A stretch of 64,000 bases of DNA from Gammaproteobacteria bacterium (GCA_965200295.1 OZ241347.1:2615272-2679271), one strand, 5' to 3'. Numbered from the stretch's first letter, positions 1 to 64,000 are shown. Notes: a model not told the origin generated them from the letters alone. A program made the numbers and translations.

Positions 1-39
1 AGAGGTGGCCTTGACTCATAACTTACAACCGGACCTGAC

Positions 40-1161
40 ATGAGTATTGACATAATTAACCTGGCAGCTCCCGGCATCGCCGGCTTGCCTACCTACAAAC
101 CCGGCAAGTCTGCCGAAGAGGTGGGGCGGGAACTCGGCTTGCAGCATGTGATCAAGCTGGCTTCGAATGAAAATTCCTTGGGTCCCAGCGCCAGGGTGCT
201 GACTGCCTTAGCAGACGGCAGCTTCGACCTGTGCCGTTATCCGGACGGTTCCGGTGCGGCGCTGAAGCGGGCGCTGGCGGACTATCACGGCATTACCCCC
301 GCGCAAATCACTCTGGGTAACGGTTCCAACGATGTGCTGGAACTGGCTGCGCGCTGCATCGTGACCAACGCCCATGAGGTAATCTATTCGGAAAACGCCT
401 TCATCGTCTATCACCTGGCAACCCATTCCATCGGCGCCACGCCGGTGGTCATACCCACCCGTGAGCATAAGCACGACCTGACCGCAATGGTGGACGCCGT
501 CACGCCGCGCACCCGTCTGATCTTCCTGGATAACCCGGGCAATCCGACCGGCAGCTGGATCGACCGGGCGCAGTTGCGCGCGTTCCTGGAGGCGGTGCCG
601 GAAAACGTGATCGTGGTTGTTGACGAGGCCTATTACGAGTATGGCGCGTCACTGCGCGCGGACTACCCGAATTCGATTGAATACCTGCCGGACTTCCCCA
701 ACCTGGTCACCACCCGCACCTTTTCCAAAGCCTATGGCCTGGCCGGGCTGCGGGTCGGTTACGCCGTCAGTCACCCCGAGTTGGCGGATTTGATGAACCG
801 GGTGCGGCAACCGTTCAATGTCAACACCCTGGCCTTGCTGGCCGCCGAGGTCGCCTTGCAGGACCAGGAGCACCTGCGCCGTGGCGTAGCCTTGAACGCG
901 CAAGGCATGGCCGACCTCACCGCAGCGTTTGCCCGGTTGGGACTGAACTGGTTTGAATCCATCGCCAACTTCGTCAGCTTCGACCTGGGCCGACCGGCAC
1001 ACGCCGTGTATCAGGCGCTACTGCACGAAGGCGTCGTGGTGCGTCCCATCGTCGAATACGGCCTGCCCGACCACCTGCGCGTCACCATCGGCCAGGAACA
1101 CGAAAACACTATGTTTGTCAAGGCACTGGAGAAGGTTTTAGAGGCTGGAAATGCGGCCTAG
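40..1161 (+). CDS. hisC: histidinol-phosphate aminotransferase (class II PLP aminotransferase)
   Basis: 373 aa; aminotransferase I/II fold motifs (SNENSLGPS, KAYGLAGLRVGY); upstream of tyrA-aroA as in many proteobacteria. Confidence 0.85.
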   Translation: MSIDIINLAAPGIAGLPTYKPGKSAEEVGRELGLQHVIKLASNENSLGPSARVLTALADGSFDLCRYPDGSGAALKRALADYHGITPAQITLGNGSNDVLELAARCIVTNAHEVIYSENAFIVYHLATHSIGATPVVIPTREHKHDLTAMVDAVTPRTRLIFLDNPGNPTGSWIDRAQLRAFLEAVPENVIVVVDEAYYEYGASLRADYPNSIEYLPDFPNLVTTRTFSKAYGLAGLRVGYAVSHPELADLMNRVRQPFNVNTLALLAAEVALQDQEHLRRGVALNAQGMADLTAAFARLGLNWFESIANFVSFDLGRPAHAVYQALLHEGVVVRPIVEYGLPDHLRVTIGQEHENTMFVKALEKVLEAGNAA

Positions 1162-1173
1162 GCGGGGCTTGTA

Positions 1174-2052
1174 GTGGCGCTGTTTGAGAAGGTCGCCATA
1201 GTCGGCCTGGGGCTTATCGGCGGATCGCTGGCACGGGCCTTGCGGCGCGCTGATCAGTGCGCTTCGATAAGCGCTTACGGGCGCCGCGCCGCGGCGTTGC
1301 AGCAGGCCGTGGAGCAGGGCATCATCGACCATTACTGCCTGGATGTGCGAGCAGCAGTGCGCGGCGCCGACCTGGTGGTGCTGGCGACGCCACTGTCCAC
1401 CACTGAACCGCTGTTACGGGCTATGCGCGAGGTCTTGCAGCCAGGCTGCATCATCACCGATGTTGGCAGCGCCAAGGGCGTGGTGGTTGCTGCGGCCAGG
1501 GCCGCGCTCAGCCCTGAGCAACTGGCCCTGTTTGTCCCGGCCCATCCTATCGCGGGCACTGAGCAGAGCGGCGTGGAAGCGTCATTCGCCGAGTTGTTCG
1601 AAGACCATGTCGTCATCACCACGCCATTGGCCGAGACTGACCGCGCGGCCGTGCAGCGTATTACGCAGCTGTGGCAGGGAACCGGCGCGCGCGTGGTTGA
1701 GCTCAGCGTCGAACACCATGACGAAGTGCTGGCCGCAACCAGCCACCTGCCGCATGTGCTGGTTTATACCCTGATAGATTGTCTGGCGCGGCTGCAGGAT
1801 CAGGCCGAAATCTTCGCCTATGCCGCCGGCGGCTTTGCCGATTTCACCCGGGTTGCCTCCAGCAGCCCGGAAATGTGGCGCGATATCTGCCTGGCCAATG
1901 CCGACCCGTTGCTCACAGTTCTGGACCGGTTTGAAGAGCACCTGCAAGACGCCAGACAAGCCATTGCCGCTGCCGACGGCGCGCGCTTGTTGGAGATTTT
2001 CAGTCGCGCCAAGCAATGCCGGGATGACTTTGCGCAAGCCAGGGGGCGGTAG
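1174..2052 (+). CDS. tyrA: prephenate/arogenate dehydrogenase
   Basis: GTG start; N-terminal Rossmann motif VAIVGLGLIGGSLA; placed between hisC and aroA. Confidence 0.85.
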   Translation: MALFEKVAIVGLGLIGGSLARALRRADQCASISAYGRRAAALQQAVEQGIIDHYCLDVRAAVRGADLVVLATPLSTTEPLLRAMREVLQPGCIITDVGSAKGVVVAAARAALSPEQLALFVPAHPIAGTEQSGVEASFAELFEDHVVITTPLAETDRAAVQRITQLWQGTGARVVELSVEHHDEVLAATSHLPHVLVYTLIDCLARLQDQAEIFAYAAGGFADFTRVASSSPEMWRDICLANADPLLTVLDRFEEHLQDARQAIAAADGARLLEIFSRAKQCRDDFAQARGR

Positions 2053-2059
2053 TCTGGTA

Positions 2060-3373
2060 ATGGAACAGCAGCGTCGGCTCGACTACCTCATCCATCCCGC
2101 GACCTCGGCGTTGCAAGGCAGGATACAGGTACCCGGCGATAAATCCATTTCTCACCGGGCCGTGATATTGGGCGCGCTGGCTGCCGGCGCCAGCGAATGC
2201 CGTGGTTTTCTGGACAGCGCCGACACCCGCGCTACCATGGCTGCATTGCGGCAGATGGGGGTACAGATGAGCCTGGAGGGTGAACACCTGTGCGTAAACG
2301 GAGTTGGCTTGCACGGGCTGTCAGCGCCGCCCGCGGCGCTGGATCTGGGCAATTCCGGCACCTCCGCGCGCCTGCTGTTGGGCGTGCTGGCCGGACAGCG
2401 ATTTTCCACCACCTTGTGCGGGGATGAATCATTGCAGCGCCGGCCGATGCGACGCGTGGCCGATCCGCTGAATGCGATGCAGGCCGAGGTGCAAATCACC
2501 CCGGACGGCGCCTTGCCGGCGCGCATTACCGGCAACCGGCGCCTGCGCGCAATCCGCTATGAGTTGCCCGTCGCCAGCGCCCAACTGAAGTCGGCGTTGC
2601 TGTTGGCAGGCCTGTACGCAGAGGGTGAAACCGTTCTCACCGAACCGGCGCCGACCCGCGACCATACGGAACGCATGCTGGCGCATTTTGGTTGCCCGAT
2701 CGCTCGTGCGGGCGTACAGCTCAGGCTCAGCAGCCGCCCGTTACAGGCCAACGCGCTGCAAATCCCCGGCGATATTTCCTCCGCCGCGTTCCTGCTGGTC
2801 GCAGCCAGTATCGTGCCTGGTTCCGATGTGCTGATTGAAGGCGTCGGGCTCAACCCTACGCGTGACGCCGTGCTCGAAATTCTCAGACTGATGGGCGCCG
2901 ACCTCAGCCTTAACAACAGGGTCGAGGGCAACGGCGAACCGCGCGCCGACCTGCGGGTAAAATACCGGCCGTTACAGGGCATCACCATCCCGCCCGCACT
3001 GGTACCTGTCGCCATAGACGAATTCCCGGCCATCATGGCCGCGGCCGCCCATGCCCGTGGCGAGACCGTGTTGCACGGCGCCGCGGAATTACGCGTCAAG
3101 GAAAGCGACCGCATTGCCGCCCTGGCCGCGGGGCTGCAAAACCTGGGCCTGCGCGTGGCAACATCTCCCGACGGGCTGCGCGTCCAAGGTGGGCGCCCCG
3201 ACGCCGGCGTGGTGCACAGCTACGGCGACCACCGCATCGCCATGGCTTTCGCCATAACCGCCCTGGCCGCTACCGGCCCGGTTACCGTGCAAGACTGCAA
3301 AAATATCGACACCTCATTCCCCGGCTTTAGCGCGCGTTGCCGACAACTGGGCTGTGAAATCAGCGCAATATGA
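2060..3373 (+). CDS. aroA: 3-phosphoshikimate 1-carboxyvinyltransferase (EPSP synthase)
   Basis: internal ATG at 2060 (MEQQRRLDY...) follows the tyrA stop; EPSPS motifs GDKSISHR and LGNSGTSARLL. Confidence 0.9.
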   Translation: MEQQRRLDYLIHPATSALQGRIQVPGDKSISHRAVILGALAAGASECRGFLDSADTRATMAALRQMGVQMSLEGEHLCVNGVGLHGLSAPPAALDLGNSGTSARLLLGVLAGQRFSTTLCGDESLQRRPMRRVADPLNAMQAEVQITPDGALPARITGNRRLRAIRYELPVASAQLKSALLLAGLYAEGETVLTEPAPTRDHTERMLAHFGCPIARAGVQLRLSSRPLQANALQIPGDISSAAFLLVAASIVPGSDVLIEGVGLNPTRDAVLEILRLMGADLSLNNRVEGNGEPRADLRVKYRPLQGITIPPALVPVAIDEFPAIMAAAAHARGETVLHGAAELRVKESDRIAALAAGLQNLGLRVATSPDGLRVQGGRPDAGVVHSYGDHRIAMAFAITALAATGPVTVQDCKNIDTSFPGFSARCRQLGCEISAI

Positions 3374-3411
3374 TGTCTGGTATCAGCCCTTAAGGATACG
3401 GAACTCACAAC

Positions 3412-4119
3412 ATGACCATGAACAACGCGCCCGTCATCACCATAGACGGCCCTAGTGGCACCGGGAAGGGCACCTTGTGCAGTCGTCTCAGCCGCTGGCT
3501 GGGCTGGAACCTACTCGATAGCGGCGCCTTGTACCGGATCCTGGCTTTGCTGGGGCAGCGCGCCGGCTTGCCGGTGACGGATGCCGACGGGGTCGCAGCG
3601 CTGGTGTGGGAGCGGTTTCCTGAAGTGCAATTTACCGGCACGGGCGCAGACGATCCGGTGTCGGTGAGCCTTGATGGAGTTGACGTCGGCGCCCGTATCC
3701 GCCTGGAAGACTGTGGCAACGCAGCCTCCGCGCTGGCGGCGCACGGGGTCGTGCGTGCGTCCATACTGGCTTGGCAGCGCAGCTTTCAGCGCCCGCCCGG
3801 ACTGGTGACGGATGGGCGCGATATGGGCACCGTGGTGTTCCCGGATGCCGAATTGAAGATATTTTTGACGGCGAATCCCCGGGAACGTGCAAAAAGAAGA
3901 TATAACCAGTTGAGTGCAAAAGGGATTGATGTTAACCTAGCGGAGCTTGCAGAGGTGATTGCCGAACGGGACAGGCGGGACACCCGCCGGCGCCTGTCTC
4001 CCCTGAAACCGGCAGCCGACGCGGTTATTGTCGATACCTCCGGCAGCGGGAAGGATGAGGTGTTCGCACGGGTGACGCAGATCATCAGTAACCATAGCGA
4101 TTTGGGCCTGAACATTTGA
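3412..4119 (+). CDS. cmk: cytidylate kinase
   Basis: P-loop ITIDGPSGTGKGT; 235 aa; conserved aroA-cmk-rpsA order. Confidence 0.9.
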   Translation: MTMNNAPVITIDGPSGTGKGTLCSRLSRWLGWNLLDSGALYRILALLGQRAGLPVTDADGVAALVWERFPEVQFTGTGADDPVSVSLDGVDVGARIRLEDCGNAASALAAHGVVRASILAWQRSFQRPPGLVTDGRDMGTVVFPDAELKIFLTANPRERAKRRYNQLSAKGIDVNLAELAEVIAERDRRDTRRRLSPLKPAADAVIVDTSGSGKDEVFARVTQIISNHSDLGLNI

Positions 4120-4156
4120 CAACATTAAACATTAACACACTGAGATAACCTACTAA

Positions 4157-5839
4157 ATGACTGAAAGTTTTGCTGAATTATTTGAACAGAGCCAAGTCGA
4201 GACAAAAATGCGGCTTGGCGCTATTCTGAACGGGACCGTCGTTGACGTTTACCAGGATAACGTAATCGTCAGCGCCGGTTTGAAATCGGAGTCCTGGATA
4301 CCCATTGACCAGTTTTATGATGATCAGGGCGAGTTGGAAGTTGCTATCGGTGACGAGGTCGAAGTGGCGCTGGATGCAATAGAAGACGGGCATGGTGAAA
4401 CCCGGTTATCCAGGGAAAAGGCCAAACGGCTGATGGCATGGAACAAGCTGGAGCAGGTCCATGACGAAGATGGGACCGTGTCGGGCATGATCTCCGAGCG
4501 GGTGAAGGGTGGTTTCACCGTTGACGTGGAAGGCATCAGGGCGTTCCTGCCCGGGTCTCTGGTGGATGTGCGTCCGGTCAAGGATACCAGTTACCTGGAG
4601 GGCAAGCCGCTGGAGTTCAAGGTCATCAAGATTGACCGCAAGCGCAGCAACGTAGTGGTGTCGCGCCGGGCCGTGGTGGAAAGCGAAAACATCGCTGAGC
4701 GGCAAAACCTGCTGGACCGTCTGAAAGAAGGAGCCGTCGTCAGGGGCGTGGTCAAGAACCTGACGGATTACGGCGCCTTCCTGGACCTGGGAGGCATCGA
4801 CGGGTTGCTGCATATTACCGACATGGCCTGGAAGCGGGTTAAAGATCCCTCCGAGGTGGTCAGCATCGGCGATGAGATCGACGTCAAGGTGCTGAAGTTC
4901 GACCGTGAACGCAGCCGGGTATCGCTGGGCTTAAAGCAGATGGGTGATGACCCCTGGGGCGATCTGGCCAGACGTTTCTCCGAAGGTTCGCGGTTGCGCG
5001 GCGCGGTCACCAATCTGGCTGACTACGGTTGCTTCGTCGAATTGGAAGAAGGTGTGGAAGGGCTGGTGCATGTATCGGAAATGGACTGGACCAACAAAAA
5101 CATCCATCCCTCGAAACTGGTGCAAACGGGTCAGGAGGTGGATGTTGTGGTGCTGGATATCGACCAGGAACGCCGCCGCATCTCGCTGGGCATGAAACAA
5201 TGCCAACCGAATCCCTGGGAGGAGTTTGCCGCGCTGCATAACAAGGGCGACCGGGTGAGCGGGCAAATCAAGTCCATTACCGACTTCGGCATCTTTATCG
5301 GCCTGCCCGGCGGTATCGACGGTCTGGTGCATTTGTCGGATGTTTCCTGGATGGATGAGGGTGAGCAAGCCCTGAGGAATTACAAGAAAGGCACCCAGAT
5401 GGAAACGGTCGTGCTGGCCGTTGACACCGAGCGGGAACGCATTTCGCTGGGGATAAAGCAACTGGAAAGAGACCCGTTCACGTCTTATGTGGCAGAACAT
5501 CCCAAAGGGACTATCGTTACCGCCAAGGTGATGGCCGTTGAAACCAGATATATCATGGTTGAACTGGCGCAGGGAGTGGATGGGCAGCTGAAGGTATCCG
5601 AGTTGTCGGGAGATCAGAAAACCAGAGACGCAAAAAGCAGCGGCGTGAAAGAAGGGGATGAGCTCGAGGTCAAAATTACTGCCGTGGACAGAAAAAAACG
5701 CACTATTGCCGTCTCCGTAAGGGCGAAAGAATCAGACGAGGAGTCCGCGGCTATCAAGGAGTACACGCCGGATACTTCCTCCGGAGCAAAGCTGGGCGAC
5801 TTGTTGAAAAAGCACCTGGATAACGACGGCGGCAGCTGA
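4157..5839 (+). CDS. rpsA: 30S ribosomal protein S1
   Basis: 560 aa with six S1 repeats; highly conserved N-terminus [10 protein letters not shown]. Confidence 0.95.
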
Positions 5840-5870
5840 CCCGGACGCACAAGAGCGAGGAATAGAATTC

Positions 5871-6152
5871 ATGACCAAATCTGAACTGATCGAAGCGTTG
5901 GCCCGGCAGCAGCCCCAGTTTACCTCCAGGGACATCGAATCGGCGGTGAAAACCATTCTGGAAGCCATGTCCCGGAGTCTGGCCAGTGGGGAGCGCATTG
6001 AGATTCGCGGGTTCGGTAGTTTTTCTCTTCATTACCGGCCGCCCAGAATGGGTCGTAACCCCAAATCCGGTGAGGCGGTGTCGCTACCGCCCAAGCACGT
6101 TCCTTATTTCAAACCGGGGAAGCTGTTGCGGGAACGCGTCGACCGGACCTGA
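5871..6152 (+). CDS. ihfB: integration host factor subunit beta
   Basis: 93 aa; conserved MTKSELIE...GFGSF; directly after rpsA. Confidence 0.9.
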
Positions 6153-6162
6153 GGGCCCGTTG

Positions 6163-6444
6163 ATGTTCTACGTTAAGCTGACGCTGGCCCTGTGCATTGT
6201 CTTGGCCGGGCTGGCGTTTCATGTCCGTAACGCACAGCCGGTGGTTATTGATTTCTATCTGGCCAGCTATGAAATACCCATGTCCCTGCTTGTCGCCGTT
6301 GCTCTGCTTATCGGCGCCCTCCTGGGGGTCTTAGCGAGCCTGCCCGCCCGCTTGAAACTGCAACGCGACAAGGCCAGACTTGGCAGGGAACTCAAAAAGA
6401 TTCAGCCTCAAGGGCAGGATCCATCCGTAGATGATGCAGATTAA
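6163..6444 (+). CDS. lapA: lipopolysaccharide assembly protein LapA-like (DUF1049) small inner-membrane protein
   Basis: internal ATG at 6163 (MFYVKLTLALC...); two TM helices; position after ihfB typical of lapA/yciS. Confidence 0.65.
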   Translation: MFYVKLTLALCIVLAGLAFHVRNAQPVVIDFYLASYEIPMSLLVAVALLIGALLGVLASLPARLKLQRDKARLGRELKKIQPQGQDPSVDDAD

Positions 6445-6478
6445 CGCAGATATTTTTGTAACTACTCGCCCCCTGGTC

Positions 6479-6504
6479 GTCATTCCTGCATTCGCAGGAA
6501 TGAC
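6479..6504. terminator. perfect 11-bp-stem inverted repeat (gtcattcctgc-attc-gcaggaatgac) in the lapA-mfd spacer
   Basis: seen directly; no T-run follows, so it may be a REP-like hairpin rather than an intrinsic terminator. Confidence 0.3.
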
Positions 6505-6575
6505 GGTGAGGAGAGCGGAACAACCTGAAAACTCTTCTTAAAACATCTGCGTTATCTGCGCATAAACTCCATTTC

Positions 6576-9500
6576 ATGTCAGTAAGTCCTCTGCAGCCTG
6601 TGGTGCCGGTGACGGCGCGTGAACGGGTAGTCTGGGAAGGGTTGCCCGGGTGCGGTAAGGCGTTGGCGTTGGCGACAGCAGCCCGGGAACGGGACTCGCT
6701 GTTTGTAGTGATTGCCGCAGACCAGGCCGGCGCGCAGAGGCTCATGGAAGAGTTGGCTTTTTTCAATTCGCCCGGTTCAGGGCTGCCCCTGCGCTCATTC
6801 CCGGACTGGGAGACGCTCCCCTACGATCGCTTTTCCCCCTATCAGGATATCGTTTCCGAACGGCTGGCGACACTGGTGGAACTGCGCGCCATGCGCGCCG
6901 GTATCCTGGTCGTGGCCGTGTCCACCCTGATGCAACGCCTGCCGCCCGCGGCTTACCTGCATGCGCACAGCCTCATGCTGCGCGCCGGGCAGGTCTTAGA
7001 TACAGACAATTTCCGGCAGGAACTGGAGCATAACGGTTATCGGAGTGTGTCCCAGGTCATGGAACATGGCGATGTGGCTGTGCGTGGTTCGATTATCGAT
7101 ATTTACCCCATGGGCGCCGACACGCCGTTCCGGCTTGACCTGTTGGACAATGAGATCGACAGCATTCGTACTTTCGATGCCGAGACGCAACGCTCTCTGC
7201 AGCAAATGCGCGAACTCCGGGTACTGCCGGCTCGGGAAGTACCGTTGACTGCGGCTGCCATTGATCTGTTTCGCAGCAACTGGCGCCAGCGCTTTGCCGG
7301 TAATCCCGGCAACAACCCGGTGTACAACGACGTCAGTAACGGTATTGCCCCGGCCGGCATTGAGTACTACCTGCCCTTGTTCTACGACCATACCAGCGGT
7401 CTTAAGGATTATTTCCCGGCCAACCCCACCATGGTGCCGGATGAGGGCGTTTACGCCGCGGCGCAGGCCTTCCATGAGCTGGCGCAGACCCGTTATGAGC
7501 AGGGGCAACATGACAGTGAGCGCCCGTTGCTGGCGCCGGCGGAGCTGATTTACTCGCCGCTGCAGCTGTTCGAGTTGTTGGCGCCCTATCCGCAAATCCA
7601 CCTCGGCGCTACCGGTCTTGACTCCGGCGCTGTAAAAACTGTGCGCTACCACGCCACCGCGCCGCAGAAATATCCCGTCAATGCGCGCGCGCAGGACCCC
7701 CTGGCTTTGTTGCGCGCGTTCATGCAGGAGTTTGACGGACGTATGCTGCTGGTGGCGGAGTCGCTGGGCCGCCGTGAAACGATCCTGGAATTATTTCAGG
7801 CTGAAAAAACCAGGCCGTCCCCATGCCGGGACTGGGATGAGTTCCGGGCCGGCAACACGCGCTTTGGCCTGACCGTGGCGCCGCTGGAACGAGGGGTGAC
7901 ACTGGCGCGTACGGGTATTGCCATCATCAGCGAGACGCAGTTGTTCGGTGAGCGGGTGCAACAGCGCCGGTTACGAAAAAAAGCCCGACATCTCACTGAC
8001 TCCATTGTCAACAACCTGACCGAGTTATCCATAGGCGCGCCGGTGGTGCATGAGGAACACGGCGTGGGACGTTATCAAGGCCTGGTCACACTCACGGTGA
8101 ACGAGCTGGATACGGAATTCATCTGCCTGGAATACGACCAGGGCGACAAGTTGTATGTGCCGGTGACGGCGCTGGACCGGGTCAGCCGCTTTGTCGGCGC
8201 AGATGCCGAACAGGCGCCCTTGCATCGGCTTGGCAGCGGCCATTGGCTCAAGGCGAAACAAAAAGCCTTGAAACGGGTCTATGACGTGGCTGCGGAATTA
8301 CTGGCATTACATGCCCGCCGCGCCGCGCAGCAGGGGCATGAATTTCGTGTGGATAACAATGCCTATCAGGCATTTGCTCAGGACTTTCCCTTTGAAGAAA
8401 CACCGGGCCAGGCTGAAGCCATCGCCAAGGTGCTGGAGGACATGCGCGCGCAAACCCCTATGGATCGGCTGATCTGTGGCGATTCCGGCTTCGGCAAGAC
8501 CGAAGTGGCCATGCGCGCCGCATTTATCGCGGTGGAAAACCACAAGCAGGTAGCTGTGCTGGCGCCCACCACCTTGCTCGCGCAGCAGCATTACCGTAAT
8601 TTCAGCGACCGCTTCGCAGACTGGCCGGTGCGGCTGGCAGCGCTGTCCCGGTTTGTCTCGCGCAAAGACCAGACTGCGATTTGTGCGGATCTGAACACCG
8701 GCAAAATCGACATCGTCATCGGCACGCATAAATTGCTGCAGGACGGGCTGGCCTTCCACAATCTCGGTCTGATCATCATTGATGAGGAACACCGTTTCGG
8801 GGTGCGGCAAAAGGAAAAACTGAAGTCCTTGCGCGCCCAGGTCGATGTTCTGACGCTGACCGCCACGCCCATCCCGCGCACACTTAACCTGGCCTTGTCT
8901 GACTTGCAGTCCCTGTCCATTATCGCCACGCCGCCGTCGCGACGCCTGCCGATAAAAATTTTTATCAGGGAGTGGGATGAGGTGTGGCTGGCCGAGGCCA
9001 TGTTGCGCGAGCTCAAGCGCGGCGGGCAGGTGTATTTTGTGCATAATGAGATCAGCAGCATAGAAAAAACCGCCAACGAGGTCGCCAGACTGGCGCCGGA
9101 TGCCCGACTGCGCATTGCGCACGGGCAGATGCCGGAGCAACAACTGGAACAGGTAATGCTGGACTTCTACCACCAGCGCTTTAACGTGCTGGTGTGCACC
9201 ACTATTATCGAGACCGGCATCGACGTGCCCAGCGCCAACACCATCATCATCAACCGCGCCGACAAGTTCGGGTTGGCGCAACTGTACCAGTTACGCGGCC
9301 GGGTCGGACGTTCCCACCACCGCGCCTACGCCTACCTGGTGAAACCGGACCGGGGCGCGGTCAGCGACAGCGCGGCGCGGCGTTTCGAGGCCATGGCGGC
9401 GCTGGAGGAGCTGGGTACAGGCTTTACCCTGGCGACGCACGATATGGAAATTCGCGGCGTGGGCGAGATCCTGGGCGATGAGCAGAGCGGCCATGTACAG

Positions 9501-10034
9501 GAAGTAGGGTTTGGCCTGTACATGAACCTGCTGGAACGGGCCGTGGCTTCGCTCAAGGCCGGGCGCCAACCGGAACTGGACCGCCCGCTGGACCACGGCA
9601 CGGAAATAGACCTGCATGTCCCCGCGCTGATACCGGCGGATTACCTGCCCGACGTACACACCCGGCTGGTCATGTACAAGCGCATCGCCGGGGCCGATGC
9701 CGAGCGCGCGCTGTGGGACCTGCAGGAAGAATGTATAGACCGCTTCGGCCTGCTGCCGGAGGCGCTCAGGAATCTGTTCCGCATCGCCCAACTCAAGCAA
9801 GGCGCCCAAGCCCTGGGGATACGCAAGATTGACTTAGCCGCCAAGGGCGGCCGCATACAGTTTGACGAGAACGCAGAGTTCGACCGGGTAAGGCTGATCA
9901 AACTGATCCAGGCTCACCCCGGCCGATACAAATTCGCCCAGGGCGGCAAACTCAGCATCAACCACGAGCTCGCCGACGCCGCCGCGCGCTTCAGTTTTCT
10001 TGAAGGTTTTTTAGGCGAACTAGCCCAACCTTAA
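6576..10034 (+). CDS. mfd: transcription-repair coupling factor
   Basis: 1152 aa; UvrB-homology N-terminus; DEAD/DEAH helicase motifs (GDSGFGKTEVA, DEEHRFG); TRG/TRCF C-terminus. Confidence 0.95.
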   Translation: MSVSPLQPVVPVTARERVVWEGLPGCGKALALATAARERDSLFVVIAADQAGAQRLMEELAFFNSPGSGLPLRSFPDWETLPYDRFSPYQDIVSERLATLVELRAMRAGILVVAVSTLMQRLPPAAYLHAHSLMLRAGQVLDTDNFRQELEHNGYRSVSQVMEHGDVAVRGSIIDIYPMGADTPFRLDLLDNEIDSIRTFDAETQRSLQQMRELRVLPAREVPLTAAAIDLFRSNWRQRFAGNPGNNPVYNDVSNGIAPAGIEYYLPLFYDHTSGLKDYFPANPTMVPDEGVYAAAQAFHELAQTRYEQGQHDSERPLLAPAELIYSPLQLFELLAPYPQIHLGATGLDSGAVKTVRYHATAPQKYPVNARAQDPLALLRAFMQEFDGRMLLVAESLGRRETILELFQAEKTRPSPCRDWDEFRAGNTRFGLTVAPLERGVTLARTGIAIISETQLFGERVQQRRLRKKARHLTDSIVNNLTELSIGAPVVHEEHGVGRYQGLVTLTVNELDTEFICLEYDQGDKLYVPVTALDRVSRFVGADAEQAPLHRLGSGHWLKAKQKALKRVYDVAAELLALHARRAAQQGHEFRVDNNAYQAFAQDFPFEETPGQAEAIAKVLEDMRAQTPMDRLICGDSGFGKTEVAMRAAFIAVENHKQVAVLAPTTLLAQQHYRNFSDRFADWPVRLAALSRFVSRKDQTAICADLNTGKIDIVIGTHKLLQDGLAFHNLGLIIIDEEHRFGVRQKEKLKSLRAQVDVLTLTATPIPRTLNLALSDLQSLSIIATPPSRRLPIKIFIREWDEVWLAEAMLRELKRGGQVYFVHNEISSIEKTANEVARLAPDARLRIAHGQMPEQQLEQVMLDFYHQRFNVLVCTTIIETGIDVPSANTIIINRADKFGLAQLYQLRGRVGRSHHRAYAYLVKPDRGAVSDSAARRFEAMAALEELGTGFTLATHDMEIRGVGEILGDEQSGHVQEVGFGLYMNLLERAVASLKAGRQPELDRPLDHGTEIDLHVPALIPADYLPDVHTRLVMYKRIAGADAERALWDLQEECIDRFGLLPEALRNLFRIAQLKQGAQALGIRKIDLAAKGGRIQFDENAEFDRVRLIKLIQAHPGRYKFAQGGKLSINHELADAAARFSFLEGFLGELAQP

Positions 10035-10042
10035 AGAAAATA

Positions 10043-10123
10043 TCAGTCAATCTTTAATACGCCGTAAAGCAGGACAGCCACATAAAAGGCTACACTTGCC
10101 GTCAGGGCTATAAAGGCAATCAT
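10043..10123 (-). CDS. small hydrophobic peptide (26 aa, MIAFIALTASVAFYVAVLLYGVLKID), copy 1
   Basis: ATG preceded by AGGAAA 5 nt upstream; single predicted TM helix; tandem paralog of the next peptide. Confidence 0.4.
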   Translation of the reverse strand: MIAFIALTASVAFYVAVLLYGVLKID

Positions 10124-10158
10124 ATTTTTCCTGCATGCTTCATATTACAGCGTGTCAA

Positions 10159-10236
10159 TCAAATTGTCAGTGCGCCGTAAAGCAGAACACCAACAAAAAA
10201 GACTGCACATGCTGTCAATGCAATAAATGCCATCAT
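10159..10236 (-). CDS. small hydrophobic peptide (25 aa, MMAFIALTACAVFFVGVLLYGALTI), copy 2
   Basis: ATG preceded by GAGAGGTGG; paralog of copy 1 (about 60% identical) with the conserved core AFIALTA...LLYG. Confidence 0.4.
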   Translation of the reverse strand: MMAFIALTACAVFFVGVLLYGALTI

Positions 10237-10387
10237 GTCTTGCCCACCTCTCTGATATGTTTTTGAATGCGTAGAAAAAGTACTAAATTGGCGCATCCCA
10301 ACATGGAAAGAAGCGCCACACCCGCCCAAAAAACCTCATTGATATTGTCAGACAGGTACAAACTCACCAGCCCGCTTATTATAAGGG

Positions 10388-10417
10388 AACCTCTAAAAAT
10401 GCCCTCCGTGGCATTTT
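10388..10417. repeat. left piece of a palindromic MITE-like element (cctctaaaaatgccctccgtggcatttt) interrupted by the IS110 element
   Basis: the right arm stops after ggcatttt; the missing tagag... resumes at 12204. Confidence 0.7.
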
Positions 10418-12203
10418 GCTATGTAACTTAATTATACCACTCTGTCATTAGGGCGCGCGCGGGTGGGTCTGCACAATGTGAGACCGTGAAGGGCGCCGGC
10501 GTTGCGGCGTGGCTCGCTCTGGCGTATGAGGTGGCCCCGCGTTGGCCTGTGGCCGTGAGGGAGCGTTGCGGCGACGCTGGCAGGTTGACCGGGGGATGTC
10601 AGGCGGCTTCGGGCATGTCAGGGGCTCTGTTGGGGGTGGGGTAGCCATATTTCTGTAGCATTTTGACCCAGCGCGGGGCATTGCGTTTGACCATGAGGGC
10701 CTCGTAGTCGGTGTGCGGGTCCTGGTAGGGCTGGCCGGTAATGAGCATGCGGTAGAGGGTACGCAGCAGTTTGTGTGCGGTGGCGACGGTGGCACGTTTG
10801 TAGCCGCGGCGCACGGTGAGGGCTTTATGGTAGCCTTGGAACTGGCAGTGGTGGGTGCGAGCGGCGCCGTGGGCGCACTCGATGAGCAGGGTGCGCAGGT
10901 GCGGGTTGCCCTGTCGGGTTCGGCCGTGGCGGCGTTTGCCGGCGCTTTCGTTGTTGCCGGGGCACAGGCCGGCCCAGGCGGCGCAGTGGCGGGCGGTGGG
11001 GAAGACCTTCACATCGGGGCCGAGTTCGATGAGCAGCGCGCGTGCGGCGGCGTGGTCGATGCCCGGCAGGGTCATCAGCAGGTCGAGTTGGGCCTGGTAG
11101 GGGGCGAGGTGTTGCCGGATGAAGGCATCGTACTGGGCGATACGGGCGTTGGCGTTGTCGAAGGCGGCGAGTTGGTCTTGGAGGACGAAGCGGGCCTCGG
11201 GGCGCAGGGTGGCGCTGAGTGCGTCGCCCAGGGCTGCCAGTCGGGGACGGACATGGCCGGAGAGGGTGGGCAGGATAGCTGCCGGGGTCAGTCCGGCGAC
11301 CAGGCCGTCGAGGATACGGCGACCGTTGACGCCGAACAGGTCTGAGAGGACTCCGCCGACCCGGAGACCGGCACCGTCGAGGCATTGATGGATGCGGGTC
11401 CGCAGGGTGGCGCGCAGGCGCACCACCTTGTGGCGTTGCCGTGACACCTTGCGCAGGGCGCGAAAGTCGGCGGGCGGCACGAAGCTGGGGCGGCACAGCC
11501 CGAACTGGCAGATACGCGCCAGCCACAGGCTGTCGGCGATGTCGGTCTTACGACCTTTGAGCTGCTTGACGTGCTGGGCATGCACTAAGAGGGGTTCGAT
11601 GCCGGCGCTCTCTAAGGCCTCGAAGACCACCTCCCAATAGATGCCCGTAGCTTCCATCACGGCGGCGCTGACCCGGTGCTCAAGCAGCCAGCCGGTCAGC
11701 TCGCGCAGGCCACTGGGCAGGGCGTTGAAGGTGCGGGTGTGAGTCTCGGCCGCCACGCCGGACTGTGCCAGACGCACGCTGGCAGTGATTTGCATCTTGT
11801 GTACGTCCAGACCCGCCGCGCGGGCGTGGATGACGTGTAAGGTATCAGTGTGTATAGTGTCAGGCATAACGCGTCCTCCGAAGTAAGTGCAAGTGTAGTC
11901 AGGGGCAAGCGCGGGCGGTCAACGGTTAGCAGGCTCGTTTCCGGGTGGGAAACGGCGCATTTTGCTATGCGTCCTCGACGACCTGCGTCGGGTACAAGGC
12001 GGGGCACGATGCCGTTGACCGGGAACAGTTTAGAGACGGGCTTATCAAGCACCGTAAAAAAGAGCGTTCTCGTTTCCCGCGCCTGCCCCGATAGTGTGCA
12101 TCAGGATGAGGCGTTAGCCAACGTCGGGGCTGCGGGGTGCCCGTACCCCCGGCGTTTCTCAGTTACATACCGGCGGGGTGTGCAGCGCTCTGATCATGAA
12201 GGT
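10418..12203 (-). mobile_element. IS110-family insertion sequence (~1.79 kb, no terminal inverted repeats) inserted into a palindromic repeat element
   Basis: boundaries inferred from the split repeat element (10388-10417 and 12204-12322); one internal DEDD-transposase gene. Confidence 0.7.
10599..11867 (-). CDS. IS110-family transposase (DEDD N-terminal domain plus transposase_20 C-terminal domain)
   Basis: 422 aa; GLDVHK motif near the N-terminus; typical IS110/IS1111 architecture. Confidence 0.9.
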   Translation of the reverse strand: MPDTIHTDTLHVIHARAAGLDVHKMQITASVRLAQSGVAAETHTRTFNALPSGLRELTGWLLEHRVSAAVMEATGIYWEVVFEALESAGIEPLLVHAQHVKQLKGRKTDIADSLWLARICQFGLCRPSFVPPADFRALRKVSRQRHKVVRLRATLRTRIHQCLDGAGLRVGGVLSDLFGVNGRRILDGLVAGLTPAAILPTLSGHVRPRLAALGDALSATLRPEARFVLQDQLAAFDNANARIAQYDAFIRQHLAPYQAQLDLLMTLPGIDHAAARALLIELGPDVKVFPTARHCAAWAGLCPGNNESAGKRRHGRTRQGNPHLRTLLIECAHGAARTHHCQFQGYHKALTVRRGYKRATVATAHKLLRTLYRMLITGQPYQDPHTDYEALMVKRNAPRWVKMLQKYGYPTPNRAPDMPEAA

Positions 12204-12322
12204 TTAGAGACGGAAACGAAAAAATGTGATTTTTCGTTTCCTTCATTTTCAAACACTTACGTGCTTAAAAATGGCAGCATGTCCCTATGCTGCACGGCCA
12301 CCTCTAATTTTTAGAGGTGGCC
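12204..12322. repeat. remainder of the long (five-hairpin) composite palindromic element, reverse orientation, ending in the gccacctctaatttttagaggtggc hairpin
   Basis: reverse complement matches the long copies at 38385-38526 and 51573-51720 almost base for base. Confidence 0.75.
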
Positions 12323-12377
12323 TAATGATTAACATCAAGCACACTGTTGCGGCGTTAGGTCATAGGAGTTATCGTTT

Positions 12378-13748
12378 ATGATTGGCATATTGCAAATGCT
12401 GCTGGCGTTCATCGTGGCGCTGGGAGTCCTGATCACGTTCCATGAGTTCGGCCACTTCTGGGTGGCTCGACGTTGTAACGTCAAGGTCCTGCAATTTGCG
12501 GTGGGCTTCGGGCGGCCGTTGTGGCGGCGCAAGTTCGGCGCTGATGACACCGAATTTGTCATTGGCATGGTGCCGTTGGGCGGCTACGTGAGAATGCTGG
12601 ATGAACGCGAGGCGCCGGTGTCGGCAGCCGAGCAGGGCCGGGCCTTTAACAACAAATCGCTGGGGCAACGATTCGCCATTGTTGCCGCCGGCCCCATTTT
12701 CAATTTCATCTTTGCCATCCTGGCGTACTGGCTGGTCTTCATAATTGGCATTACCGGGCTCAAGCCGGTGCTGGGTTCGGTGCAGGACGGCAAGCCGGTG
12801 GCGCAGTCCGGTTTGCAGGCGGGCGATGAGATTATTGCCATCGACGGGCAGGCGACGCCGACCTGGAATACCGCCTTGGAATATCTGGTGGCCGGCGTGG
12901 TCGAAGGCGATACTGCGGCGCTACGGGTACGCGACGGGCGCGGCGCCGAGCGGGCGCTGACGCTGGACCTGGGCGCCATTTCTATCGACGCAATGGCCGC
13001 GGGCAACCTGCTGGACTTGCTGGGTTTCGAGCCGGCGCGCCCGCGCGCGCCGGCGACGCTGGGGCAGGTCAGCTACCAGGGCGCGGCCTGGTGGGGCGGT
13101 CTGCGTGAGGCTGATGAAATCGTGGCCGTTGACGGCGTGCCCGTGCAGGGTTGGCAGCACTGGGTTGAGCTGATCAGGGCGGCGCCTGATACGCCTATGA
13201 CTGTCACCATAGCCAGAGACGGCGCCACCATAGACATGGTAGTCACGCCCGAGGCAAAGACCAGTGAGCAGGGCGAACGCATCGGCTTTATCGGGGTCGG
13301 TCTCGACCCTGCGGCCGGTATGGATGACTCCCTGTTGGCACGCGAAGCCTATCCCTGGCATCAGGCGGCATGGAAAGGAGTAGTTAAAACCATTGATATG
13401 TCTGTTATGACCCTGCAGATATTAGGGCGCATGATTACCGGTCAGGCCTCCCTGAAGAACCTCAGCGGCCCGGTCAGCATTGCCCAGTACGCAGGACAGA
13501 CCGCGCAACTGGGTATAGTTGCATTCCTGGGTTTCCTGGCGCTGGTCAGCATCAGCCTGGGGATTTTGAATCTGCTGCCGATTCCCATGCTCGACGGCGG
13601 TCACCTGTGTTACTATCTGGTAGAGTTTGTCAAAGGCAGCCCGGTGTCGGACGCGGTGCAACTGCTGGCCCAGCGCGTGGGGCTGGTGCTGTTGTTCAGC
13701 CTGATGGCGCTGGCGATTTACAATGACGTCCTGAGACTGGTCGGTTAA
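12378..13748 (+). CDS. rseP: sigma-E regulator site-2 protease RseP (zinc metalloprotease)
   Basis: HEFGH zinc motif at the N-terminus; PDZ domains; C-terminal LDGG motif; AGGAG RBS. Confidence 0.9.
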   Translation: MIGILQMLLAFIVALGVLITFHEFGHFWVARRCNVKVLQFAVGFGRPLWRRKFGADDTEFVIGMVPLGGYVRMLDEREAPVSAAEQGRAFNNKSLGQRFAIVAAGPIFNFIFAILAYWLVFIIGITGLKPVLGSVQDGKPVAQSGLQAGDEIIAIDGQATPTWNTALEYLVAGVVEGDTAALRVRDGRGAERALTLDLGAISIDAMAAGNLLDLLGFEPARPRAPATLGQVSYQGAAWWGGLREADEIVAVDGVPVQGWQHWVELIRAAPDTPMTVTIARDGATIDMVVTPEAKTSEQGERIGFIGVGLDPAAGMDDSLLAREAYPWHQAAWKGVVKTIDMSVMTLQILGRMITGQASLKNLSGPVSIAQYAGQTAQLGIVAFLGFLALVSISLGILNLLPIPMLDGGHLCYYLVEFVKGSPVSDAVQLLAQRVGLVLLFSLMALAIYNDVLRLVG

Positions 13749-13772
13749 AATAGCTCGTAGCTTTGCTTATTT

Positions 13773-16700
13773 ATGGCGAGAGACAGGCAAAATCCTGCGT
13801 GGCTTGCTGCCTTGTTGGCGGCATCGCTGCTCATCCTGACCAGCCTGCCTGCCCAAGTCCTGGCGCAGCAGGTGCTCGTCAGCAACCTCGGCCAAGCCGA
13901 CTTCGCCACCGCCAGCCCCATTGCCAGCTTGCTTGGCGTGTTCGATCACGCCCAGCAATTCACCACTGGCAGCAACAGCGCAGGCTACTGGCTGAGCAGC
14001 GTCGAGATTGAATTCGGCCGACTCGACGCCGGCTTCCCTTTTTCGGTGTCGATTCGCACCAATGCCAGCGGCTCGCCGGGAACAGTGGTGGGTACACTGG
14101 CGAATCCCTCCTACACCGCGTTCACCACCGACACGGTGCTGAAGTTCACGGCGGCGGGCGACGGCATCGCCCTTGCGGCCAGCACGTCGTATTTCCTCGT
14201 CCTCGACGTCACTAGCGACTCCGGCAGCAACTTCGCCACTTGGCGGGTCACCACCTCAATGAGCGAGGACAGCGGCGGCGCCAGCGGCTGGAGCATCGCC
14301 GATCTGCACCGCTTACGGCAGAACGTGGCTGACGCTGCATGGGTCAACAACGTAGTCACCTCCACCCTCAAGATCCGCATCAACGGCTCGGCCGTCACCC
14401 TCCCCACGGTCACCATCGCCCGCGTTGCCACGCCGGTCACCGAAGGCGCGGCTGCCCGCTTCACCGTCAGCCGCACGGGCGCGACCACGGGGGCGTTGGC
14501 GGTGCAAGTGTCGGTGTCCGAGAACAGTGCTGGCGGGCAGAACTTCGTGGCGTCAACCAACGAAGGCGCTAAATCAGTCAGCATTCCTATGGGTTCCGCA
14601 TCGGCGGTCTATTCCGTGGCGACCGTGGGCGATGCCATCGACGAGCCGGACGGCGCGGTGACCGTGACGCTGGCGAGCGGTTCCGGCTATACCGTCGGCA
14701 GCCCGTCAACGGCGAGCGTGATGGTCAACGACGACGACCTGCCGGTTGTCACCATTACCAGCGGTGCATCGTCGGTGACGGAGGGCACGGCGGCAAGCTT
14801 CACGGTGACCCGCGCCGGTCTGACGACGGCGGCGCTGACGGTGAACGTCAATGTCGCGGATGTCGCGGGCAGCGATTTCGTGGCGTCGGACGACGAAGGC
14901 GCGGACACGGTGACGATCCAGGCGGGACAAGCCTCGGCAGCCTACAGCGTCGCCACCGTGGCGGACAGAGTGGTTGAGGCGAGTGGAAATGTGATAGTTA
15001 CCGTATCGACGGGCACGGGCTATACCGTCGGTAGTCCGCCATCCGCGAACGTGATGGTTAACGACGACGATACCGCTGCCGTGCTCATCAACGGCGCGGA
15101 CAGCAACATCACGCTTTCAGTCGGCGAGGACGACGGCACCGCCACCTACACCATCCGGCTCGACAGTCAGCCGAGCCACAATGTCACGGTCACAGTGAGT
15201 TCGGCCAGCGAAAACACAGCCACCGTGAACAAGGCGGGCGGCTCGGCCGGCGAGACGCAGACGCTCACCTTCACGCCGAGCGGCACCGGCGCGTGGAATG
15301 TCGCGCAGACCATCACTATAACCGGTGTCAACAACACTAGCGACGATGCCAACAACCGGCGCACTTCGCTCATCACCCACACGGCGGCTTCGAGCGACGC
15401 CAATTACAGCGGCATCACCCCCATCCCGACCGTCACAGTCACGGTGACCGACGACGACACGCCCGAGTTGACCGTGTCGGCACAGGGCGGCGTCACAACC
15501 GTCAACGAGAACGGCGCCGCCGCGACGATCATCGTCACCTCGAATATTCAAGTCGACGGCTCAATCGACTACGGCCAGCCGAGCGTGTCCACGGGCGGCG
15601 CCGTCAGTGCCGACGGAACGACTATTGCTGGCGGCAACACGAGCAACACCTATACCGTCAGCGCGAGCGACAACAACCGCGACGAGGCCGACTGGTCGAT
15701 CACCACCGGCATTGCCGCCGGCACTGGCTACACACTCGGCTCGCCGAGCGCCGTCATGCTCACTGTTCGCGACGACGACCCGACGGTCGTCTCGCTCGCT
15801 GGCGGTGGCCGCGTGTTCGAAGGCGAGGGGACGACATTCACGGTCACGCTTGGTCGCGACCTCGCCGCCGGCGAGATCATTGACGTGCCGCTGGCCATCA
15901 CCGGTGCTGGCATCACCCCGAGCGACTGGCGTTTGGCGCTTGCGAGCGGCATGGGTCTCAACACAGGCGTGACGCTGAATGGCGCCAACACAGCCACGCC
16001 GCAGCTTCGCTTCGCAGGCGCCGGCGCGCGCACGGCGACGCTGACGCTGACCGCCGAGGCGAGTAGCGGCGGCAAGACAATACGAGTGGAGCTAGGACCG
16101 GATGGCAGCGGCGCCAACGGGTTTGATCGCAGCGGTCTTGGCACCAACGTCGGCGGCGGCGCGGACCCGCACGCCACGGCTCTTCGAATCATGCTGGTGG
16201 TCACTGCCGATACCGTCGTCAACGACCGCGACTTCCTCGCTTTTGTGCGTGCCCCTGGCGAAACATCGGCATCCAGGCGGACTGAAGGCTCGCGTCTGAC
16301 GCTGTCCGTCCACCGTATCGCCTTCACGTCCGACAACAACAACCTGCACACGCCAGACGACTGGGGGTTCCGGCTCTGCTTCACCGGCGCCGCGACGCCC
16401 GGCGCGGACTTTTCGGTCAGCCACGGCGGCGGGCGCACATCGCTCGATCAAGAGGGCTGCACACGGACGAACAGCGCGGAGGACGGCACCGCGTTGCCCG
16501 CGCGACTGAGCGTCGCGCGCTTCTACATCAAGCTCTTGCACGACGATTTGGACGAGAGCGATGAGCGCGTTGTCGCGACCTTGACGCGAACGATTAACAC
16601 CGGGGTTTCCGGGCAAGGATTGAGTGAGTTTCGCTTCACCATCAGCGAGCCGCCCCTGATCGACAAGGTGCGCCACTACACCAGTGAAATTTGGCGCGGC

Positions 16701-19568
16701 TACGATCATGTCCTGCGTTGGCAGCGTGTGCTCTTTGCGCTCAGCGACGGCAGCGAAGGCGAAGGCCCGGCCATGACCGCAACCGAGGCGCAAGACTATG
16801 CGAATCGCGGCATGACCCGCTGGGCGCCAGTGGCGGCGGCGCTCTCACCGCTGCAGACGCAATCGGCAAGCCCACAGGGTGAGGGCAGCGAGGCAAGCTC
16901 ACAGGATGAGGATAGCGAGGCAAGCTCACAGGATGAGGATAGCGAGGCAAGCTCACAGGATGAGGATAGCGAGGCAAGCTCACAGGATGAGGATAGCGAG
17001 GCAAGCTCACAGGATGAGGATAGCGAGGCAAGCCCGCAGAGTGAGGGCAACGAGGTAACCCCGGATAGCGAGACCGAGGGTGAGGCGCCCGCAGACGATG
17101 ATGTGCAGGGTGACGCGCCTTCGGATAGCGAAGCGCCGGTCGAGCCGGTTGCAGCAGAGGACACGTTCGTGCCGGATGCCGCGCTGGTCGCGAACATCCG
17201 TGCCTGGCGCAGCGAGACCCAGCACGGTCAGGCGCATGTGGATCGGTGGACGCGGGTGCTGATCGCGTTCAAAGTAGAAACCGGTAGCCTCGCGCCGATG
17301 AGTGCGGCCGAGGCGCAGACATACCTCGACAAAGGCTGGACGCGCTGGGAACCCGTGGTGACGGCGCTTAAGTCGATGCAAGCTGACACGCAGCAAGCGG
17401 CCGCCTCGGAGCAGAACGACACGCAAGCGACTACCGAGCAAGACGAGGCGCCGCAAGCCACAGACGAGGAGAACGAACCCGCGCCCACAGAGCAGGACGA
17501 AGCGCCAGCGGCCGAGGACGAGCAGGACGAGCCCGTGACCATGGCACAGGGCGATGAACCCGCCCCCACCCCGGCATTGTCGGTCTCGGATGCGAGCGGC
17601 GCAGAAGGTTCGACCATAAAGTTCACCATCACGCTTGCCCCGGCCGCAACAGACACCGTGAGCGTGTGGGTGTCCACCAGAGAGTCGCAGCCGGTGTCCG
17701 CGCATAAGAACAGGGACTACCAGCACAACGGCGAGTGGCTGACGTTCAAGCCCGGCGAGACCCGGCAGCACCACCGGGTTTACACCCTTGACGATGCGCA
17801 CGACGACTCGGGAGAAACTTTCGAGCTGGTACTGTCACAGGCGCGTGGCGCGGTGATCGCCGATGCAGTAGGTGTGGGCACGATCATGAACGACGACCCA
17901 CTGCCGGCGGCCCACCTCGCACGGTTCGGACGCACCGTGGCCGAGCACGCGCTCGGCGGCATCGCCGGGCGCTTGGAGGCACCGCGCGCGCCGGGGCTGC
18001 GCGGTGTGTTTGCCGGCCGGGCATTCAGCGCGGCGCCGGGGAGTAAGACCGGCCACCGGCGGCGTAGCGGGGGGGGTACCGGCGCGCCGAACGGGCTCGA
18101 TGGCTTCCATACCCCCGGCGGGGGCGTCGGCGTGAACCCATCGTCGAGACGATCAGCCTTGGCGGGCGACCTCCATTCAGCCGTTGCTCAGTCACTCGAT
18201 GCCCAATCATTTGATACCCAGTCACCCGACGCTGGCGCCTCCATGACCGCGCGTGCAGTACTGTTAGGGTCGAGCTTCACGCTGACCCGGGCCGCCGACG
18301 GCGCCGGCGGCAGTCTGGCTTTCTGGGGCCGCGCCGCGCAAAGTCACTTTGACGGCGTTGACCGCGGCCACGGTACCGATGTGACTCTCAACGGTAAGGT
18401 CACCACCGCCATGCTGGGCGCCGACTACGCCCGGGGCGACTGGCTCGTCGGCCTGGCGCTGACCGAGACCGCGTCCACAGGCGGCTATAGCGCCGCCGCC
18501 GGTAATCCCTGTATGGGTGAGATCGGAGCCGGGGCTATGGCCGATACTATGGACAGCCCCCCGGAATTGTGCGCTACGGACGGCCCTGGCGCTGCGGCTG
18601 GTCTCGGTGCTACGGCAGGCCTGGGCGCCGGTGAGGTAGAGTCTTCCCTGACGGCCGTCATTCCCTACGCCACGCGCCGGGTCGCCGAGCGGCTGACATT
18701 GTGGGGCGCCACCGGCTATGGCCGAGGCGCAGTGACACTGACGCCGGGCGCCGGTGAAACCCTCACCGGCGACGCCCCCCTCAGTGCTGACACCGACTTT
18801 ACCCTGGCCGCGGTAGGCCTGCGCGGTGACCTGCTCGCTCCCGTCGGATTCGGGCCGGCGCTGGCGCTCACCTCCGATGCCCTGTGGACGCGTACGACCT
18901 CAGCGGGGACGCACGGCCTCCTGGCCTCAGCATCCGCCGTGACCCGGCTGCGGCTGGGTCTGGAGGGCAGCTGGGCGCTGGACTTTGCCGGCGCCCGGCG
19001 TGTTACGCCGACGCTGGCCGTCGGCGCCCGCCACGACGGTGGCGACGCCGAGACCGGCTTTGGTATTGAGCTTGGCGGTGGCGTGCAGTGGATCGAGCCG
19101 CGCCTCGGCCTGACGCTCGACATCTCGGCCCGCACGCTGCTGGCGCATGGAGATGACGACATCAAAGACCGGGGCGTCTCCGCGGCGCTGACCTTCGACC
19201 CGGCGCCGGGGACGCCCTTCGGCCCCCGGCTCAGCCTGCGCCAGGACTTCGGTGGGCCGGCTCAGGGCGGCCTTGATGCACTGTTCCGACCGGAGACGCC
19301 GCAGCCGCGGCACGGCGCTCATGACGCCGCCCGTTGGACGCTGGAGGCGGACTACGGCCTGCCCGCCTTGCAGGGGCGCTTCAGCGCCCGCCCGCTGGCC
19401 GGTATCGGACGCGCCGGCGGGGTGCAGGACTACCACCTCGGCTGGCAGTTGACGCCGGCGGCGGCGCACGCCCCCGACATCTCTTTCAGTGCACGCGCAG
19501 TGCGGCGTGTACCGGCGCGGGCCGCGGCTGAACATGGGATTGAACTCAGGCTCAACTGGCAGTGGTAG
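13773..19568 (+). CDS. giant (1931 aa) surface protein: signal peptide, N-terminal domain, five or more Calx-beta-like ~110-aa repeats, duplicated unknown domain, acidic 9-aa tandem tract, C-terminal autotransporter beta-barrel
   Basis: repeats ending in VNDDD with TEG...F.V.R motifs (Calx-beta-like); C-terminal ~300 aa with alternating beta-strand pattern ending LRLNWQW (type Va translocator signature). Confidence 0.8.
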   Translation: MARDRQNPAWLAALLAASLLILTSLPAQVLAQQVLVSNLGQADFATASPIASLLGVFDHAQQFTTGSNSAGYWLSSVEIEFGRLDAGFPFSVSIRTNASGSPGTVVGTLANPSYTAFTTDTVLKFTAAGDGIALAASTSYFLVLDVTSDSGSNFATWRVTTSMSEDSGGASGWSIADLHRLRQNVADAAWVNNVVTSTLKIRINGSAVTLPTVTIARVATPVTEGAAARFTVSRTGATTGALAVQVSVSENSAGGQNFVASTNEGAKSVSIPMGSASAVYSVATVGDAIDEPDGAVTVTLASGSGYTVGSPSTASVMVNDDDLPVVTITSGASSVTEGTAASFTVTRAGLTTAALTVNVNVADVAGSDFVASDDEGADTVTIQAGQASAAYSVATVADRVVEASGNVIVTVSTGTGYTVGSPPSANVMVNDDDTAAVLINGADSNITLSVGEDDGTATYTIRLDSQPSHNVTVTVSSASENTATVNKAGGSAGETQTLTFTPSGTGAWNVAQTITITGVNNTSDDANNRRTSLITHTAASSDANYSGITPIPTVTVTVTDDDTPELTVSAQGGVTTVNENGAAATIIVTSNIQVDGSIDYGQPSVSTGGAVSADGTTIAGGNTSNTYTVSASDNNRDEADWSITTGIAAGTGYTLGSPSAVMLTVRDDDPTVVSLAGGGRVFEGEGTTFTVTLGRDLAAGEIIDVPLAITGAGITPSDWRLALASGMGLNTGVTLNGANTATPQLRFAGAGARTATLTLTAEASSGGKTIRVELGPDGSGANGFDRSGLGTNVGGGADPHATALRIMLVVTADTVVNDRDFLAFVRAPGETSASRRTEGSRLTLSVHRIAFTSDNNNLHTPDDWGFRLCFTGAATPGADFSVSHGGGRTSLDQEGCTRTNSAEDGTALPARLSVARFYIKLLHDDLDESDERVVATLTRTINTGVSGQGLSEFRFTISEPPLIDKVRHYTSEIWRGYDHVLRWQRVLFALSDGSEGEGPAMTATEAQDYANRGMTRWAPVAAALSPLQTQSASPQGEGSEASSQDEDSEASSQDEDSEASSQDEDSEASSQDEDSEASSQDEDSEASPQSEGNEVTPDSETEGEAPADDDVQGDAPSDSEAPVEPVAAEDTFVPDAALVANIRAWRSETQHGQAHVDRWTRVLIAFKVETGSLAPMSAAEAQTYLDKGWTRWEPVVTALKSMQADTQQAAASEQNDTQATTEQDEAPQATDEENEPAPTEQDEAPAAEDEQDEPVTMAQGDEPAPTPALSVSDASGAEGSTIKFTITLAPAATDTVSVWVSTRESQPVSAHKNRDYQHNGEWLTFKPGETRQHHRVYTLDDAHDDSGETFELVLSQARGAVIADAVGVGTIMNDDPLPAAHLARFGRTVAEHALGGIAGRLEAPRAPGLRGVFAGRAFSAAPGSKTGHRRRSGGGTGAPNGLDGFHTPGGGVGVNPSSRRSALAGDLHSAVAQSLDAQSFDTQSPDAGASMTARAVLLGSSFTLTRAADGAGGSLAFWGRAAQSHFDGVDRGHGTDVTLNGKVTTAMLGADYARGDWLVGLALTETASTGGYSAAAGNPCMGEIGAGAMADTMDSPPELCATDGPGAAAGLGATAGLGAGEVESSLTAVIPYATRRVAERLTLWGATGYGRGAVTLTPGAGETLTGDAPLSADTDFTLAAVGLRGDLLAPVGFGPALALTSDALWTRTTSAGTHGLLASASAVTRLRLGLEGSWALDFAGARRVTPTLAVGARHDGGDAETGFGIELGGGVQWIEPRLGLTLDISARTLLAHGDDDIKDRGVSAALTFDPAPGTPFGPRLSLRQDFGGPAQGGLDALFRPETPQPRHGAHDAARWTLEADYGLPALQGRFSARPLAGIGRAGGVQDYHLGWQLTPAAAHAPDISFSARAVRRVPARAAAEHGIELRLNWQW
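16880..17040. repeat. perfect 27-bp tandem repeat x5 (caggatgaggatagcgaggcaagctca) encoding (SSQDEDSEA)n inside the giant gene
   Basis: seen directly; in-frame acidic low-complexity linker. Confidence 0.9.
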
Positions 19569-19663
19569 GCGCGGCCGGGGGCGGTTCCGGCATTTGGCGG
19601 GAATGGCTGAGTGTGATAAATGAGTGTTGATTTTTTAGTCGTAGTGTTTCAGTATAAGCCGCT

Positions 19664-21982
19664 ATGTTAGTAGAAAGATTGAAAGCCTGCCTGATTTTGG
19701 CGGCGTTGTTTTTGCCTTGCGTGTCTGGCGGGCTTGTGGCGCAGGAATTTGTCATCGAGGATATCCGGGTCGAGGGCTTGCAGCGCCTGACTCCGGGCAC
19801 CGTATTTAACTACCTGCCGCTGGAAGTGGGCGATAAATTTAATCCGGAAGTGTCGTCCGAGGCGGTCAGCGCCTTGTTCAAAACCGGTTTTTTCGATGAC
19901 GTGCAACTGCAACGGGACGGCAATGTGCTGGTGCTGGTGCTCAGGGAGCGGGCGGCCATCGGCAGTATCGAGATCAGCGGCAACAAGGACATCAAGACCG
20001 AAGACCTGCTGGACGGGCTGAACCAGATCGGCTTTGCCGAAGGGCGAGTGTTTGACCAGTCGCAACTCGATGGCCTGGAACGGGAGTTGCGCCGCCAGTA
20101 TTTTTCCGCCGGTAAATACGCGGTAAACATCAATTCTGAGGTAACGCCGCTATCCAATAATCGGGTGGCGGTCGCCATCGACATTTCGGAAGGCAAGGCC
20201 GCGCGTATCAAGCAAATCAATATCGTTGGTAACCAGTCGTTTCGGGAAGGTGATTTGCTGGACCAGTTTGAGTTGTCCAAACCCACCCTGTTTTCGTTTT
20301 TTACCAAGGACGACCAGTATTCACGACAGAAGCTGTCCGGCGACCTGGAAACCCTGCGCTCGTTTTACCTGGACCGGGGTTACGTCAATTTCAGCATCGA
20401 TTCCACCCAGGTATCCATCACCCCCGACAAGAAAGATATTTACATCACCATCAATATCACCGAAGGCGGGCAATATACCATCTCCGGGGTGAAACTGGCG
20501 GGCGAGTTCATCCTGCCGGAAGCAAGCCTGTATAACCTCATCAGCGTCACCCGGGGCAGCCTGTTCTCGCGCAAGCAGGTGACCGATAGCAGCGAGCGTA
20601 TGACCGAGCGCTTAGGCGGTTCCGGTTACGCGTTTGCCAACGTCAATTCCATCCCCGACATCAATGAGGACGACAACACGGTAGAGGTCACGTTTTTTGT
20701 GGACCCGGGCAAGCGGGTGTATGTGAGGCGCATCAATTTTTCCGGCAACACCCGCACCCGGGACGAGGTGCTGCGTCGGGAAATGCGTCAGCATGAGGCC
20801 GGCTGGATTTCCACCCCCAAGGTGGAGCGCGGCAAGATCCGCTTGCAGCGGCTGGGCTTTTTCGAGGAAGTGAACGTGGAAACACCGGCCATCGCCGGTT
20901 CCGCCGACCAGGTTGACGTCGATTATACCGTTACCGAGAAGCCGTTCGGCAACTTTCTGGCGGGCCTGGGGTTTTCCCAGAACCAGGGGTTGATCTTCCA
21001 GACCAGCATCACTCAGGATAATTTTCTGGGTTCCGGCAAGCGCATACAGTTTGCCTTTAACAACAGCGACATCAATCGCCGCTTTGCCTTGGGCTACGTC
21101 AACCCCTACTACACCGTGGACGGGATCAGCCGCGGGTTTAACCTGAATTACCAGGAAACGGAGGCCTATGACGCCAACATCACCGCGTTCGATAGCCGGG
21201 TGATAGGGGCTGGTGTGAGTTTTGGCCTACCGGTGACGGAGTATAATTTCGTCAGCACCGCCTTCGGCTATGAAAATACGCGCCTGTCCGAAGATCGTTT
21301 CTTCGCCCAACAGGTGGTGGATTTTATTGAACGGGAAGGCAGCAAGTTCGATATTCTGCGTCTGTCTGCGGCGTTTTCCTACGACACGCGCAACCGGGCG
21401 ATATTGCCCACCCGCGGCGTGCAGCACCGCTTCAGTTCGGAGATATCCATACCGTCATTCGGTAATTCCCTGGAATTTTTCAAGGTAGGCTACCGCACTC
21501 AGTGGTATTATCCGGTATTGCGTGAATTCATTTTTACCGTAAAGGGAGATTTCGGCTATGGTGACGGTCTGTTCGGCACCGATGAACTGCCGTTCTTTGA
21601 GAACTTCTATGCTGGCGGCCCGCGTTCGGTGCGCGGCTACGAGGAAAATACTTTGGGTCCCAAGGATACGCCGGTGCGGGGCGGCACCCGGCGGCGGCCG
21701 CTGGGCGGCAATATCAAGGTGGTCGGCGGCGCCGAGATGATCTTTCCGCTGCCGTTTCTCAAGGACTTCAAGCAGGTCCGGTTTGCCGCATTTTTTGACG
21801 GCGGCAACGTGTATTCCAGCGATGAGTCGTTTGAATTCAGTGAGCTCAGGTACTCCACCGGCCTGAGCGGCATCTGGATCTCACCTTTTGGCCTGGTAAG
21901 TGTTAGTATAGCCAGACCCATTGGTGACAAGGCAGGTGATGAGACGCAACCGTTCCAGTTTACTTTTGGTTCAACTTTTTAG
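19664..21982 (+). CDS. bamA: outer membrane protein assembly factor BamA
   Basis: 772 aa; five POTRA repeats plus Omp85 barrel; C-terminal ...FQFTFGSTF. Confidence 0.95.
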   Translation: MLVERLKACLILAALFLPCVSGGLVAQEFVIEDIRVEGLQRLTPGTVFNYLPLEVGDKFNPEVSSEAVSALFKTGFFDDVQLQRDGNVLVLVLRERAAIGSIEISGNKDIKTEDLLDGLNQIGFAEGRVFDQSQLDGLERELRRQYFSAGKYAVNINSEVTPLSNNRVAVAIDISEGKAARIKQINIVGNQSFREGDLLDQFELSKPTLFSFFTKDDQYSRQKLSGDLETLRSFYLDRGYVNFSIDSTQVSITPDKKDIYITINITEGGQYTISGVKLAGEFILPEASLYNLISVTRGSLFSRKQVTDSSERMTERLGGSGYAFANVNSIPDINEDDNTVEVTFFVDPGKRVYVRRINFSGNTRTRDEVLRREMRQHEAGWISTPKVERGKIRLQRLGFFEEVNVETPAIAGSADQVDVDYTVTEKPFGNFLAGLGFSQNQGLIFQTSITQDNFLGSGKRIQFAFNNSDINRRFALGYVNPYYTVDGISRGFNLNYQETEAYDANITAFDSRVIGAGVSFGLPVTEYNFVSTAFGYENTRLSEDRFFAQQVVDFIEREGSKFDILRLSAAFSYDTRNRAILPTRGVQHRFSSEISIPSFGNSLEFFKVGYRTQWYYPVLREFIFTVKGDFGYGDGLFGTDELPFFENFYAGGPRSVRGYEENTLGPKDTPVRGGTRRRPLGGNIKVVGGAEMIFPLPFLKDFKQVRFAAFFDGGNVYSSDESFEFSELRYSTGLSGIWISPFGLVSVSIARPIGDKAGDETQPFQFTFGSTF

Positions 21983-22021
21983 ATAATGGTGGTTCTATTT
22001 ATTCCGGGGTTTGTGAGCGCT

Positions 22022-22558
22022 ATGAGGCTGAGCCGTTTTTTAATATGTTTTTGTCTGGCCTGTTTTATCTCCGCGGCGAGTGCGGAGGACTACAAGATAG
22101 GCGCTGTTAACGCGATACGCATCCTGGAGCAGTCGCCCCAGGCCGAGAGAATGCGCAACCTGCTGGAAAAGGAATTTGCCCCGCGCGACCGGGAACTGGT
22201 CGAGGCGCAGAAGTCCTTAAAGGAAATGGAAGACCGGTTGACCAAGGATGCGCCTATTATGAGTGAGGCGGAACGCAGCAAGCTCGAGCGCGATATCGTG
22301 AATGCGCGCCGCGACTTAAAGCGCAACCAGGACGAGTTTCGCGAAGACCTGACCTTTCGTCGGAACGAGGAAATCGCAAAGATTCAAAAAGACATTGTCG
22401 ATGCCATTAACACCGTCGCCCGCACCAACAACTTCGACATGATTTTGAACGAAGGCGTGATTTACGCCAGCCCCAAGGTGGATGTCTCGCAGCTGGTTAT
22501 TGACCAGTTGAAACAGGAAAATGACTCGGGGAAGAATATTGAGGGCGCCCAGGAGTAA
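22022..22558 (+). CDS. skp: periplasmic chaperone Skp (OmpH)
   Basis: signal peptide then Lys/Glu-rich coiled-coil; downstream of bamA. Confidence 0.85.
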   Translation: MRLSRFLICFCLACFISAASAEDYKIGAVNAIRILEQSPQAERMRNLLEKEFAPRDRELVEAQKSLKEMEDRLTKDAPIMSEAERSKLERDIVNARRDLKRNQDEFREDLTFRRNEEIAKIQKDIVDAINTVARTNNFDMILNEGVIYASPKVDVSQLVIDQLKQENDSGKNIEGAQE

Positions 22559-22584
22559 CAGCCCCGGCGGATGACGGCCAGCAG

Positions 22585-23598
22585 ATGACGGCCACCCTGG
22601 GTGATATTGCCGAGCATGTCGATGCGCAACTGCAAGGCGACCCTGCCGTTGAGATAAGCGGTGTTGCCAGCCTGCGCCGGGCGGCGCCGGGCCAACTCAG
22701 CTTCTATACCCACAAACGTTATGCCGCCGATCTGGCTGCGACGCGCGCCGCGGCGGTGGTGCTCAATGCCGCCGCGGCGCCGGCTAGCCCGGTGGCGAGC
22801 TTAATCGTCGCAGACCCTTATCTGGCTTATACCAGGGCGGCCGCGTTGCTGCACCCGCCGCCGCCATTCTCCCCCGGCATTCACCCGAGTGCGGCGCTTG
22901 ACGCCGGTGCGCAGGTCGCCGCCGACTGTTTTGTCGGCGCCAACACTGTCATCGGCAACAATGTCAGCATCGGCGCCGGGACTTATATCGGGCCCGGCTG
23001 TGTGATCGATGCCGACGTGAGTATCGATACGCATTGCCGCCTGCACCCGGGGGTTACCGTAATGGCTGGCGCCAAACTCGGCAAGCGGGTATTGCTGCAC
23101 CCCGGTGTGGTTATCGGGGCGGATGGCTTCGGCCTCGCTAACGATGCCGGACGCTGGCTGAAAATCCCGCAACTCGGCAGCGTTGTCATCGGCGCTGACG
23201 TTGAGATCGGCGCTAATACGACCATCGACCGCGGCGCGCTTGAGGATACTGTGATAGGCGCCGGCGTGAAAATCGATAACCAGGTGCAGATAGGGCATAA
23301 TGTGCGCATTGGCGAGCATACCGCCATCGCCGGCGGCGTCGTGATTGCCGGCAGCGCCAGCCTCGGGCGCAGGTGCATGATCGGCGGCGGCGGCGCCATT
23401 GCCGGTCATATCGATATCGCCGATGACGTGATCATCGCCGGCATGTCGGGCGTGCCCAACAGTATCCGGCAGCCCGGCGCCTATGCCTCCGGCGTGCCGA
23501 TCACAGAGCAGCAGACCTGGCGTAAAAACATGGCGCGATTCAGAAAACTCGATGCGCTGGCAAGGAGAGTTTTTCGGCTGGAAAAGCTGGTAGAATAA
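22585..23598 (+). CDS. lpxD: UDP-3-O-(3-hydroxyacyl)glucosamine N-acyltransferase
   Basis: 337 aa; left-handed beta-helix hexapeptide repeats; bamA-skp-lpxD-fabZ-lpxA-lpxB order. Confidence 0.9.
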   Translation: MTATLGDIAEHVDAQLQGDPAVEISGVASLRRAAPGQLSFYTHKRYAADLAATRAAAVVLNAAAAPASPVASLIVADPYLAYTRAAALLHPPPPFSPGIHPSAALDAGAQVAADCFVGANTVIGNNVSIGAGTYIGPGCVIDADVSIDTHCRLHPGVTVMAGAKLGKRVLLHPGVVIGADGFGLANDAGRWLKIPQLGSVVIGADVEIGANTTIDRGALEDTVIGAGVKIDNQVQIGHNVRIGEHTAIAGGVVIAGSASLGRRCMIGGGGAIAGHIDIADDVIIAGMSGVPNSIRQPGAYASGVPITEQQTWRKNMARFRKLDALARRVFRLEKLVE

Positions 23599-23666
23599 GG
23601 AGAGCCGCTGATTTTCAGGGGCGCCTTAAAAGCAATTTCGAGCCACACAACGAAGGTTACGCTGCT

Positions 23667-24116
23667 ATGCCGGAACTGGATATTGAACAGATAAAACAGG
23701 CATTGCCGCATCGTTATCCGATGCTGCTGCTGGATAAGGTAACGGATTATGAGCCGGGCGTGTCCTTAACTGCGATCAAAAACGTGACTGTAAACGAGCC
23801 TTTCTTCCAGGGACATTTCCCGCAGCAGCCAATCATGCCGGGGGTGTTCGTGGTGGAGGCCATGGCCCAGGCGTCCGCAGTGCTGGGGCTGTTGTCAGCA
23901 CAAGGCGACGAGCACTGGAATAAGCTGTATTACCTGGTGGGTATTGACAAGGCCCGGTTCAGAAAGACCGTGGGGCCTGGCGATCAACTGGTGATTGAGG
24001 CCAGGTTTGTGGCCTTGCGCAGAAATATCTGGCGTTTCTCCTGCGTGGCAAAAGTTGATGATGTTGTCGTCGCCGACACGGAATTGTTGACAACCATAGC
24101 GGATCGGGAGACTTGA
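23667..24116 (+). CDS. fabZ: 3-hydroxyacyl-ACP dehydratase FabZ
   Basis: 149 aa; hot-dog fold motifs [11 protein letters not shown]. Confidence 0.9.
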
Positions 24117-24886
24117 TCGAAGCCACTGCCAAAGTGCACGCCGGCGCCGAGCTTGGAGCCGGGGTCAGCATTGGCGCTTATGCTGTGATTGGCGATCAGG
24201 TTCGCATTGATGATGACTGTGTCATCGGTCCCCATGCAGTAGTCACCGGCCCCACCCGGATTGGCGCTGCCAGCAGCATCTCTCCGTTCTGCTCAATCGG
24301 GTCTAATCCGCAGGACAAGAAATACCGGGGCGAGGCTGAGTCATTTCTGGAGATAGGTTGCAACAACGTTATCCGCGAGTTCTGCAGCATTAACCGCGGC
24401 ACTGTGCAGGGTGGCGGCGTCACGCGCATAGGCAACGACAACTGGATCATGGCTTACGTGCACATCGCCCATGACTGCCGGGTGGGCAACCACACCATCT
24501 TCGCCAACAACGCCACCCTGGCCGGCCATGTGCACATCGACGATTATGCCATCTTAGGGGGGTTTACCGGCGTGCACCAGTTTTGCCGTGTCGGCGCCCA
24601 CAGTATTTCTGCCATTGCTTCTATTATCCTCAAGGATGTGCCACCGTACCTGATGGTGTCCGGCAACAGCGCCAGACCGAATGGCCTGAACCGGGTGGGT
24701 CTCAGGCGCAACGGATTTTCAGAGCAGGCGCTACAAGCGCTCAGGAAAGCTTATCGACTTGTTTATCGTGAAGGGCTGTTACTGAAAGATGCGCTGAGGG
24801 CACTGCGCGCGCTGGCCGCCGAGAGTGAGGAAGTCGCCCGCTTTGCGCGCTTCATAGCAGAGTCCGAGCGCGGGATTGTCAGGTGA
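24113..24886 (+). CDS. lpxA: UDP-N-acetylglucosamine O-acyltransferase
   Basis: TTG start overlapping the fabZ stop (TTGA); hexapeptide repeats. Confidence 0.9.
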   Translation: MIEATAKVHAGAELGAGVSIGAYAVIGDQVRIDDDCVIGPHAVVTGPTRIGAASSISPFCSIGSNPQDKKYRGEAESFLEIGCNNVIREFCSINRGTVQGGGVTRIGNDNWIMAYVHIAHDCRVGNHTIFANNATLAGHVHIDDYAILGGFTGVHQFCRVGAHSISAIASIILKDVPPYLMVSGNSARPNGLNRVGLRRNGFSEQALQALRKAYRLVYREGLLLKDALRALRALAAESEEVARFARFIAESERGIVR

Positions 24887-26013
24887 AAGTCGGCATTGTA
24901 GCAGGGGAGCCGTCGGGGGACTTTCTGGGCGCGCAGCTGATTGCAGACCTCAGGGCACAACGGCCCGGCCTCAAGGTGGCCGGCATAGGCGGCCCGGCGT
25001 TGCGCGCGGCAGGTTGTGAAGTCCTGTACCCGATGGAAAAACTGGCGGTGATGGGCCTGGTGGAAGTGCTGGGGAAGTTATGGGCGCTGAGCCGGTTGCG
25101 CGCGCGTCTGGCAGACTACTTCAGCAATGATCCGCCGGATGTGTTCATCGGCGTGGACGCGCCTGATTTCAACCTTGGTCTGGAACGGAAGCTGCGTGAA
25201 AAAGGCGTTAAGACAGTGCATTACGTCTGTCCCACAGCCTGGGCCTGGCGTCCCTGGCGGACCTATGGCATCAAGCGCGCGGCGCAGCGCTTGCTGTCCT
25301 TGTTTCCCTTCGAGGAAGCATTTTTCCGCAGCCGTGGGGTTAACGTCCATTATGTCGGGCATCCCCTGGCGCGCCAGGTGGCGTTGGCAGCGGACGCGGC
25401 CGGCGCGCGTCAACGTCTGGGGCTGGCGGCTGACGTGCTTACGGTAGCCTTGTTGCCGGGCAGCCGCGCGGCGGAATTAAACAGGCTGGTGCGTCCGTTT
25501 ATCGACGCTGCAGCCTGGCTGGCTGCGCGCCATGAGCAGATCTGTTTCATCAGCAATGCCATCAATGCCGAGGCGGCACAACAGCTGCGCGCGGCGGCCG
25601 CGCGCCGGGGCATACAGTTGCTGGTGGTGCGCGACCGTAGCGCCGATACCCTGGCCGCGGCGGATGTCGCCCTGGTTGCTTCGGGTACGGTCACCTTGGA
25701 GGCCATGCTGCACAAGACGCCGCTGGTCGTGGCTTACCGGATGCACAGCCTGTCTTACTGGCTGCTGCGAGCCATGATCAGGGTAAAATTTGTTGCCCTG
25801 CCCAACCTGCTGGCGCAGACGCGGCTGGCGCCCGAATATTTCCAGTCGGATTGTCGGGCGGAGGTGCTGGGCCCGGCCCTGCAATACTGGCTGGAGCATC
25901 CGCAGCAGACGCAAGCCTTAATGCGCCGTTTCACCGAATTGCACTATGCACTGCGCAATGCCGATGCCAGCGCCGCACAAGTAGTGCTGGATTTGATTGA
26001 TGGGAACCTCTAA
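24883..26013 (+). CDS. lpxB: lipid-A-disaccharide synthase
   Basis: GTG start overlapping the lpxA stop; conserved [13 protein letters not shown]. Confidence 0.9.
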
Positions 26014-26027
26014 TTTTAGAGGTGGCC
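26003..26027. repeat. short palindromic element (gaacctctaattttagaggtggcc) in the lpxB-rnhB junction
   Basis: minimal form of the repeat family; abuts the rnhB start codon. Confidence 0.7.
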
Positions 26028-26029
26028 TG

Positions 26030-26683
26030 ATGATGTTGATAGCCGGCGTTGACGAGGCGGGCAGGGGGCCGCTGGCGGGGCCCGTTATTGCCGCGGCGGT
26101 GATACTCGATGCGCGCCGCAGCATTGCCGGGCTGGCCGATTCCAAGCTGTTGTCGGCCGCGCGCCGGGAGCGGCTGGCCGCGCACATTCAGGCGCAGGCG
26201 CGGGCCTGGTCCATCGGTCGCGCCGACCCGGAGGAGATCGACCGCTTGAATATACTGAATGCCAGCCTGCTGGCCATGCAACGGGCAATCGCCGGCTTGA
26301 CCGTAGCGCCGGCGCAGGTGCTGGTGGACGGCAATCGGTGTCCCGTTACCCGCTATCCGGTGCGCGCCATTGTGCAGGGCGATAAGACCGAACCCTGCAT
26401 CAGCGCGGCGTCAATTCTGGCAAAGGTCTGCCGCGACCGGGAGCTGCTGGCCCTGGAGCAACGCTACCCGGGCTACGGCTTTGCCCGGCACAAGGGCTAT
26501 CCGACCCGGCAACACCTACAGGCCCTGGCCGAACTCGGCCCTTGCCCAAGCCATCGCCGCAGCTTCGCGCCGGTGCGGAAGTTGCTGTCAGTCGCCGCAG
26601 GGGCACAGAGTGAGGGTAATGACGCACAGGTGGCCGTCCACGCGGGGTCTTCTGCGGCTGTTGCTTGCAAGCCATGGACTTGA
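26030..26683 (+). CDS. rnhB: ribonuclease HII
   Basis: internal ATG ([19 protein letters not shown]...); RNase HII catalytic DEAGRG motif. Confidence 0.9.
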
Positions 26684-29600
26684 CAGAAAACGGCTTTGTG
26701 CACCTGCATGTGCACACCGAACATTCTCTGGTGGACGGTTTGTTGCGGGTGGACGATTACGTTGAGGCGCTGGTGGCAGGCGGCATGTGGAGCGGGGCGG
26801 TCACGGAATTGTACAACGTTTTCTCCATGGTCAAGTTTTACCGCAAATGCTTAGCGCGCGGCATCAAACCCGTTATCGGCGCGGAAATCAACCTGACAGA
26901 TGACAACGGCGCCGACCAGGACCAGCGGCTGGTGCTGCTGTGCCAGGATCATACCGGCTTTAACAATCTGTCGCAGTTGCTCACCCTGAGTTTCACCGAG
27001 GGGCAGCAAGGCCGCACGCCTGCCGTGCACAGGGACTGGTTGGCGACGCGTGCGCACGGGTTGATCGCCCTGTCCGCCGGGGTGTACGGCGCCATCGGTC
27101 AGGCGCTGCTGCATAACCAGCTGCAGCAGGCCAGGGCGCAACTGGCGTTCTTCAGGGATTTGTTTCCACAACGTTTTTACCTGGAATTGCAGCGCACCGC
27201 GCGTGCAGAAGAGGAAGTGTACATCCGCTATGCCATCGAACTTGCCGAAGAATTTGACCTGCCGCTGGTGGCGACCAATGATGCAAGATTCCTGACCTCC
27301 GACGATTTCAATGCCCATGAAGCCCGGGTCTGCATTCAGAACGGCTATACCCTCAATGACCCTAAACGCCCGCGCGGCTACAGCAGCGAACAATACCTGA
27401 AGACGCCGGAGCAGATGCGGGAATTGTTCCAGGACCTGCCGGAAGCCGTGGAAAACAGCGTTAATATTGCCATGCGTTGCAACCTGGAGCTGGAGTTTGA
27501 TCAGTATTACCTGCCTGAGTTTCCCGTACCGGAAGGGTTTGACCAGGCGGCCTGGCTGCGCCGGGAGGCACAGGCCGGCTTGGAGCAGCTGCACGCCGGG
27601 CAACAGGCTTCAGGGCGCGCCCCGGATACCGGGCGCTATGCTCAACGCCTGGATGATGAACTTGAGGTGATTACCAGGATGGGGTTTCCGGGCTATTTTC
27701 TCATCGTCGCCGATTTTATCCGCTGGGCCAAACAACAAGGGATACCGGTCGGCCCGGGACGCGGGTCCGGGGGTGGCTCCCTGGTCGCCTACGTGCTGGG
27801 TATCACCGACCTGGACCCCATTTATCATGACCTGTTGTTTGAGCGTTTTCTGAATCCCGAGCGGGTATCTTTGCCTGATTTTGACGTGGATTTTTGCATG
27901 GACCGGCGTGATGAGGTCATCGAATACGTCTCCCAGCGTTATGGCCGTGAACGGGTCTCGCAGATCATCACCTTCGGCAGTATGCAGGCGAAAGCGGTGG
28001 TGCGCGATGTCGGCAGGGTGCTGGGACACCCCTACGGCTTCGTTGACAAGATCGCCAAACTCATCCCGTTCGAGCTGGACATGACGCTGGACAAGGCCCT
28101 GGCGGCGGAGGCAGCGCTGGCGCAACGCTATGCCGAAGAAGAGGAGGTGAAGATACTCATCGATCTGGCCAAAAAGCTGGAAGGGCTGGCGCGCAACGCC
28201 GGCAAACACGCCGGCGGCATCGTCATTGCGCCGCAGCCCTTGACCGAGTTTTTGCCGCTGTACTGTGAGCGCAATACCCGGGTGACGTCAACTCAGTTCG
28301 ATATGGGTGATGTGGAAGCCGTGGGCCTGGTCAAGTTCGACTTCCTGGGTTTACGTACCCTCACTATCATCGACTGGGCGGTGAAGGACGTAAACAGATT
28401 GCTGGCAGACAAGAGTGAGGCCAGTGTGGATATCAGCGCCATTGCGCTGAACGACGCCGACACCTACGCCACCATCCGGCGCACCGACACCATGGCCATA
28501 TTCCAGCTGGAATCGGACGGTATGCGCAAGCTGATCAAACGGCTGGAGCCGGATAAATTCGATGACTTAGTGGCGCTGGTGGCCCTGTTCCGACCCGGCC
28601 CGCTCGATTCGGGCATGGTCGATGATTTCATCGACCGCAAGAAGGGCCGGGCGCAGGTGCGTTATCCGCACCCGGCGCTGGAACCCGTGCTGCAGCCGAC
28701 TTACGGGGTCATCCTGTATCAGGAGCAGGTGATGGAGATAGCGCGTATCCTGGGTGGCTATACCCTGGGGGCTGCAGACCTGCTGCGCCGCGCCATGGGC
28801 AAGAAAAAGCGTGAAGAAATGGCCCAACAACGGGATATATTTGTCAACGGCGCGCTGCAAAATGAAATCAAGGAAAAGGTCGCCACCTCCATCTTCGATT
28901 TGATGGAAAAATTTGCCGGTTACGGATTTAACAAGTCCCACTCGGTCGCCTATGCCCTGCTGGCGTACCAGACGGCCTGGTTGAAGACCCATTATCCGGC
29001 GGCATTCATGGCCGCAGTGCTGTCTTCGGATATGAATAATACGGACAAGATTGTCAGGCTGATCGAGGAGCTGAGAAGGATGCAGCTGGTTATCAAACCA
29101 CCTTCCATCAATCACAGCGACTACAAGTTCAGGGTGTTGGACCACAAGACCATCCTGTTCGGTCTGGGCGCTATCAAGGGTGTCGGTCGCGCCGCGCTGG
29201 TCAACGTGTGCGAGGCGCGGGAGGAACACGGCGCGTTCCCCGACCTGTTTGAGTTCTGCCGGCGCATTGATACGCGCCGCACCAACAAGCGGGTGTTAGA
29301 AGCGCTGCTACGCGCTGGCGCGCTGGATGACTTCAAGCAACCGCGTAGCGTGCTCATGGCCAGCATGGACAAGGCGCTCAGGTTCGCCGAACAATATACC
29401 AGCAATGCCGATACCGGCCAGGATGACCTGTTCGGCGCCGAGCTGTTGACCCTGCCGACCGCGTCCGCCGACGCAGTCGAAACGCCATATATACAAGCGC
29501 CGGACTGGGAAGACCTGGAACGCCTGCAAGGTGAGAAGGAGACCCTGGGGTTTTACCTGGTCGGTCATCCCATCACGCGCCATGAACGCGAACTGTCACC

Positions 29601-30159
29601 TTTTATCACCGCCCGCCTGCACAAGGTGAAGCCGGGCATGGCGCTGACCGTGGCCGGATATATTGAAACCGTGCGCATGCGCAGTAGCGCCAGAGGGCGC
29701 ATGGCAGAGCTCGTGCTGGATGACAAAACAGCCCGCATCCAGGTTACCGTTTACAGTGAAAACTATTCCAAATACAGTGATTTGCTGCAAAAAGATAAAC
29801 TGGTTATCATAAAAGGCGAAGCAGTGGAGGACAGCTACTACGAAACCGGAGTGGCAATTGTTGCCGCCGAGGTTTTCTCACTTGCCCGGTTGCGCCGGCA
29901 ATTTGCGTCCGTGAGCCTGAAAATTCATAAAAACATGTTGAGCAACGGGCTGGCGCCTGAACTGAAAACGGTTTTGTCGCGTTACGGCAGTGGGACAAAC
30001 CCGGTGTCAATGGAATATAATGACGGCAACTTATGCACCGTACTGAAGTTCGGGCGCGACTGGACGGTAGCTGTCAGTGATGAATTGCTGGCCGAACTCG
30101 CCGCGATGCTGGGCGCGGCCAACGTTGACCTGGATTTTCCAGAGCGGGTAAAACTGTGA
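26665..30159 (+). CDS. dnaE: DNA polymerase III subunit alpha
   Basis: 1164 aa; PHP domain HLHVHTEHS; polymerase core; OB fold. Confidence 0.95.
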
Positions 30160-31127
30160 ACGATTCGCAACAAGCAGTCAATTTTCTTGATTTTGAGCAG
30201 CCTATTGCCGAACTGGAGGCCAAGATCGAGGAGTTGCGCCACGTCAGTGAAGACGGCGAGTTGAACATACATGATGAAATTATCCGCCTGCAGAAACGCA
30301 GCACGGAGCTGACCCGCTCGATCTTTTCCAATCTTGACGCCTGGCAGGTTGCCCAGCTGGCGCGTCACCCTCTCAGGCCCTATACCCTGGACTACGTAAA
30401 CCGGATTTTTACTGATTTCATCGAACTGCACGGCGACCGCAACTTTGCCGACGACCCTGCGATACTGGCCGGTATCGCGCGTTTTGCAGGGGAGCCGGTG
30501 GCAGTTATAGGCCACCAGAAAGGACGCGATATCAAGGCGCGCATTCACCGCAATTACGGTATGCCACGTCCGGAAGGGTATCGTAAAGCCCTGCGCATCA
30601 TGCAGCTTGCGGAACGGTTTGCACTGCCGTTGCTGACCTTTATCGACACGCCCGGCGCCTACCCGGGCATCGGCGCCGAAGAACGCGGGCAGAGCGAGGC
30701 CATCGCCAGGAACCTGATGGTGATGTCGGCGTTGCGCACCCCGATCATCGCCGTGGTCATCGGTGAAGGCGGCTCCGGCGGAGCGCTGGCTATCGGCGTG
30801 GGCGACAGGCTGAACATGCTGCAATACAGCACTTACTCGGTCATATCGCCCGAAGGCTGCGCCTCTATCCTGTGGAAGGACGCGGCCCGGGCCAGGGAAG
30901 CAGCCGAGGCCATGGGAGTGACTGCCGCCAGATTGCGGCAACTGGATGTCATCGACAGCATCATCGACGAACCTTTGGGCGGCGCCCACCGGGGGTATGA
31001 CGCCGCCGCCGCCAACATAAGCGCACAGCTCGACCCACAACTGCGCGAGCTCAAGCAGTTGAGTGTTGACGAGCTGCTGGCAAGCCGGCAGCAACGCTTG
31101 CGCGCGTACGGGCATTTTTCCGAGTAA
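30156..31127 (+). CDS. accA: acetyl-CoA carboxylase carboxyltransferase subunit alpha
   Basis: GTG start overlapping the dnaE stop; conserved [17 protein letters not shown]. Confidence 0.9.
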
Positions 31128-31208
31128 CTCCAGCCTGTTTCGTGTTACCTCCACTTTCCCCTGGCCTGCTTGCGCCTGGAGTTGCGTGGGGGATGATAGG
31201 AACGCGGC

Positions 31209-32183
31209 GTGACAAAGCAACCGATACCACTGAGCCAGGCAGGCATTGCCACAGCGCTGGACGCGCGTGCTGACACTCGCCACTATCTGGTCGCGTACAG
31301 TGGCGGCATGGATTCCCACGTGCTGCTGTGGCTGCTGGCCGGTCTGGCCCGGGATGCCGGCTACCGCGTGCGGGCGGTGCATGTGAACCATAATATCCAC
31401 CCGCACAGTCAGGATTGGGCACGGCACTGCCGGGCGACCTGCCAGGCCCTGGAGGTGGAGCTGACAGTGCTTGATGTCGATGCCAGCGCGCCGGGGCGGG
31501 AAAGCCCGGAGAACTGGGCCAGGGAAAAACGTTATGGCGCGCTACGGGAGATTTTGGCTGCGGATGAAGTTTTGCTCACTGCGCATCATCAGGACGACCA
31601 ACTGGAAACCTTGCTGCTGCGCCTGCTGCGCGGGGCCGGGGTGTTGGGGCTGGCGGCCATGCGTCCGCTACGGGAATTCGGGCCGGGGTTTCATGCGCGC
31701 CCGTTACTGCACTATTCCCGCGCGCAGCTGCTGGACTACGCACAGCGTCATAACTTGTGTTGGCTAGAAGACCCCTCCAATGCCGATACACAGCTTGACC
31801 GCAACTATCTGCGCCACGAAGTGCTGCCTGCGCTGAGGCACAGATGGCCGGCGCTGGCGCTGCCGGTCAGCCGCACCGCGCAAGCCTGCGCCGAGGCGCA
31901 GGAACTGCTCGATGAGCTGGCGCGCCGGGATTTGCAGGATTGCGCCACGCAAGACCCGGACGCCTTGCGGGTGGACCGGATACAGGAGTTATCGGCGCCC
32001 AGACAGAAAAACCTGATCCGCCATTGGTGCCGGGTACTCGACCTGCCCACGCCCAACAGCCGCCACCTGGCCCACATCATCAGCGATGTCATTCAGGCAA
32101 GGCCGGACGCCCGCCCCCGGGTAAACTGGAAAGGCGCCGAACTGCGGCGCCAACGGAATTACCTGTATCTCACTGCTTCATAA
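31209..32183 (+). CDS. tilS: tRNA(Ile)-lysidine synthetase
   Basis: PP-loop SGGMDS; downstream of accA as in E. coli. Confidence 0.85.
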   Translation: MTKQPIPLSQAGIATALDARADTRHYLVAYSGGMDSHVLLWLLAGLARDAGYRVRAVHVNHNIHPHSQDWARHCRATCQALEVELTVLDVDASAPGRESPENWAREKRYGALREILAADEVLLTAHHQDDQLETLLLRLLRGAGVLGLAAMRPLREFGPGFHARPLLHYSRAQLLDYAQRHNLCWLEDPSNADTQLDRNYLRHEVLPALRHRWPALALPVSRTAQACAEAQELLDELARRDLQDCATQDPDALRVDRIQELSAPRQKNLIRHWCRVLDLPTPNSRHLAHIISDVIQARPDARPRVNWKGAELRRQRNYLYLTAS

Positions 32184-32193
32184 CCTGACACCC

Positions 32194-33513
32194 TCACACC
32201 CGAGGCGCAGATAACGCTTGCCGGTAAACTCGCAAGGCCCGTTCCCGGGCGGCCTTGTGCTCGACCATGGGCGGCGGATAGTCCGGGGAATCGTATTCGG
32301 GCACCCAGCGGCATATATATTTTCTGTCTCGATCGAACCTGTCGGCCTGGGTGTACGGGTTAAAAATTCTGAAGTAGGGCGCGGCATCCGTGCCGGTGCC
32401 TGCCGCCCACTGCCAGCCACCGATATTGCTTGCCGGTTCGTAGTCCAGCAGTCGCTCTGCAAAATAACGTTCACCCCAGCGCCAATCGATGAGCAGGTGC
32501 TTGCTGAGGAAACTTGCTGTGATCATGCGTAACCGGTTGTGCATGTGCCCACTCTGATTCAACTCGCGCATGCCGGCATCGACCAGTGGGAAGCCGGTCA
32601 TGCCGGCACACCACTTGTCAAATTCCGCGCGATTATTTCTCCATTCAATGGCATCGTATCCGGCATTGAAATTATGGGTTGCCGAGCGCGGGAAATGACG
32701 CAGAATCGCCTGATAGAAATCGCGCCAGATCAGTTCGTTCAGGTAGGTTTCATTGCTTTGCACAGCCAGTGCAGCCAAGGCCCGCGCGCTGATTGTGCCA
32801 AAGCGCAGGTGCACACCCATACGCGTGGTGCCATGCAGAGCGGGAATGTCGCGCATTTTGTGGTAGTTGCGGATGATGTTGCGATCCGGTTGGCGCGGTG
32901 GAAATTCAATGCCAGCCGGCTTGAAGCCCAACTGATGCAGGCTGGGGAGCGGCGCAGCGGCGCGCGGCAGCCAGTTGTGTTGTGCCGCGGATGGAAATGG
33001 CAGCAACTGCCGGTCTGTCAACCTGTCCTTCCAGGCCTTGCTGTAGGGTGTATAAACGAGGTAGGGGGAGCCGTCTTTTTTCAGTATTTCGTTCCATTCG
33101 AATAACGTATGGTCTTTTACGGTGGTGAACGGAATGCCCTTGTCCTGCAACAATGCGCCTATTGCCTGATCCCGGTGCGTGGAGTATGGCGTATAGTCGC
33201 GGTTCGCCCAGACTGACCCAATGACGTAATCGGCACACAATGCCTGCCACACCTCAAGCGGGTTGCCGATTCTGACGTCCAGCGCGGCGCCGCGCACTTG
33301 CAGCTCACCTTGAAGCCGGGACAGTTCCCGCTGAATAAACTCAACGCGGGCATTTGTTTTGTGTTTGATCCCGTTCAGGATATTGCTGTCAAAGATGAAT
33401 ACCGGCTGCACCGGGCCTCGTTCCCGGTGTGCGTGATACAGCCCGCAGTTGTCTTCCAGCCTGAGATCCCGCCTGAACCAGAAAATCGTTACTTTGCTTG
33501 TCTGTGTTTGCAT
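32194..33513 (-). CDS. phrB: deoxyribodipyrimidine photolyase (class I CPD photolyase/cryptochrome family)
   Basis: N-terminal [13 protein letters not shown]; FAD-binding C-terminal domain ([14 protein letters not shown]). Confidence 0.85.
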
Positions 33514-33544
33514 TGCTGAACATCGGTCGGACATTTGAATATAA

Positions 33545-33587
33545 GGCCACCTCTAAAAATGCCACGGAGGGCATTTTTAGAGGTTCC
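33545..33587. repeat. short palindromic element (ggccacctctaaaaatgccacggagggcatttttagaggttcc) between the divergent phrB and argC
   Basis: canonical 14-bp-arm form with a 7-nt loop. Confidence 0.8.
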
Positions 33588-33647
33588 CATAATATGGGGA
33601 TAAGGTTATCATCTCAACTGGCACACAGATTTCAGGCATGTGACAGA

Positions 33648-34679
33648 ATGATCAGGGTTTCCATAGTTGGCGCAACCGGTTATACCGGCGTTGAATTGGT
33701 GCGTCTGCTGGCCACACACCCGGAGGTGGAGTTGGCGGCAGTCACCTCCAGGGGTGAACGAGGCAAACCTGTTGCCGACATATTTCCCTCACTGCGCGGG
33801 GTGATCGACCTGGACTATTCCGATCCGGAAGACGCAGCGCTGGCTGACAGCGATGTGGTATTTTTTGCAACGCCGAACGGCACGGCCATGCACCAGGCCC
33901 CGGCGTTGCTCGAGGCGGGCGCCAAGGTCATTGACCTGTCGGCGGATTATCGACTGCGCGACCCGGCGCAATGGGAGCATTGGTACGGTCAACAGCACGC
34001 CAGCCCCGGTTATTTGGATGAAGCCGTGTACGGGTTGCCGGAAATGAATCGGAAACTGATCGGCCAGACGCGCCTGGTAGCTAACCCTGGTTGCTACCCG
34101 ACCGTGGTGCAACTGGGTTTTATGCCGTTGCTGGAAAACGACCTGGTGGCAACTGATAGCCTCATCGCCGATGTCAAGTCCGGCGTCAGTGGGGCCGGTC
34201 GCAAGCTGACGCCGGCCACTCAGTTCTGCGCCGCCGCCGAGTCATTTTCCGCATACGCTGCCGCCGGCCATCGTCACTTGCCGGAGATTAAGAACGGGTT
34301 GTCTGCGATGACCGGAGATACGGTCGGTCTGGTTTTTGTGCCGCACCTGCTGCCCATTATTCGCGGCATACATGCGACCTTGTATGCCCGGTTGCAAGAC
34401 CCCGGCACGGATCTGTATGAGCTCTATGCCCGACGTTATGCCCGGGAACAGTTTGTTGATGTGCTGCCGCAAGGCGCGCATCCCGACACGGCCTCAGTTA
34501 AGGGTTCCAATTCCTGCAGGATAGCCGTTTTTCAACCCCAGGGAGGCGCCACGGCCGTTGTGCTCGCGGTGGAGGATAACCTGGTAAAGGGCGCTGCGGG
34601 CCAGGCAATCCAGAATATGAATATATTGTTCGGTCTGCCCGAGGCGACTGGCCTGACGCAAATCGCGCTGTGGCCGTGA
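33648..34679 (+). CDS. argC: N-acetyl-gamma-glutamyl-phosphate reductase
   Basis: internal ATG ([14 protein letters not shown]); the upstream in-frame extension only reads through the repeat element. Confidence 0.9.
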
Positions 34680-34710
34680 CCGAATTGAACGCGCGCGAGG
34701 TGATGGGTTT

Positions 34711-35433
34711 TTGCAGAACTTCACCATAAAACCACAGCGCTCCTGGCGTGCTCGGGCGCTGTTACTGCTGGCGCTGATAACGTTGCCGCCCTTGTTGTTA
34801 TTGATTTTCTTAGGGCGAGTGGATGTCGATTGGAAGCTGACCTTGCCGCGGGGTTTGGTCGGGCAGACCTCCCCTGAGGAATTGCTTGCTGAAAACGTCC
34901 GCCTCAAGGAGCAACTGCTGGCGCTGGAGCAGAACAGCCAGGTAGATAAGCAGGCCGCAGCCCTGTTGCAGCAGGAATTGGTCGAGGCCCAGGAGCAGAA
35001 CTTCCGGTTACGCCAGGACCTGGAGTTCTACCAGGGGGTCATGGATGTCAAAAATGATAAGAATTCACCGTTGATACAAGGGGTTAGAATTAAACCGTTG
35101 GCGCAAAACAACGGTTATCGACTGGAATTGATACTGTTGCATATCACCAATAAAGACAAACTGTTTGAAGGGGTGCTGGATATTGTGCTGGCAGGTGTTC
35201 AGGATGGTGAAACGAAGCGACTGCCGTTACGCGGGATCAGCCTTGACCATAACAAGGATTACGCGGTGAGGTTCAGGAATTTCCAGCGCTTCGAGAATAA
35301 TTTTGTTCTGCCAGATGAATTTCAAGCGCAGAGTATTGTGGTAACCGTATCCATCAGTGGACAGGAAGAGGGCAAACTGGAGAAAATGTTTGATTGGCCA
35401 ACAACTAACGGGGAGGCTGAAAATGTTGGGTAG
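34711..35433 (+). CDS. membrane-anchored coiled-coil protein (DUF6776-like) encoded next to bactofilin
   Basis: TTG start; N-terminal TM helix then Q/E-rich coiled coil; overlaps the following bactofilin gene by 11 nt. Confidence 0.5.
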   Translation: MQNFTIKPQRSWRARALLLLALITLPPLLLLIFLGRVDVDWKLTLPRGLVGQTSPEELLAENVRLKEQLLALEQNSQVDKQAAALLQQELVEAQEQNFRLRQDLEFYQGVMDVKNDKNSPLIQGVRIKPLAQNNGYRLELILLHITNKDKLFEGVLDIVLAGVQDGETKRLPLRGISLDHNKDYAVRFRNFQRFENNFVLPDEFQAQSIVVTVSISGQEEGKLEKMFDWPTTNGEAENVG

Positions 35434-35839
35434 TAGCAAAAAGCAAAAAGCTGCAAAAATCGTCTCGTTAATCGGGGACAACACTGAAATTAACGGCGAC
35501 ATAAGGTTTGCCAGCGGCTTGCATGTGGATGGTATCGTCAGGGGGAACATTGTCGCGGAAGACAACGACAAGTCGGTATTGTCCCTCAGTGAGCAGGGGA
35601 TGATAGAGGGAGAGATACATTCTCCTTATAACATTATCGACGGAACGGTGAATGGCAATGTGCACAGCAGCGAACATATTGAGCTCAAACCCGGGGCACG
35701 CATCACCGGCGATGTCTATTACAACATGCTGGAGATGTCCGGCGGCGCCCAGGTGAGTGGCCGGCTGATCCACACCCAGGCCGACGCTGAGACCGCAGCA
35801 CGGACTGTGGAGCCGGATTTGGATAGTGACTCTCTCTGA
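35423..35839 (+). CDS. bactofilin (DUF583/CcmA) cytoskeletal protein
   Basis: internal ATG (MLGSSKKQKAAKIVSLIGDN...); beta-helical bactofilin repeats with IDG/ING spacing. Confidence 0.8.
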   Translation: MLGSSKKQKAAKIVSLIGDNTEINGDIRFASGLHVDGIVRGNIVAEDNDKSVLSLSEQGMIEGEIHSPYNIIDGTVNGNVHSSEHIELKPGARITGDVYYNMLEMSGGAQVSGRLIHTQADAETAARTVEPDLDSDSL

Positions 35840-35908
35840 CGCGTGCGCGTCAAGTAGCGTTTCGCATCATTGATGTTGCGCGGCAACAAAACAGCGTATA
35901 TACTGCAC

Positions 35909-35935
35909 GGGCGCCTCTGATTTTTAGCGGCGCCC
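35909..35935. repeat. diverged short palindrome (gggcgcctctgatttttagcggcgccc) upstream of the TBDR
   Basis: same GC-clamp/AT-core architecture as the repeat family. Confidence 0.5.
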
Positions 35936-36025
35936 TTAGGATAGCAGCTTGCGGGCGATGACCAAGCTGTGAACACCTCAACACAGCCCCCTGGGGCATT
36001 TTGCAACCTACATGGTAATAAAATC

Positions 36026-38317
36026 ATGCACAAATCATATTTCATTTCCACCCTGTTGGGTGCTGCCGCCGTTCTCACAGCCGTTACGGTCACGGCCCAG
36101 GAGCAGGGTTCCTTGTTGGAAGAGGTGATCGTTACCGCCGAGAAACGTTCTGAAAGCCTGCAAGACTTATCCCAGGCTGTCACCGCACTGTCGGGTGAGG
36201 AAATAGATAACCGCAACCTCACTACCTTCGTGGACCTGAGCAGCATTGCCCCCGGCGTGACGGTCGCCAAGAACGAGGGCTTTAAGACCGTCATCGCCAT
36301 CCGCGGTGTGGGCAATGAGGCCAACCAGAATGCAATCGCCAACCCTTCTGTTTCCTACCATCTGGACGGCATCTACGTGGCCTCGCCGTATGCCTTGCAG
36401 ACGGATTTTTTGGATCTGGAACGCATCGAAGTGTTGCGCGGGCCGCAAGGCACTCTGTTCGGTCAGAACTCTACCGGCGGCGCCATCAACGTGATCACGA
36501 AGGCGCCGGATACGGAGGAATTTTCCGGCAAGGCTGACCTCACCGTGGGTAACTACAACCTGATACGGGCGCGTGGTTCGGTCAATATCCCCATCAGTGA
36601 TACCCTGGCTCTGCGCGCTTCGGCTGCGTCTCATAACCATGACGGTTTCAGTAGAAATATTACCCTGGACCAGGGGCTGGACCAGGCCGACAGTTTCTCC
36701 GGGCGGGCGCGCCTGCTGTGGGCGCCTGCGGACAACCTGCGTTTTAATCTCACCGCCCAGTATTACGATGAAAACACCAACGGCGCCGCGCAAAAAGGCC
36801 TCCTTGACACCACCCCCAACCCGCGCCGGCTGCGGCAGGACTGGGATAACAGTTACCAGCTGGAGAGCCAGCTTTACAGTCTGGTCGCGGAATGGGACTT
36901 GCCCGTGTTCACGGTCAAATCATTGACCAGCTATCAGGATGACGATGTAGCCGTAGTGCGCGACAACGATCGCCATGACTTCGGCGACCTGATCAGTCGG
37001 GGCACCTTCCTGCTGCCCTCGATCTTCGACCCGGAGTCCAACCGGCAGAAGACCTTTACCCAGGAACTCAATCTGATTTCCTCCGAGCCCCTGTTCGGCA
37101 AGCTGGACTGGACGGCCGGGGTGTTCTACCTGGATACCGAGGTGGACATCTTCATTCGCGAGTACCTGGACTTCAACACCGACGGCGTTTATGGCCCCGG
37201 TACGGTGACCGTGGAGGAGGTGCTTGCCTTTGGCGGCGAGGTTGGCTTCATCTCCGATTCCAAACCGCAACGGGAATCGATCTCCGTCTATGGTCAGGGC
37301 ACTTATAACCTTACTGACTCCTTACGCTTGATCGCCGGCCTGCGCTATACCGACGACGAAGTCTATTCCGAGGTGACCAACTTCTTCGGCCGCGGCGGCA
37401 CCGCCATACTGGAAACCAGCAGTGACAAGCTCACCGGACGCGGTGTGGTGGAAATGGACCTGAACGACACCACTATGGTTTATGCCTCTTACACGCGCGG
37501 CTTCAAGCCGGGTGGCAGCAACCTGACCTACGGTCGCGAAGACATCATCGCCCCCATAGTCGTGCTGCCCACCTACGCCGATGAAACAGTCGATGCCTGG
37601 GAGCTCGGTATCAAGACCGACTTTGCCGACAACCGGGTGCGTGTGAATGCCGCGGCCTTTTATTACGACTACAAAAATCTGCAATACCAGGCCACTGACC
37701 CGGAGCTGTTTGAAGGTGGAGTCGGTAACCTGCCTGCGTCCGAAATCTATGGCGCCGAACTGGAGCTGCTGGCTTTCATCACTGACAGCCTGACCCTGGA
37801 CGCGCGTCTGGCCTGGTTGGAAACGGAGATTACGGAGTCGCATCTGGCCCTGGACAACGTGCGCTCCGACGACGCCACCAATGCACTGTTGGCGCAAGGC
37901 GCCAATCAATTTTCCGATGAGGTGCAGCGCGCCCGCGCCGCCGCCGTTACCGACGTGAAGGGCAATGAACTGGCCAAAACCCCCAACTTTACCGCCGATG
38001 TGATGCTGCGCTACCGCGGCCGCTTGGGTGATTGGGGCGGTTTCTCTGCCAGCGCGCAATACATCCATCGGGACGGTTTCCAGCACCGCATCTTCAATAA
38101 CCCCAGAACCGATGATGTGCCCAGCTATGACGTTGTTAATCTGATGCTGACCATTACCCCGGACGGGTATCCCTGGTACGTCGAACTGATGGGCATGAAC
38201 CTGACGGACGAGGACGGCATCAACGCCCGCTTTACCGATGTGTTTGGCGTTGGCGCCACCGGCGACGAACTGATCGCACCTCGGCAGTACATGGCGCGCT
38301 TCGGGGTTGAGTTTTAG
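36026..38317 (+). CDS. TonB-dependent outer-membrane receptor
   Basis: signal peptide; TonB box/plug region (EEVIVTAEKRSESLQD); C-terminal ...ARFGVEF. Confidence 0.85.
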   Translation: MHKSYFISTLLGAAAVLTAVTVTAQEQGSLLEEVIVTAEKRSESLQDLSQAVTALSGEEIDNRNLTTFVDLSSIAPGVTVAKNEGFKTVIAIRGVGNEANQNAIANPSVSYHLDGIYVASPYALQTDFLDLERIEVLRGPQGTLFGQNSTGGAINVITKAPDTEEFSGKADLTVGNYNLIRARGSVNIPISDTLALRASAASHNHDGFSRNITLDQGLDQADSFSGRARLLWAPADNLRFNLTAQYYDENTNGAAQKGLLDTTPNPRRLRQDWDNSYQLESQLYSLVAEWDLPVFTVKSLTSYQDDDVAVVRDNDRHDFGDLISRGTFLLPSIFDPESNRQKTFTQELNLISSEPLFGKLDWTAGVFYLDTEVDIFIREYLDFNTDGVYGPGTVTVEEVLAFGGEVGFISDSKPQRESISVYGQGTYNLTDSLRLIAGLRYTDDEVYSEVTNFFGRGGTAILETSSDKLTGRGVVEMDLNDTTMVYASYTRGFKPGGSNLTYGREDIIAPIVVLPTYADETVDAWELGIKTDFADNRVRVNAAAFYYDYKNLQYQATDPELFEGGVGNLPASEIYGAELELLAFITDSLTLDARLAWLETEITESHLALDNVRSDDATNALLAQGANQFSDEVQRARAAAVTDVKGNELAKTPNFTADVMLRYRGRLGDWGGFSASAQYIHRDGFQHRIFNNPRTDDVPSYDVVNLMLTITPDGYPWYVELMGMNLTDEDGINARFTDVFGVGATGDELIAPRQYMARFGVEF

Positions 38318-38332
38318 GGAGTTTTTTTGGCG

Positions 38333-38366
38333 CCCCTGAAAATGCCCGTCCGGGCATTTTCAGGGG
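38333..38366. terminator. diverged palindrome cccctgaaaatgcccgtccgggcattttcagggg directly after the TBDR stop (bidirectional hairpin)
   Basis: 14-bp perfect stem in the repeat-family style; likely acts as a terminator. Confidence 0.45.
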
Positions 38367-38384
38367 ATGCTACAGCAGTTACAG

Positions 38385-38526
38385 GGCGCCTCTAAAAATT
38401 AGAGGCGCCCGTGCAGCATAAGGATATGCTGCCATTTTTAAGCACGTTAGTGCTTGAAAATGAAGGAAACGAAAAATCATACTTTTTCGTTTCCGTCCCT
38501 AAAAATGCCATGAATGGCATTTTTAG
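38385..38526. repeat. long composite palindromic element (five consecutive hairpins, ~142 bp), + orientation
   Basis: near-identical to 51573-51720 and to the reverse complement of 12204-12322. Confidence 0.85.
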
Positions 38527-38531
38527 GTTGC

Positions 38532-39848
38532 CTACAGATCAATAAACAGGAAGCGGGCCAGGAAAATCAGCGCCAACAACCACACCCCCGCGCTGATATC
38601 TGCCCGCTGCCCGCGTGCCAGTTTCATGCTCACGTAGGTGATGAAGCCCACCGCAATGCCGTCCGCGATGGAAAAGGTCAACGGGATTGCCACGATGGTG
38701 AGCAGCGCCGGGAGCAGTTCGGTGGCATCGTCCCAATCCAGCGCTTGCATGCCGCTCAGCATCAGTAACGCGACATAGATCAGGGCGCCAGAGGTGGCAA
38801 ACTCCGGCACCATGCGCGCCAGCGGCGCCAGGAATATGGCCAGCAGGAACAGCAGGCCCACCGTCACCGCGCTCAGTCCGGTGCGGCCGCCGCCGGCAAT
38901 ACCTGCCACGCTTTCCACGTAGCTGGTGACCGGTGTGCAACCCAGGCCGGCGCCGACTACGCTGGCGCAACTGTCGGCCTTCAACGCCCGGCTCAGGTTC
39001 TGTACCCGGCCGTCCTCGTCCACCAGGCCGGCGCGGTGGGCGACGCCCATCAGGGTGCCGGTGGTGTCGAACAGGTTCACGAACAGGAATGCCGCGATGA
39101 TGCTGACCATGGCTACGTCCAAGGCGCCGATAATATCCAGTTGCAACAGGGTTGGCGCCAGGTTCGGTGGCGCCGACACCAGCCCCTGGTAGTTGGTCAG
39201 CCCGGCCAGCAGGCCGACGCCGGTCAGCGCCAGGATGCCGAGCAGGATGGCGCCGGGCACGGCGCGCACGGCCAGGCTGGCGATCAGCAGGAAACCCAGC
39301 GCCGCCAGCATGGGCTCAGGCCGGGTCAGGTCACCCAGGGTCAGGATAGTGGCAGGATTGGCGACCACGATGCCACCGTTCTGCAGGCCGATAAAGCCAA
39401 TGAACAGGCCCACGCCACAGCCCATGGCCAGACGCAGGTTCATGGGGATGCTGTTCAGCATCCAGGCACGCAGGCGGGTGACGCTGATCACCACGAACAA
39501 CACACCGGACAGGAACACCGCACCCAGGCCCACCTGCCAGCTGTAACCCAGACTCCCGACCACCGTGTAGGTGAAGAACGCGTTCATGCCCATGCCCGGT
39601 GCCAGACCCACGGGCCAGTTTGCGTATAACCCCATGATCAGGCAAGCCAGCGCCGAGGCCAGACAGGTTGCGGCAAAACTGGCGCCGTAGTCCATACCCG
39701 CAGCCGCCATCAACTGCGGGTTGACAAAGATAATGTAGGCCATGGTAACAAACGTGGTGCACCCGGCCAGCAGTTCCACGCGCACGCTCGTGCCGTGTGC
39801 GGCAAGCCGGAAACGGCGTTCCATAAAGCCGGAGATTATATTCGTCAT
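38532..39848 (-). CDS. NCS2-family nucleobase permease (AzgA/GhxP-type adenine/guanine/hypoxanthine transporter)
   Basis: 438 aa; ~13 TM segments; N-terminal TTFVTMAYIIFVNP typical of the AzgA clade. Confidence 0.8.
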   Translation of the reverse strand: MTNIISGFMERRFRLAAHGTSVRVELLAGCTTFVTMAYIIFVNPQLMAAAGMDYGASFAATCLASALACLIMGLYANWPVGLAPGMGMNAFFTYTVVGSLGYSWQVGLGAVFLSGVLFVVISVTRLRAWMLNSIPMNLRLAMGCGVGLFIGFIGLQNGGIVVANPATILTLGDLTRPEPMLAALGFLLIASLAVRAVPGAILLGILALTGVGLLAGLTNYQGLVSAPPNLAPTLLQLDIIGALDVAMVSIIAAFLFVNLFDTTGTLMGVAHRAGLVDEDGRVQNLSRALKADSCASVVGAGLGCTPVTSYVESVAGIAGGGRTGLSAVTVGLLFLLAIFLAPLARMVPEFATSGALIYVALLMLSGMQALDWDDATELLPALLTIVAIPLTFSIADGIAVGFITYVSMKLARGQRADISAGVWLLALIFLARFLFIDL

Positions 39849-39904
39849 GACGCCAGCGCTTTTTGCAAGGGCGGCAAACCAGGGTGTTGGCGCTGTTCCG
39901 GTTG

Positions 39905-41265
<1,361 letters not shown>

Positions 41266-41269
<4 letters not shown>

Positions 41270-41556
41270 TGTCCTTCACCCTCTTTCTTCCTGAACATGG
41301 ATAACATGCGGTTGGTCACCATGTAGCCGCCCACCACGTTGATGGTGGCAAAGGTGACGCCCAGAACGCCAAGCACGGTCGCCAGTTCGGCGCTGCCGGC
41401 GCCGGCGGAGCCAAGCGCTCCGACCAGGGTGATGCCGGAGATGGCGTTGGCGCCGGACATCAGTGGCGTATGCAAGGTGGCGGGTACTTTACTGATCAGT
41501 TCAAAGCCCAGGAATATGGCCAGGACCAGGATGAAGGTGAGATAGACGGCTTCCAT
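41266..41556 (-). CDS. pntAB: NAD(P) transhydrogenase alpha subunit, part 2 (membrane segment)
   Basis: 96 aa; three TM helices; split-alpha arrangement. Confidence 0.85.
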
Positions 41557-41566
41557 TGATGGCTCC

Positions 41567-42700
41567 TCAGCGTTGCAGGTTCTTGATGGTGTCGTTGACG
41601 ATGGCGCCGCCGTGGGTGATCAGGCAGCCTTTGATAATGTCGTTGTCCTGGTCCAGCGCCAGCGATTTGTTGTCTTTGTCCCAGTATTCGTTCACCATGT
41701 TGAACAGGTTGGACGAATACATTGCGCTGGCGTCCCGGCACACGAAGTTGGGCCAGTTGCCGTGCCCGATGATGGCGACCCCGTTGACGTTGACTTCCTG
41801 ACCGGCCACCGAGCCTGCCACATTGCCACCGGTTTCCGCGGCCATATCCACGATAACACTGCCCGGCTGCATGGCTTCGACCATGTCCCGGGTGACCAGC
41901 ACCGGCGCCTTGCGCCCGAATACCTGCGCGGTGGTGATGACAATATCGGACTCGGCAATGGCGGCCTTCTGCCCCAGGCGTTGTTGCTCAATTTGTTCCG
42001 GGGTCAGTTCCTGCGCGTAGCCGTCTTGGGTCTGTCCTGTTTCGCCCAGGTCGATCTCCAGGAATTTGGCGCCTACTGAACGCACCTGCTCGGCCACCAC
42101 CGGGCGGGTGTCGAACGCGGTGACCTTGGCGCCCAACCGCTTGGCTGTGGCAATGGCTTGCAGACCGGCGACGCCGGCGCCGATTACGAACACCCTGGCC
42201 GGCTTAATGGTGCCGGCAGGCGTCATCATCATGGGTAGCAGGCGGTCCAGCCGGTTGGCGGCCATCATCACTGCGACATAACCGGCCAGATTAGCCTGGG
42301 AGCTGAGCGCGTCCATCTTCTGCGACAAGGTGGTGCGCGGAATCATTTCCATACTGATGGCGCTGACCCCCTGTTGCGCCAGGGCCGTCACCAGTTCGCC
42401 TTCGTTGAATGGGTCCAGGTAGCTGATATGAATGCAGCCCTGTTTTAGCTGTCCTACCTCGTCGGCATCCGGCTTGCGGATACGCAGGATAATGTCGGAC
42501 TGTCCCAGCAGGGCGCTGCGGTCGGAACTGACCCCGGCGCCAGCGTCGGTATAGTCGGTATCGGTAAAGCCGGCGCCTTGCCCCAGCGCGGCCTCAACGG
42601 CGATATCCGCACCCAGTTTAACCAGTTTTTTTACCGTATCGGGCACCAGCGCAACCCGATTTTCTCCCGGATGTGTTTCCTTCAGTACACCAATTTGCAT
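41567..42700 (-). CDS. pntAA: NAD(P) transhydrogenase alpha subunit, part 1 (dI, alanine-dehydrogenase-like)
   Basis: 377 aa; Rossmann motif VFVIGAGVAGLQA. Confidence 0.9.
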   Translation of the reverse strand: MQIGVLKETHPGENRVALVPDTVKKLVKLGADIAVEAALGQGAGFTDTDYTDAGAGVSSDRSALLGQSDIILRIRKPDADEVGQLKQGCIHISYLDPFNEGELVTALAQQGVSAISMEMIPRTTLSQKMDALSSQANLAGYVAVMMAANRLDRLLPMMMTPAGTIKPARVFVIGAGVAGLQAIATAKRLGAKVTAFDTRPVVAEQVRSVGAKFLEIDLGETGQTQDGYAQELTPEQIEQQRLGQKAAIAESDIVITTAQVFGRKAPVLVTRDMVEAMQPGSVIVDMAAETGGNVAGSVAGQEVNVNGVAIIGHGNWPNFVCRDASAMYSSNLFNMVNEYWDKDNKSLALDQDNDIIKGCLITHGGAIVNDTIKNLQR

Positions 42701-42798
42701 AATAAGCCCCTCTGGCAGGTTTGTTGCTCATGCTATCATAGAGAAGAACGGGAAACTACCCGGATACGGCAGGCGCGGCGCAGTGTGTGACAGGACAA

Positions 42799-42842
42799 GG
42801 GCGCCTCTAAAAATGCCACGGAAGGCATTTTTAGAGGTTGCC
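42799..42842. repeat. short palindromic element (gggcgcctctaaaaatgccacggaaggcatttttagaggttgcc)
   Basis: canonical form; lies between the pnt operon and the ATP-grasp gene. Confidence 0.8.
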
Positions 42843-42964
42843 ACAAGTGACTTGAGCGTGTAGCTGCAGTATAATGGTTCGGCATCGCTACTGCAGCGCC
42901 GTTTTCGATACCCGCTGACGCAAGTAAATTCCCGCACCGGAATAAAACCCGTAACGAGCATGAC

Positions 42965-44020
42965 ATGAACAAAGGTACAGGAACAAGTTCTCTCCACCCG
43001 CGTTGCCTGCAAATTTCCCAGGTCCATAAGGATACCTTGCACTTCCTGTTCCTTGCCAAACACGCGCTCGGCAGCGGCTTGCCCGATGCTGAAGATGGCA
43101 ACCACGCGGTGTACCACTACGACATCCTGCAAAAACTGCGCGGCATCGGTTTGCGGGTCACGCCGGCGAACACGTTTGAGGCGCTGTACGGCAAGCCTGA
43201 TTTTGATTTTTTGATTACGCTGTTCAACCGCGCCGGTTTCAGGAACAGCGAAATGTTTGCGCCGCTGTTTGGTGAGTATCATCGCATCCCCTATCTGGGC
43301 GGCTCGCCCATTGTGCGCGGGGTCTCCGATGATAAACACGTGACCAAGCGCATCGTGCAGGCCTTAGGGATTGCTACGCTGCCGTGGAAGTATTACCCCA
43401 TGGGCGGTCTGGATAATGCCGCGCCTGAGTTCGGCCCCGACTTTCACGACCATGCGTTCATCGTCAAGCCCAACGCCAGTTCCGGTTCCTGGGGCGTGCG
43501 CCAGCTTGCCTGCCGGAATGAAGCGGCGCGGCATATTGCAGAGCTGCACGGGCAGGGCCATGACGTGATCGTGGAGCCCTGCATCGACGGCGCTGATTTT
43601 GCCGTGCCCGTCATTGGCGCGCGCAAGCCCTGGATGCTGCCGATCATCCAATACCAGTACGCTCAGGGCAACATGCGCACTTACGAGCAGAAGCGCGGCC
43701 TGCTCCATGAACATACCCCAACCGAGTGTGTGACGCTGAATGACGCGCGCCTGGAACAGCGGTTCCACCCGCCGTGCCGGCAGATTATCGCCGAGTTCTG
43801 GCCGTTCGACCACGCCCGCATCGAATTTCGGGTGGACAAGCGCACCGGCCAGGCCTATTTCATCGAAATCAACCTGAACTGCAATCTGGCCGCAGACAAG
43901 GCCATTGCCGTCAGCGCCGCCAGCTTGGGCGTCAGCCACGAGCAGCTTATCGAGACGGTTATCTGTAACAGCTTGCTGCGACAGGGCGTCATCAGCGAGG
44001 TTGCAACGATCGCGGCCTGA
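42965..44020 (+). CDS. ATP-grasp domain protein (D-Ala-D-Ala-ligase-like fold), function unknown
   Basis: 351 aa; C-terminal ATP-grasp signatures (IVEPCIDG, FIEINLN); no obvious ligase N-domain. Confidence 0.55.
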   Translation: MNKGTGTSSLHPRCLQISQVHKDTLHFLFLAKHALGSGLPDAEDGNHAVYHYDILQKLRGIGLRVTPANTFEALYGKPDFDFLITLFNRAGFRNSEMFAPLFGEYHRIPYLGGSPIVRGVSDDKHVTKRIVQALGIATLPWKYYPMGGLDNAAPEFGPDFHDHAFIVKPNASSGSWGVRQLACRNEAARHIAELHGQGHDVIVEPCIDGADFAVPVIGARKPWMLPIIQYQYAQGNMRTYEQKRGLLHEHTPTECVTLNDARLEQRFHPPCRQIIAEFWPFDHARIEFRVDKRTGQAYFIEINLNCNLAADKAIAVSAASLGVSHEQLIETVICNSLLRQGVISEVATIAA

Positions 44021-44022
44021 AC

Positions 44023-44856
44023 ATGGCGGAGTTAAAGGAACCTGCAAAAACACCCCCCGCGGCGGCTGCTCCGGCCTATACCGTACTCCTGCTCGCCGCG
44101 CAGCGCCGTGGCGACGACCGGCTGTCAGCCTTGACCGGCGCTCGCCACAAGTGCCTGATCGACCTTCATGGCCGCCCCATGATCGCTTGGGTGCTGGACA
44201 CCTTGCTGGCCGCGCCCATGGTCAGGCAGGTACTTATATCCATCGAGGACGCCTCAGTGCTGGCCGGCGTTTCTGAGGTCGCAGCTGCGCGGGTGCAGGT
44301 CATCACCAGCGCCGACAACCTCTATGCCAGCGTCGAACGCGCGCTGACGGGCGCCCCCGGCAACTGTCCGGCGCTCATCACCACGGCCGACAACCCGTTA
44401 CTCAGTGTGGAAATGTTGACGCATTTCTGCAGTGAACTGGAGCGGCGTCAGGCCGACGCCGCGGCAACAATGACCCGGGCCGAACTGATGCGGGCAAAAT
44501 ACCCAAAAGGTCAGCGCCGCTTCTACGCCTTTCGGGATGACGAGTATTCAAACTGCAACTTGTATGCACTGGCTAATGCCCGCGCCTTGCACGCTGCCAA
44601 AATCTTTCAACACGGCGGGCAGTTCAGGAAAAAAATCATCCGCACCCTGCGCGCCTTCGGCCTGTTTAATGTTATCCTCTACAAACTGCGCGCCCTGACC
44701 CTCAACGACCTCGCCGAACGCCTGTCCCACAGCTTCGGCCTCCGCCTCACCTTCATCACAATGCCCTTCCCGGAAGCCCCCATAGACGTGGACAACGAAC
44801 GCACTCTCAAGATCGCCCGCGCGATCATCGGCCAACGGCTGCAGGAAACATCCTGA
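44023..44856 (+). CDS. MobA-like NTP-transferase domain protein with ~80-aa C-terminal extension
   Basis: 277 aa; N-terminal LLLAAQRRGDDRL...GRPMIAWVLD resembles the nucleotidyltransferase GxGxR P-loop; starts 2 nt after the ATP-grasp gene. Confidence 0.5.
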   Translation: MAELKEPAKTPPAAAAPAYTVLLLAAQRRGDDRLSALTGARHKCLIDLHGRPMIAWVLDTLLAAPMVRQVLISIEDASVLAGVSEVAAARVQVITSADNLYASVERALTGAPGNCPALITTADNPLLSVEMLTHFCSELERRQADAAATMTRAELMRAKYPKGQRRFYAFRDDEYSNCNLYALANARALHAAKIFQHGGQFRKKIIRTLRAFGLFNVILYKLRALTLNDLAERLSHSFGLRLTFITMPFPEAPIDVDNERTLKIARAIIGQRLQETS

Positions 44857-44867
44857 CTCGATCAGCT

Positions 44868-45257
44868 TCATCCCACATTCAGGAATGCGAGCAGTTCCTG
44901 CGGGTCCAGACATTTTACGACTGAGTATTTAAACCCCTTCGTATCCCGGCTGACAATGGCCTGTGCGCCGACAAGGTACGCAGCTTGTTCTATGACAGCA
45001 TCTTCAAAGTCCTGTATCCGGCTTTTGATCGCCTCCTCAATGACAGGTCGATTAACCGGCGCGATTTCAAACAACTCCAGTAATCGCTGCAAAGCAGCGT
45101 GGGCGTCGGATTTTTCCAATACCTTTGATAACAGGTAGTCAATCGTTGTAACAGTGGTGGCACACAGGTAGGATTCAAGCTCTGACCGCTCAGTCAGGGC
45201 AAAGATTGTTGCAGCGGACTGCACAAACAGTTCCCGTGCGAGCAGGAGGTCGAGCAC
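44868..45257 (-). CDS. PIN-domain ribonuclease toxin (VapC-like)
   Basis: acidic PIN residues present (DTN at the N-terminus, internal E, D, SRD); the true N-terminus probably extends to ~45284 (in-frame LKILVDTNVV upstream of the called GTG), overlapping the antitoxin stop. Confidence 0.7.
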   Translation of the reverse strand: MLDLLLARELFVQSAATIFALTERSELESYLCATTVTTIDYLLSKVLEKSDAHAALQRLLELFEIAPVNRPVIEEAIKSRIQDFEDAVIEQAAYLVGAQAIVSRDTKGFKYSVVKCLDPQELLAFLNVG

Positions 45258-45280
45258 GACGTTGGTATCGACCAGTATTT

Positions 45281-45523
45281 TCAGAGATATTTCTCGCTGA
45301 GATGTTTCTTGTGAGCGGATTCGTCAATACTGTGTCCTTCAAGCGTGCCCAGCAGCGAGGCGGTAACGGGAGGCAAGCAATTCACAGCTTCACGATCGGG
45401 CACGCCAAGGGAATTAAAAAACTCTCCCACCATTTGGGAAACGGATTTACCGCGCCGACCCGCTTCGGATTTGGCTTTTTTAATAAGTGTCTCGTCCATT
45501 CGTAATGTAATCTTCGTATTCAT
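45281..45523 (-). CDS. ribbon-helix-helix (CopG/VapB-like) antitoxin
   Basis: 80 aa; N-terminal beta-strand TKITLRMDETLIKKAK typical of RHH; directly upstream of the PIN gene. Confidence 0.65.
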   Translation of the reverse strand: MNTKITLRMDETLIKKAKSEAGRRGKSVSQMVGEFFNSLGVPDREAVNCLPPVTASLLGTLEGHSIDESAHKKHLSEKYL

Positions 45524-45555
45524 GACGTACAAAATAAAAGAGTTTGTACGTCATG
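45521..45555. promoter_or_regulatory. 13-bp perfect inverted repeat (catgacgtacaaa-N9-tttgtacgtcatg) spanning the antitoxin start codon
   Basis: candidate autoregulatory operator of the RHH-PIN operon. Confidence 0.45.
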
Positions 45556-45732
45556 TCAAATATTATTCCGGTATTCGACTCCCGAATCTTGTGTCAGAGA
45601 TTTGAGGGGCAGTGGTGACGCATGCCCCGCCGCAGCCAGTCAATAAACCATTGGTGGTTGCGATGGTACAGGGTAAGACACGCACACCCGGCCGCTGCGT
45701 AACAACACCGCGGCCGGGTGGATGGGGAAGGC

Positions 45733-46404
45733 TTAGCGTTCCTGGCCGGCGAATACCGCCAGCAGGTGCAGCAGGCTGGTGAACAGGTTGAAGATGGCCA
45801 CGTACAAGGTGATCGTTGCCATGATGTAGTTGGTTTCACCGCCGTGGATCATTGCGCTGGTCTGATACAGGATCATGCCGGACATCAGCAGAATAAAGAT
45901 GGCCGATACCGCCAGCGCCATGGCTGGAATGCTGAAAATGGCGGCGCCGATACCGAGCAGGAACGCCACCAGTATCCCCACCATGAGGAACCCGCCCATG
46001 AAGCTGAAGTCCTTGCGGGTGGTCAGGGCATAACCCGACAGGCCAAGAAAGATCATGCCGGTGCCGCCCAGAGCCAGCATCACCAGTTGTCCGCCATTAC
46101 TGAAGAACTGCAAATACGCGTTCAGGAATGGCCCTAAGGTCAGCCCCATGAAACCGGTCAGGGCAAACACTGCGGCCAGCCCCCAGACGCTGTTTCTCAG
46201 TGCGGAGGTCAGGAACAACAGGCCAAAATAACCGCCCAGAGTGATGAGCAAACCCATACTGGGCAGATTCATGGCCATAGCCACAGCCGCCGTCAGCGCG
46301 CTGAACAGCAAGGTCATGGATAGCAGGATATAAGTGTTACGGATCAGCTTGTTGGTAGCCAGCGCCGACGGCGCCGGACTCGCGACTGCATACTGTTGAC
46401 TCAT
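45733..46404 (-). CDS. Bax-inhibitor-1/YccA-family membrane protein
   Basis: 223 aa; seven TM helices; BI-1 family pattern. Confidence 0.8.
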   Translation of the reverse strand: MSQQYAVASPAPSALATNKLIRNTYILLSMTLLFSALTAAVAMAMNLPSMGLLITLGGYFGLLFLTSALRNSVWGLAAVFALTGFMGLTLGPFLNAYLQFFSNGGQLVMLALGGTGMIFLGLSGYALTTRKDFSFMGGFLMVGILVAFLLGIGAAIFSIPAMALAVSAIFILLMSGMILYQTSAMIHGGETNYIMATITLYVAIFNLFTSLLHLLAVFAGQER

Positions 46405-46499
46405 TACAAACCTCCGATGGTTATGGTGACAATATGAATCATAGGGGCAATGGTGTTACTTTTCAAGATATTTCGGATAAAATGAGGTTTGTGCTGAAC

Positions 46500-46964
46500 G
46501 GAGAGGTGGCAGAGCGGTTGACAAATTCGCCGGGAGCGAATTTGGACAGCGTAGCTGGCCCCGCAGGGGTGACCTACATGGAGGTAGGTCACAGTGCACC
46601 GGGAACCGGTGCGTAGGTACTTGATGAGCTGATGAAGGATCGACAACTCCGAACGGAGAGGTGGCAGAGCGGTTGACAAATTCGCCGGGAGCGAATTTGG
46701 ACAGCGTAGCTGGCCCCGCAGGGGTGACCTACATGGAGGTAGGTCACAGTGCACCGGGAACCGGTGCGTAGGTACTTGATGAGCTGATGAAGGATCGACA
46801 ACTCCGAACGGAGAGGTGGCAGAGCGGTTGACAAATTCGCCGGGAGCGAATTTGGACAGCGTAGCTGGCCCCGCAGGGGTGACCTACATGGAGGTAGGTC
46901 ACAGTGCACCGGGAACCGGTGCGTAGGTACTTGATGAGCTGATGAAGGATCGACAACTCCGAAC
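46500..46964 (+). repeat. three perfect tandem copies of a 155-bp unit, each starting with the first 22 nt of tRNA-Ser (GGAGAGGTGGCAGAGCGGTTGA) followed by 133 nt of hairpin-rich sequence
   Basis: period 155 bp; the copies are identical; the fourth (partial) copy is the 5-prime end of the intact tRNA at 46965. Confidence 0.9.
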
Positions 46965-47055
46965 GGAGAGGTGGCAGAGCGGTTGAATGCACCGGTCTTG
47001 AAAACCGGCAAGGGTTGATAGCCCTTCGTGGGTTCGAATCCCACCCTCTCCGCCA
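46965..47055 (+). tRNA. tRNA-Ser (anticodon UGA), class II with long variable arm
   Basis: cloverleaf: acceptor GGAGAGG/CCUCUCC; anticodon loop CUUGAAA; T-loop GGTTCGAATCC; encoded CCA. Confidence 0.9.
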
Positions 47056-47067
47056 ATAACAACCATG

Positions 47068-47100
47068 AACAAGGGCGGTCATTGTGCCGCCCTTGTTTGG
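47068..47100. terminator. GC-rich hairpin (aacaagggcgg-N8-ccgcccttgtt) followed by TTTGGTTGG
   Basis: intrinsic-terminator-like; lies between the tRNA and the convergent Cys-rich gene. Confidence 0.45.
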
Positions 47101-47174
47101 TTGGGGTTGGTTGCGTTCATTGCAATAACGAATCTGTTTTGAGGGACGATCCGAAGACCGCCCCGGTGCGTCCG

Positions 47175-48098
47175 TCAATCACACCCATAGCCATTGTACT
47201 GGACCTCGAAGATCGCGCGTGGGTTGTTCACGACCCGGTAGTGCTGCGTGTTGTCGCGTAAGTTCACGGCGGTTGGCAGAGTCCAACCATATCCATAATT
47301 AGGGGTCGTATCACAGATCGGATCGCTGATTCTGTTCGGCACCGAATTGCACCATGGGCGGCCTGAGTTGACAGGTCCACTTACCGTACAACCATCCTGC
47401 CACGTATACGTCTCCGCGCCCGGCGCCTGGACACGCACCCGGCAATTTACTTCTTTGTTCGTTATAAAAGTGCACCACGCACCAGTGGCGTTACTGGGTG
47501 GGGTGGGGCAGCAATCATGCCCATTGCACTCGGTCTCCACTTTTCTGCCGGCCCCCGTAAACACCCCCCGCTGCGACGAGATCGCCGTCCCGCCCGGAGC
47601 GCCCCGGCAGTCGCTGCAGGAGGTCAGGAGGCTGACCCGGATCACCCGTCGTTCGGATACCGGCATGGGCGCGTAAGAAGATGCCTTCTGCCTGAAACGG
47701 ATGATGTTGTCCCCTTTTCGGAATGTCACTTTTGCCTGCCCATTGGCCAAATTCGCCCCATCAACAAACACGCCGCCGCCGACATTGTACTCTATAACGT
47801 CGTGGGGGCTGAACTGGAGCCGCGCCTGTGCCCAACCGTCCGTGTAGTCCGATCCCGGTTCAAAGAACCCGCCCCACGCCTCGACATTCACCGCCGATTC
47901 CGTGCTGGGCATTCCCGGATCGCAGGCGTCCAGAACCTGCGGCCCCTTGTATTCGAGCCAGATTTTCGCCTGGCCCTGTGTGTTCTGAGAGGTGGCCCAC
48001 ACCGGCGCGGCCATCACCGTCGCCACCAGCGCGGCGGTTACTGCGGCTAATTTAGCAAGGGGGGGGGGGGGGGGGGGGGGGGTAAGTAAGTGTTTCAT
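47175..48098 (-). CDS. secreted cysteine-rich protein of unknown function with a poly-Pro stretch in the signal-peptide region
   Basis: 307 aa; MKHLLT-P7-LAKLAAVTAALVATVMAAPVWA signal; ~20 Cys; no recognisable family. Confidence 0.55.
   Translation of the reverse strand: MKHLLTPPPPPPPLAKLAAVTAALVATVMAAPVWATSQNTQGQAKIWLEYKGPQVLDACDPGMPSTESAVNVEAWGGFFEPGSDYTDGWAQARLQFSPHDVIEYNVGGGVFVDGANLANGQAKVTFRKGDNIIRFRQKASSYAPMPVSERRVIRVSLLTSCSDCRGAPGGTAISSQRGVFTGAGRKVETECNGHDCCPTPPSNATGAWCTFITNKEVNCRVRVQAPGAETYTWQDGCTVSGPVNSGRPWCNSVPNRISDPICDTTPNYGYGWTLPTAVNLRDNTQHYRVVNNPRAIFEVQYNGYGCD
48059..48082. repeat. 24-nt G homopolymer (poly-C on the coding strand) within codons 6-14 of the Cys-rich protein gene
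   Basis: seen directly; encodes T-P7; slipped-strand contingency-locus candidate. Confidence 0.9.
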
Positions 48099-48306
48099 TG
48101 TTTTGCTCCTGTGTCAGGTTGATGCGGCCCGTTTATGCCATTTAAGGGCAGTTTGGGTCGCCGGGTCAGCAAAATAATCTTCGATGGCGCCCTCGGCACA
48201 GCCGTAAACTACCCTGTGCCCACGACAACGCCTTTCATGCTACACCTGACTCATCTTCAAAGCAAGCGTGAAACAAAACCTGATATTGCACATCAAAATT
48301 CTTTGA

Positions 48307-48576
48307 GTGCCGCTGGCGCGGGACGTGGAAGACTGCGCCTTATTGTTGTCGGTACTGGCCGGCCCGGATGCGCGCGACCCATGTTCACTGCCGGAAAGTG
48401 GCGGGCAGTTTAGCGCTGGCTTGCCGGCCGTTTCCGTGCCGGCCGGGTTCACTGCCAGCGGCCTGCCCGTCGATTCGCAGATCGTCGGCCCGCCCCGGGC
48501 CGATGCGGCGGTGCTGGGCGCGGCCCGTGTGTTTGAACAGGCCACCGGGTTCGGCAAATGGCGCCCGCAGTTGTGA
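48307..48576 (+). pseudogene. amidase (amidase-signature family) remnant: a mid-domain piece fused to the C-terminal end
   Basis: DVEDCALLLSVLAGPDARD and LPVDSQIVGPPRADAAVLGAARVFEQ match amidase internal and C-terminal regions; the N-terminal ~350 aa are absent. Confidence 0.5.
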
Positions 48577-48578
48577 AC

Positions 48579-49628
48579 TCAGCACCCGCCCAGGCCGAAC
48601 AACTGCACCAGGTCGCGGCGGTATTGAATGGAAAATTTATCCGCGGGGATGGAGACTTCGGCGGCGGGGTTGAGCGGCACCGGGTAGGGTCGCTGGCTTT
48701 CCACGACCACGATATCCTCGGCGTTGGTCACTAACTGGTATTGGGCGTAATCCTCCGTGGTGGCGCCGGGGATGTTGGTCAGCGAAATCTGGTAGATGGC
48801 GGTCTCGACCGCGCTCACAGGCGCGGCAATGTCATAGAAATGGCTGGTCATTTCCTCTGTGTAGTCAACCTTGAGGTCGGTGGCGAACGGGTAGGTCAGG
48901 TCGTGGCTGTAATAGACCTCGCGCTCACCGATGTTGTCGTCGTTAAACCCCCGTTCCACCTCGATATAGGGCAGTTCCATGTGCAGGCCATAATCGGTGC
49001 GCCGCAGCAGGTAATCGTCCAGTTGCGGGCGCTGCCGGTTGCCGAAGGTTTTCATGTGTACCCAGGACAGGTGCGCGATGTCGTTGAAGTTTTCGCAATG
49101 GCGGCTGGCGGAGGTCTGCCACAAGCCCTTTGGAATCTCAATTCTGAGCCAACTTGCATCGTGGTTTTCCAGCAGCGGCCATTCGGGCAACGGCCGCAGT
49201 GGTTTATCCTTAAGGCAGACCCAGAGCAGGCCGTAGCGTTGCACGGTCTGGTACCGGGTCAGACGCATCTGTGTCGGGATGAGCTGGTTCGGGTTGGTGT
49301 AAGACGGTATTCTGGTGCACGCGCCCAGATGGTCGTAGTGGTGACCATGGAACGGGCAGACCACATTGGCGCGGTCATCATCGAGCCAGCCCAGACTGAG
49401 CTTGGCGCCGCGATGGGGGCACTGGTCTTTGGCAACTGTTATGTCCTGTCGGGTTTTATAGATGACCAGGTCGGTATCCAGCAATCTGGCAGCCAGAGGC
49501 TCAGCGCCAATCTCCGAGACAAAGGCCAACGGATGCCAGAACCCGGCGAGGATGTGCCAATCGTGTTCCGCAATGGCGCTGTCAGCCGGGTAATCGGTGG
49601 TATTGGCTTGAGTTGTCGGCAGGTACAT
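48579..49628 (-). CDS. Rieske [2Fe-2S] non-heme-iron oxygenase, alpha-subunit type (pair A, long form)
   Basis: Rieske CPHRG...CPFHGH; mononuclear Fe motif NFNDIAHLSWVH; 349 aa. Confidence 0.85.
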   Translation of the reverse strand: MYLPTTQANTTDYPADSAIAEHDWHILAGFWHPLAFVSEIGAEPLAARLLDTDLVIYKTRQDITVAKDQCPHRGAKLSLGWLDDDRANVVCPFHGHHYDHLGACTRIPSYTNPNQLIPTQMRLTRYQTVQRYGLLWVCLKDKPLRPLPEWPLLENHDASWLRIEIPKGLWQTSASRHCENFNDIAHLSWVHMKTFGNRQRPQLDDYLLRRTDYGLHMELPYIEVERGFNDDNIGEREVYYSHDLTYPFATDLKVDYTEEMTSHFYDIAAPVSAVETAIYQISLTNIPGATTEDYAQYQLVTNAEDIVVVESQRPYPVPLNPAAEVSIPADKFSIQYRRDLVQLFGLGGC

Positions 49629-49629
49629 G

Positions 49630-50598
49630 TCAATCTACTCCAAAATCCATGCCCAAGGCTTTGAGGTGGCGGCGATATTTTGAGGTGAACAGGTCAGAAC
49701 GCAGGTGTAGTTCCTCGCTTAAGTCCATGGGCAATAATTCCGGTCGCTGGGATTCCAGGATGGGGATGTCCTGACCGATGATCAGGTCGTGAAAGTCTTT
49801 GATGTCCTGCTCAGTCAAATCCGCCGCATAATTGTACGCGGCGATGAAGTGCGCCCAGGATTTAGTTTCACTTTCCGGCCTGACAGCGAACATCAGCACA
49901 AATTTCTCCTTATTGGCGCGCCCGCCGATGTGCTTGACGAAATAGACCGTCAACGGCGCCAGGATACCGAAGTCATACCAGGCATCGCCGCCTTTCCCGG
50001 TGCCGTCCGGATCGGGCTGGAAATAGCGTACATCCTTGACAAAAAAGCCGTCCTCATGTGCTTCCACCTGGTAATCATCAATGACCGCGTGGTCGCGCGC
50101 ACCCAATATGCCGTCGTGCAGAATGGGCGGGTGCGACAGATCCAGGAAGTTCTCCACCACCCGCGGCGCGGCGGCATTGATCTCGTAGGGACCGCAGGGG
50201 ATGACCCGGTAATCCGGGTCGTTGAACTGGGGCAAATCGGGCAATGGCCGGGTTGCATCACCCAGGTTGACCCAGATGAGGCCGGCATGTTCCTGCGCCT
50301 GATAGACTGCGGTCGCCCGGGCCTTGGCCGGTATTCTGAGATCAGGATGGGCGGGGATAAATTCACACTGGCCGTCCCGGTTGTATTCCCAGCCGTGATA
50401 AGCGCAACGCAAGCGGTTGTTGCAGACGCTGCCCAGGCTCAGCCTGACGCCGCGATGCACGCACAGGTCTTTCCAGGCGCAGACCTTGTCTCCCGCCCGC
50501 CACAGCACCAGGTCTTCGCCCAGCACGGTGGCTGGTTTGGGTTTGTCAGCGGCCAGGTCGCGGGCCAGACCTACCGGGTGCCAGTAGTGTTTAATCAT
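49630..50598 (-). CDS. Rieske [2Fe-2S] non-heme-iron oxygenase (pair A, short form)
   Basis: CVHRG...CAYHGW; ENFLDLSHPPILH; 322 aa; stop is 2 nt from the next gene start. Confidence 0.85.
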   Translation of the reverse strand: MIKHYWHPVGLARDLAADKPKPATVLGEDLVLWRAGDKVCAWKDLCVHRGVRLSLGSVCNNRLRCAYHGWEYNRDGQCEFIPAHPDLRIPAKARATAVYQAQEHAGLIWVNLGDATRPLPDLPQFNDPDYRVIPCGPYEINAAAPRVVENFLDLSHPPILHDGILGARDHAVIDDYQVEAHEDGFFVKDVRYFQPDPDGTGKGGDAWYDFGILAPLTVYFVKHIGGRANKEKFVLMFAVRPESETKSWAHFIAAYNYAADLTEQDIKDFHDLIIGQDIPILESQRPELLPMDLSEELHLRSDLFTSKYRRHLKALGMDFGVD

Positions 50599-50656
50599 CT
50601 GAAAAAATCCGAGTATCGCAGTATCGCCGTCCGCGGTGTAAAATGGAATGGTTGCA

Positions 50657-50684
50657 GGTAACGAGCATATACCTGAAATTCACT
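50657..50684. promoter_or_regulatory. conserved 28-bp upstream box, copy C (aggtaacgagcatatacctgaaattcac)
   Basis: shares aggtaac...aaattcac with the boxes at 55471 and 57738; ~70 nt upstream of Rieske pair A and 36 nt upstream of the divergent araC-family gene. Confidence 0.5.
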
Positions 50685-50719
50685 TCTTCAGAGTGTGTAC
50701 TGAAAGAAGCCCTGACTGC

Positions 50720-51550
50720 ATGAACATATTCAACAAAGATCAGCCATTCAAGTTCGGCAAAGCGGTTTTCCCGAACGGCGGTCGTTATGGTCCGGTCACC
50801 CATGAACACCTGGACATTACCGTGATTCTGCAAGGGGAGGCGACGGTAGTTATTGATGAGGCAGAACACCGTTGTGTTGCCGGTTATGCGGTGTTCGCCT
50901 ATTCCGAACAACGCTATGAAATGATTTTCCCCAAGGGCACCGGCCATTATGTCCGTTGGTGCCACACCGGCGAGCTGGTCATGCCGCAACAGTATAAGAC
51001 CTGGCTTAAATCAGTACCGCACTGTATCCCAACGTCAAAATTAGTCTCGTGGCTCATAGACGAGGGCATCGCCTTGGGGCATGGTGAGGGCGTGAGCCTG
51101 GATCGATTACGCAATTCCATGGGCGAGGCTGTTTTTAACGACTATTTCTACCGGGCCAACCTCGAAGAGGAAGACAGCAGGTATCCGCGCGCGGTGGCGC
51201 GGGCCAAACGTTATATTGACAACAATTTCGCCTCCCATTGCGACCTGGACAAAATCGCAGACTTTGCCAACTTGAACCCCCGCTATCTGCTGCGCCTGTT
51301 CAAACAGCACATCGGTATCACCCCCACCCGTTATCTATGGCGTTTGCGGGCCGAAAAAGGGGTTTACCTGCTGCATCAGTCCAAGCTGAGTGTGTACCAG
51401 ATCGCCGAACAATGCGGTTTCCAATCCGCCCATCATTTCTCACGCCATATCAAAGAGCAATACGGTTTGCCCCCGACCAACCTGAGACAGGCAACAAAAA
51501 ACCGTAACCCTTTCGAGTTTAACCGGGACGTACCCGACGTGCGTTACTGA
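50720..51550 (+). CDS. AraC/XylS-family transcriptional regulator
   Basis: C-terminal double HTH (YQIAEQCGFQSAHHFSRHIKEQYGLPP); start trimmed to the ATG at 50720 because the upstream extension covers the conserved box. Confidence 0.8.
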   Translation: MNIFNKDQPFKFGKAVFPNGGRYGPVTHEHLDITVILQGEATVVIDEAEHRCVAGYAVFAYSEQRYEMIFPKGTGHYVRWCHTGELVMPQQYKTWLKSVPHCIPTSKLVSWLIDEGIALGHGEGVSLDRLRNSMGEAVFNDYFYRANLEEEDSRYPRAVARAKRYIDNNFASHCDLDKIADFANLNPRYLLRLFKQHIGITPTRYLWRLRAEKGVYLLHQSKLSVYQIAEQCGFQSAHHFSRHIKEQYGLPPTNLRQATKNRNPFEFNRDVPDVRY

Positions 51551-51572
51551 CGGTGGGTCGCGTCCACTTGTG

Positions 51573-51720
51573 GGCACCTCTAAAAATTAGAGGTGGCCGT
51601 GCAGCATAGGGATATGCTGCCATTTTTAAGCACGTAAGTGATTGAAAATGAAGGAAACGGGAAATCGCACTTTTCCGTTTCCGTTTCTATAAATGCCACG
51701 GAGGGCATTTAAGAGGTTCC
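51573..51720. repeat. long composite palindromic element (five hairpins, 148 bp), + orientation
   Basis: near-identical to 38385-38526; terminal repeats cctctaaaaat / atttaagagg. Confidence 0.85.
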
Positions 51721-51729
51721 CTTGTGTTA

Positions 51730-51942
51730 TCATGCAGCCGCCTTGATAATTTCTATCCCGGAAAATGCTGCCGCAGTTGTCTCATCATCACTATTCAGCA
51801 TATCAACGTGGATTGCTATAGCCTCACTGATAAGTTTTTTTACTTCTTCCTCCGTCGCTCCTACAGCAAAACAACCGGGCAGATCAGGGACATGTGCGCC
51901 AAAACTGTTTTCACCTTGTTCCAGGATCACGGTATATTTCAT
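51730..51942 (-). CDS. HicB-family antitoxin-like protein (no cognate HicA)
   Basis: 70 aa; MKYTVILEQGENSFGAHVPDLPGCFAVGAT matches HicB-like proteins; no room for a hicA neighbour. Confidence 0.6.
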   Translation of the reverse strand: MKYTVILEQGENSFGAHVPDLPGCFAVGATEEEVKKLISEAIAIHVDMLNSDDETTAAAFSGIEIIKAAA

Positions 51943-51974
51943 ATCCGTTCTCTCATCTCTTCAATCCGGTCTGT

Positions 51975-53108
51975 CTAAGGGTGGCATGCAGCGTACCCTA
52001 AATTCCTGACCACCACCAGCAATAACACGCAGGCCAGGGTGGCGGCGATGACGGCGGCTATGCCTAAGCCGAGGTAGTCGTACCATTCGATCATGGCGCC
52101 GGCAAATGCCGGGCCTACGGCAAAACCCAGTAAATAGGCAGAGCCGGCTGCTGCGGCCCAGCGGCCTTGTTGGTCCAGCGCTGCGGCCAGGCCGAACAGG
52201 TAGGGGACGGAGAAATAGAAGAACAATACAGACAGCACCAGCGCCACCACGAACACGACGGGATGGGTATTAGTACATAACACCAGTGCGATGATGGAAA
52301 AGGCCGCCAGGAAGGCCGCTATGGGCAGGGCCCGGCCCTTGCGCACGTTCAGCCAGGTGGCCAGGCCGGCGCCGGTAAAACCGACCACGGCGCCCGCGGT
52401 CAGCGCATAACCGACCTGACTGGTTGACAGCCCGGCGCGTTCGCCCAACGGCGCCGTGAACGTATATACGGCGGCGGACGCGGTCAGGTAGATAAATATC
52501 CCCGCCAGGGTAGCCAGCCCCAGCCATGACGGGGCTGCGGGCTGGTCGGTTTTTATGGTTGCCGCTACTGCGTGACCCGCGCTCGGCAACCAGCGGAAAC
52601 ATAGCATCAGCGCCAGGGTCAAGCCGGCGATCATGCCGTAGATCCCCCGGTGGGCATACAGGTCGGTCAGGTAGCCGCCGAGGCTGAACAGGATGGTACT
52701 CAGGACGGCCCAGGTGACCTGGATATAGCCGTACAGCTTGTCGGGGTTGGTAGAGCGTGACGCCACCGCCGCCAGGGATGCGGCATACACCAGACCGGCG
52801 CCGGCGCCGGCAATACATCGCATTGCCACCAGCAGGGCGAGTTCGTTGGTTGTTATCGAAAGCAGCTGGGCTGACACTGCGGCTGCCGCAGCGACCAGAC
52901 ACAAGCGGCGGCACGACAGCTTTGGCAGGAACGGGGCGATGACGATAGCGGTTATCGCTAACACCATAAACTCCGCAAAGGCGACGAAACCGGCCTGTTG
53001 CTCCGTCAGTTCCAGGCCGATGATGACGCCACCCACCACCAGCGGCGACATTTGCGTAACCAGCCCGCCCGCCAACTGGGCGGCGATAACGGCCAGGACA
53101 AACTTCAT
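51975..53108 (-). CDS. MFS transporter
   Basis: 377 aa; 12 predicted TM segments. Confidence 0.8.
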   Translation of the reverse strand: MKFVLAVIAAQLAGGLVTQMSPLVVGGVIIGLELTEQQAGFVAFAEFMVLAITAIVIAPFLPKLSCRRLCLVAAAAAVSAQLLSITTNELALLVAMRCIAGAGAGLVYAASLAAVASRSTNPDKLYGYIQVTWAVLSTILFSLGGYLTDLYAHRGIYGMIAGLTLALMLCFRWLPSAGHAVAATIKTDQPAAPSWLGLATLAGIFIYLTASAAVYTFTAPLGERAGLSTSQVGYALTAGAVVGFTGAGLATWLNVRKGRALPIAAFLAAFSIIALVLCTNTHPVVFVVALVLSVLFFYFSVPYLFGLAAALDQQGRWAAAAGSAYLLGFAVGPAFAGAMIEWYDYLGLGIAAVIAATLACVLLLVVVRNLGYAACHP

Positions 53109-53111
53109 TGA

Positions 53112-55377
53112 CTACCAACTATATACAATCTCCCCACCCACCATGCGCGGGGTATTGGGCACCAGGGTGTGCCAGCCGGAGTTGCGGAAGTCGAAGGTCT
53201 GTACCCGATAAGCAGTATTGGACAGGTTTTTGCCCCAGAACGCGAGTTCCAGGCTTTCGTCCGCGGAGAACCAGGACACGCGGGCGCCCACCAGCCAGTG
53301 GCTCTTGGCGCGCACATCGCTGCGGTTTTCTATGGTATGGAATACCTCATCGGTCCAGCTCCAGTTGAAGGAGGCGGCGACCTTGCCGCCTATCAAGGCC
53401 GGCGTCGGCCATTCGTAGCGCGCCAGACCGGTAAACTTCCATTCCGGTGAATACACGTTGCTGTTGCCGGTTAAGTCTTCCCCGGTGATGGGGCGTCCGA
53501 AGGCGCCGAACTCGGTATCGAGGTGGCTCAAGCCGAACAGCACTTCCAGCCGTTGTGCCGGATTGACCAGAAATTCCACCTCAGCGCCGTAATAGTCGGC
53601 CTGGGGCGCGTTGCCGATTATCAATATCGCGCCAAACGGCCCCTGGGTCTGGTCGAACACCTGCAAGTCCTCATAGTCGTAGTAAAACGCCGAGACGTTG
53701 AGCCGGGCGCGGCCGTCCCACCAGGTGGACTTGAAGCCGCCTTCCACCGCCAGCAGCGTTTCCTCGTCATAGATGTTGAATTCCTCCGGGCTGGCGAAAC
53801 CGACGTTGATGCCACCACTCTTGTAGCCGGTGCCGACGCTGGCATACACCAACCAGTCGTCATTGGGGGTGTAGTCGATGCCCACCTTCCAGCTCACGTC
53901 TTCATAAGTCCTGGCGCCGCTGGTGCCGGGGTCGAACGGTACCTGGGGGATGGGGGGCACGAAATCATTCGGGTCGGGATGCGTACTGCGATGCCTCAGG
54001 TCAACCTCATCGCGGGTGTAGCGCAACCCGGCGCTGAGTTTCAGCCGGTCATTGAGTTGAAAACCGGCGTTGGCGAACACCGCCAGCGCTTCCTGGTTTT
54101 GATCGAACCACTGGAACGTGGAACCGAAAGTGCGGAATTGATATTCATTGTACGAGTTCAGTTCATCTTCGGCGTAATAAAAACCCAGCAGCCAGTCAAA
54201 CAGGCCGTCCGTCGTGGACGCGGCGCGCAACTCCTGTGACCAACCGTCGGTATCGTGGCGATAAAAGTTGTGCGTGAGCAGGTAGGGGGAGCCATCTTCC
54301 TCGCCGGGCAGGTAGCGTTGGAACTTGTTATAGGCGCTGATCGAGGTGACGGTAAAGTACTGTAAGTCCCACTCCAGGCGCAAGGTCGTGCCGATAGTCT
54401 CGAAATCGACTTCGTCATGCAGGTCGAAATCACCGGCGGTGGGGTCGCCGCGTTCCTCCACGCCGTCCGGGTCCTGGTAGCCGAAGAAATTCACACAGTC
54501 ATCGCGTAAGGTTGCATCACACAACTCGAAGGTTTCGGCAAAGGTCACGGGGTTAAATTCGTAGCTGCCCGGCACTGCCACGCCGGCGTGCTGGTAGCTG
54601 TAGGCGTCGGAGCGATCCTGGGAGCCGTTTACTGACCATAATACCTGTACATTATCCTGCGGCGCCCATTCCAGCGTGCCGCGCCAGGAGTAAAAATCCA
54701 CCTCGTTGAAATCGCCGCCGACCGTGCCGGGCAGGTCGGTTCGACCCTTCATCCAGCCGCCGCCGTTGCTGTAGGTGCCGGCGATGCGCCCGGCCAGGGT
54801 ATCGGTGAGGGGGCCGGATACGGCGCCCTCGAATTTCACCGCGTCATAGCTGCCATAGCCGGCCTGAGCATAGCCGGAAAACTCCTGTGTGGGCTTGGCG
54901 GTGATGTAATTGATGGCGCCGCCGGTGGCGTTGCGGCCGTACAAGGTGCCCTGGGGGCCGCGCAACACCTCGATCCGTTCCAGGTCAAAGGTTTGCATGG
55001 TGTGCATGAACGTGTTGTGCAGATAGACCTCATCGACATAGACGCCCACTGTGGTTTGCGTGTTGGCGGCAAAATCGACTGCGCCCGACCCGCGTATGAA
55101 TGATTTAGCCTGCTGGTTGCCGGACGGCGGTGCGATAACCACGCCGGGTACGTACTGGCCCAGGTCGTTGCTGTTGGTTAACCCGATGTCGCGCAGCACC
55201 TCCCTGGAAAATGCCGTGACTGACACGCTCACGTCCTGCAGGCTTTCTTCCCGTTTTTGCGCGGTAACAATCACTTCTTCGAGAAGATCTGCCGCTACCG
55301 GCGCCGGCGCCAGCAATGCCGCCAGGATCGGTAAAAAAATGGCGCTGGAACGCATATTACAAAATTTGAAGTTGAGC
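53112..55377 (-). CDS. TonB-dependent outer-membrane receptor
   Basis: start trimmed to MLNFKFCNMRSSAIFLPILAALLAPAPVAA (signal peptide); plug motif EEVIVTAQKREESLQD; C-terminal GGEIVYSW. Confidence 0.85.
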
Positions 55378-55470
55378 ATGGGGCATCCTCCACTAATAGT
55401 TGCGCTACCGGAGTAACGGCTGCCGAGCCTCCCCATGATTGACGAAAACGAACAACGGGTAAATCTATCC

Positions 55471-55498
55471 AGGTAACGAACCTGTATCTTAAATTCAC
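55471..55498. promoter_or_regulatory. conserved 28-bp upstream box, copy A (aggtaacgaacctgtatcttaaattcac)
   Basis: ~94 nt upstream of the TBDR start; 26/28 identical to copy B. Confidence 0.5.
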
Positions 55499-55570
55499 CT
55501 TTCTGGTAAGAAACACCTGAAATTGACCTCCCTGACACCTAAGCAGACACGGCACATCCATAATGCTGCG

Positions 55571-55598
55571 CGGGCGCCTCTAATTTTTAGAGGTGGCC
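55571..55598. repeat. short palindromic element (gggcgcctctaatttttagaggtggccc)
   Basis: minimal form; immediately 3-prime of the Rieske B1 gene. Confidence 0.75.
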
Positions 55599-56582
55599 CT
55601 AACACGTCCCATATCTCAAGCCCAGTTCCTTTAACCAGCGCCGGTAGGCGTTGGAGGACTTGTCGGCCGGTTGATGCAGTTCGGCGGTGGGGTTTAAGGG
55701 CAGGCATTGGGGGCGTTGGGATTCCAGCACCGCCTGGTCTTGCAGGAAGATGGTGTCCTGGAAATCCCGGAAATATGCCTCTGGTTCGTCGTGACCGTAG
55801 TTCATGGCCAGCACGAACCAGGCGCGAATGCGGGTTTCTGCCAACGGTTGAATGGACAACAGGATCAGGTCGGACGGCTGCTCGCCGGCGGCGCCGGGTT
55901 CCTTGGTCAGCATTACGGTCAATGGTTGCAGTACCCGGTAGGAGTAAGCCACCTTGACGCCGCCCGCGCTGTTGACGTTGGCGCGAGGTTGCCAGGCGCT
56001 GACATTGGTGACCCGAATCTCGTTGTCCACCACTGCCACTTCATAGTCATCCATCTCCGTGTAGGGTTCTTCACCCAGGTAGCCGCTATGGACAAAGGGA
56101 AAGTGGGACAGGTCCAGAAAGTTTTCCACTGCGCGCGGGCCGCTGGTGGCGACGTCATAAGGGCCGGTGATGACCAGGTGATAATCCTCATCCACGCCGT
56201 GAAACTCAGGCGCCTCGCCGGCTGGGTCGCCAAGACAGACCCAGACCAGACCGTATTTTTCCCGTACCTGCAGGGTTGTAACCCGGGCCCGCCCGGAAAT
56301 GGGTTGCTGCGGGTGGGCCGGCATGAGGGTGCATTGCCCGGCGCTATTGAAATGCCAGCCGTGGTAGGGACAGACCAGGGTGTCACCTCCCCTGATCTCG
56401 CCCAGCGACAGCTTGCTGCCGCGATGGGGGCAACGGTCCAGCCAGGCGTGCAGCTGGCCGTTGCTGCGCCACAGCAGCAGGTCGCGCTCCAGCAGCTGCG
56501 TGGCGATCTTGCCGCCTTCGGGTACATCGTTGACATTGGCCACTACGTGCCAGTCGTTAAGCATGATGGGGTCGTCGGTCAT
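55599..56582 (-). CDS. Rieske non-heme-iron oxygenase (pair B, short form; paralog of 49630-50598)
   Basis: CPHRG...CPYHGW; ENFLDLSHFPFVH; 327 aa. Confidence 0.85.
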   Translation of the reverse strand: MTDDPIMLNDWHVVANVNDVPEGGKIATQLLERDLLLWRSNGQLHAWLDRCPHRGSKLSLGEIRGGDTLVCPYHGWHFNSAGQCTLMPAHPQQPISGRARVTTLQVREKYGLVWVCLGDPAGEAPEFHGVDEDYHLVITGPYDVATSGPRAVENFLDLSHFPFVHSGYLGEEPYTEMDDYEVAVVDNEIRVTNVSAWQPRANVNSAGGVKVAYSYRVLQPLTVMLTKEPGAAGEQPSDLILLSIQPLAETRIRAWFVLAMNYGHDEPEAYFRDFQDTIFLQDQAVLESQRPQCLPLNPTAELHQPADKSSNAYRRWLKELGLRYGTC

Positions 56583-56587
56583 CGTTA

Positions 56588-57652
56588 TTAAGTTCCTGCC
56601 ATGGGCGCGCCCAGGTTGAATTTCTCTGCCAGCGCCTTGCGGTATGCCAGCGACATGCGGTCGGCGGGGATATTGATCTCTTCCCGCAAGTCCAGGGGCA
56701 GTTCCTGCGGGTATTGTGATTCCACCAAGGGTTGGTCTTCGTCGTTAATAGCGACGGTTTCCTGCACCTGCTCTGCGGGGTTGGGGTTGCCGAAGTTATC
56801 GGCGGTAATCTGGAAGATGCCGCTCTGCCGCGCGGAAATCGGACATACCGTGTCCAGGATCACCTGGATATAATCGGATTCCTGCACCGCCACTTCCAGC
56901 AGGGTGGAAAACGGAAACGTCAGTTCGTAGCTGTACACGACTTCCCGTTGCTGCAAGTCGTCCCTGCCGTCGGGAAAGCGATTCAGCAGTTCCAGATAAG
57001 GGATGTGGAAACTCAAGCCGTAATCGGTGTGCTGCACCTGATAGCGCGGATAAGCCGCGTCCGGGCCGCCACCAAACGTGGCGCCGTGCACCCAGGGGAA
57101 ATGCGCTACGTCATTGAAGTTTTCCACGTGGCGTCCGGCGGCGACCTGCCAGGCGCCCGGCGGCACATAGTTGGGTTGATATACAGGGTCTTCCAGGTGG
57201 CGCCAATACGGTAGCGGCCAGATCGGTTCGTCCTTGAGACACACCCAGAGGATGCCGTAACGCACCTCGCTGCGGTAGGTGCGCAAGCGCAACTTGTCCG
57301 GTATGGCGGCCGTGGGGTCGGCGATGGAGGGTATCTTGCGACACACCCCGTTGCCGTCATAATGCAGGCCGTGCATGGGGCAGATGAGCAGGTCATCCTG
57401 CACGCGGCCGAGGCTTATTTTTACCCCCCGGTGCGGGCACTGGTCTTTGGCCACGGTGATGCCGGTGCCGGTGCGGTAGAGCGCCAGGTTCACGTCCAGC
57501 AACTTTGCTGCGAGCGGTCGGTCTGTTATATCATGGACAAAGGCAACCGGATGCCAGAATGCAGCCAGAATGTGCCAGTCACTTTCCCGAAAGCTGCAAC
57601 CAGGAGGCAGGTCGGTAGCTGTGAGCGTCGATTGATTGGTAGTCCGAAACAT
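56588..57652 (-). CDS. Rieske non-heme-iron oxygenase (pair B, long form; paralog of 48579-49628)
   Basis: CPHRG...CPMHGLHY; ENFNDVAHFPWVH; 354 aa. Confidence 0.85.
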   Translation of the reverse strand: MFRTTNQSTLTATDLPPGCSFRESDWHILAAFWHPVAFVHDITDRPLAAKLLDVNLALYRTGTGITVAKDQCPHRGVKISLGRVQDDLLICPMHGLHYDGNGVCRKIPSIADPTAAIPDKLRLRTYRSEVRYGILWVCLKDEPIWPLPYWRHLEDPVYQPNYVPPGAWQVAAGRHVENFNDVAHFPWVHGATFGGGPDAAYPRYQVQHTDYGLSFHIPYLELLNRFPDGRDDLQQREVVYSYELTFPFSTLLEVAVQESDYIQVILDTVCPISARQSGIFQITADNFGNPNPAEQVQETVAINDEDQPLVESQYPQELPLDLREEINIPADRMSLAYRKALAEKFNLGAPMAGT

Positions 57653-57737
57653 CAGTGATCAGGGGTGTCAAAAGGTCGCACTATGCCTTGCATTGTCAGC
57701 GATAACAAGCGCCGGATGAATAGCCCCAGGTAACAAA

Positions 57738-57765
57738 TCTGTATCTTAAATTCACATCAGGGCGC
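57738..57765. promoter_or_regulatory. conserved 28-bp upstream box, copy B (aggtaacaaatctgtatcttaaattcac)
   Basis: ~86 nt upstream of the Rieske B2 start. Confidence 0.5.
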
Positions 57766-57767
57766 CT

Positions 57768-57816
57768 CTAAAAATGCCCTCCATGGCATTTTTAGAGGCG
57801 CCCTGATGTGATATGC
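57768..57816. repeat. short palindromic element (cagggcgcctctaaaaatgccctccatggcatttttagaggcgccctg)
   Basis: canonical form with extended GC clamp; between the divergent Rieske operon and the HDAC-like gene. Confidence 0.8.
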
Positions 57817-57981
57817 TGCAAGGGCGTCTTTGATCATGAGGGTTCAGGTGTTTGTATATCTGATGTATGCGTGAATACCGTGAATCGTGCCCGTCGCACC
57901 CTGATAAAATCCCTGACGGCGACAGCGCTGCTGGCCGTGTGGTCCAGGCGCGCGCCCCCCGAACAGACGAGTGAGAACAAC

Positions 57982-58929
57982 GTGAACCTGTACGCCGACG
58001 ACAATCTGGCCGCCTACGGCTTTCCCGATGGTCATCCCTTCGGCATTGATCGCCAGGGTGAGTTCCTGCGCGAAGTTGCGGCGCGCGGCTTGCTTGATAG
58101 TGTAACCAGACCCGCGTCCCGGGCAGCATCACGCGCGGAAATAACCCGTTTTCACAGCGCCGAGTACGTGGAGCTGGTGGCCACTGCCGCGGCGCGTGGG
58201 CTAAGTACGCTGGACGGCGGCGATACGCCGGTGTTCCCCGGCATGTATGACACCGCCGCGCATGTGGTGGGCGCAGCGCTGGACGGGCTGGCTCAGGTCA
58301 TGGACGGGCGCTGCCGCCACACCATGCAGGCCATCGGCGGCCTGCACCATGCCGCACGCGACCATGCCGCCGGCTTTTGCGTGTTCAACGACCTGGGCGT
58401 GGTCATCGAAACCCTGCGCCAGGTGTATGGCGTGCAACGCGTCGCTTACCTTGACATAGACGTACACCACGGTGATGGGGTGTTCTATGCGTTTGAGGAC
58501 GACCCCGATCTGATCTTCGCCGATATTCACCAGGACAGTAACACACTGTACCCCGGCACCGGCCGGGCAGATGAGACCGGCACGGGTGAGGCGGCGGGCA
58601 CCAAGCTGAACATCGAACTACCGCCGTTTTCCGGCGATGCCGCGTTCCTGCAGGCGTGGGAACGGGTAGAGGCGCATTTCCGGGCGTTTGCGCCGGAGTT
58701 TTTCGTGTTCCAGTGCGGCGCCGACGGTCTTCAGGGCGACCCGCTGGCGCAGCTTGACTACACCCCGGCGGTGCATGCCCACGCGACGCGGCGCCTGATC
58801 GCACTGGCCGATGAGTTTGCCGACGGCCGCCTCATGGCCTTCGGCGGCGGCGGTTACCACCGCGACAATCTGGCACAAGCCTGGACGAATGTGCTTGCAG
58901 AACTTGTCACGGGAAGTGAACCCGCATAA
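57982..58929 (+). CDS. histone-deacetylase-family amidohydrolase (AcuC/acetylpolyamine-amidohydrolase-like)
   Basis: HDAC motifs (FCVFNDLG, DIDVHHGDG); start set to the in-frame GTG at 57982 (MNLYADDNLAAYGFPDGHPF); the ORF stays open upstream to 57808 (alternative GTG at 57871). Confidence 0.7.
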   Translation: MNLYADDNLAAYGFPDGHPFGIDRQGEFLREVAARGLLDSVTRPASRAASRAEITRFHSAEYVELVATAAARGLSTLDGGDTPVFPGMYDTAAHVVGAALDGLAQVMDGRCRHTMQAIGGLHHAARDHAAGFCVFNDLGVVIETLRQVYGVQRVAYLDIDVHHGDGVFYAFEDDPDLIFADIHQDSNTLYPGTGRADETGTGEAAGTKLNIELPPFSGDAAFLQAWERVEAHFRAFAPEFFVFQCGADGLQGDPLAQLDYTPAVHAHATRRLIALADEFADGRLMAFGGGGYHRDNLAQAWTNVLAELVTGSEPA

Positions 58930-58978
58930 CATGTCCGTGCAGTTGAGCCGACGCACACTTTATGATGAGGATAACAAC

Positions 58979-59821
58979 GTGAAAATAACAACATTACTCA
59001 TTGCCCTCCTGCTGTCAACCGCCGTCGGCGCGCAGGAACGGCTCAGACTGGCGACTACCACCAGCACGGAAAATTCCGGACTGCTCAAAGTGCTGCATCC
59101 GCCATTTGCCACGCGCTATAACGTCAGGGTGGACGTTATTGCCGTAGGCACCGGCAAGGCGCTGCGGCTGGGCGAGAACGGCGATGTGGATGTGTTACTG
59201 GTGCATGCGCCGGCCGCAGAGCAGGCGTTTATTGAGCAGGGCTTTGGTCGTGCACGGTTGCCGGTGATGCACAACGATTTCGTGCTGCTGGGGCCGCCCG
59301 CCGACCCCGCCGCCGTCAAATCCGCCGGGACTGTTACCACAGCTATGCAGCGGATCGCCGCCGGGGGTGCCGGTTCTGAATCAGGTTCCAGGGCAGGTTC
59401 CAGGTCAGGTTTCATATCGGGCTTCATATCAAGGGGCGATGATTCTGGTACCCACAAGAAGGAGTTGTCGCTGTGGCAGGCCGCCGGGCTGGCGCCGCGC
59501 GGCGAGTGGTACCTGTCAGTGGGGCAGGGCATGGGCGCAGTGATAAAAATCGCCGATGATAAACAAGCCTACACCCTGTCGGACCGCGGCACCTACCTGG
59601 CCTTTCGCGATAAAATCGGGTTAGAGATCGTGTATGCCGGCGCTGAGGTACTGTTCAATCCGTACCACGTTATCCTGTTGAATGAAGCAAGACACCCACA
59701 CATCAAAGCCGAGCTGGCGCAACGCTACGCCGACTTCATCCGCAGCCCCGAAGGTCAGCAACTCATCGCCGACTTCAAAATAGCCGGCGAGCAGCTATTT
59801 TATCCGGCTGTGGTGCAGTAG
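58979..59821 (+). CDS. TupA/WtpA-like periplasmic tungstate/oxyanion-binding protein (orphan, no permease/ATPase partner)
   Basis: GTG start; signal peptide; TTTSTENSGLL and SRGDDSGTH motifs; Gly/Ser-rich insertion. Confidence 0.65.
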   Translation: MKITTLLIALLLSTAVGAQERLRLATTTSTENSGLLKVLHPPFATRYNVRVDVIAVGTGKALRLGENGDVDVLLVHAPAAEQAFIEQGFGRARLPVMHNDFVLLGPPADPAAVKSAGTVTTAMQRIAAGGAGSESGSRAGSRSGFISGFISRGDDSGTHKKELSLWQAAGLAPRGEWYLSVGQGMGAVIKIADDKQAYTLSDRGTYLAFRDKIGLEIVYAGAEVLFNPYHVILLNEARHPHIKAELAQRYADFIRSPEGQQLIADFKIAGEQLFYPAVVQ

Positions 59822-59834
59822 CCCGTGCGTCGGC

Positions 59835-59847
59835 TTTAGAGGTGGCC
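59835..59847. repeat. solo terminal-repeat half (tttagaggtggcc) of the palindromic element family
   Basis: marks the left edge of the low-GC islet. Confidence 0.4.
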
Positions 59848-60992
59848 TATACTACAAAGCCGAGATAATTTTGCCGGTTAATTACCTCGAAGCTGGCATT
59901 GTCATAACTCTTCAGCCATTGTCCGGGAGCGTTTATTTTCTTGTCCGTATATTTGAACTCATACCCGAACAAACGTCCCTCGCGTTCTTCCACCCAATCG
60001 ATTTCTTTCTGGTCGTAAGTGCGCCAGAAGTAATTATTGGTGCGCCGCCGTGAATAGGCCTGTTTTTTTATCCGTTCCGACACCAGGTAATTTTCCCACA
60101 ACATGCCGGTGTCATTCCTTCGTTTAAGCGGATTGAAATTGTTAATGATTGCGTTGCGAATGCCGTTGTCATAAAAATAATAACGCGACGTTTTGGTCAC
60201 TTCCTTGCGCAAGTTGCGGCTGAACCCGCGGATATTGCGGATCACAAATGCTTTTTCGAGTAAATCCAGGTAGCGGGAAACTGTATTTTTGTGTAATTCG
60301 AGTTGATTGCCCAGTTCCGAGACTGACACTTCATTCCCCACCTGGAAGGCAAGCAGGGTCAGCAGGTCAACCAGTTTCCTGGCGTTGCGTATATTTTCCA
60401 GTTCCAGAATATCCTTGAACAGATATGAATCAACCAGCTCATGCAGGTATGCGTGTCGGTCCGGTTCCGAGTTAATTGAGTACAGTTCCGGGTAACTGCC
60501 CGTGATCAAGCGCTGTTCCAGCAGTGATTGGTGAAACTGCAAATCGAATGTTTCTATTTCCTCCGCGGCCGAGATGGGATAGAGATAAAAGGTTTTCTTT
60601 CTGCCGGTGAGAGGTTCACCCACGCTCCCCGCAAGTTCAAACGAAGCAGACCCGCTGGCAATGATTTTGAGTCCCGGGATATGATCGACGAGTAGCTTCA
60701 AATTAAGCCCGATCATGGGAACCTTTTGCGCCTCATCAATAATCATGAGCGAACAATTTCCCACAAACAACCTTAACTGTTCGATAATACAACTCGACAG
60801 GTTTTGCTGGGTTATCCGGTCTTCCCCGGAGAGCAGTTTGATGGCCTCGCCAGAGCCCAATTCCTGCCTGATTTTATCAAGCAGATAAGTTTTACCCACC
60901 CGGCGCGGGCCGTACAGCAGGCAGACCTTGCCAGCCTGCAACGCACTGAGTATTGCTCTCGATAGCTGTCGCTGTATGTCCAAGTTTTTCAA
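59847..60992 (-). CDS. AAA-family ATPase with C-terminal DUF4143 domain
   Basis: Walker A GPRRVGKT; Walker B MIIDEAQ; lower GC than the surroundings. Confidence 0.8.
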   Translation of the reverse strand: MKNLDIQRQLSRAILSALQAGKVCLLYGPRRVGKTYLLDKIRQELGSGEAIKLLSGEDRITQQNLSSCIIEQLRLFVGNCSLMIIDEAQKVPMIGLNLKLLVDHIPGLKIIASGSASFELAGSVGEPLTGRKKTFYLYPISAAEEIETFDLQFHQSLLEQRLITGSYPELYSINSEPDRHAYLHELVDSYLFKDILELENIRNARKLVDLLTLLAFQVGNEVSVSELGNQLELHKNTVSRYLDLLEKAFVIRNIRGFSRNLRKEVTKTSRYYFYDNGIRNAIINNFNPLKRRNDTGMLWENYLVSERIKKQAYSRRRTNNYFWRTYDQKEIDWVEEREGRLFGYEFKYTDKKINAPGQWLKSYDNASFEVINRQNYLGFVV

Positions 60993-61206
60993 AATTCAGG
61001 CAGTTGACTGCCCGAATTATAACAAATACCAGCATAAAGTAACCGGAAAACCGCAATATCTGATCTCGCTTTGGAAAGTCCGAGAAAAAATCTTGTTTGT
61101 ATCGGCCACCCTTCGCACAAAGAACATTCGCACTAAGAACCACTTTACAAGCGGGCAGGCATAACGTATAACTTGTATAGATGGTATTAACAAAGAGGCA
61201 CACGTA

Positions 61207-61452
61207 ATGGAAACACAGGTTATTGTTCGCATCGACTCGCGACTTAAACAGCAAGCTGTGGGCCTGGCCAAGGCCGAAGGTAAAAATGTAAGTCTGGTAA
61301 TCCGGGAACTACTTGAAAAATATGTAAAAGACCGGGATATATCACTGTATATTGATGATCTGTGGGCACGTATGGGTAACAATTTGAAAAATGCAGGGAA
61401 GACACAAAGTGATGTGGAGCAGGCTATCAGGGATGTGAGGAAGCGCTCTTGA
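61207..61452 (+). CDS. ribbon-helix-helix antitoxin-like protein
   Basis: 81 aa; N-terminal beta-strand VIVRIDSRLKQQA; 4-nt overlap (ATGA) with the downstream PIN gene. Confidence 0.6.
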   Translation: METQVIVRIDSRLKQQAVGLAKAEGKNVSLVIRELLEKYVKDRDISLYIDDLWARMGNNLKNAGKTQSDVEQAIRDVRKRS

Positions 61453-61865
61453 CAAGGGTAGTGGTTGATACAAATATTTTTGTATCTTCATTTTTTGGCG
61501 GGAAGCCGAAAAAGGTCATCGATTTATGGAAGCGGGGTCAAATCACGATTTGTTTATCCCGGCATATTATTGAAGAGTATGTCGAAGTTCTGATGAGGCT
61601 GGGTTTGCAAAATGAGCAGCAGATTGAAGCGCTGCTGGATGTATTTGCAAGGAATTATCATTCTGTTTACACGGCACAAACACCGGAGTTAGGCACAATC
61701 GTCAAGAATGATCCGGATGATGATAAGTTTTTAGAATGTGCGATAGCATTGCAGGCAGAGTATATTGTTTCAGGAGACAAGGCATTGCTGGAAGTTGAGA
61801 AGTACATGAATGTCTCAATCCTGTCACCTGCGGATTTTCTGCAAGAGACATGGCTTAAGGTATGA
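61449..61865 (+). CDS. PIN-domain toxin-like protein (PF13470-type)
   Basis: 138 aa; VVVDTNIFVS at the N-terminus; internal E and D residues at canonical PIN spacing. Confidence 0.75.
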   Translation: MTRVVVDTNIFVSSFFGGKPKKVIDLWKRGQITICLSRHIIEEYVEVLMRLGLQNEQQIEALLDVFARNYHSVYTAQTPELGTIVKNDPDDDKFLECAIALQAEYIVSGDKALLEVEKYMNVSILSPADFLQETWLKV

Positions 61866-61902
61866 AATGAACAGAACCGGCTGCTGTTGTTATTCGATTA
61901 TG

Positions 61903-61935
61903 GCCACCTCTAAATTCTCATGAAGATTTAGATGT
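61903..61935. repeat. diverged palindromic element (ggccacctctaaattctcatgaagatttagatg)
   Basis: right edge of the low-GC islet. Confidence 0.45.
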
Positions 61936-61939
61936 GTCC

Positions 61940-62968
61940 TCAGGAACAATACTGAACATGAAGCCGTATCGCTCCAATTCGATCGATGGATACTTCAAGT
62001 GTGTCCCCATGTTGATATTTCGGATATGCGACCGCGCGCAGCTGTTGAATATCAGTGAAGCCTGGGACTTCCACTATTTCCTCGTCTGCGGCAATTCCGC
62101 CACTTCCCAGCGCACCAACAAGAATGACGTCTCCTGCTTCCAGTTCATAGCTGGAGGTGACCAGACTGAGCGCGTCAGGGATCCCCAGTACATAATCGTC
62201 TGTGTAGCCTTTTTGATGTAGCCCGCCGTTGACTCTGAGGACAACCTCCATCAGTTCGTTATGATTGATGCCGGTTGCGATCCAGGGTCCAAGCGGGCAA
62301 AAGGCAGGGTAATTTTTAGCCTTGTCAAAATCGTCAACTGCGATTTCCGGAGCAAAACCGTCAAATGCGCAAGTGTATCCGAAAATGTAATTGCCGGCCT
62401 CGGTTGCGGATATATTACTGGCCCGGCGACTTATAATCACGGCCAACTCTGCGCTGCCGCTGATACCTGTAGCGCCTTCGGGGATACATACCCTGTCGCC
62501 AGGGCCTGCGACACTTGAGCTTGCTTTCTCAAATACCGCAGGCGGTTTCAGTGGTGACGCCGGCATACTGCCTTTGCCGGTAATATCTGCACCGGTCATC
62601 TTGCGTCGGTGCCAATAACTGTTACTGCCGAGGCCGATTATCCTGTTGGGTGTTACCGGGGCAAGCAGCTGAACATCAGCAAGCGCCAGCGCGCGCTCGG
62701 ACACTGACCAGTCGCCGAACAAGTCACCATCCAGGCCCATGACTGTTGCTCCTCGCACCAAGCCATATTCAACATTATTGCGGTATTCGTAGCGGGCGAT
62801 AAATTGCGGGGATTGGTTCGAAGCAGCTGCTGTATCGTAGGACCAGGAGGACTTGGCGCTACTGTCAGCTTCGACCTGCGCAAATGACAAGACAGGCTGC
62901 AATACCGCGGTTAAACCCGCGGCAGCGCCGGTTTTAAGCAGGCGGCGTCTGGTGTAATGATGAGTCAT
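61940..62968 (-). CDS. fumarylacetoacetate-hydrolase (FAH)-family protein with Tat signal peptide
   Basis: start at MTHHYTRRRLLKTGAAAGLTAVLQPVLSFAQ (twin-arginine motif); C-terminal FAH fold; 4-nt overlap with the upstream sulfatase gene. Confidence 0.7.
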   Translation of the reverse strand: MTHHYTRRRLLKTGAAAGLTAVLQPVLSFAQVEADSSAKSSWSYDTAAASNQSPQFIARYEYRNNVEYGLVRGATVMGLDGDLFGDWSVSERALALADVQLLAPVTPNRIIGLGSNSYWHRRKMTGADITGKGSMPASPLKPPAVFEKASSSVAGPGDRVCIPEGATGISGSAELAVIISRRASNISATEAGNYIFGYTCAFDGFAPEIAVDDFDKAKNYPAFCPLGPWIATGINHNELMEVVLRVNGGLHQKGYTDDYVLGIPDALSLVTSSYELEAGDVILVGALGSGGIAADEEIVEVPGFTDIQQLRAVAYPKYQHGDTLEVSIDRIGAIRLHVQYCS

Positions 62969-64000
62969 CGGTTTGGCGGAGCATTCGTATCGGGCAGATT
63001 GGAAGCGAGTTTCCGTTTGATTCCAGCCATAGCGTTGCTGCCGGCCAGATTCTTCCACTCCTGGGGGTCATTATAGTGGTCATATAATTCTTCTGAACCA
63101 TCTGACCAGCGCGTGTATCGATAACGTTCGTCCCTGACGCTGTGATTGCGAAAACCCGCAGTCGTCAGCGCCAGATGTTCCCAGGGGGCGCGGCTGTCTT
63201 CAAGCAACGGCACCAGGCTGTTGCCTTCAACATGCGGCGGTATATCCAGGCCGGCGAGTTCGGCCAGTGTCGGATAGATGTCCATCAGCGAGACCGGTCG
63301 ATTGCTGTGAGAAGCCGGGCTGGTAACACCCGGGGCGACAATAATAACGGGAACGCGTGTGGCTTCCTCCCATAACGTATCTTTGCGCCAGCGTTCCTTT
63401 TCACCCAGGTGAAATCCATGATCGGATATCAGTACAATGATGGTATTGTGTGCATGTCCGCTGGCATCAAGGGCCGCCATAATTCTGCCCACCTGGGCAT
63501 CGGCAAAACTGATGCTCGCAAGGTAAGCCTGTACTGCGTCCTGCCATTGTCCGGTTGCCACGACCCAACGGTGTTCGGCCATGGGCGGCTTGTCGGTCAA
63601 CTCCAGGAACGGGCGGGTAGCCATTGACGGCACGTCATCGAGATCATCAGCTATGGTTTCAGGTAATTTGATCGAGCCGGCCGGGTACAGGTCAAAGTAT
63701 TGCGCGGGTGTATACCAGGGCAGGTGGGGCCGATAGATGCCTGCGGCGATAAATCCTGGCCCGCCGTCTTTTTCAGTAATCTGCCTGGTAATCCAGGTTG
63801 TTACCCGGCCGTCTCCCAGCGTCTCGTCAGCCGTATCCAGGGCGGCCCAGTCAAAAGTAATTGCTACCGGGTTGCCATTGGCGGGTTGCCGCGGCGGCGT
63901 CATTTCTTCGGGCAGTTGCTGCGCGACCGAGGGATAAAAGCGGTCCCACGCCGTCAGGTCGTTGTATCCCTGCAAACCCTCGGGCGCGAAAGTATGTGCA
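62965..64000 (-). CDS. sulfatase (alkaline-phosphatase superfamily), 5-prime partial; N-terminus lies beyond the window edge
   Basis: C-terminal sulfatase motifs (ISDHG, DIYPTL); the reading frame stays open to position 64000. Confidence 0.8.
   Translation of the reverse strand, partial: AHTFAPEGLQGYNDLTAWDRFYPSVAQQLPEEMTPPRQPANGNPVAITFDWAALDTADETLGDGRVTTWITRQITEKDGGPGFIAAGIYRPHLPWYTPAQYFDLYPAGSIKLPETIADDLDDVPSMATRPFLELTDKPPMAEHRWVVATGQWQDAVQAYLASISFADAQVGRIMAALDASGHAHNTIIVLISDHGFHLGEKERWRKDTLWEEATRVPVIIVAPGVTSPASHSNRPVSLMDIYPTLAELAGLDIPPHVEGNSLVPLLEDSRAPWEHLALTTAGFRNHSVRDERYRYTRWSDGSEELYDHYNDPQEWKNLAGSNAMAGIKRKLASNLPDTNAPPNR

Follow-up and report, generated by a model that had tools for sequence, protein, structure and literature searches.

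How do four Rieske oxygenases, encoded beside an import system and a regulator, work together, which substrate do they act upon and where do their electrons come from? These questions are raised by a locus in a 64-kb stretch of DNA from an uncultured marine gammaproteobacterium (the whole stretch analysed, hereafter the window), which encodes a TonB-dependent receptor, an MFS transporter, an AraC-family regulator and four such oxygenases. We propose, with moderate confidence, that the locus is an AraC-activated regulon through which a methylated purine-like heterocycle is taken up and oxidatively N-demethylated (or possibly hydroxylated), with the reductase encoded elsewhere.

Genes and transcription units of the locus

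An earlier note on this DNA had described two pairs of alpha-only Rieske/VanA_C oxygenases, and all four were found at the coordinates it gave, in the swapped order that it reported (short-long in pair A, long-short in pair B), with 1 nt between the genes of pair A and 5 nt between those of pair B. The genes (homologous loci and contigs carry L numbers) are:

48579..49628, minus strand: long Rieske oxygenase A, 349 aa, second gene of pair A; Rieske and VanA_C domains; best solved match NdmA, E 9e-38
49630..50598, minus strand: short Rieske oxygenase A, 322 aa, first gene of pair A; stop 1 nt before the long A ATG; best solved matches GxtA/SxtT, E 9e-60
50720..51550, plus strand: AraC/XylS-family regulator, 276 aa, divergent from pair A; HTH_18 and HTH_AraC, weak Cupin_2
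51730..51942, minus strand: small HicB-like ORF, 70 aa, 3' of the MFS gene; PF15919 call in the identical contigs L001-L003, coordinates taken over from L001
51975..53108, minus strand: MFS transporter, 377 aa; MFS_1; ATG 3 nt after the receptor stop
53112..55379, minus strand: TonB-dependent receptor, 755 aa; plug and barrel; ATG 55379 as called in L001-L003
55599..56582, minus strand: short Rieske oxygenase B, 327 aa, second gene of pair B; Rieske and VanA_C domains; best solved match SxtT, E 1.6e-67
56588..57652, minus strand: long Rieske oxygenase B, 354 aa, first gene of pair B; Rieske and VanA_C domains; best solved match NdmA, E 1.2e-42

Pair A and the regulator are indeed divergent, across an intergenic region of 121 nt. 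The earlier note had also placed pair B, the receptor and the MFS transporter in a single operon, which is not what we see: 219 nt lie between pair B and the receptor, and, since this gap holds a hairpin and a copy of the 28-bp box described below that belongs to the receptor-MFS unit itself, pair B and receptor-MFS look like separate transcription units, giving the locus three promoters (pair A, pair B and receptor-MFS).

The regulator carries a C-terminal double helix-turn-helix (HTH_18, 76 bits; HTH_AraC, 58 bits) and its N-terminal region, which aligns with that of the regulators from other loci, scores 20.5 bits for Cupin_2, under the cut-off of 27.2. Its identity is 83-86% in relatives, and the regulators encoded next to the long genes in Halioxenophilus, Ruegeria and Aminobacter match it at 31-34% over ~260 aa. 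An upstream start at 50648 was set aside, the gene calls of related contigs favouring ATG 50720 as the most likely one. The receptor, whose ATG is preceded by GGAGGA, scores 74 bits for the plug and 118 bits for the barrel, matches no NCBIfam subfamily at its cut-off and shares 47% identity along its whole length with the receptor of the Halioxenophilus cassette. For the MFS transporter, the identity is 76-83% in relatives and 30% to the Halioxenophilus cassette protein.

The four oxygenases and their electron donor

All four oxygenases score above the Pfam gathering threshold for Rieske and VanA_C (PF19112 gives 44-84 bits, with a cut-off of 23.5), and on alignment both metal sites are intact in each of them: the Rieske [2Fe-2S] ligands (CxH-x(15-20)-CxxH) are kept, and so is the mononuclear Fe motif (ENFxDxxHxxxxH), together with a downstream Asp aligned with NdmA D289. 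By motif, the four proteins are predicted to be catalytically complete. Additionally, no member of the beta (small) subunit family was found in any scanned ORF of the locus or the window.

The long forms are mutual paralogs (46-47% identity), and the short forms likewise (39%), as had been noted before, while long and short forms share 28-33%. The earlier note had likened the pairs to the N-demethylases NdmA and NdmB, and this likeness is tentatively upheld for the long forms, which have NdmA as their best solved match (E 1e-38 to 1e-43; 1e-28 to 1e-43, with 26-31% identity, when NdmB is included) and fall on the same side of the tree, but not for the pairs as close paralogues. The short forms instead group with SxtT/GxtA (E 1e-60 to 1e-67, full length, 37-39% identity, against 1e-39 for NdmA). 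In an NJ tree of 26 sequences, the bipartition between the long forms with NdmA/B and the short forms with SxtT/GxtA and Rieske-less NdmC-like proteins has 95-98% bootstrap; the long forms come out as the sister clade to NdmA/B, at only ~30% identity, with the short forms on the opposite side, and the Rieske-less, GST-associated NdmC-like proteins of Ruegeria sit inside the short B clade. Long B shares 57-61% identity with the long oxygenases of Ruegeria and L019. On this placement, each pair would unite two deeply separated clades, and SxtT/GxtA would be the closest solved relatives of the short forms rather than their orthologues. We know of no characterised enzyme within either the long or the short clade.

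Caffeine is positioned in NdmA/B by F168, F174, F223, L248, N282/Q289, V285 and F286/L293 (bioRxiv 10.1101/2021.12.17.472166). In the alignment, N282, V285 and F286 of NdmA are not kept in the long forms, the residues at 282/285/286 being Q/T/N in long A, T/I/N in long B, H/I/I in short A and Q/I/F in short B, of which only the last resembles NdmA/B; the motif-proximal pocket aromatics are retained. The selectivity positions 255/276 of SxtT/GxtA are not conserved either, since the short forms have F/I there (M/T in SxtT, Y/V in GxtA), and the Ser at the NdmA-F168 position is likewise not conserved.

The absence of a reductase or ferredoxin partner from the window, pointed out in the earlier note, was borne out, with no Fer2, FNR-type or flavin-reductase domain in any sizeable ORF, no ferredoxin-type Cys motif in any real ORF and no NdmD-type (Rieske-containing) reductase. 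It is, nevertheless, less of an oddity than it had seemed. No reductase lies within 10 kb of the homologues in L007, L011, L012 and L013, and a VanB-type reductase adjoins them in L008, L009, L021 and L022; because these related loci have the reductase gene adjacent, the lineage studied here would merely have unlinked its own. NdmD-like genes are confined to the alphaproteobacterial loci L008 and L022, and searches of the collections gave no candidate for a cognate reductase, or for a box-bearing reductase gene. The electron donor would be a protein of the VanB/phthalate-dioxygenase-reductase type, encoded elsewhere in the genome.

A 28-bp box at three probable promoters

The box, its associated hexamers (putative promoter elements) and the neighbouring repeats are located as follows:

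50620..50625, minus strand: -10-like hexamer GATACT, putative pair A promoter, starting 58 nt after the box start
50656..50683, minus strand: box A (GTGAATTTCAGGTATATGCTCGTTACCT, coding strand), in the pair A/araC divergent intergenic region; conserved in L011, L016 and L024
55435..55440, minus strand: -10-like hexamer AATCAT, putative receptor-MFS promoter, 58 nt after the box start
55471..55498, minus strand: box T (GTGAATTTAAGATACAGGTTCGTTACCT), upstream of the receptor; conserved in L011, L015 and L023
55572..55598, no strand: REP-like hairpin directly 3' of the pair B stop, folding at -18.5 kcal/mol (z = -2.6); may mark the end of a transcript, or stabilise it, between the pair B and receptor units
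57692..57697, minus strand: -10-like hexamer GACAAT, putative pair B promoter, 58 nt after the box start
57728..57755, minus strand: box B (GTGAATTTAAGATACAGATTTGTTACCT), upstream of long B
57752..57811, no strand: REP-like element abutting box B, a perfect palindrome with 27-bp arms (-53.3 kcal/mol, z = -11.5)

The pattern AGGTAAC-N13-AAATTCAC has three matches in the window even when up to 2 mismatches are allowed (0.07 expected; 0/100 shuffles yield three), so that the box does occur three times there and upstream of no other genes, as the earlier note had it. Some of its details needed correction: 55471 is right, the positions 50657 and 57738 were slightly off (50656 and 57728), and the distances from box to ATG are 57, 91 and 75 nt for boxes A, T and B, rather than 70-95 nt. 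All three boxes do precede minus-strand units, the second of them standing before the receptor and not before a Rieske pair.

The core TTTCAGATA and a distance of 58-59 nt to a -10-like hexamer are found in all eight box-bearing promoters that can be read that far, a set which includes Halioxenophilus (a ninth sequence, L016, ends too early and was left out); in the Halioxenophilus promoter the core and the spacing are kept though the intervening sequence is unrelated. The strict box pattern was scanned against 185,579 species genomes and, separately, against a metagenome collection. The first scan gave five matches (four at the orthologous locus in two relatives and one archaeal chance match) and the second gave two matches at the locus in one further relative, plus seven unrelated singletons. 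With the box kept at orthologous promoters and at chance level elsewhere in both scans, the earlier suggestion of a locus-specific regulon for uptake and Rieske-type oxidation gains support. The pair B promoter of L011 has only a degenerate box (18/30 positions), which implies that the same factor does not control pair B in every case.

We infer that the AraC-family protein binds the box as a putative operator, an assignment strengthened by its position and conservation. It is very unlikely that another factor uses the box, or that the box belongs to a mobile repeat or to a promoter that was duplicated. That reading could draw on the 56-nt stretch that the box B region shares with the receptor promoter at 77% identity, which is more than an operator would need, and on the REP-like palindromes that adjoin two of the boxes. 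But members of the REP family are scattered across the window (15 half-sites), whereas the box is restricted to the locus in all collections scanned, and the core with its -10 spacing persists in Halioxenophilus between unrelated flanks, always by an orthologous AraC gene. Moreover, AraC/XylS activators typically bind at about -71 to -44. The palindrome abutting box B, which is missing at the same place in L011, is a member of the dispersed family and no part of the operator.

Homologous loci and the probable substrate

The regulator, long and short oxygenases, TonB-dependent receptor and MFS transporter also occur together in Halioxenophilus sp. WMMB6, and a near-identical layout with two pairs is found in OZ220714.1 (L011), CBDCDS01 (L015/L016) and LXNI01001140 (L023/L024). 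The cassette is shared by related metagenome genomes and Halioxenophilus, with regulators and receptors that are full-length homologues. Other loci combine the oxygenases with different neighbours. L021 has the VanB-type reductase, long and short genes, a Bmp ABC transporter, an AraC gene and PNP_UDP_1, and L008, L009 and L022 have AraC, long, VanB-type reductase and Bmp ABC transporter genes. In L019, three such oxygenases lie by an adenosine deaminase (passing the TIGR01430 cut-off), allantoicase, a PuuE-like deacetylase, two phosphoribosyltransferases, two GCV_T proteins and GFA, and in L020 a short form and a TRZ/ATZ-type aminohydrolase are next to xdhABC and HIU hydrolase. L008 and L022 also encode a VanA_C-only protein, a GST and a reductase fused to a Rieske domain, as in the NdmCDE architecture (Rieske-less oxygenase, Rieske-fused reductase and GST-like protein; PMC4408171). 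This neighbourhood argument is built on some six hand-picked loci, rather than on a systematic census.

In the proposed mechanism, the substrate would enter through the TonB-dependent receptor in the outer membrane and the MFS transporter in the inner membrane, and would belong to a single class of small N-heterocycles, with N-methylated purines or purine-like alkaloids as the most likely candidates. The divergent AraC-family protein would sense it and switch on three weak promoters from a site of ~28 bp centred at about -57 (the core being 58 nt upstream of the -10-like hexamer). The four cytoplasmic alpha-only monooxygenases, two on the NdmA/B side and two on the SxtT side, would act at different positions, most likely hydroxylating N-methyl groups that are then lost as formaldehyde, and the demethylated base would pass to ordinary purine salvage or catabolism. 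No purine-catabolic or formaldehyde-handling gene adjoins the system in the window itself. Since a methylpurine is small and a TonB-dependent receptor is unusual for that size, the true substrate may be larger.

Three other views of the enzymes were weighed. Long and short proteins could form an obligate mixed (alpha/alpha') oxygenase, which would leave two enzymes at the locus instead of four; we consider this doubtful, even though the two genes abut or overlap in all lineages examined, in either order (gaps of 1 and 5 nt here, 0 in Halioxenophilus and 2 in L011, and a 4-nt overlap in L021), and several clusters of long and short homologues have equal longest contigs (15605, 13418, 12076, 4149), because all four proteins keep both metal sites, none of them looking like a purely structural partner, and because a long gene occurs without a short one in Aminobacter (L009) and a lone short gene in L020. 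It is rather unlikely that only the long enzymes demethylate and that the short ones are C-H hydroxylases (for example at a ring or side chain of a guanidinium or perhydropurine alkaloid), with two chemistries per pair. Their nearest characterised relatives are site-selective hydroxylases (PMC7293229), but the SxtT/GxtA residues discussed above have changed, short B is NdmA/B-like at 282/285/286, the Ruegeria NdmC-like proteins fall inside its clade and biosynthetic genes are absent nearby. It is also unlikely that the enzymes are O-demethylases or hydroxylases of the VanA type, acting not on N-heterocycles but on aromatics imported in methoxylated or alkylated form (phenolics that are lignin-like or of the sponge bromotyrosine type). 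The catalytic domain bears the name VanA_C, several source records annotate homologues as 'vanillate O-demethylase', the dicamba O-demethylase DdmC is a detectable relative and a receptor-MFS import pair is known for a lignin-derived biphenyl in Sphingobium; yet DdmC matches only the N-terminal half (E 1e-12 to 1e-19, compared with full-length matches at 1e-38 to 1e-67 for NdmA and SxtT), ring-cleavage/protocatechuate genes are absent from the window and from L008-L022, and the homologues are instead surrounded by Bmp-type transporters and by purine, nucleoside and one-carbon genes.

On the preferred reading of purine-like N-demethylation, the locus is distantly related to the bacterial caffeine-demethylase system, in a rearranged form. 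Like NdmA/NdmB (with reductase NdmD, Pseudomonas putida CBB5), it has several alpha-only Rieske and VanA_C-type monooxygenases, which in the known system are position-specific paralogues within one locus; the tree position of the long forms and the NdmCDE-type split enzyme in homologous loci add to the likeness. In contrast, the caffeine-positioning residues are not retained in the long forms, NdmA and NdmB are 52% identical to each other whereas the pairs described here join two deep clades, no NdmD-type or other reductase and no frmAB is present at the locus, and import would, by gene content, proceed via a TonB-dependent receptor and MFS transporter in a marine, uncultured host. The short-clade enzyme of Ruegeria hyattellae (L008) and L022 is split as in NdmCDE and shares its locus with a long-form gene, but the window has no split enzyme, GST or fused reductase and its short forms retain the Rieske domain. 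The cyanobacterial saxitoxin hydroxylases SxtT/GxtA (SxtDIOX) act on a purine-derived skeleton and, to our knowledge, also lack a dedicated adjacent VanB-type reductase; they are biosynthetic, however, and lie inside a toxin cluster, whereas the short genes here accompany importers and an AraC regulator, and their selectivity residues differ. With the VanAB/DdmABC-type O-demethylases, the oxygenases have in common their fold family (Pfam VanA_C) and the principle of electron supply by a class IA reductase, but the sequences are far more distant, the gene neighbourhood is another and a different substrate chemistry is expected.

A bolder variant, which we regard as improbable, combines an obligate alpha/alpha' oxygenase with demethylation, by the four proteins, of host- or plankton-derived poly-N-methylated purine alkaloids imported by the dedicated receptor. 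If true, it would represent the first TonB-dependent route for purine-type compounds and a widespread, unrecognised marine recycling pathway for methylated purines.

Concerning the surroundings, the HDAC-like protein and the periplasmic binding protein that the earlier note had placed in the vicinity were both confirmed by domain search, and the HicB-like ORF probably lies outside the system functionally. A xanthine/uracil permease is encoded at 38532-39848, 9 kb off, with unrelated genes in between.

The oxygenase pairs, their placement and their relatives

ORF calling bore out exactly the four Rieske oxygenase genes proposed in the earlier note, together with the gene order swapped between the two pairs (short-long in pair A, long-short in pair B):

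49630-50598, minus strand: short A (322 aa), first gene of pair A
48579-49628, minus strand: long A (349 aa), second gene of pair A
56588-57652, minus strand: long B (354 aa), first gene of pair B
55599-56582, minus strand: short B (327 aa), second gene of pair B

In all four proteins a Rieske domain is followed by a VanA_C domain (over the curated Pfam cut-offs), and both metal sites, on whose integrity the earlier reading hung, are whole on alignment: the Rieske ligands CxH...CxxH are intact, the mononuclear-iron motif ENFxDxxHxxxxH is present, and a downstream Asp aligns with ligand D289 of NdmA, from the caffeine/methylxanthine N-demethylase (Ndm) system of Pseudomonas putida CBB5. Identity amounts to 46-47% between the long forms, 39% between the short forms and 28-33% between long and short forms. 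Within the pairs, stop and ATG are 1 nt (pair A) or 5 nt (pair B) apart, and each second gene has a Shine-Dalgarno-like GGAG or AGGA located within the first gene.

The neighbouring genes of that note were likewise recovered by Pfam: a TonB-dependent receptor (plug and barrel), an MFS transporter whose ATG lies 3 nt past the receptor stop, an AraC-family regulator divergent from pair A and, divergent from pair B, an HDAC-like amidohydrolase and a PBP_like_2 binding protein. According to gene calls made on identical contigs of other assemblies, the receptor begins at ATG 55379 (755 aa) and the regulator at ATG 50720 (276 aa).

about 57871-58929, plus strand: HDAC-like amidohydrolase, with a twin-arginine-type signal VNTVNRARRTLIKSLTATALLAV at its start
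about 58931-59821, plus strand: PBP_like_2 binding protein, with a signal-like N-terminus and no ABC partner nearby

Because of this N-terminal signal the amidohydrolase is probably periplasmic, and a link between the HDAC-PBP pair and the Rieske system is possible.

Searched against all PDB sequences, the long forms match NdmA best (E 1.2e-42 and 9e-38), with NdmB and the cyanobacterial saxitoxin hydroxylases SxtT/GxtA next, while the best match of the short forms is SxtT/GxtA (E 1.6e-67 and 9e-60), with NdmA next at about 1e-39. The DdmC, carbazole, KshA, phthalate and carnitine oxygenases match far more weakly, mostly over the Rieske half alone, and with NCBIfam equivalog models (SdmA, GbcA and others) the scores stay an order of magnitude under the cut-offs. 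Readings as quaternary-amine demethylases (GbcA/CntA/Stc2) or as a sterol demethylase (SdmA) were rejected, the matches being weak, partial and far under the cut-offs. An NJ tree (26 sequences, 323 columns) was built from the window proteins, their homologues in loci fetched from other genomes, and NdmA, NdmB, SxtT and GxtA (segments transcribed from HMMER alignments). It separates the long clade with NdmA/B from short A, short B and SxtT/GxtA with 95-98% bootstrap. The likeness to NdmA/NdmB-type heteropairs drawn in the earlier note is thus only half right, because every pair joins an Ndm-side enzyme (the long member) to an SxtT-side one. All long forms except that of Halioxenophilus group at 80% bootstrap; the Ruegeria and Aminobacter long genes join long B, at a weakly supported node (28%). 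One fetched locus (L019) holds one long A-type and one long B-type gene, and long A and long B are old paralogues. The system would function like the Ndm caffeine-demethylase system, yet it falls strictly outside the NdmA/B family: identity is about 30%, the pocket is another, NdmD is absent and the cassette differs. The searchable literature yielded no account of these clades, nor of the pairing of long with short forms or of any Ndm-like system that is marine or linked to TonB.

Identical copies of short B occur on contigs of several Gammaproteobacteria MAG assemblies, and the double-pair layout recurs, at roughly 83-89% protein identity, in the related genomes OZ220714.1 (L011), CBDCDS01 (L015/L016) and LXNI01001140 (L023/L024). 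One long-short pair is kept in L007 and L012 (76-79% identity), with the MFS gene next in L007. In the cultured marine gammaproteobacterium Halioxenophilus sp. WMMB6, an AraC gene is divergent from a long, short, receptor and MFS series, the receptor and regulator being 47% and 33% identical to those of the window over their full length. The cassette is therefore a conserved unit and not a local accident. On CBDCDS010000003.1 (L015 2452-3975) an IS66-family transposase interrupts the receptor gene, leaving both boxes and the oxygenase genes whole. Beside the pair of L007 (977-6646) and L012 (1784-3779) lies a two-component system made up of a Rieske + Aromatic_hydrox oxygenase and a Flavin_Reduct protein, which may resemble the trigonelline TgnAB type; L007 additionally has an amidase and a PQQ dehydrogenase.

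Parts that the window lacks are found in other lineages. In L021, genes for a Bmp-family ABC transporter, an AraC regulator and a PNP_UDP_1 protein come after an overlapping long and short pair. An AraC gene divergent from a long form, with a VanB-type reductase and a Bmp ABC transporter, is shared by Ruegeria hyattellae (L008), Aminobacter anthyllidis (L009) and L022. L008 (16763-20981) and L022 (16646-20038) also encode one or two Rieske-less VanA_C proteins, a Rieske-fused reductase of about 575 aa and a GST, trios that resemble NdmCDE, here in marine Alphaproteobacteria. In a review (PMC4408171) this architecture of Rieske-less oxygenase, Rieske-fused reductase and GST is called unique to NdmCDE, and rhizobia are said to have homologous clusters whose function is unknown. 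The Ruegeria Rieske-less proteins sit inside the short B clade of the NJ tree, so the long/short partnership extends to Alphaproteobacteria, with the short partner split; since, additionally, the reductase-fused Rieske domain is closest to that of SxtT, the NdmCDE-like split enzyme seems to derive from a short-type oxygenase.

The tight translational coupling of long and short genes in every lineage speaks for a possible mixed oligomer of the two forms. Against an obligatory one stand the metal sites, whole in both partners, and the finding of each partner alone elsewhere.

The 28-bp box and the electron supply

The pattern AGGTAAC-N13-AAATTCAC (on the coding, minus strand GTGAATTT-N13-GTTACCT) has three matches in the window at up to 2 mismatches, against 0.07 expected, and none of 100 shuffles reaches three; its better-conserved half, GTGAATTTNAGNTA, occurs in the window at the same three sites and nowhere besides. 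The three copies upstream of minus-strand units claimed by the earlier note thus stand, while their placing is amended: the middle copy precedes the receptor-MFS unit, and the gaps to the start codons are as follows.

50683-50656, minus strand: box A, 57 nt to the short A start codon
55498-55471, minus strand: box T, 91 nt to the receptor start codon
57755-57728, minus strand: box B, 75 nt to the long B start codon
50625-50620, minus strand: predicted -10 hexamer of pair A
55440-55435, minus strand: predicted -10 hexamer of the receptor-MFS unit
57697-57692, minus strand: predicted -10 hexamer of pair B

By these distances the middle box belongs to the receptor-MFS unit; it lies within a 219-nt gap that opens with a hairpin repeat immediately past the pair B stop codon. 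We read the locus as three transcription units, with read-through from pair B possible.

For eight box promoters the readable sequence extends past the predicted -10: the three of the window, pair A and receptor of L011, the receptor of L015, the pair of L007/L012 and that of Halioxenophilus. Aligned on the core TTTCAGATA/TTTAAGATA, all eight have a -10-like hexamer that begins 59-60 nt from the box start (GATACT, AATCAT and GACAAT in the window, and in addition GATATT, GATAAT, GATCAT, TATAAT and TATAGT). In Halioxenophilus the sequence between core and hexamer is unrelated to the others, and there is a second direct core copy upstream and an inverted one ahead of the receptor gene; pair A of L016 has the box, its extract ending before the hexamer position. 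This spacing puts the box at about -71 to -44, the usual site of AraC/XylS-type activators where the -35 element is poor. A consensus sigma-70 scan gave no match at the three window promoters, which is consistent with activator-dependent promoters without being proof of them. The box is a predicted operator of the AraC regulator.

A strict pattern run over 185,579 species, each represented by one genome, gave five matches, four being the receptor and pair A promoters of two relatives and one an archaeal chance match. With a slightly looser pattern, a metagenome collection yielded the same two promoters in one further relative and seven singletons, with neither locus homologues nor flanking similarity and about as numerous as expected by chance (a rough estimate). 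OZ220714.1, the chromosome of the close relative, is complete at 3.8 Mb and has the strict box at this locus only. The regulon reading had been staked on the box not recurring at many unrelated promoters, and strict scans, whose pattern would miss degenerate sites, found it at the locus and in chance-level matches only. The pair B promoter of L011 has such a degenerate box (18/30 positions kept). The core is absent from the alphaproteobacterial loci, whose regulators are only about 31-34% identical, so that a different operator is expected there.

The absence of a reductase or ferredoxin from the window, also noted earlier, was confirmed by two scans: with Pfam, essentially all ORFs of at least 100 aa in the 64 kb were free of Fer2, FNR-like, NAD_binding_1 and Flavin_Reduct domains, and in a motif search of all frames for plant-type or 4Fe-4S ferredoxin Cys patterns the one match was an antisense artefact. 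L021 encodes a VanB-type reductase (DmmA-like_N/NAD_binding_1/Fer2), divergent from its oxygenase pair; when this protein was used as query in a 5.8-billion-protein set, the source genome and its relatives were absent among the best 120 matches. Box copies ahead of a reductase were sought in the strict-pattern scans of the genome and metagenome collections, which returned the locus itself in relatives and chance singletons. Going by the four homologous loci that have one, a reductase of VanB type encoded elsewhere would carry NADH electrons to the Rieske clusters.

Substrate hints and proposed mechanism

In columns aligned with the caffeine pocket of NdmA (residue list from bioRxiv 10.1101/2021.12.17.472166), the motif-proximal aromatics are retained in all four oxygenases, and specificity positions 282/285/286 read Q/T/N in long A, T/I/N in long B, H/I/I in short A and Q/I/F in short B. 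Since the four pockets differ mutually and none matches NdmA or NdmB, four regio- or substrate-specificities are expected, with a natural substrate other than caffeine.

The substrates of NdmA/B are methylxanthines, that of SxtT/GxtA is a perhydropurine alkaloid, and Bmp-family binding proteins are typically nucleoside/purine receptors (in these loci, by Pfam family assignment only). Two long oxygenases and a short one adjoin an adenosine deaminase passing the TIGR01430 cut-off in L019, where an allantoicase, a PuuE-type deacetylase, two phosphoribosyltransferases, two GCV_T-family proteins and a GFA protein are also encoded in the vicinity. The neighbours of a short form and a TRZ/ATZ-type aminohydrolase in L020 are xdhABC and 5-hydroxyisourate hydrolase, and GCV_T and GFA genes lie in the vicinity of the Aminobacter locus. 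Because of these substrates, receptors and neighbours (in a handful of loci chosen by the analyst, among about 300 long and about 5,700 short homologues), the evidence points to a purine-like substrate from which a one-carbon unit is released, i.e. to N-demethylation. Import by a TonB-dependent receptor may indicate a compound that is scarce or bulkier.

From domain families and context, the receptor and MFS transporter would take in the compound, and the AraC protein would bind both compound and box, activating the three promoters and possibly also controlling its own divergent gene. Judged by phylogeny, context and their differing pockets, the four oxygenases would then hydroxylate different N-methyl groups, lost as formaldehyde, and may act as demethylases rather than hydroxylases. 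The product would flow into purine metabolism.

If this holds, relatives of the soil "caffeine demethylase" serve marine and symbiotic bacteria in drawing nitrogen and carbon from methylated purine-like compounds, and such enzymes span Gamma- and Alphaproteobacteria with interchangeable import systems (TonB receptor and MFS versus Bmp-type ABC transporter). Both Rieske clades are uncharacterised and, with four different pockets predicted, are candidate biocatalysts for regio-selective N-demethylation, and the 28-bp box with the AraC protein is a compact putative operator-regulator pair, a candidate inducible switch and a route to the natural inducer. The locus offers a solid and testable lead on the turnover of methylpurines in the sea and on new regio-selective demethylases, with no surprise in principle.

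Repeats and surroundings of the locus

A REP-like palindrome, GGSCRCCTCTAA-AAAT-TTAGAGGYGSCC, is dispersed over intergenic gaps of the window (15 half-sites against 0.02 expected). One copy, at 57752-57811, forms an enlarged perfect hairpin (27-bp arms, -53 kcal/mol) that overlaps box B by 4 nt; the corresponding gap of L011 lacks it. It is this dispersed repeat, distinct from the box, that adjoins boxes B and T. Rfam gave no riboswitch or other RNA element in the leaders, only sub-threshold hairpin and tRNA-like matches, and an apparent tmRNA 3' end is in truth a tRNA-Ser. This adjacent tRNA suggested a genomic island, an idea rejected with no integrase and no GC deviation. In L011 the HDAC-PBP pair holds the same position, and the genes after it encode Amidohydro_3, an SSF transporter and a molybdopterin oxidoreductase. 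Where the window has an amidase remnant, L011 has a whole amidase and an additional TonB-dependent receptor, which suggests local gene loss beside pair A. A second receptor and a permease lie 9-17 kb upstream of the locus.

12296-12322, 26016, 33545, 38384-38410, 42799, 51572-51598, 55572-55598, 57752-57811, 59836, 61902: REP-like repeat
46965-47055, plus strand: tRNA-Ser(TGA), 1.5 kb from pair A
47175-48098, minus strand: 307-aa ORF, no family match, between tRNA-Ser and pair A
48135-48413, plus strand: short amidase gene remnant, between tRNA-Ser and pair A
35969-38317, plus strand: second TonB-dependent receptor, 31% identical to the cassette receptor, no box
38532-39848, minus strand: xanthine/uracil-family permease, no box
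10599-11867, minus strand: IS110-family transposase
13773-19568, plus strand: 1931-aa protein with Calx-beta domain
44868-45257, minus strand, and 61449-61865, plus strand: PIN-domain toxin-like genes
59847-60992, minus strand: AAA_14/DUF4143 ATPase, which also flanks the pair in L007 and L012
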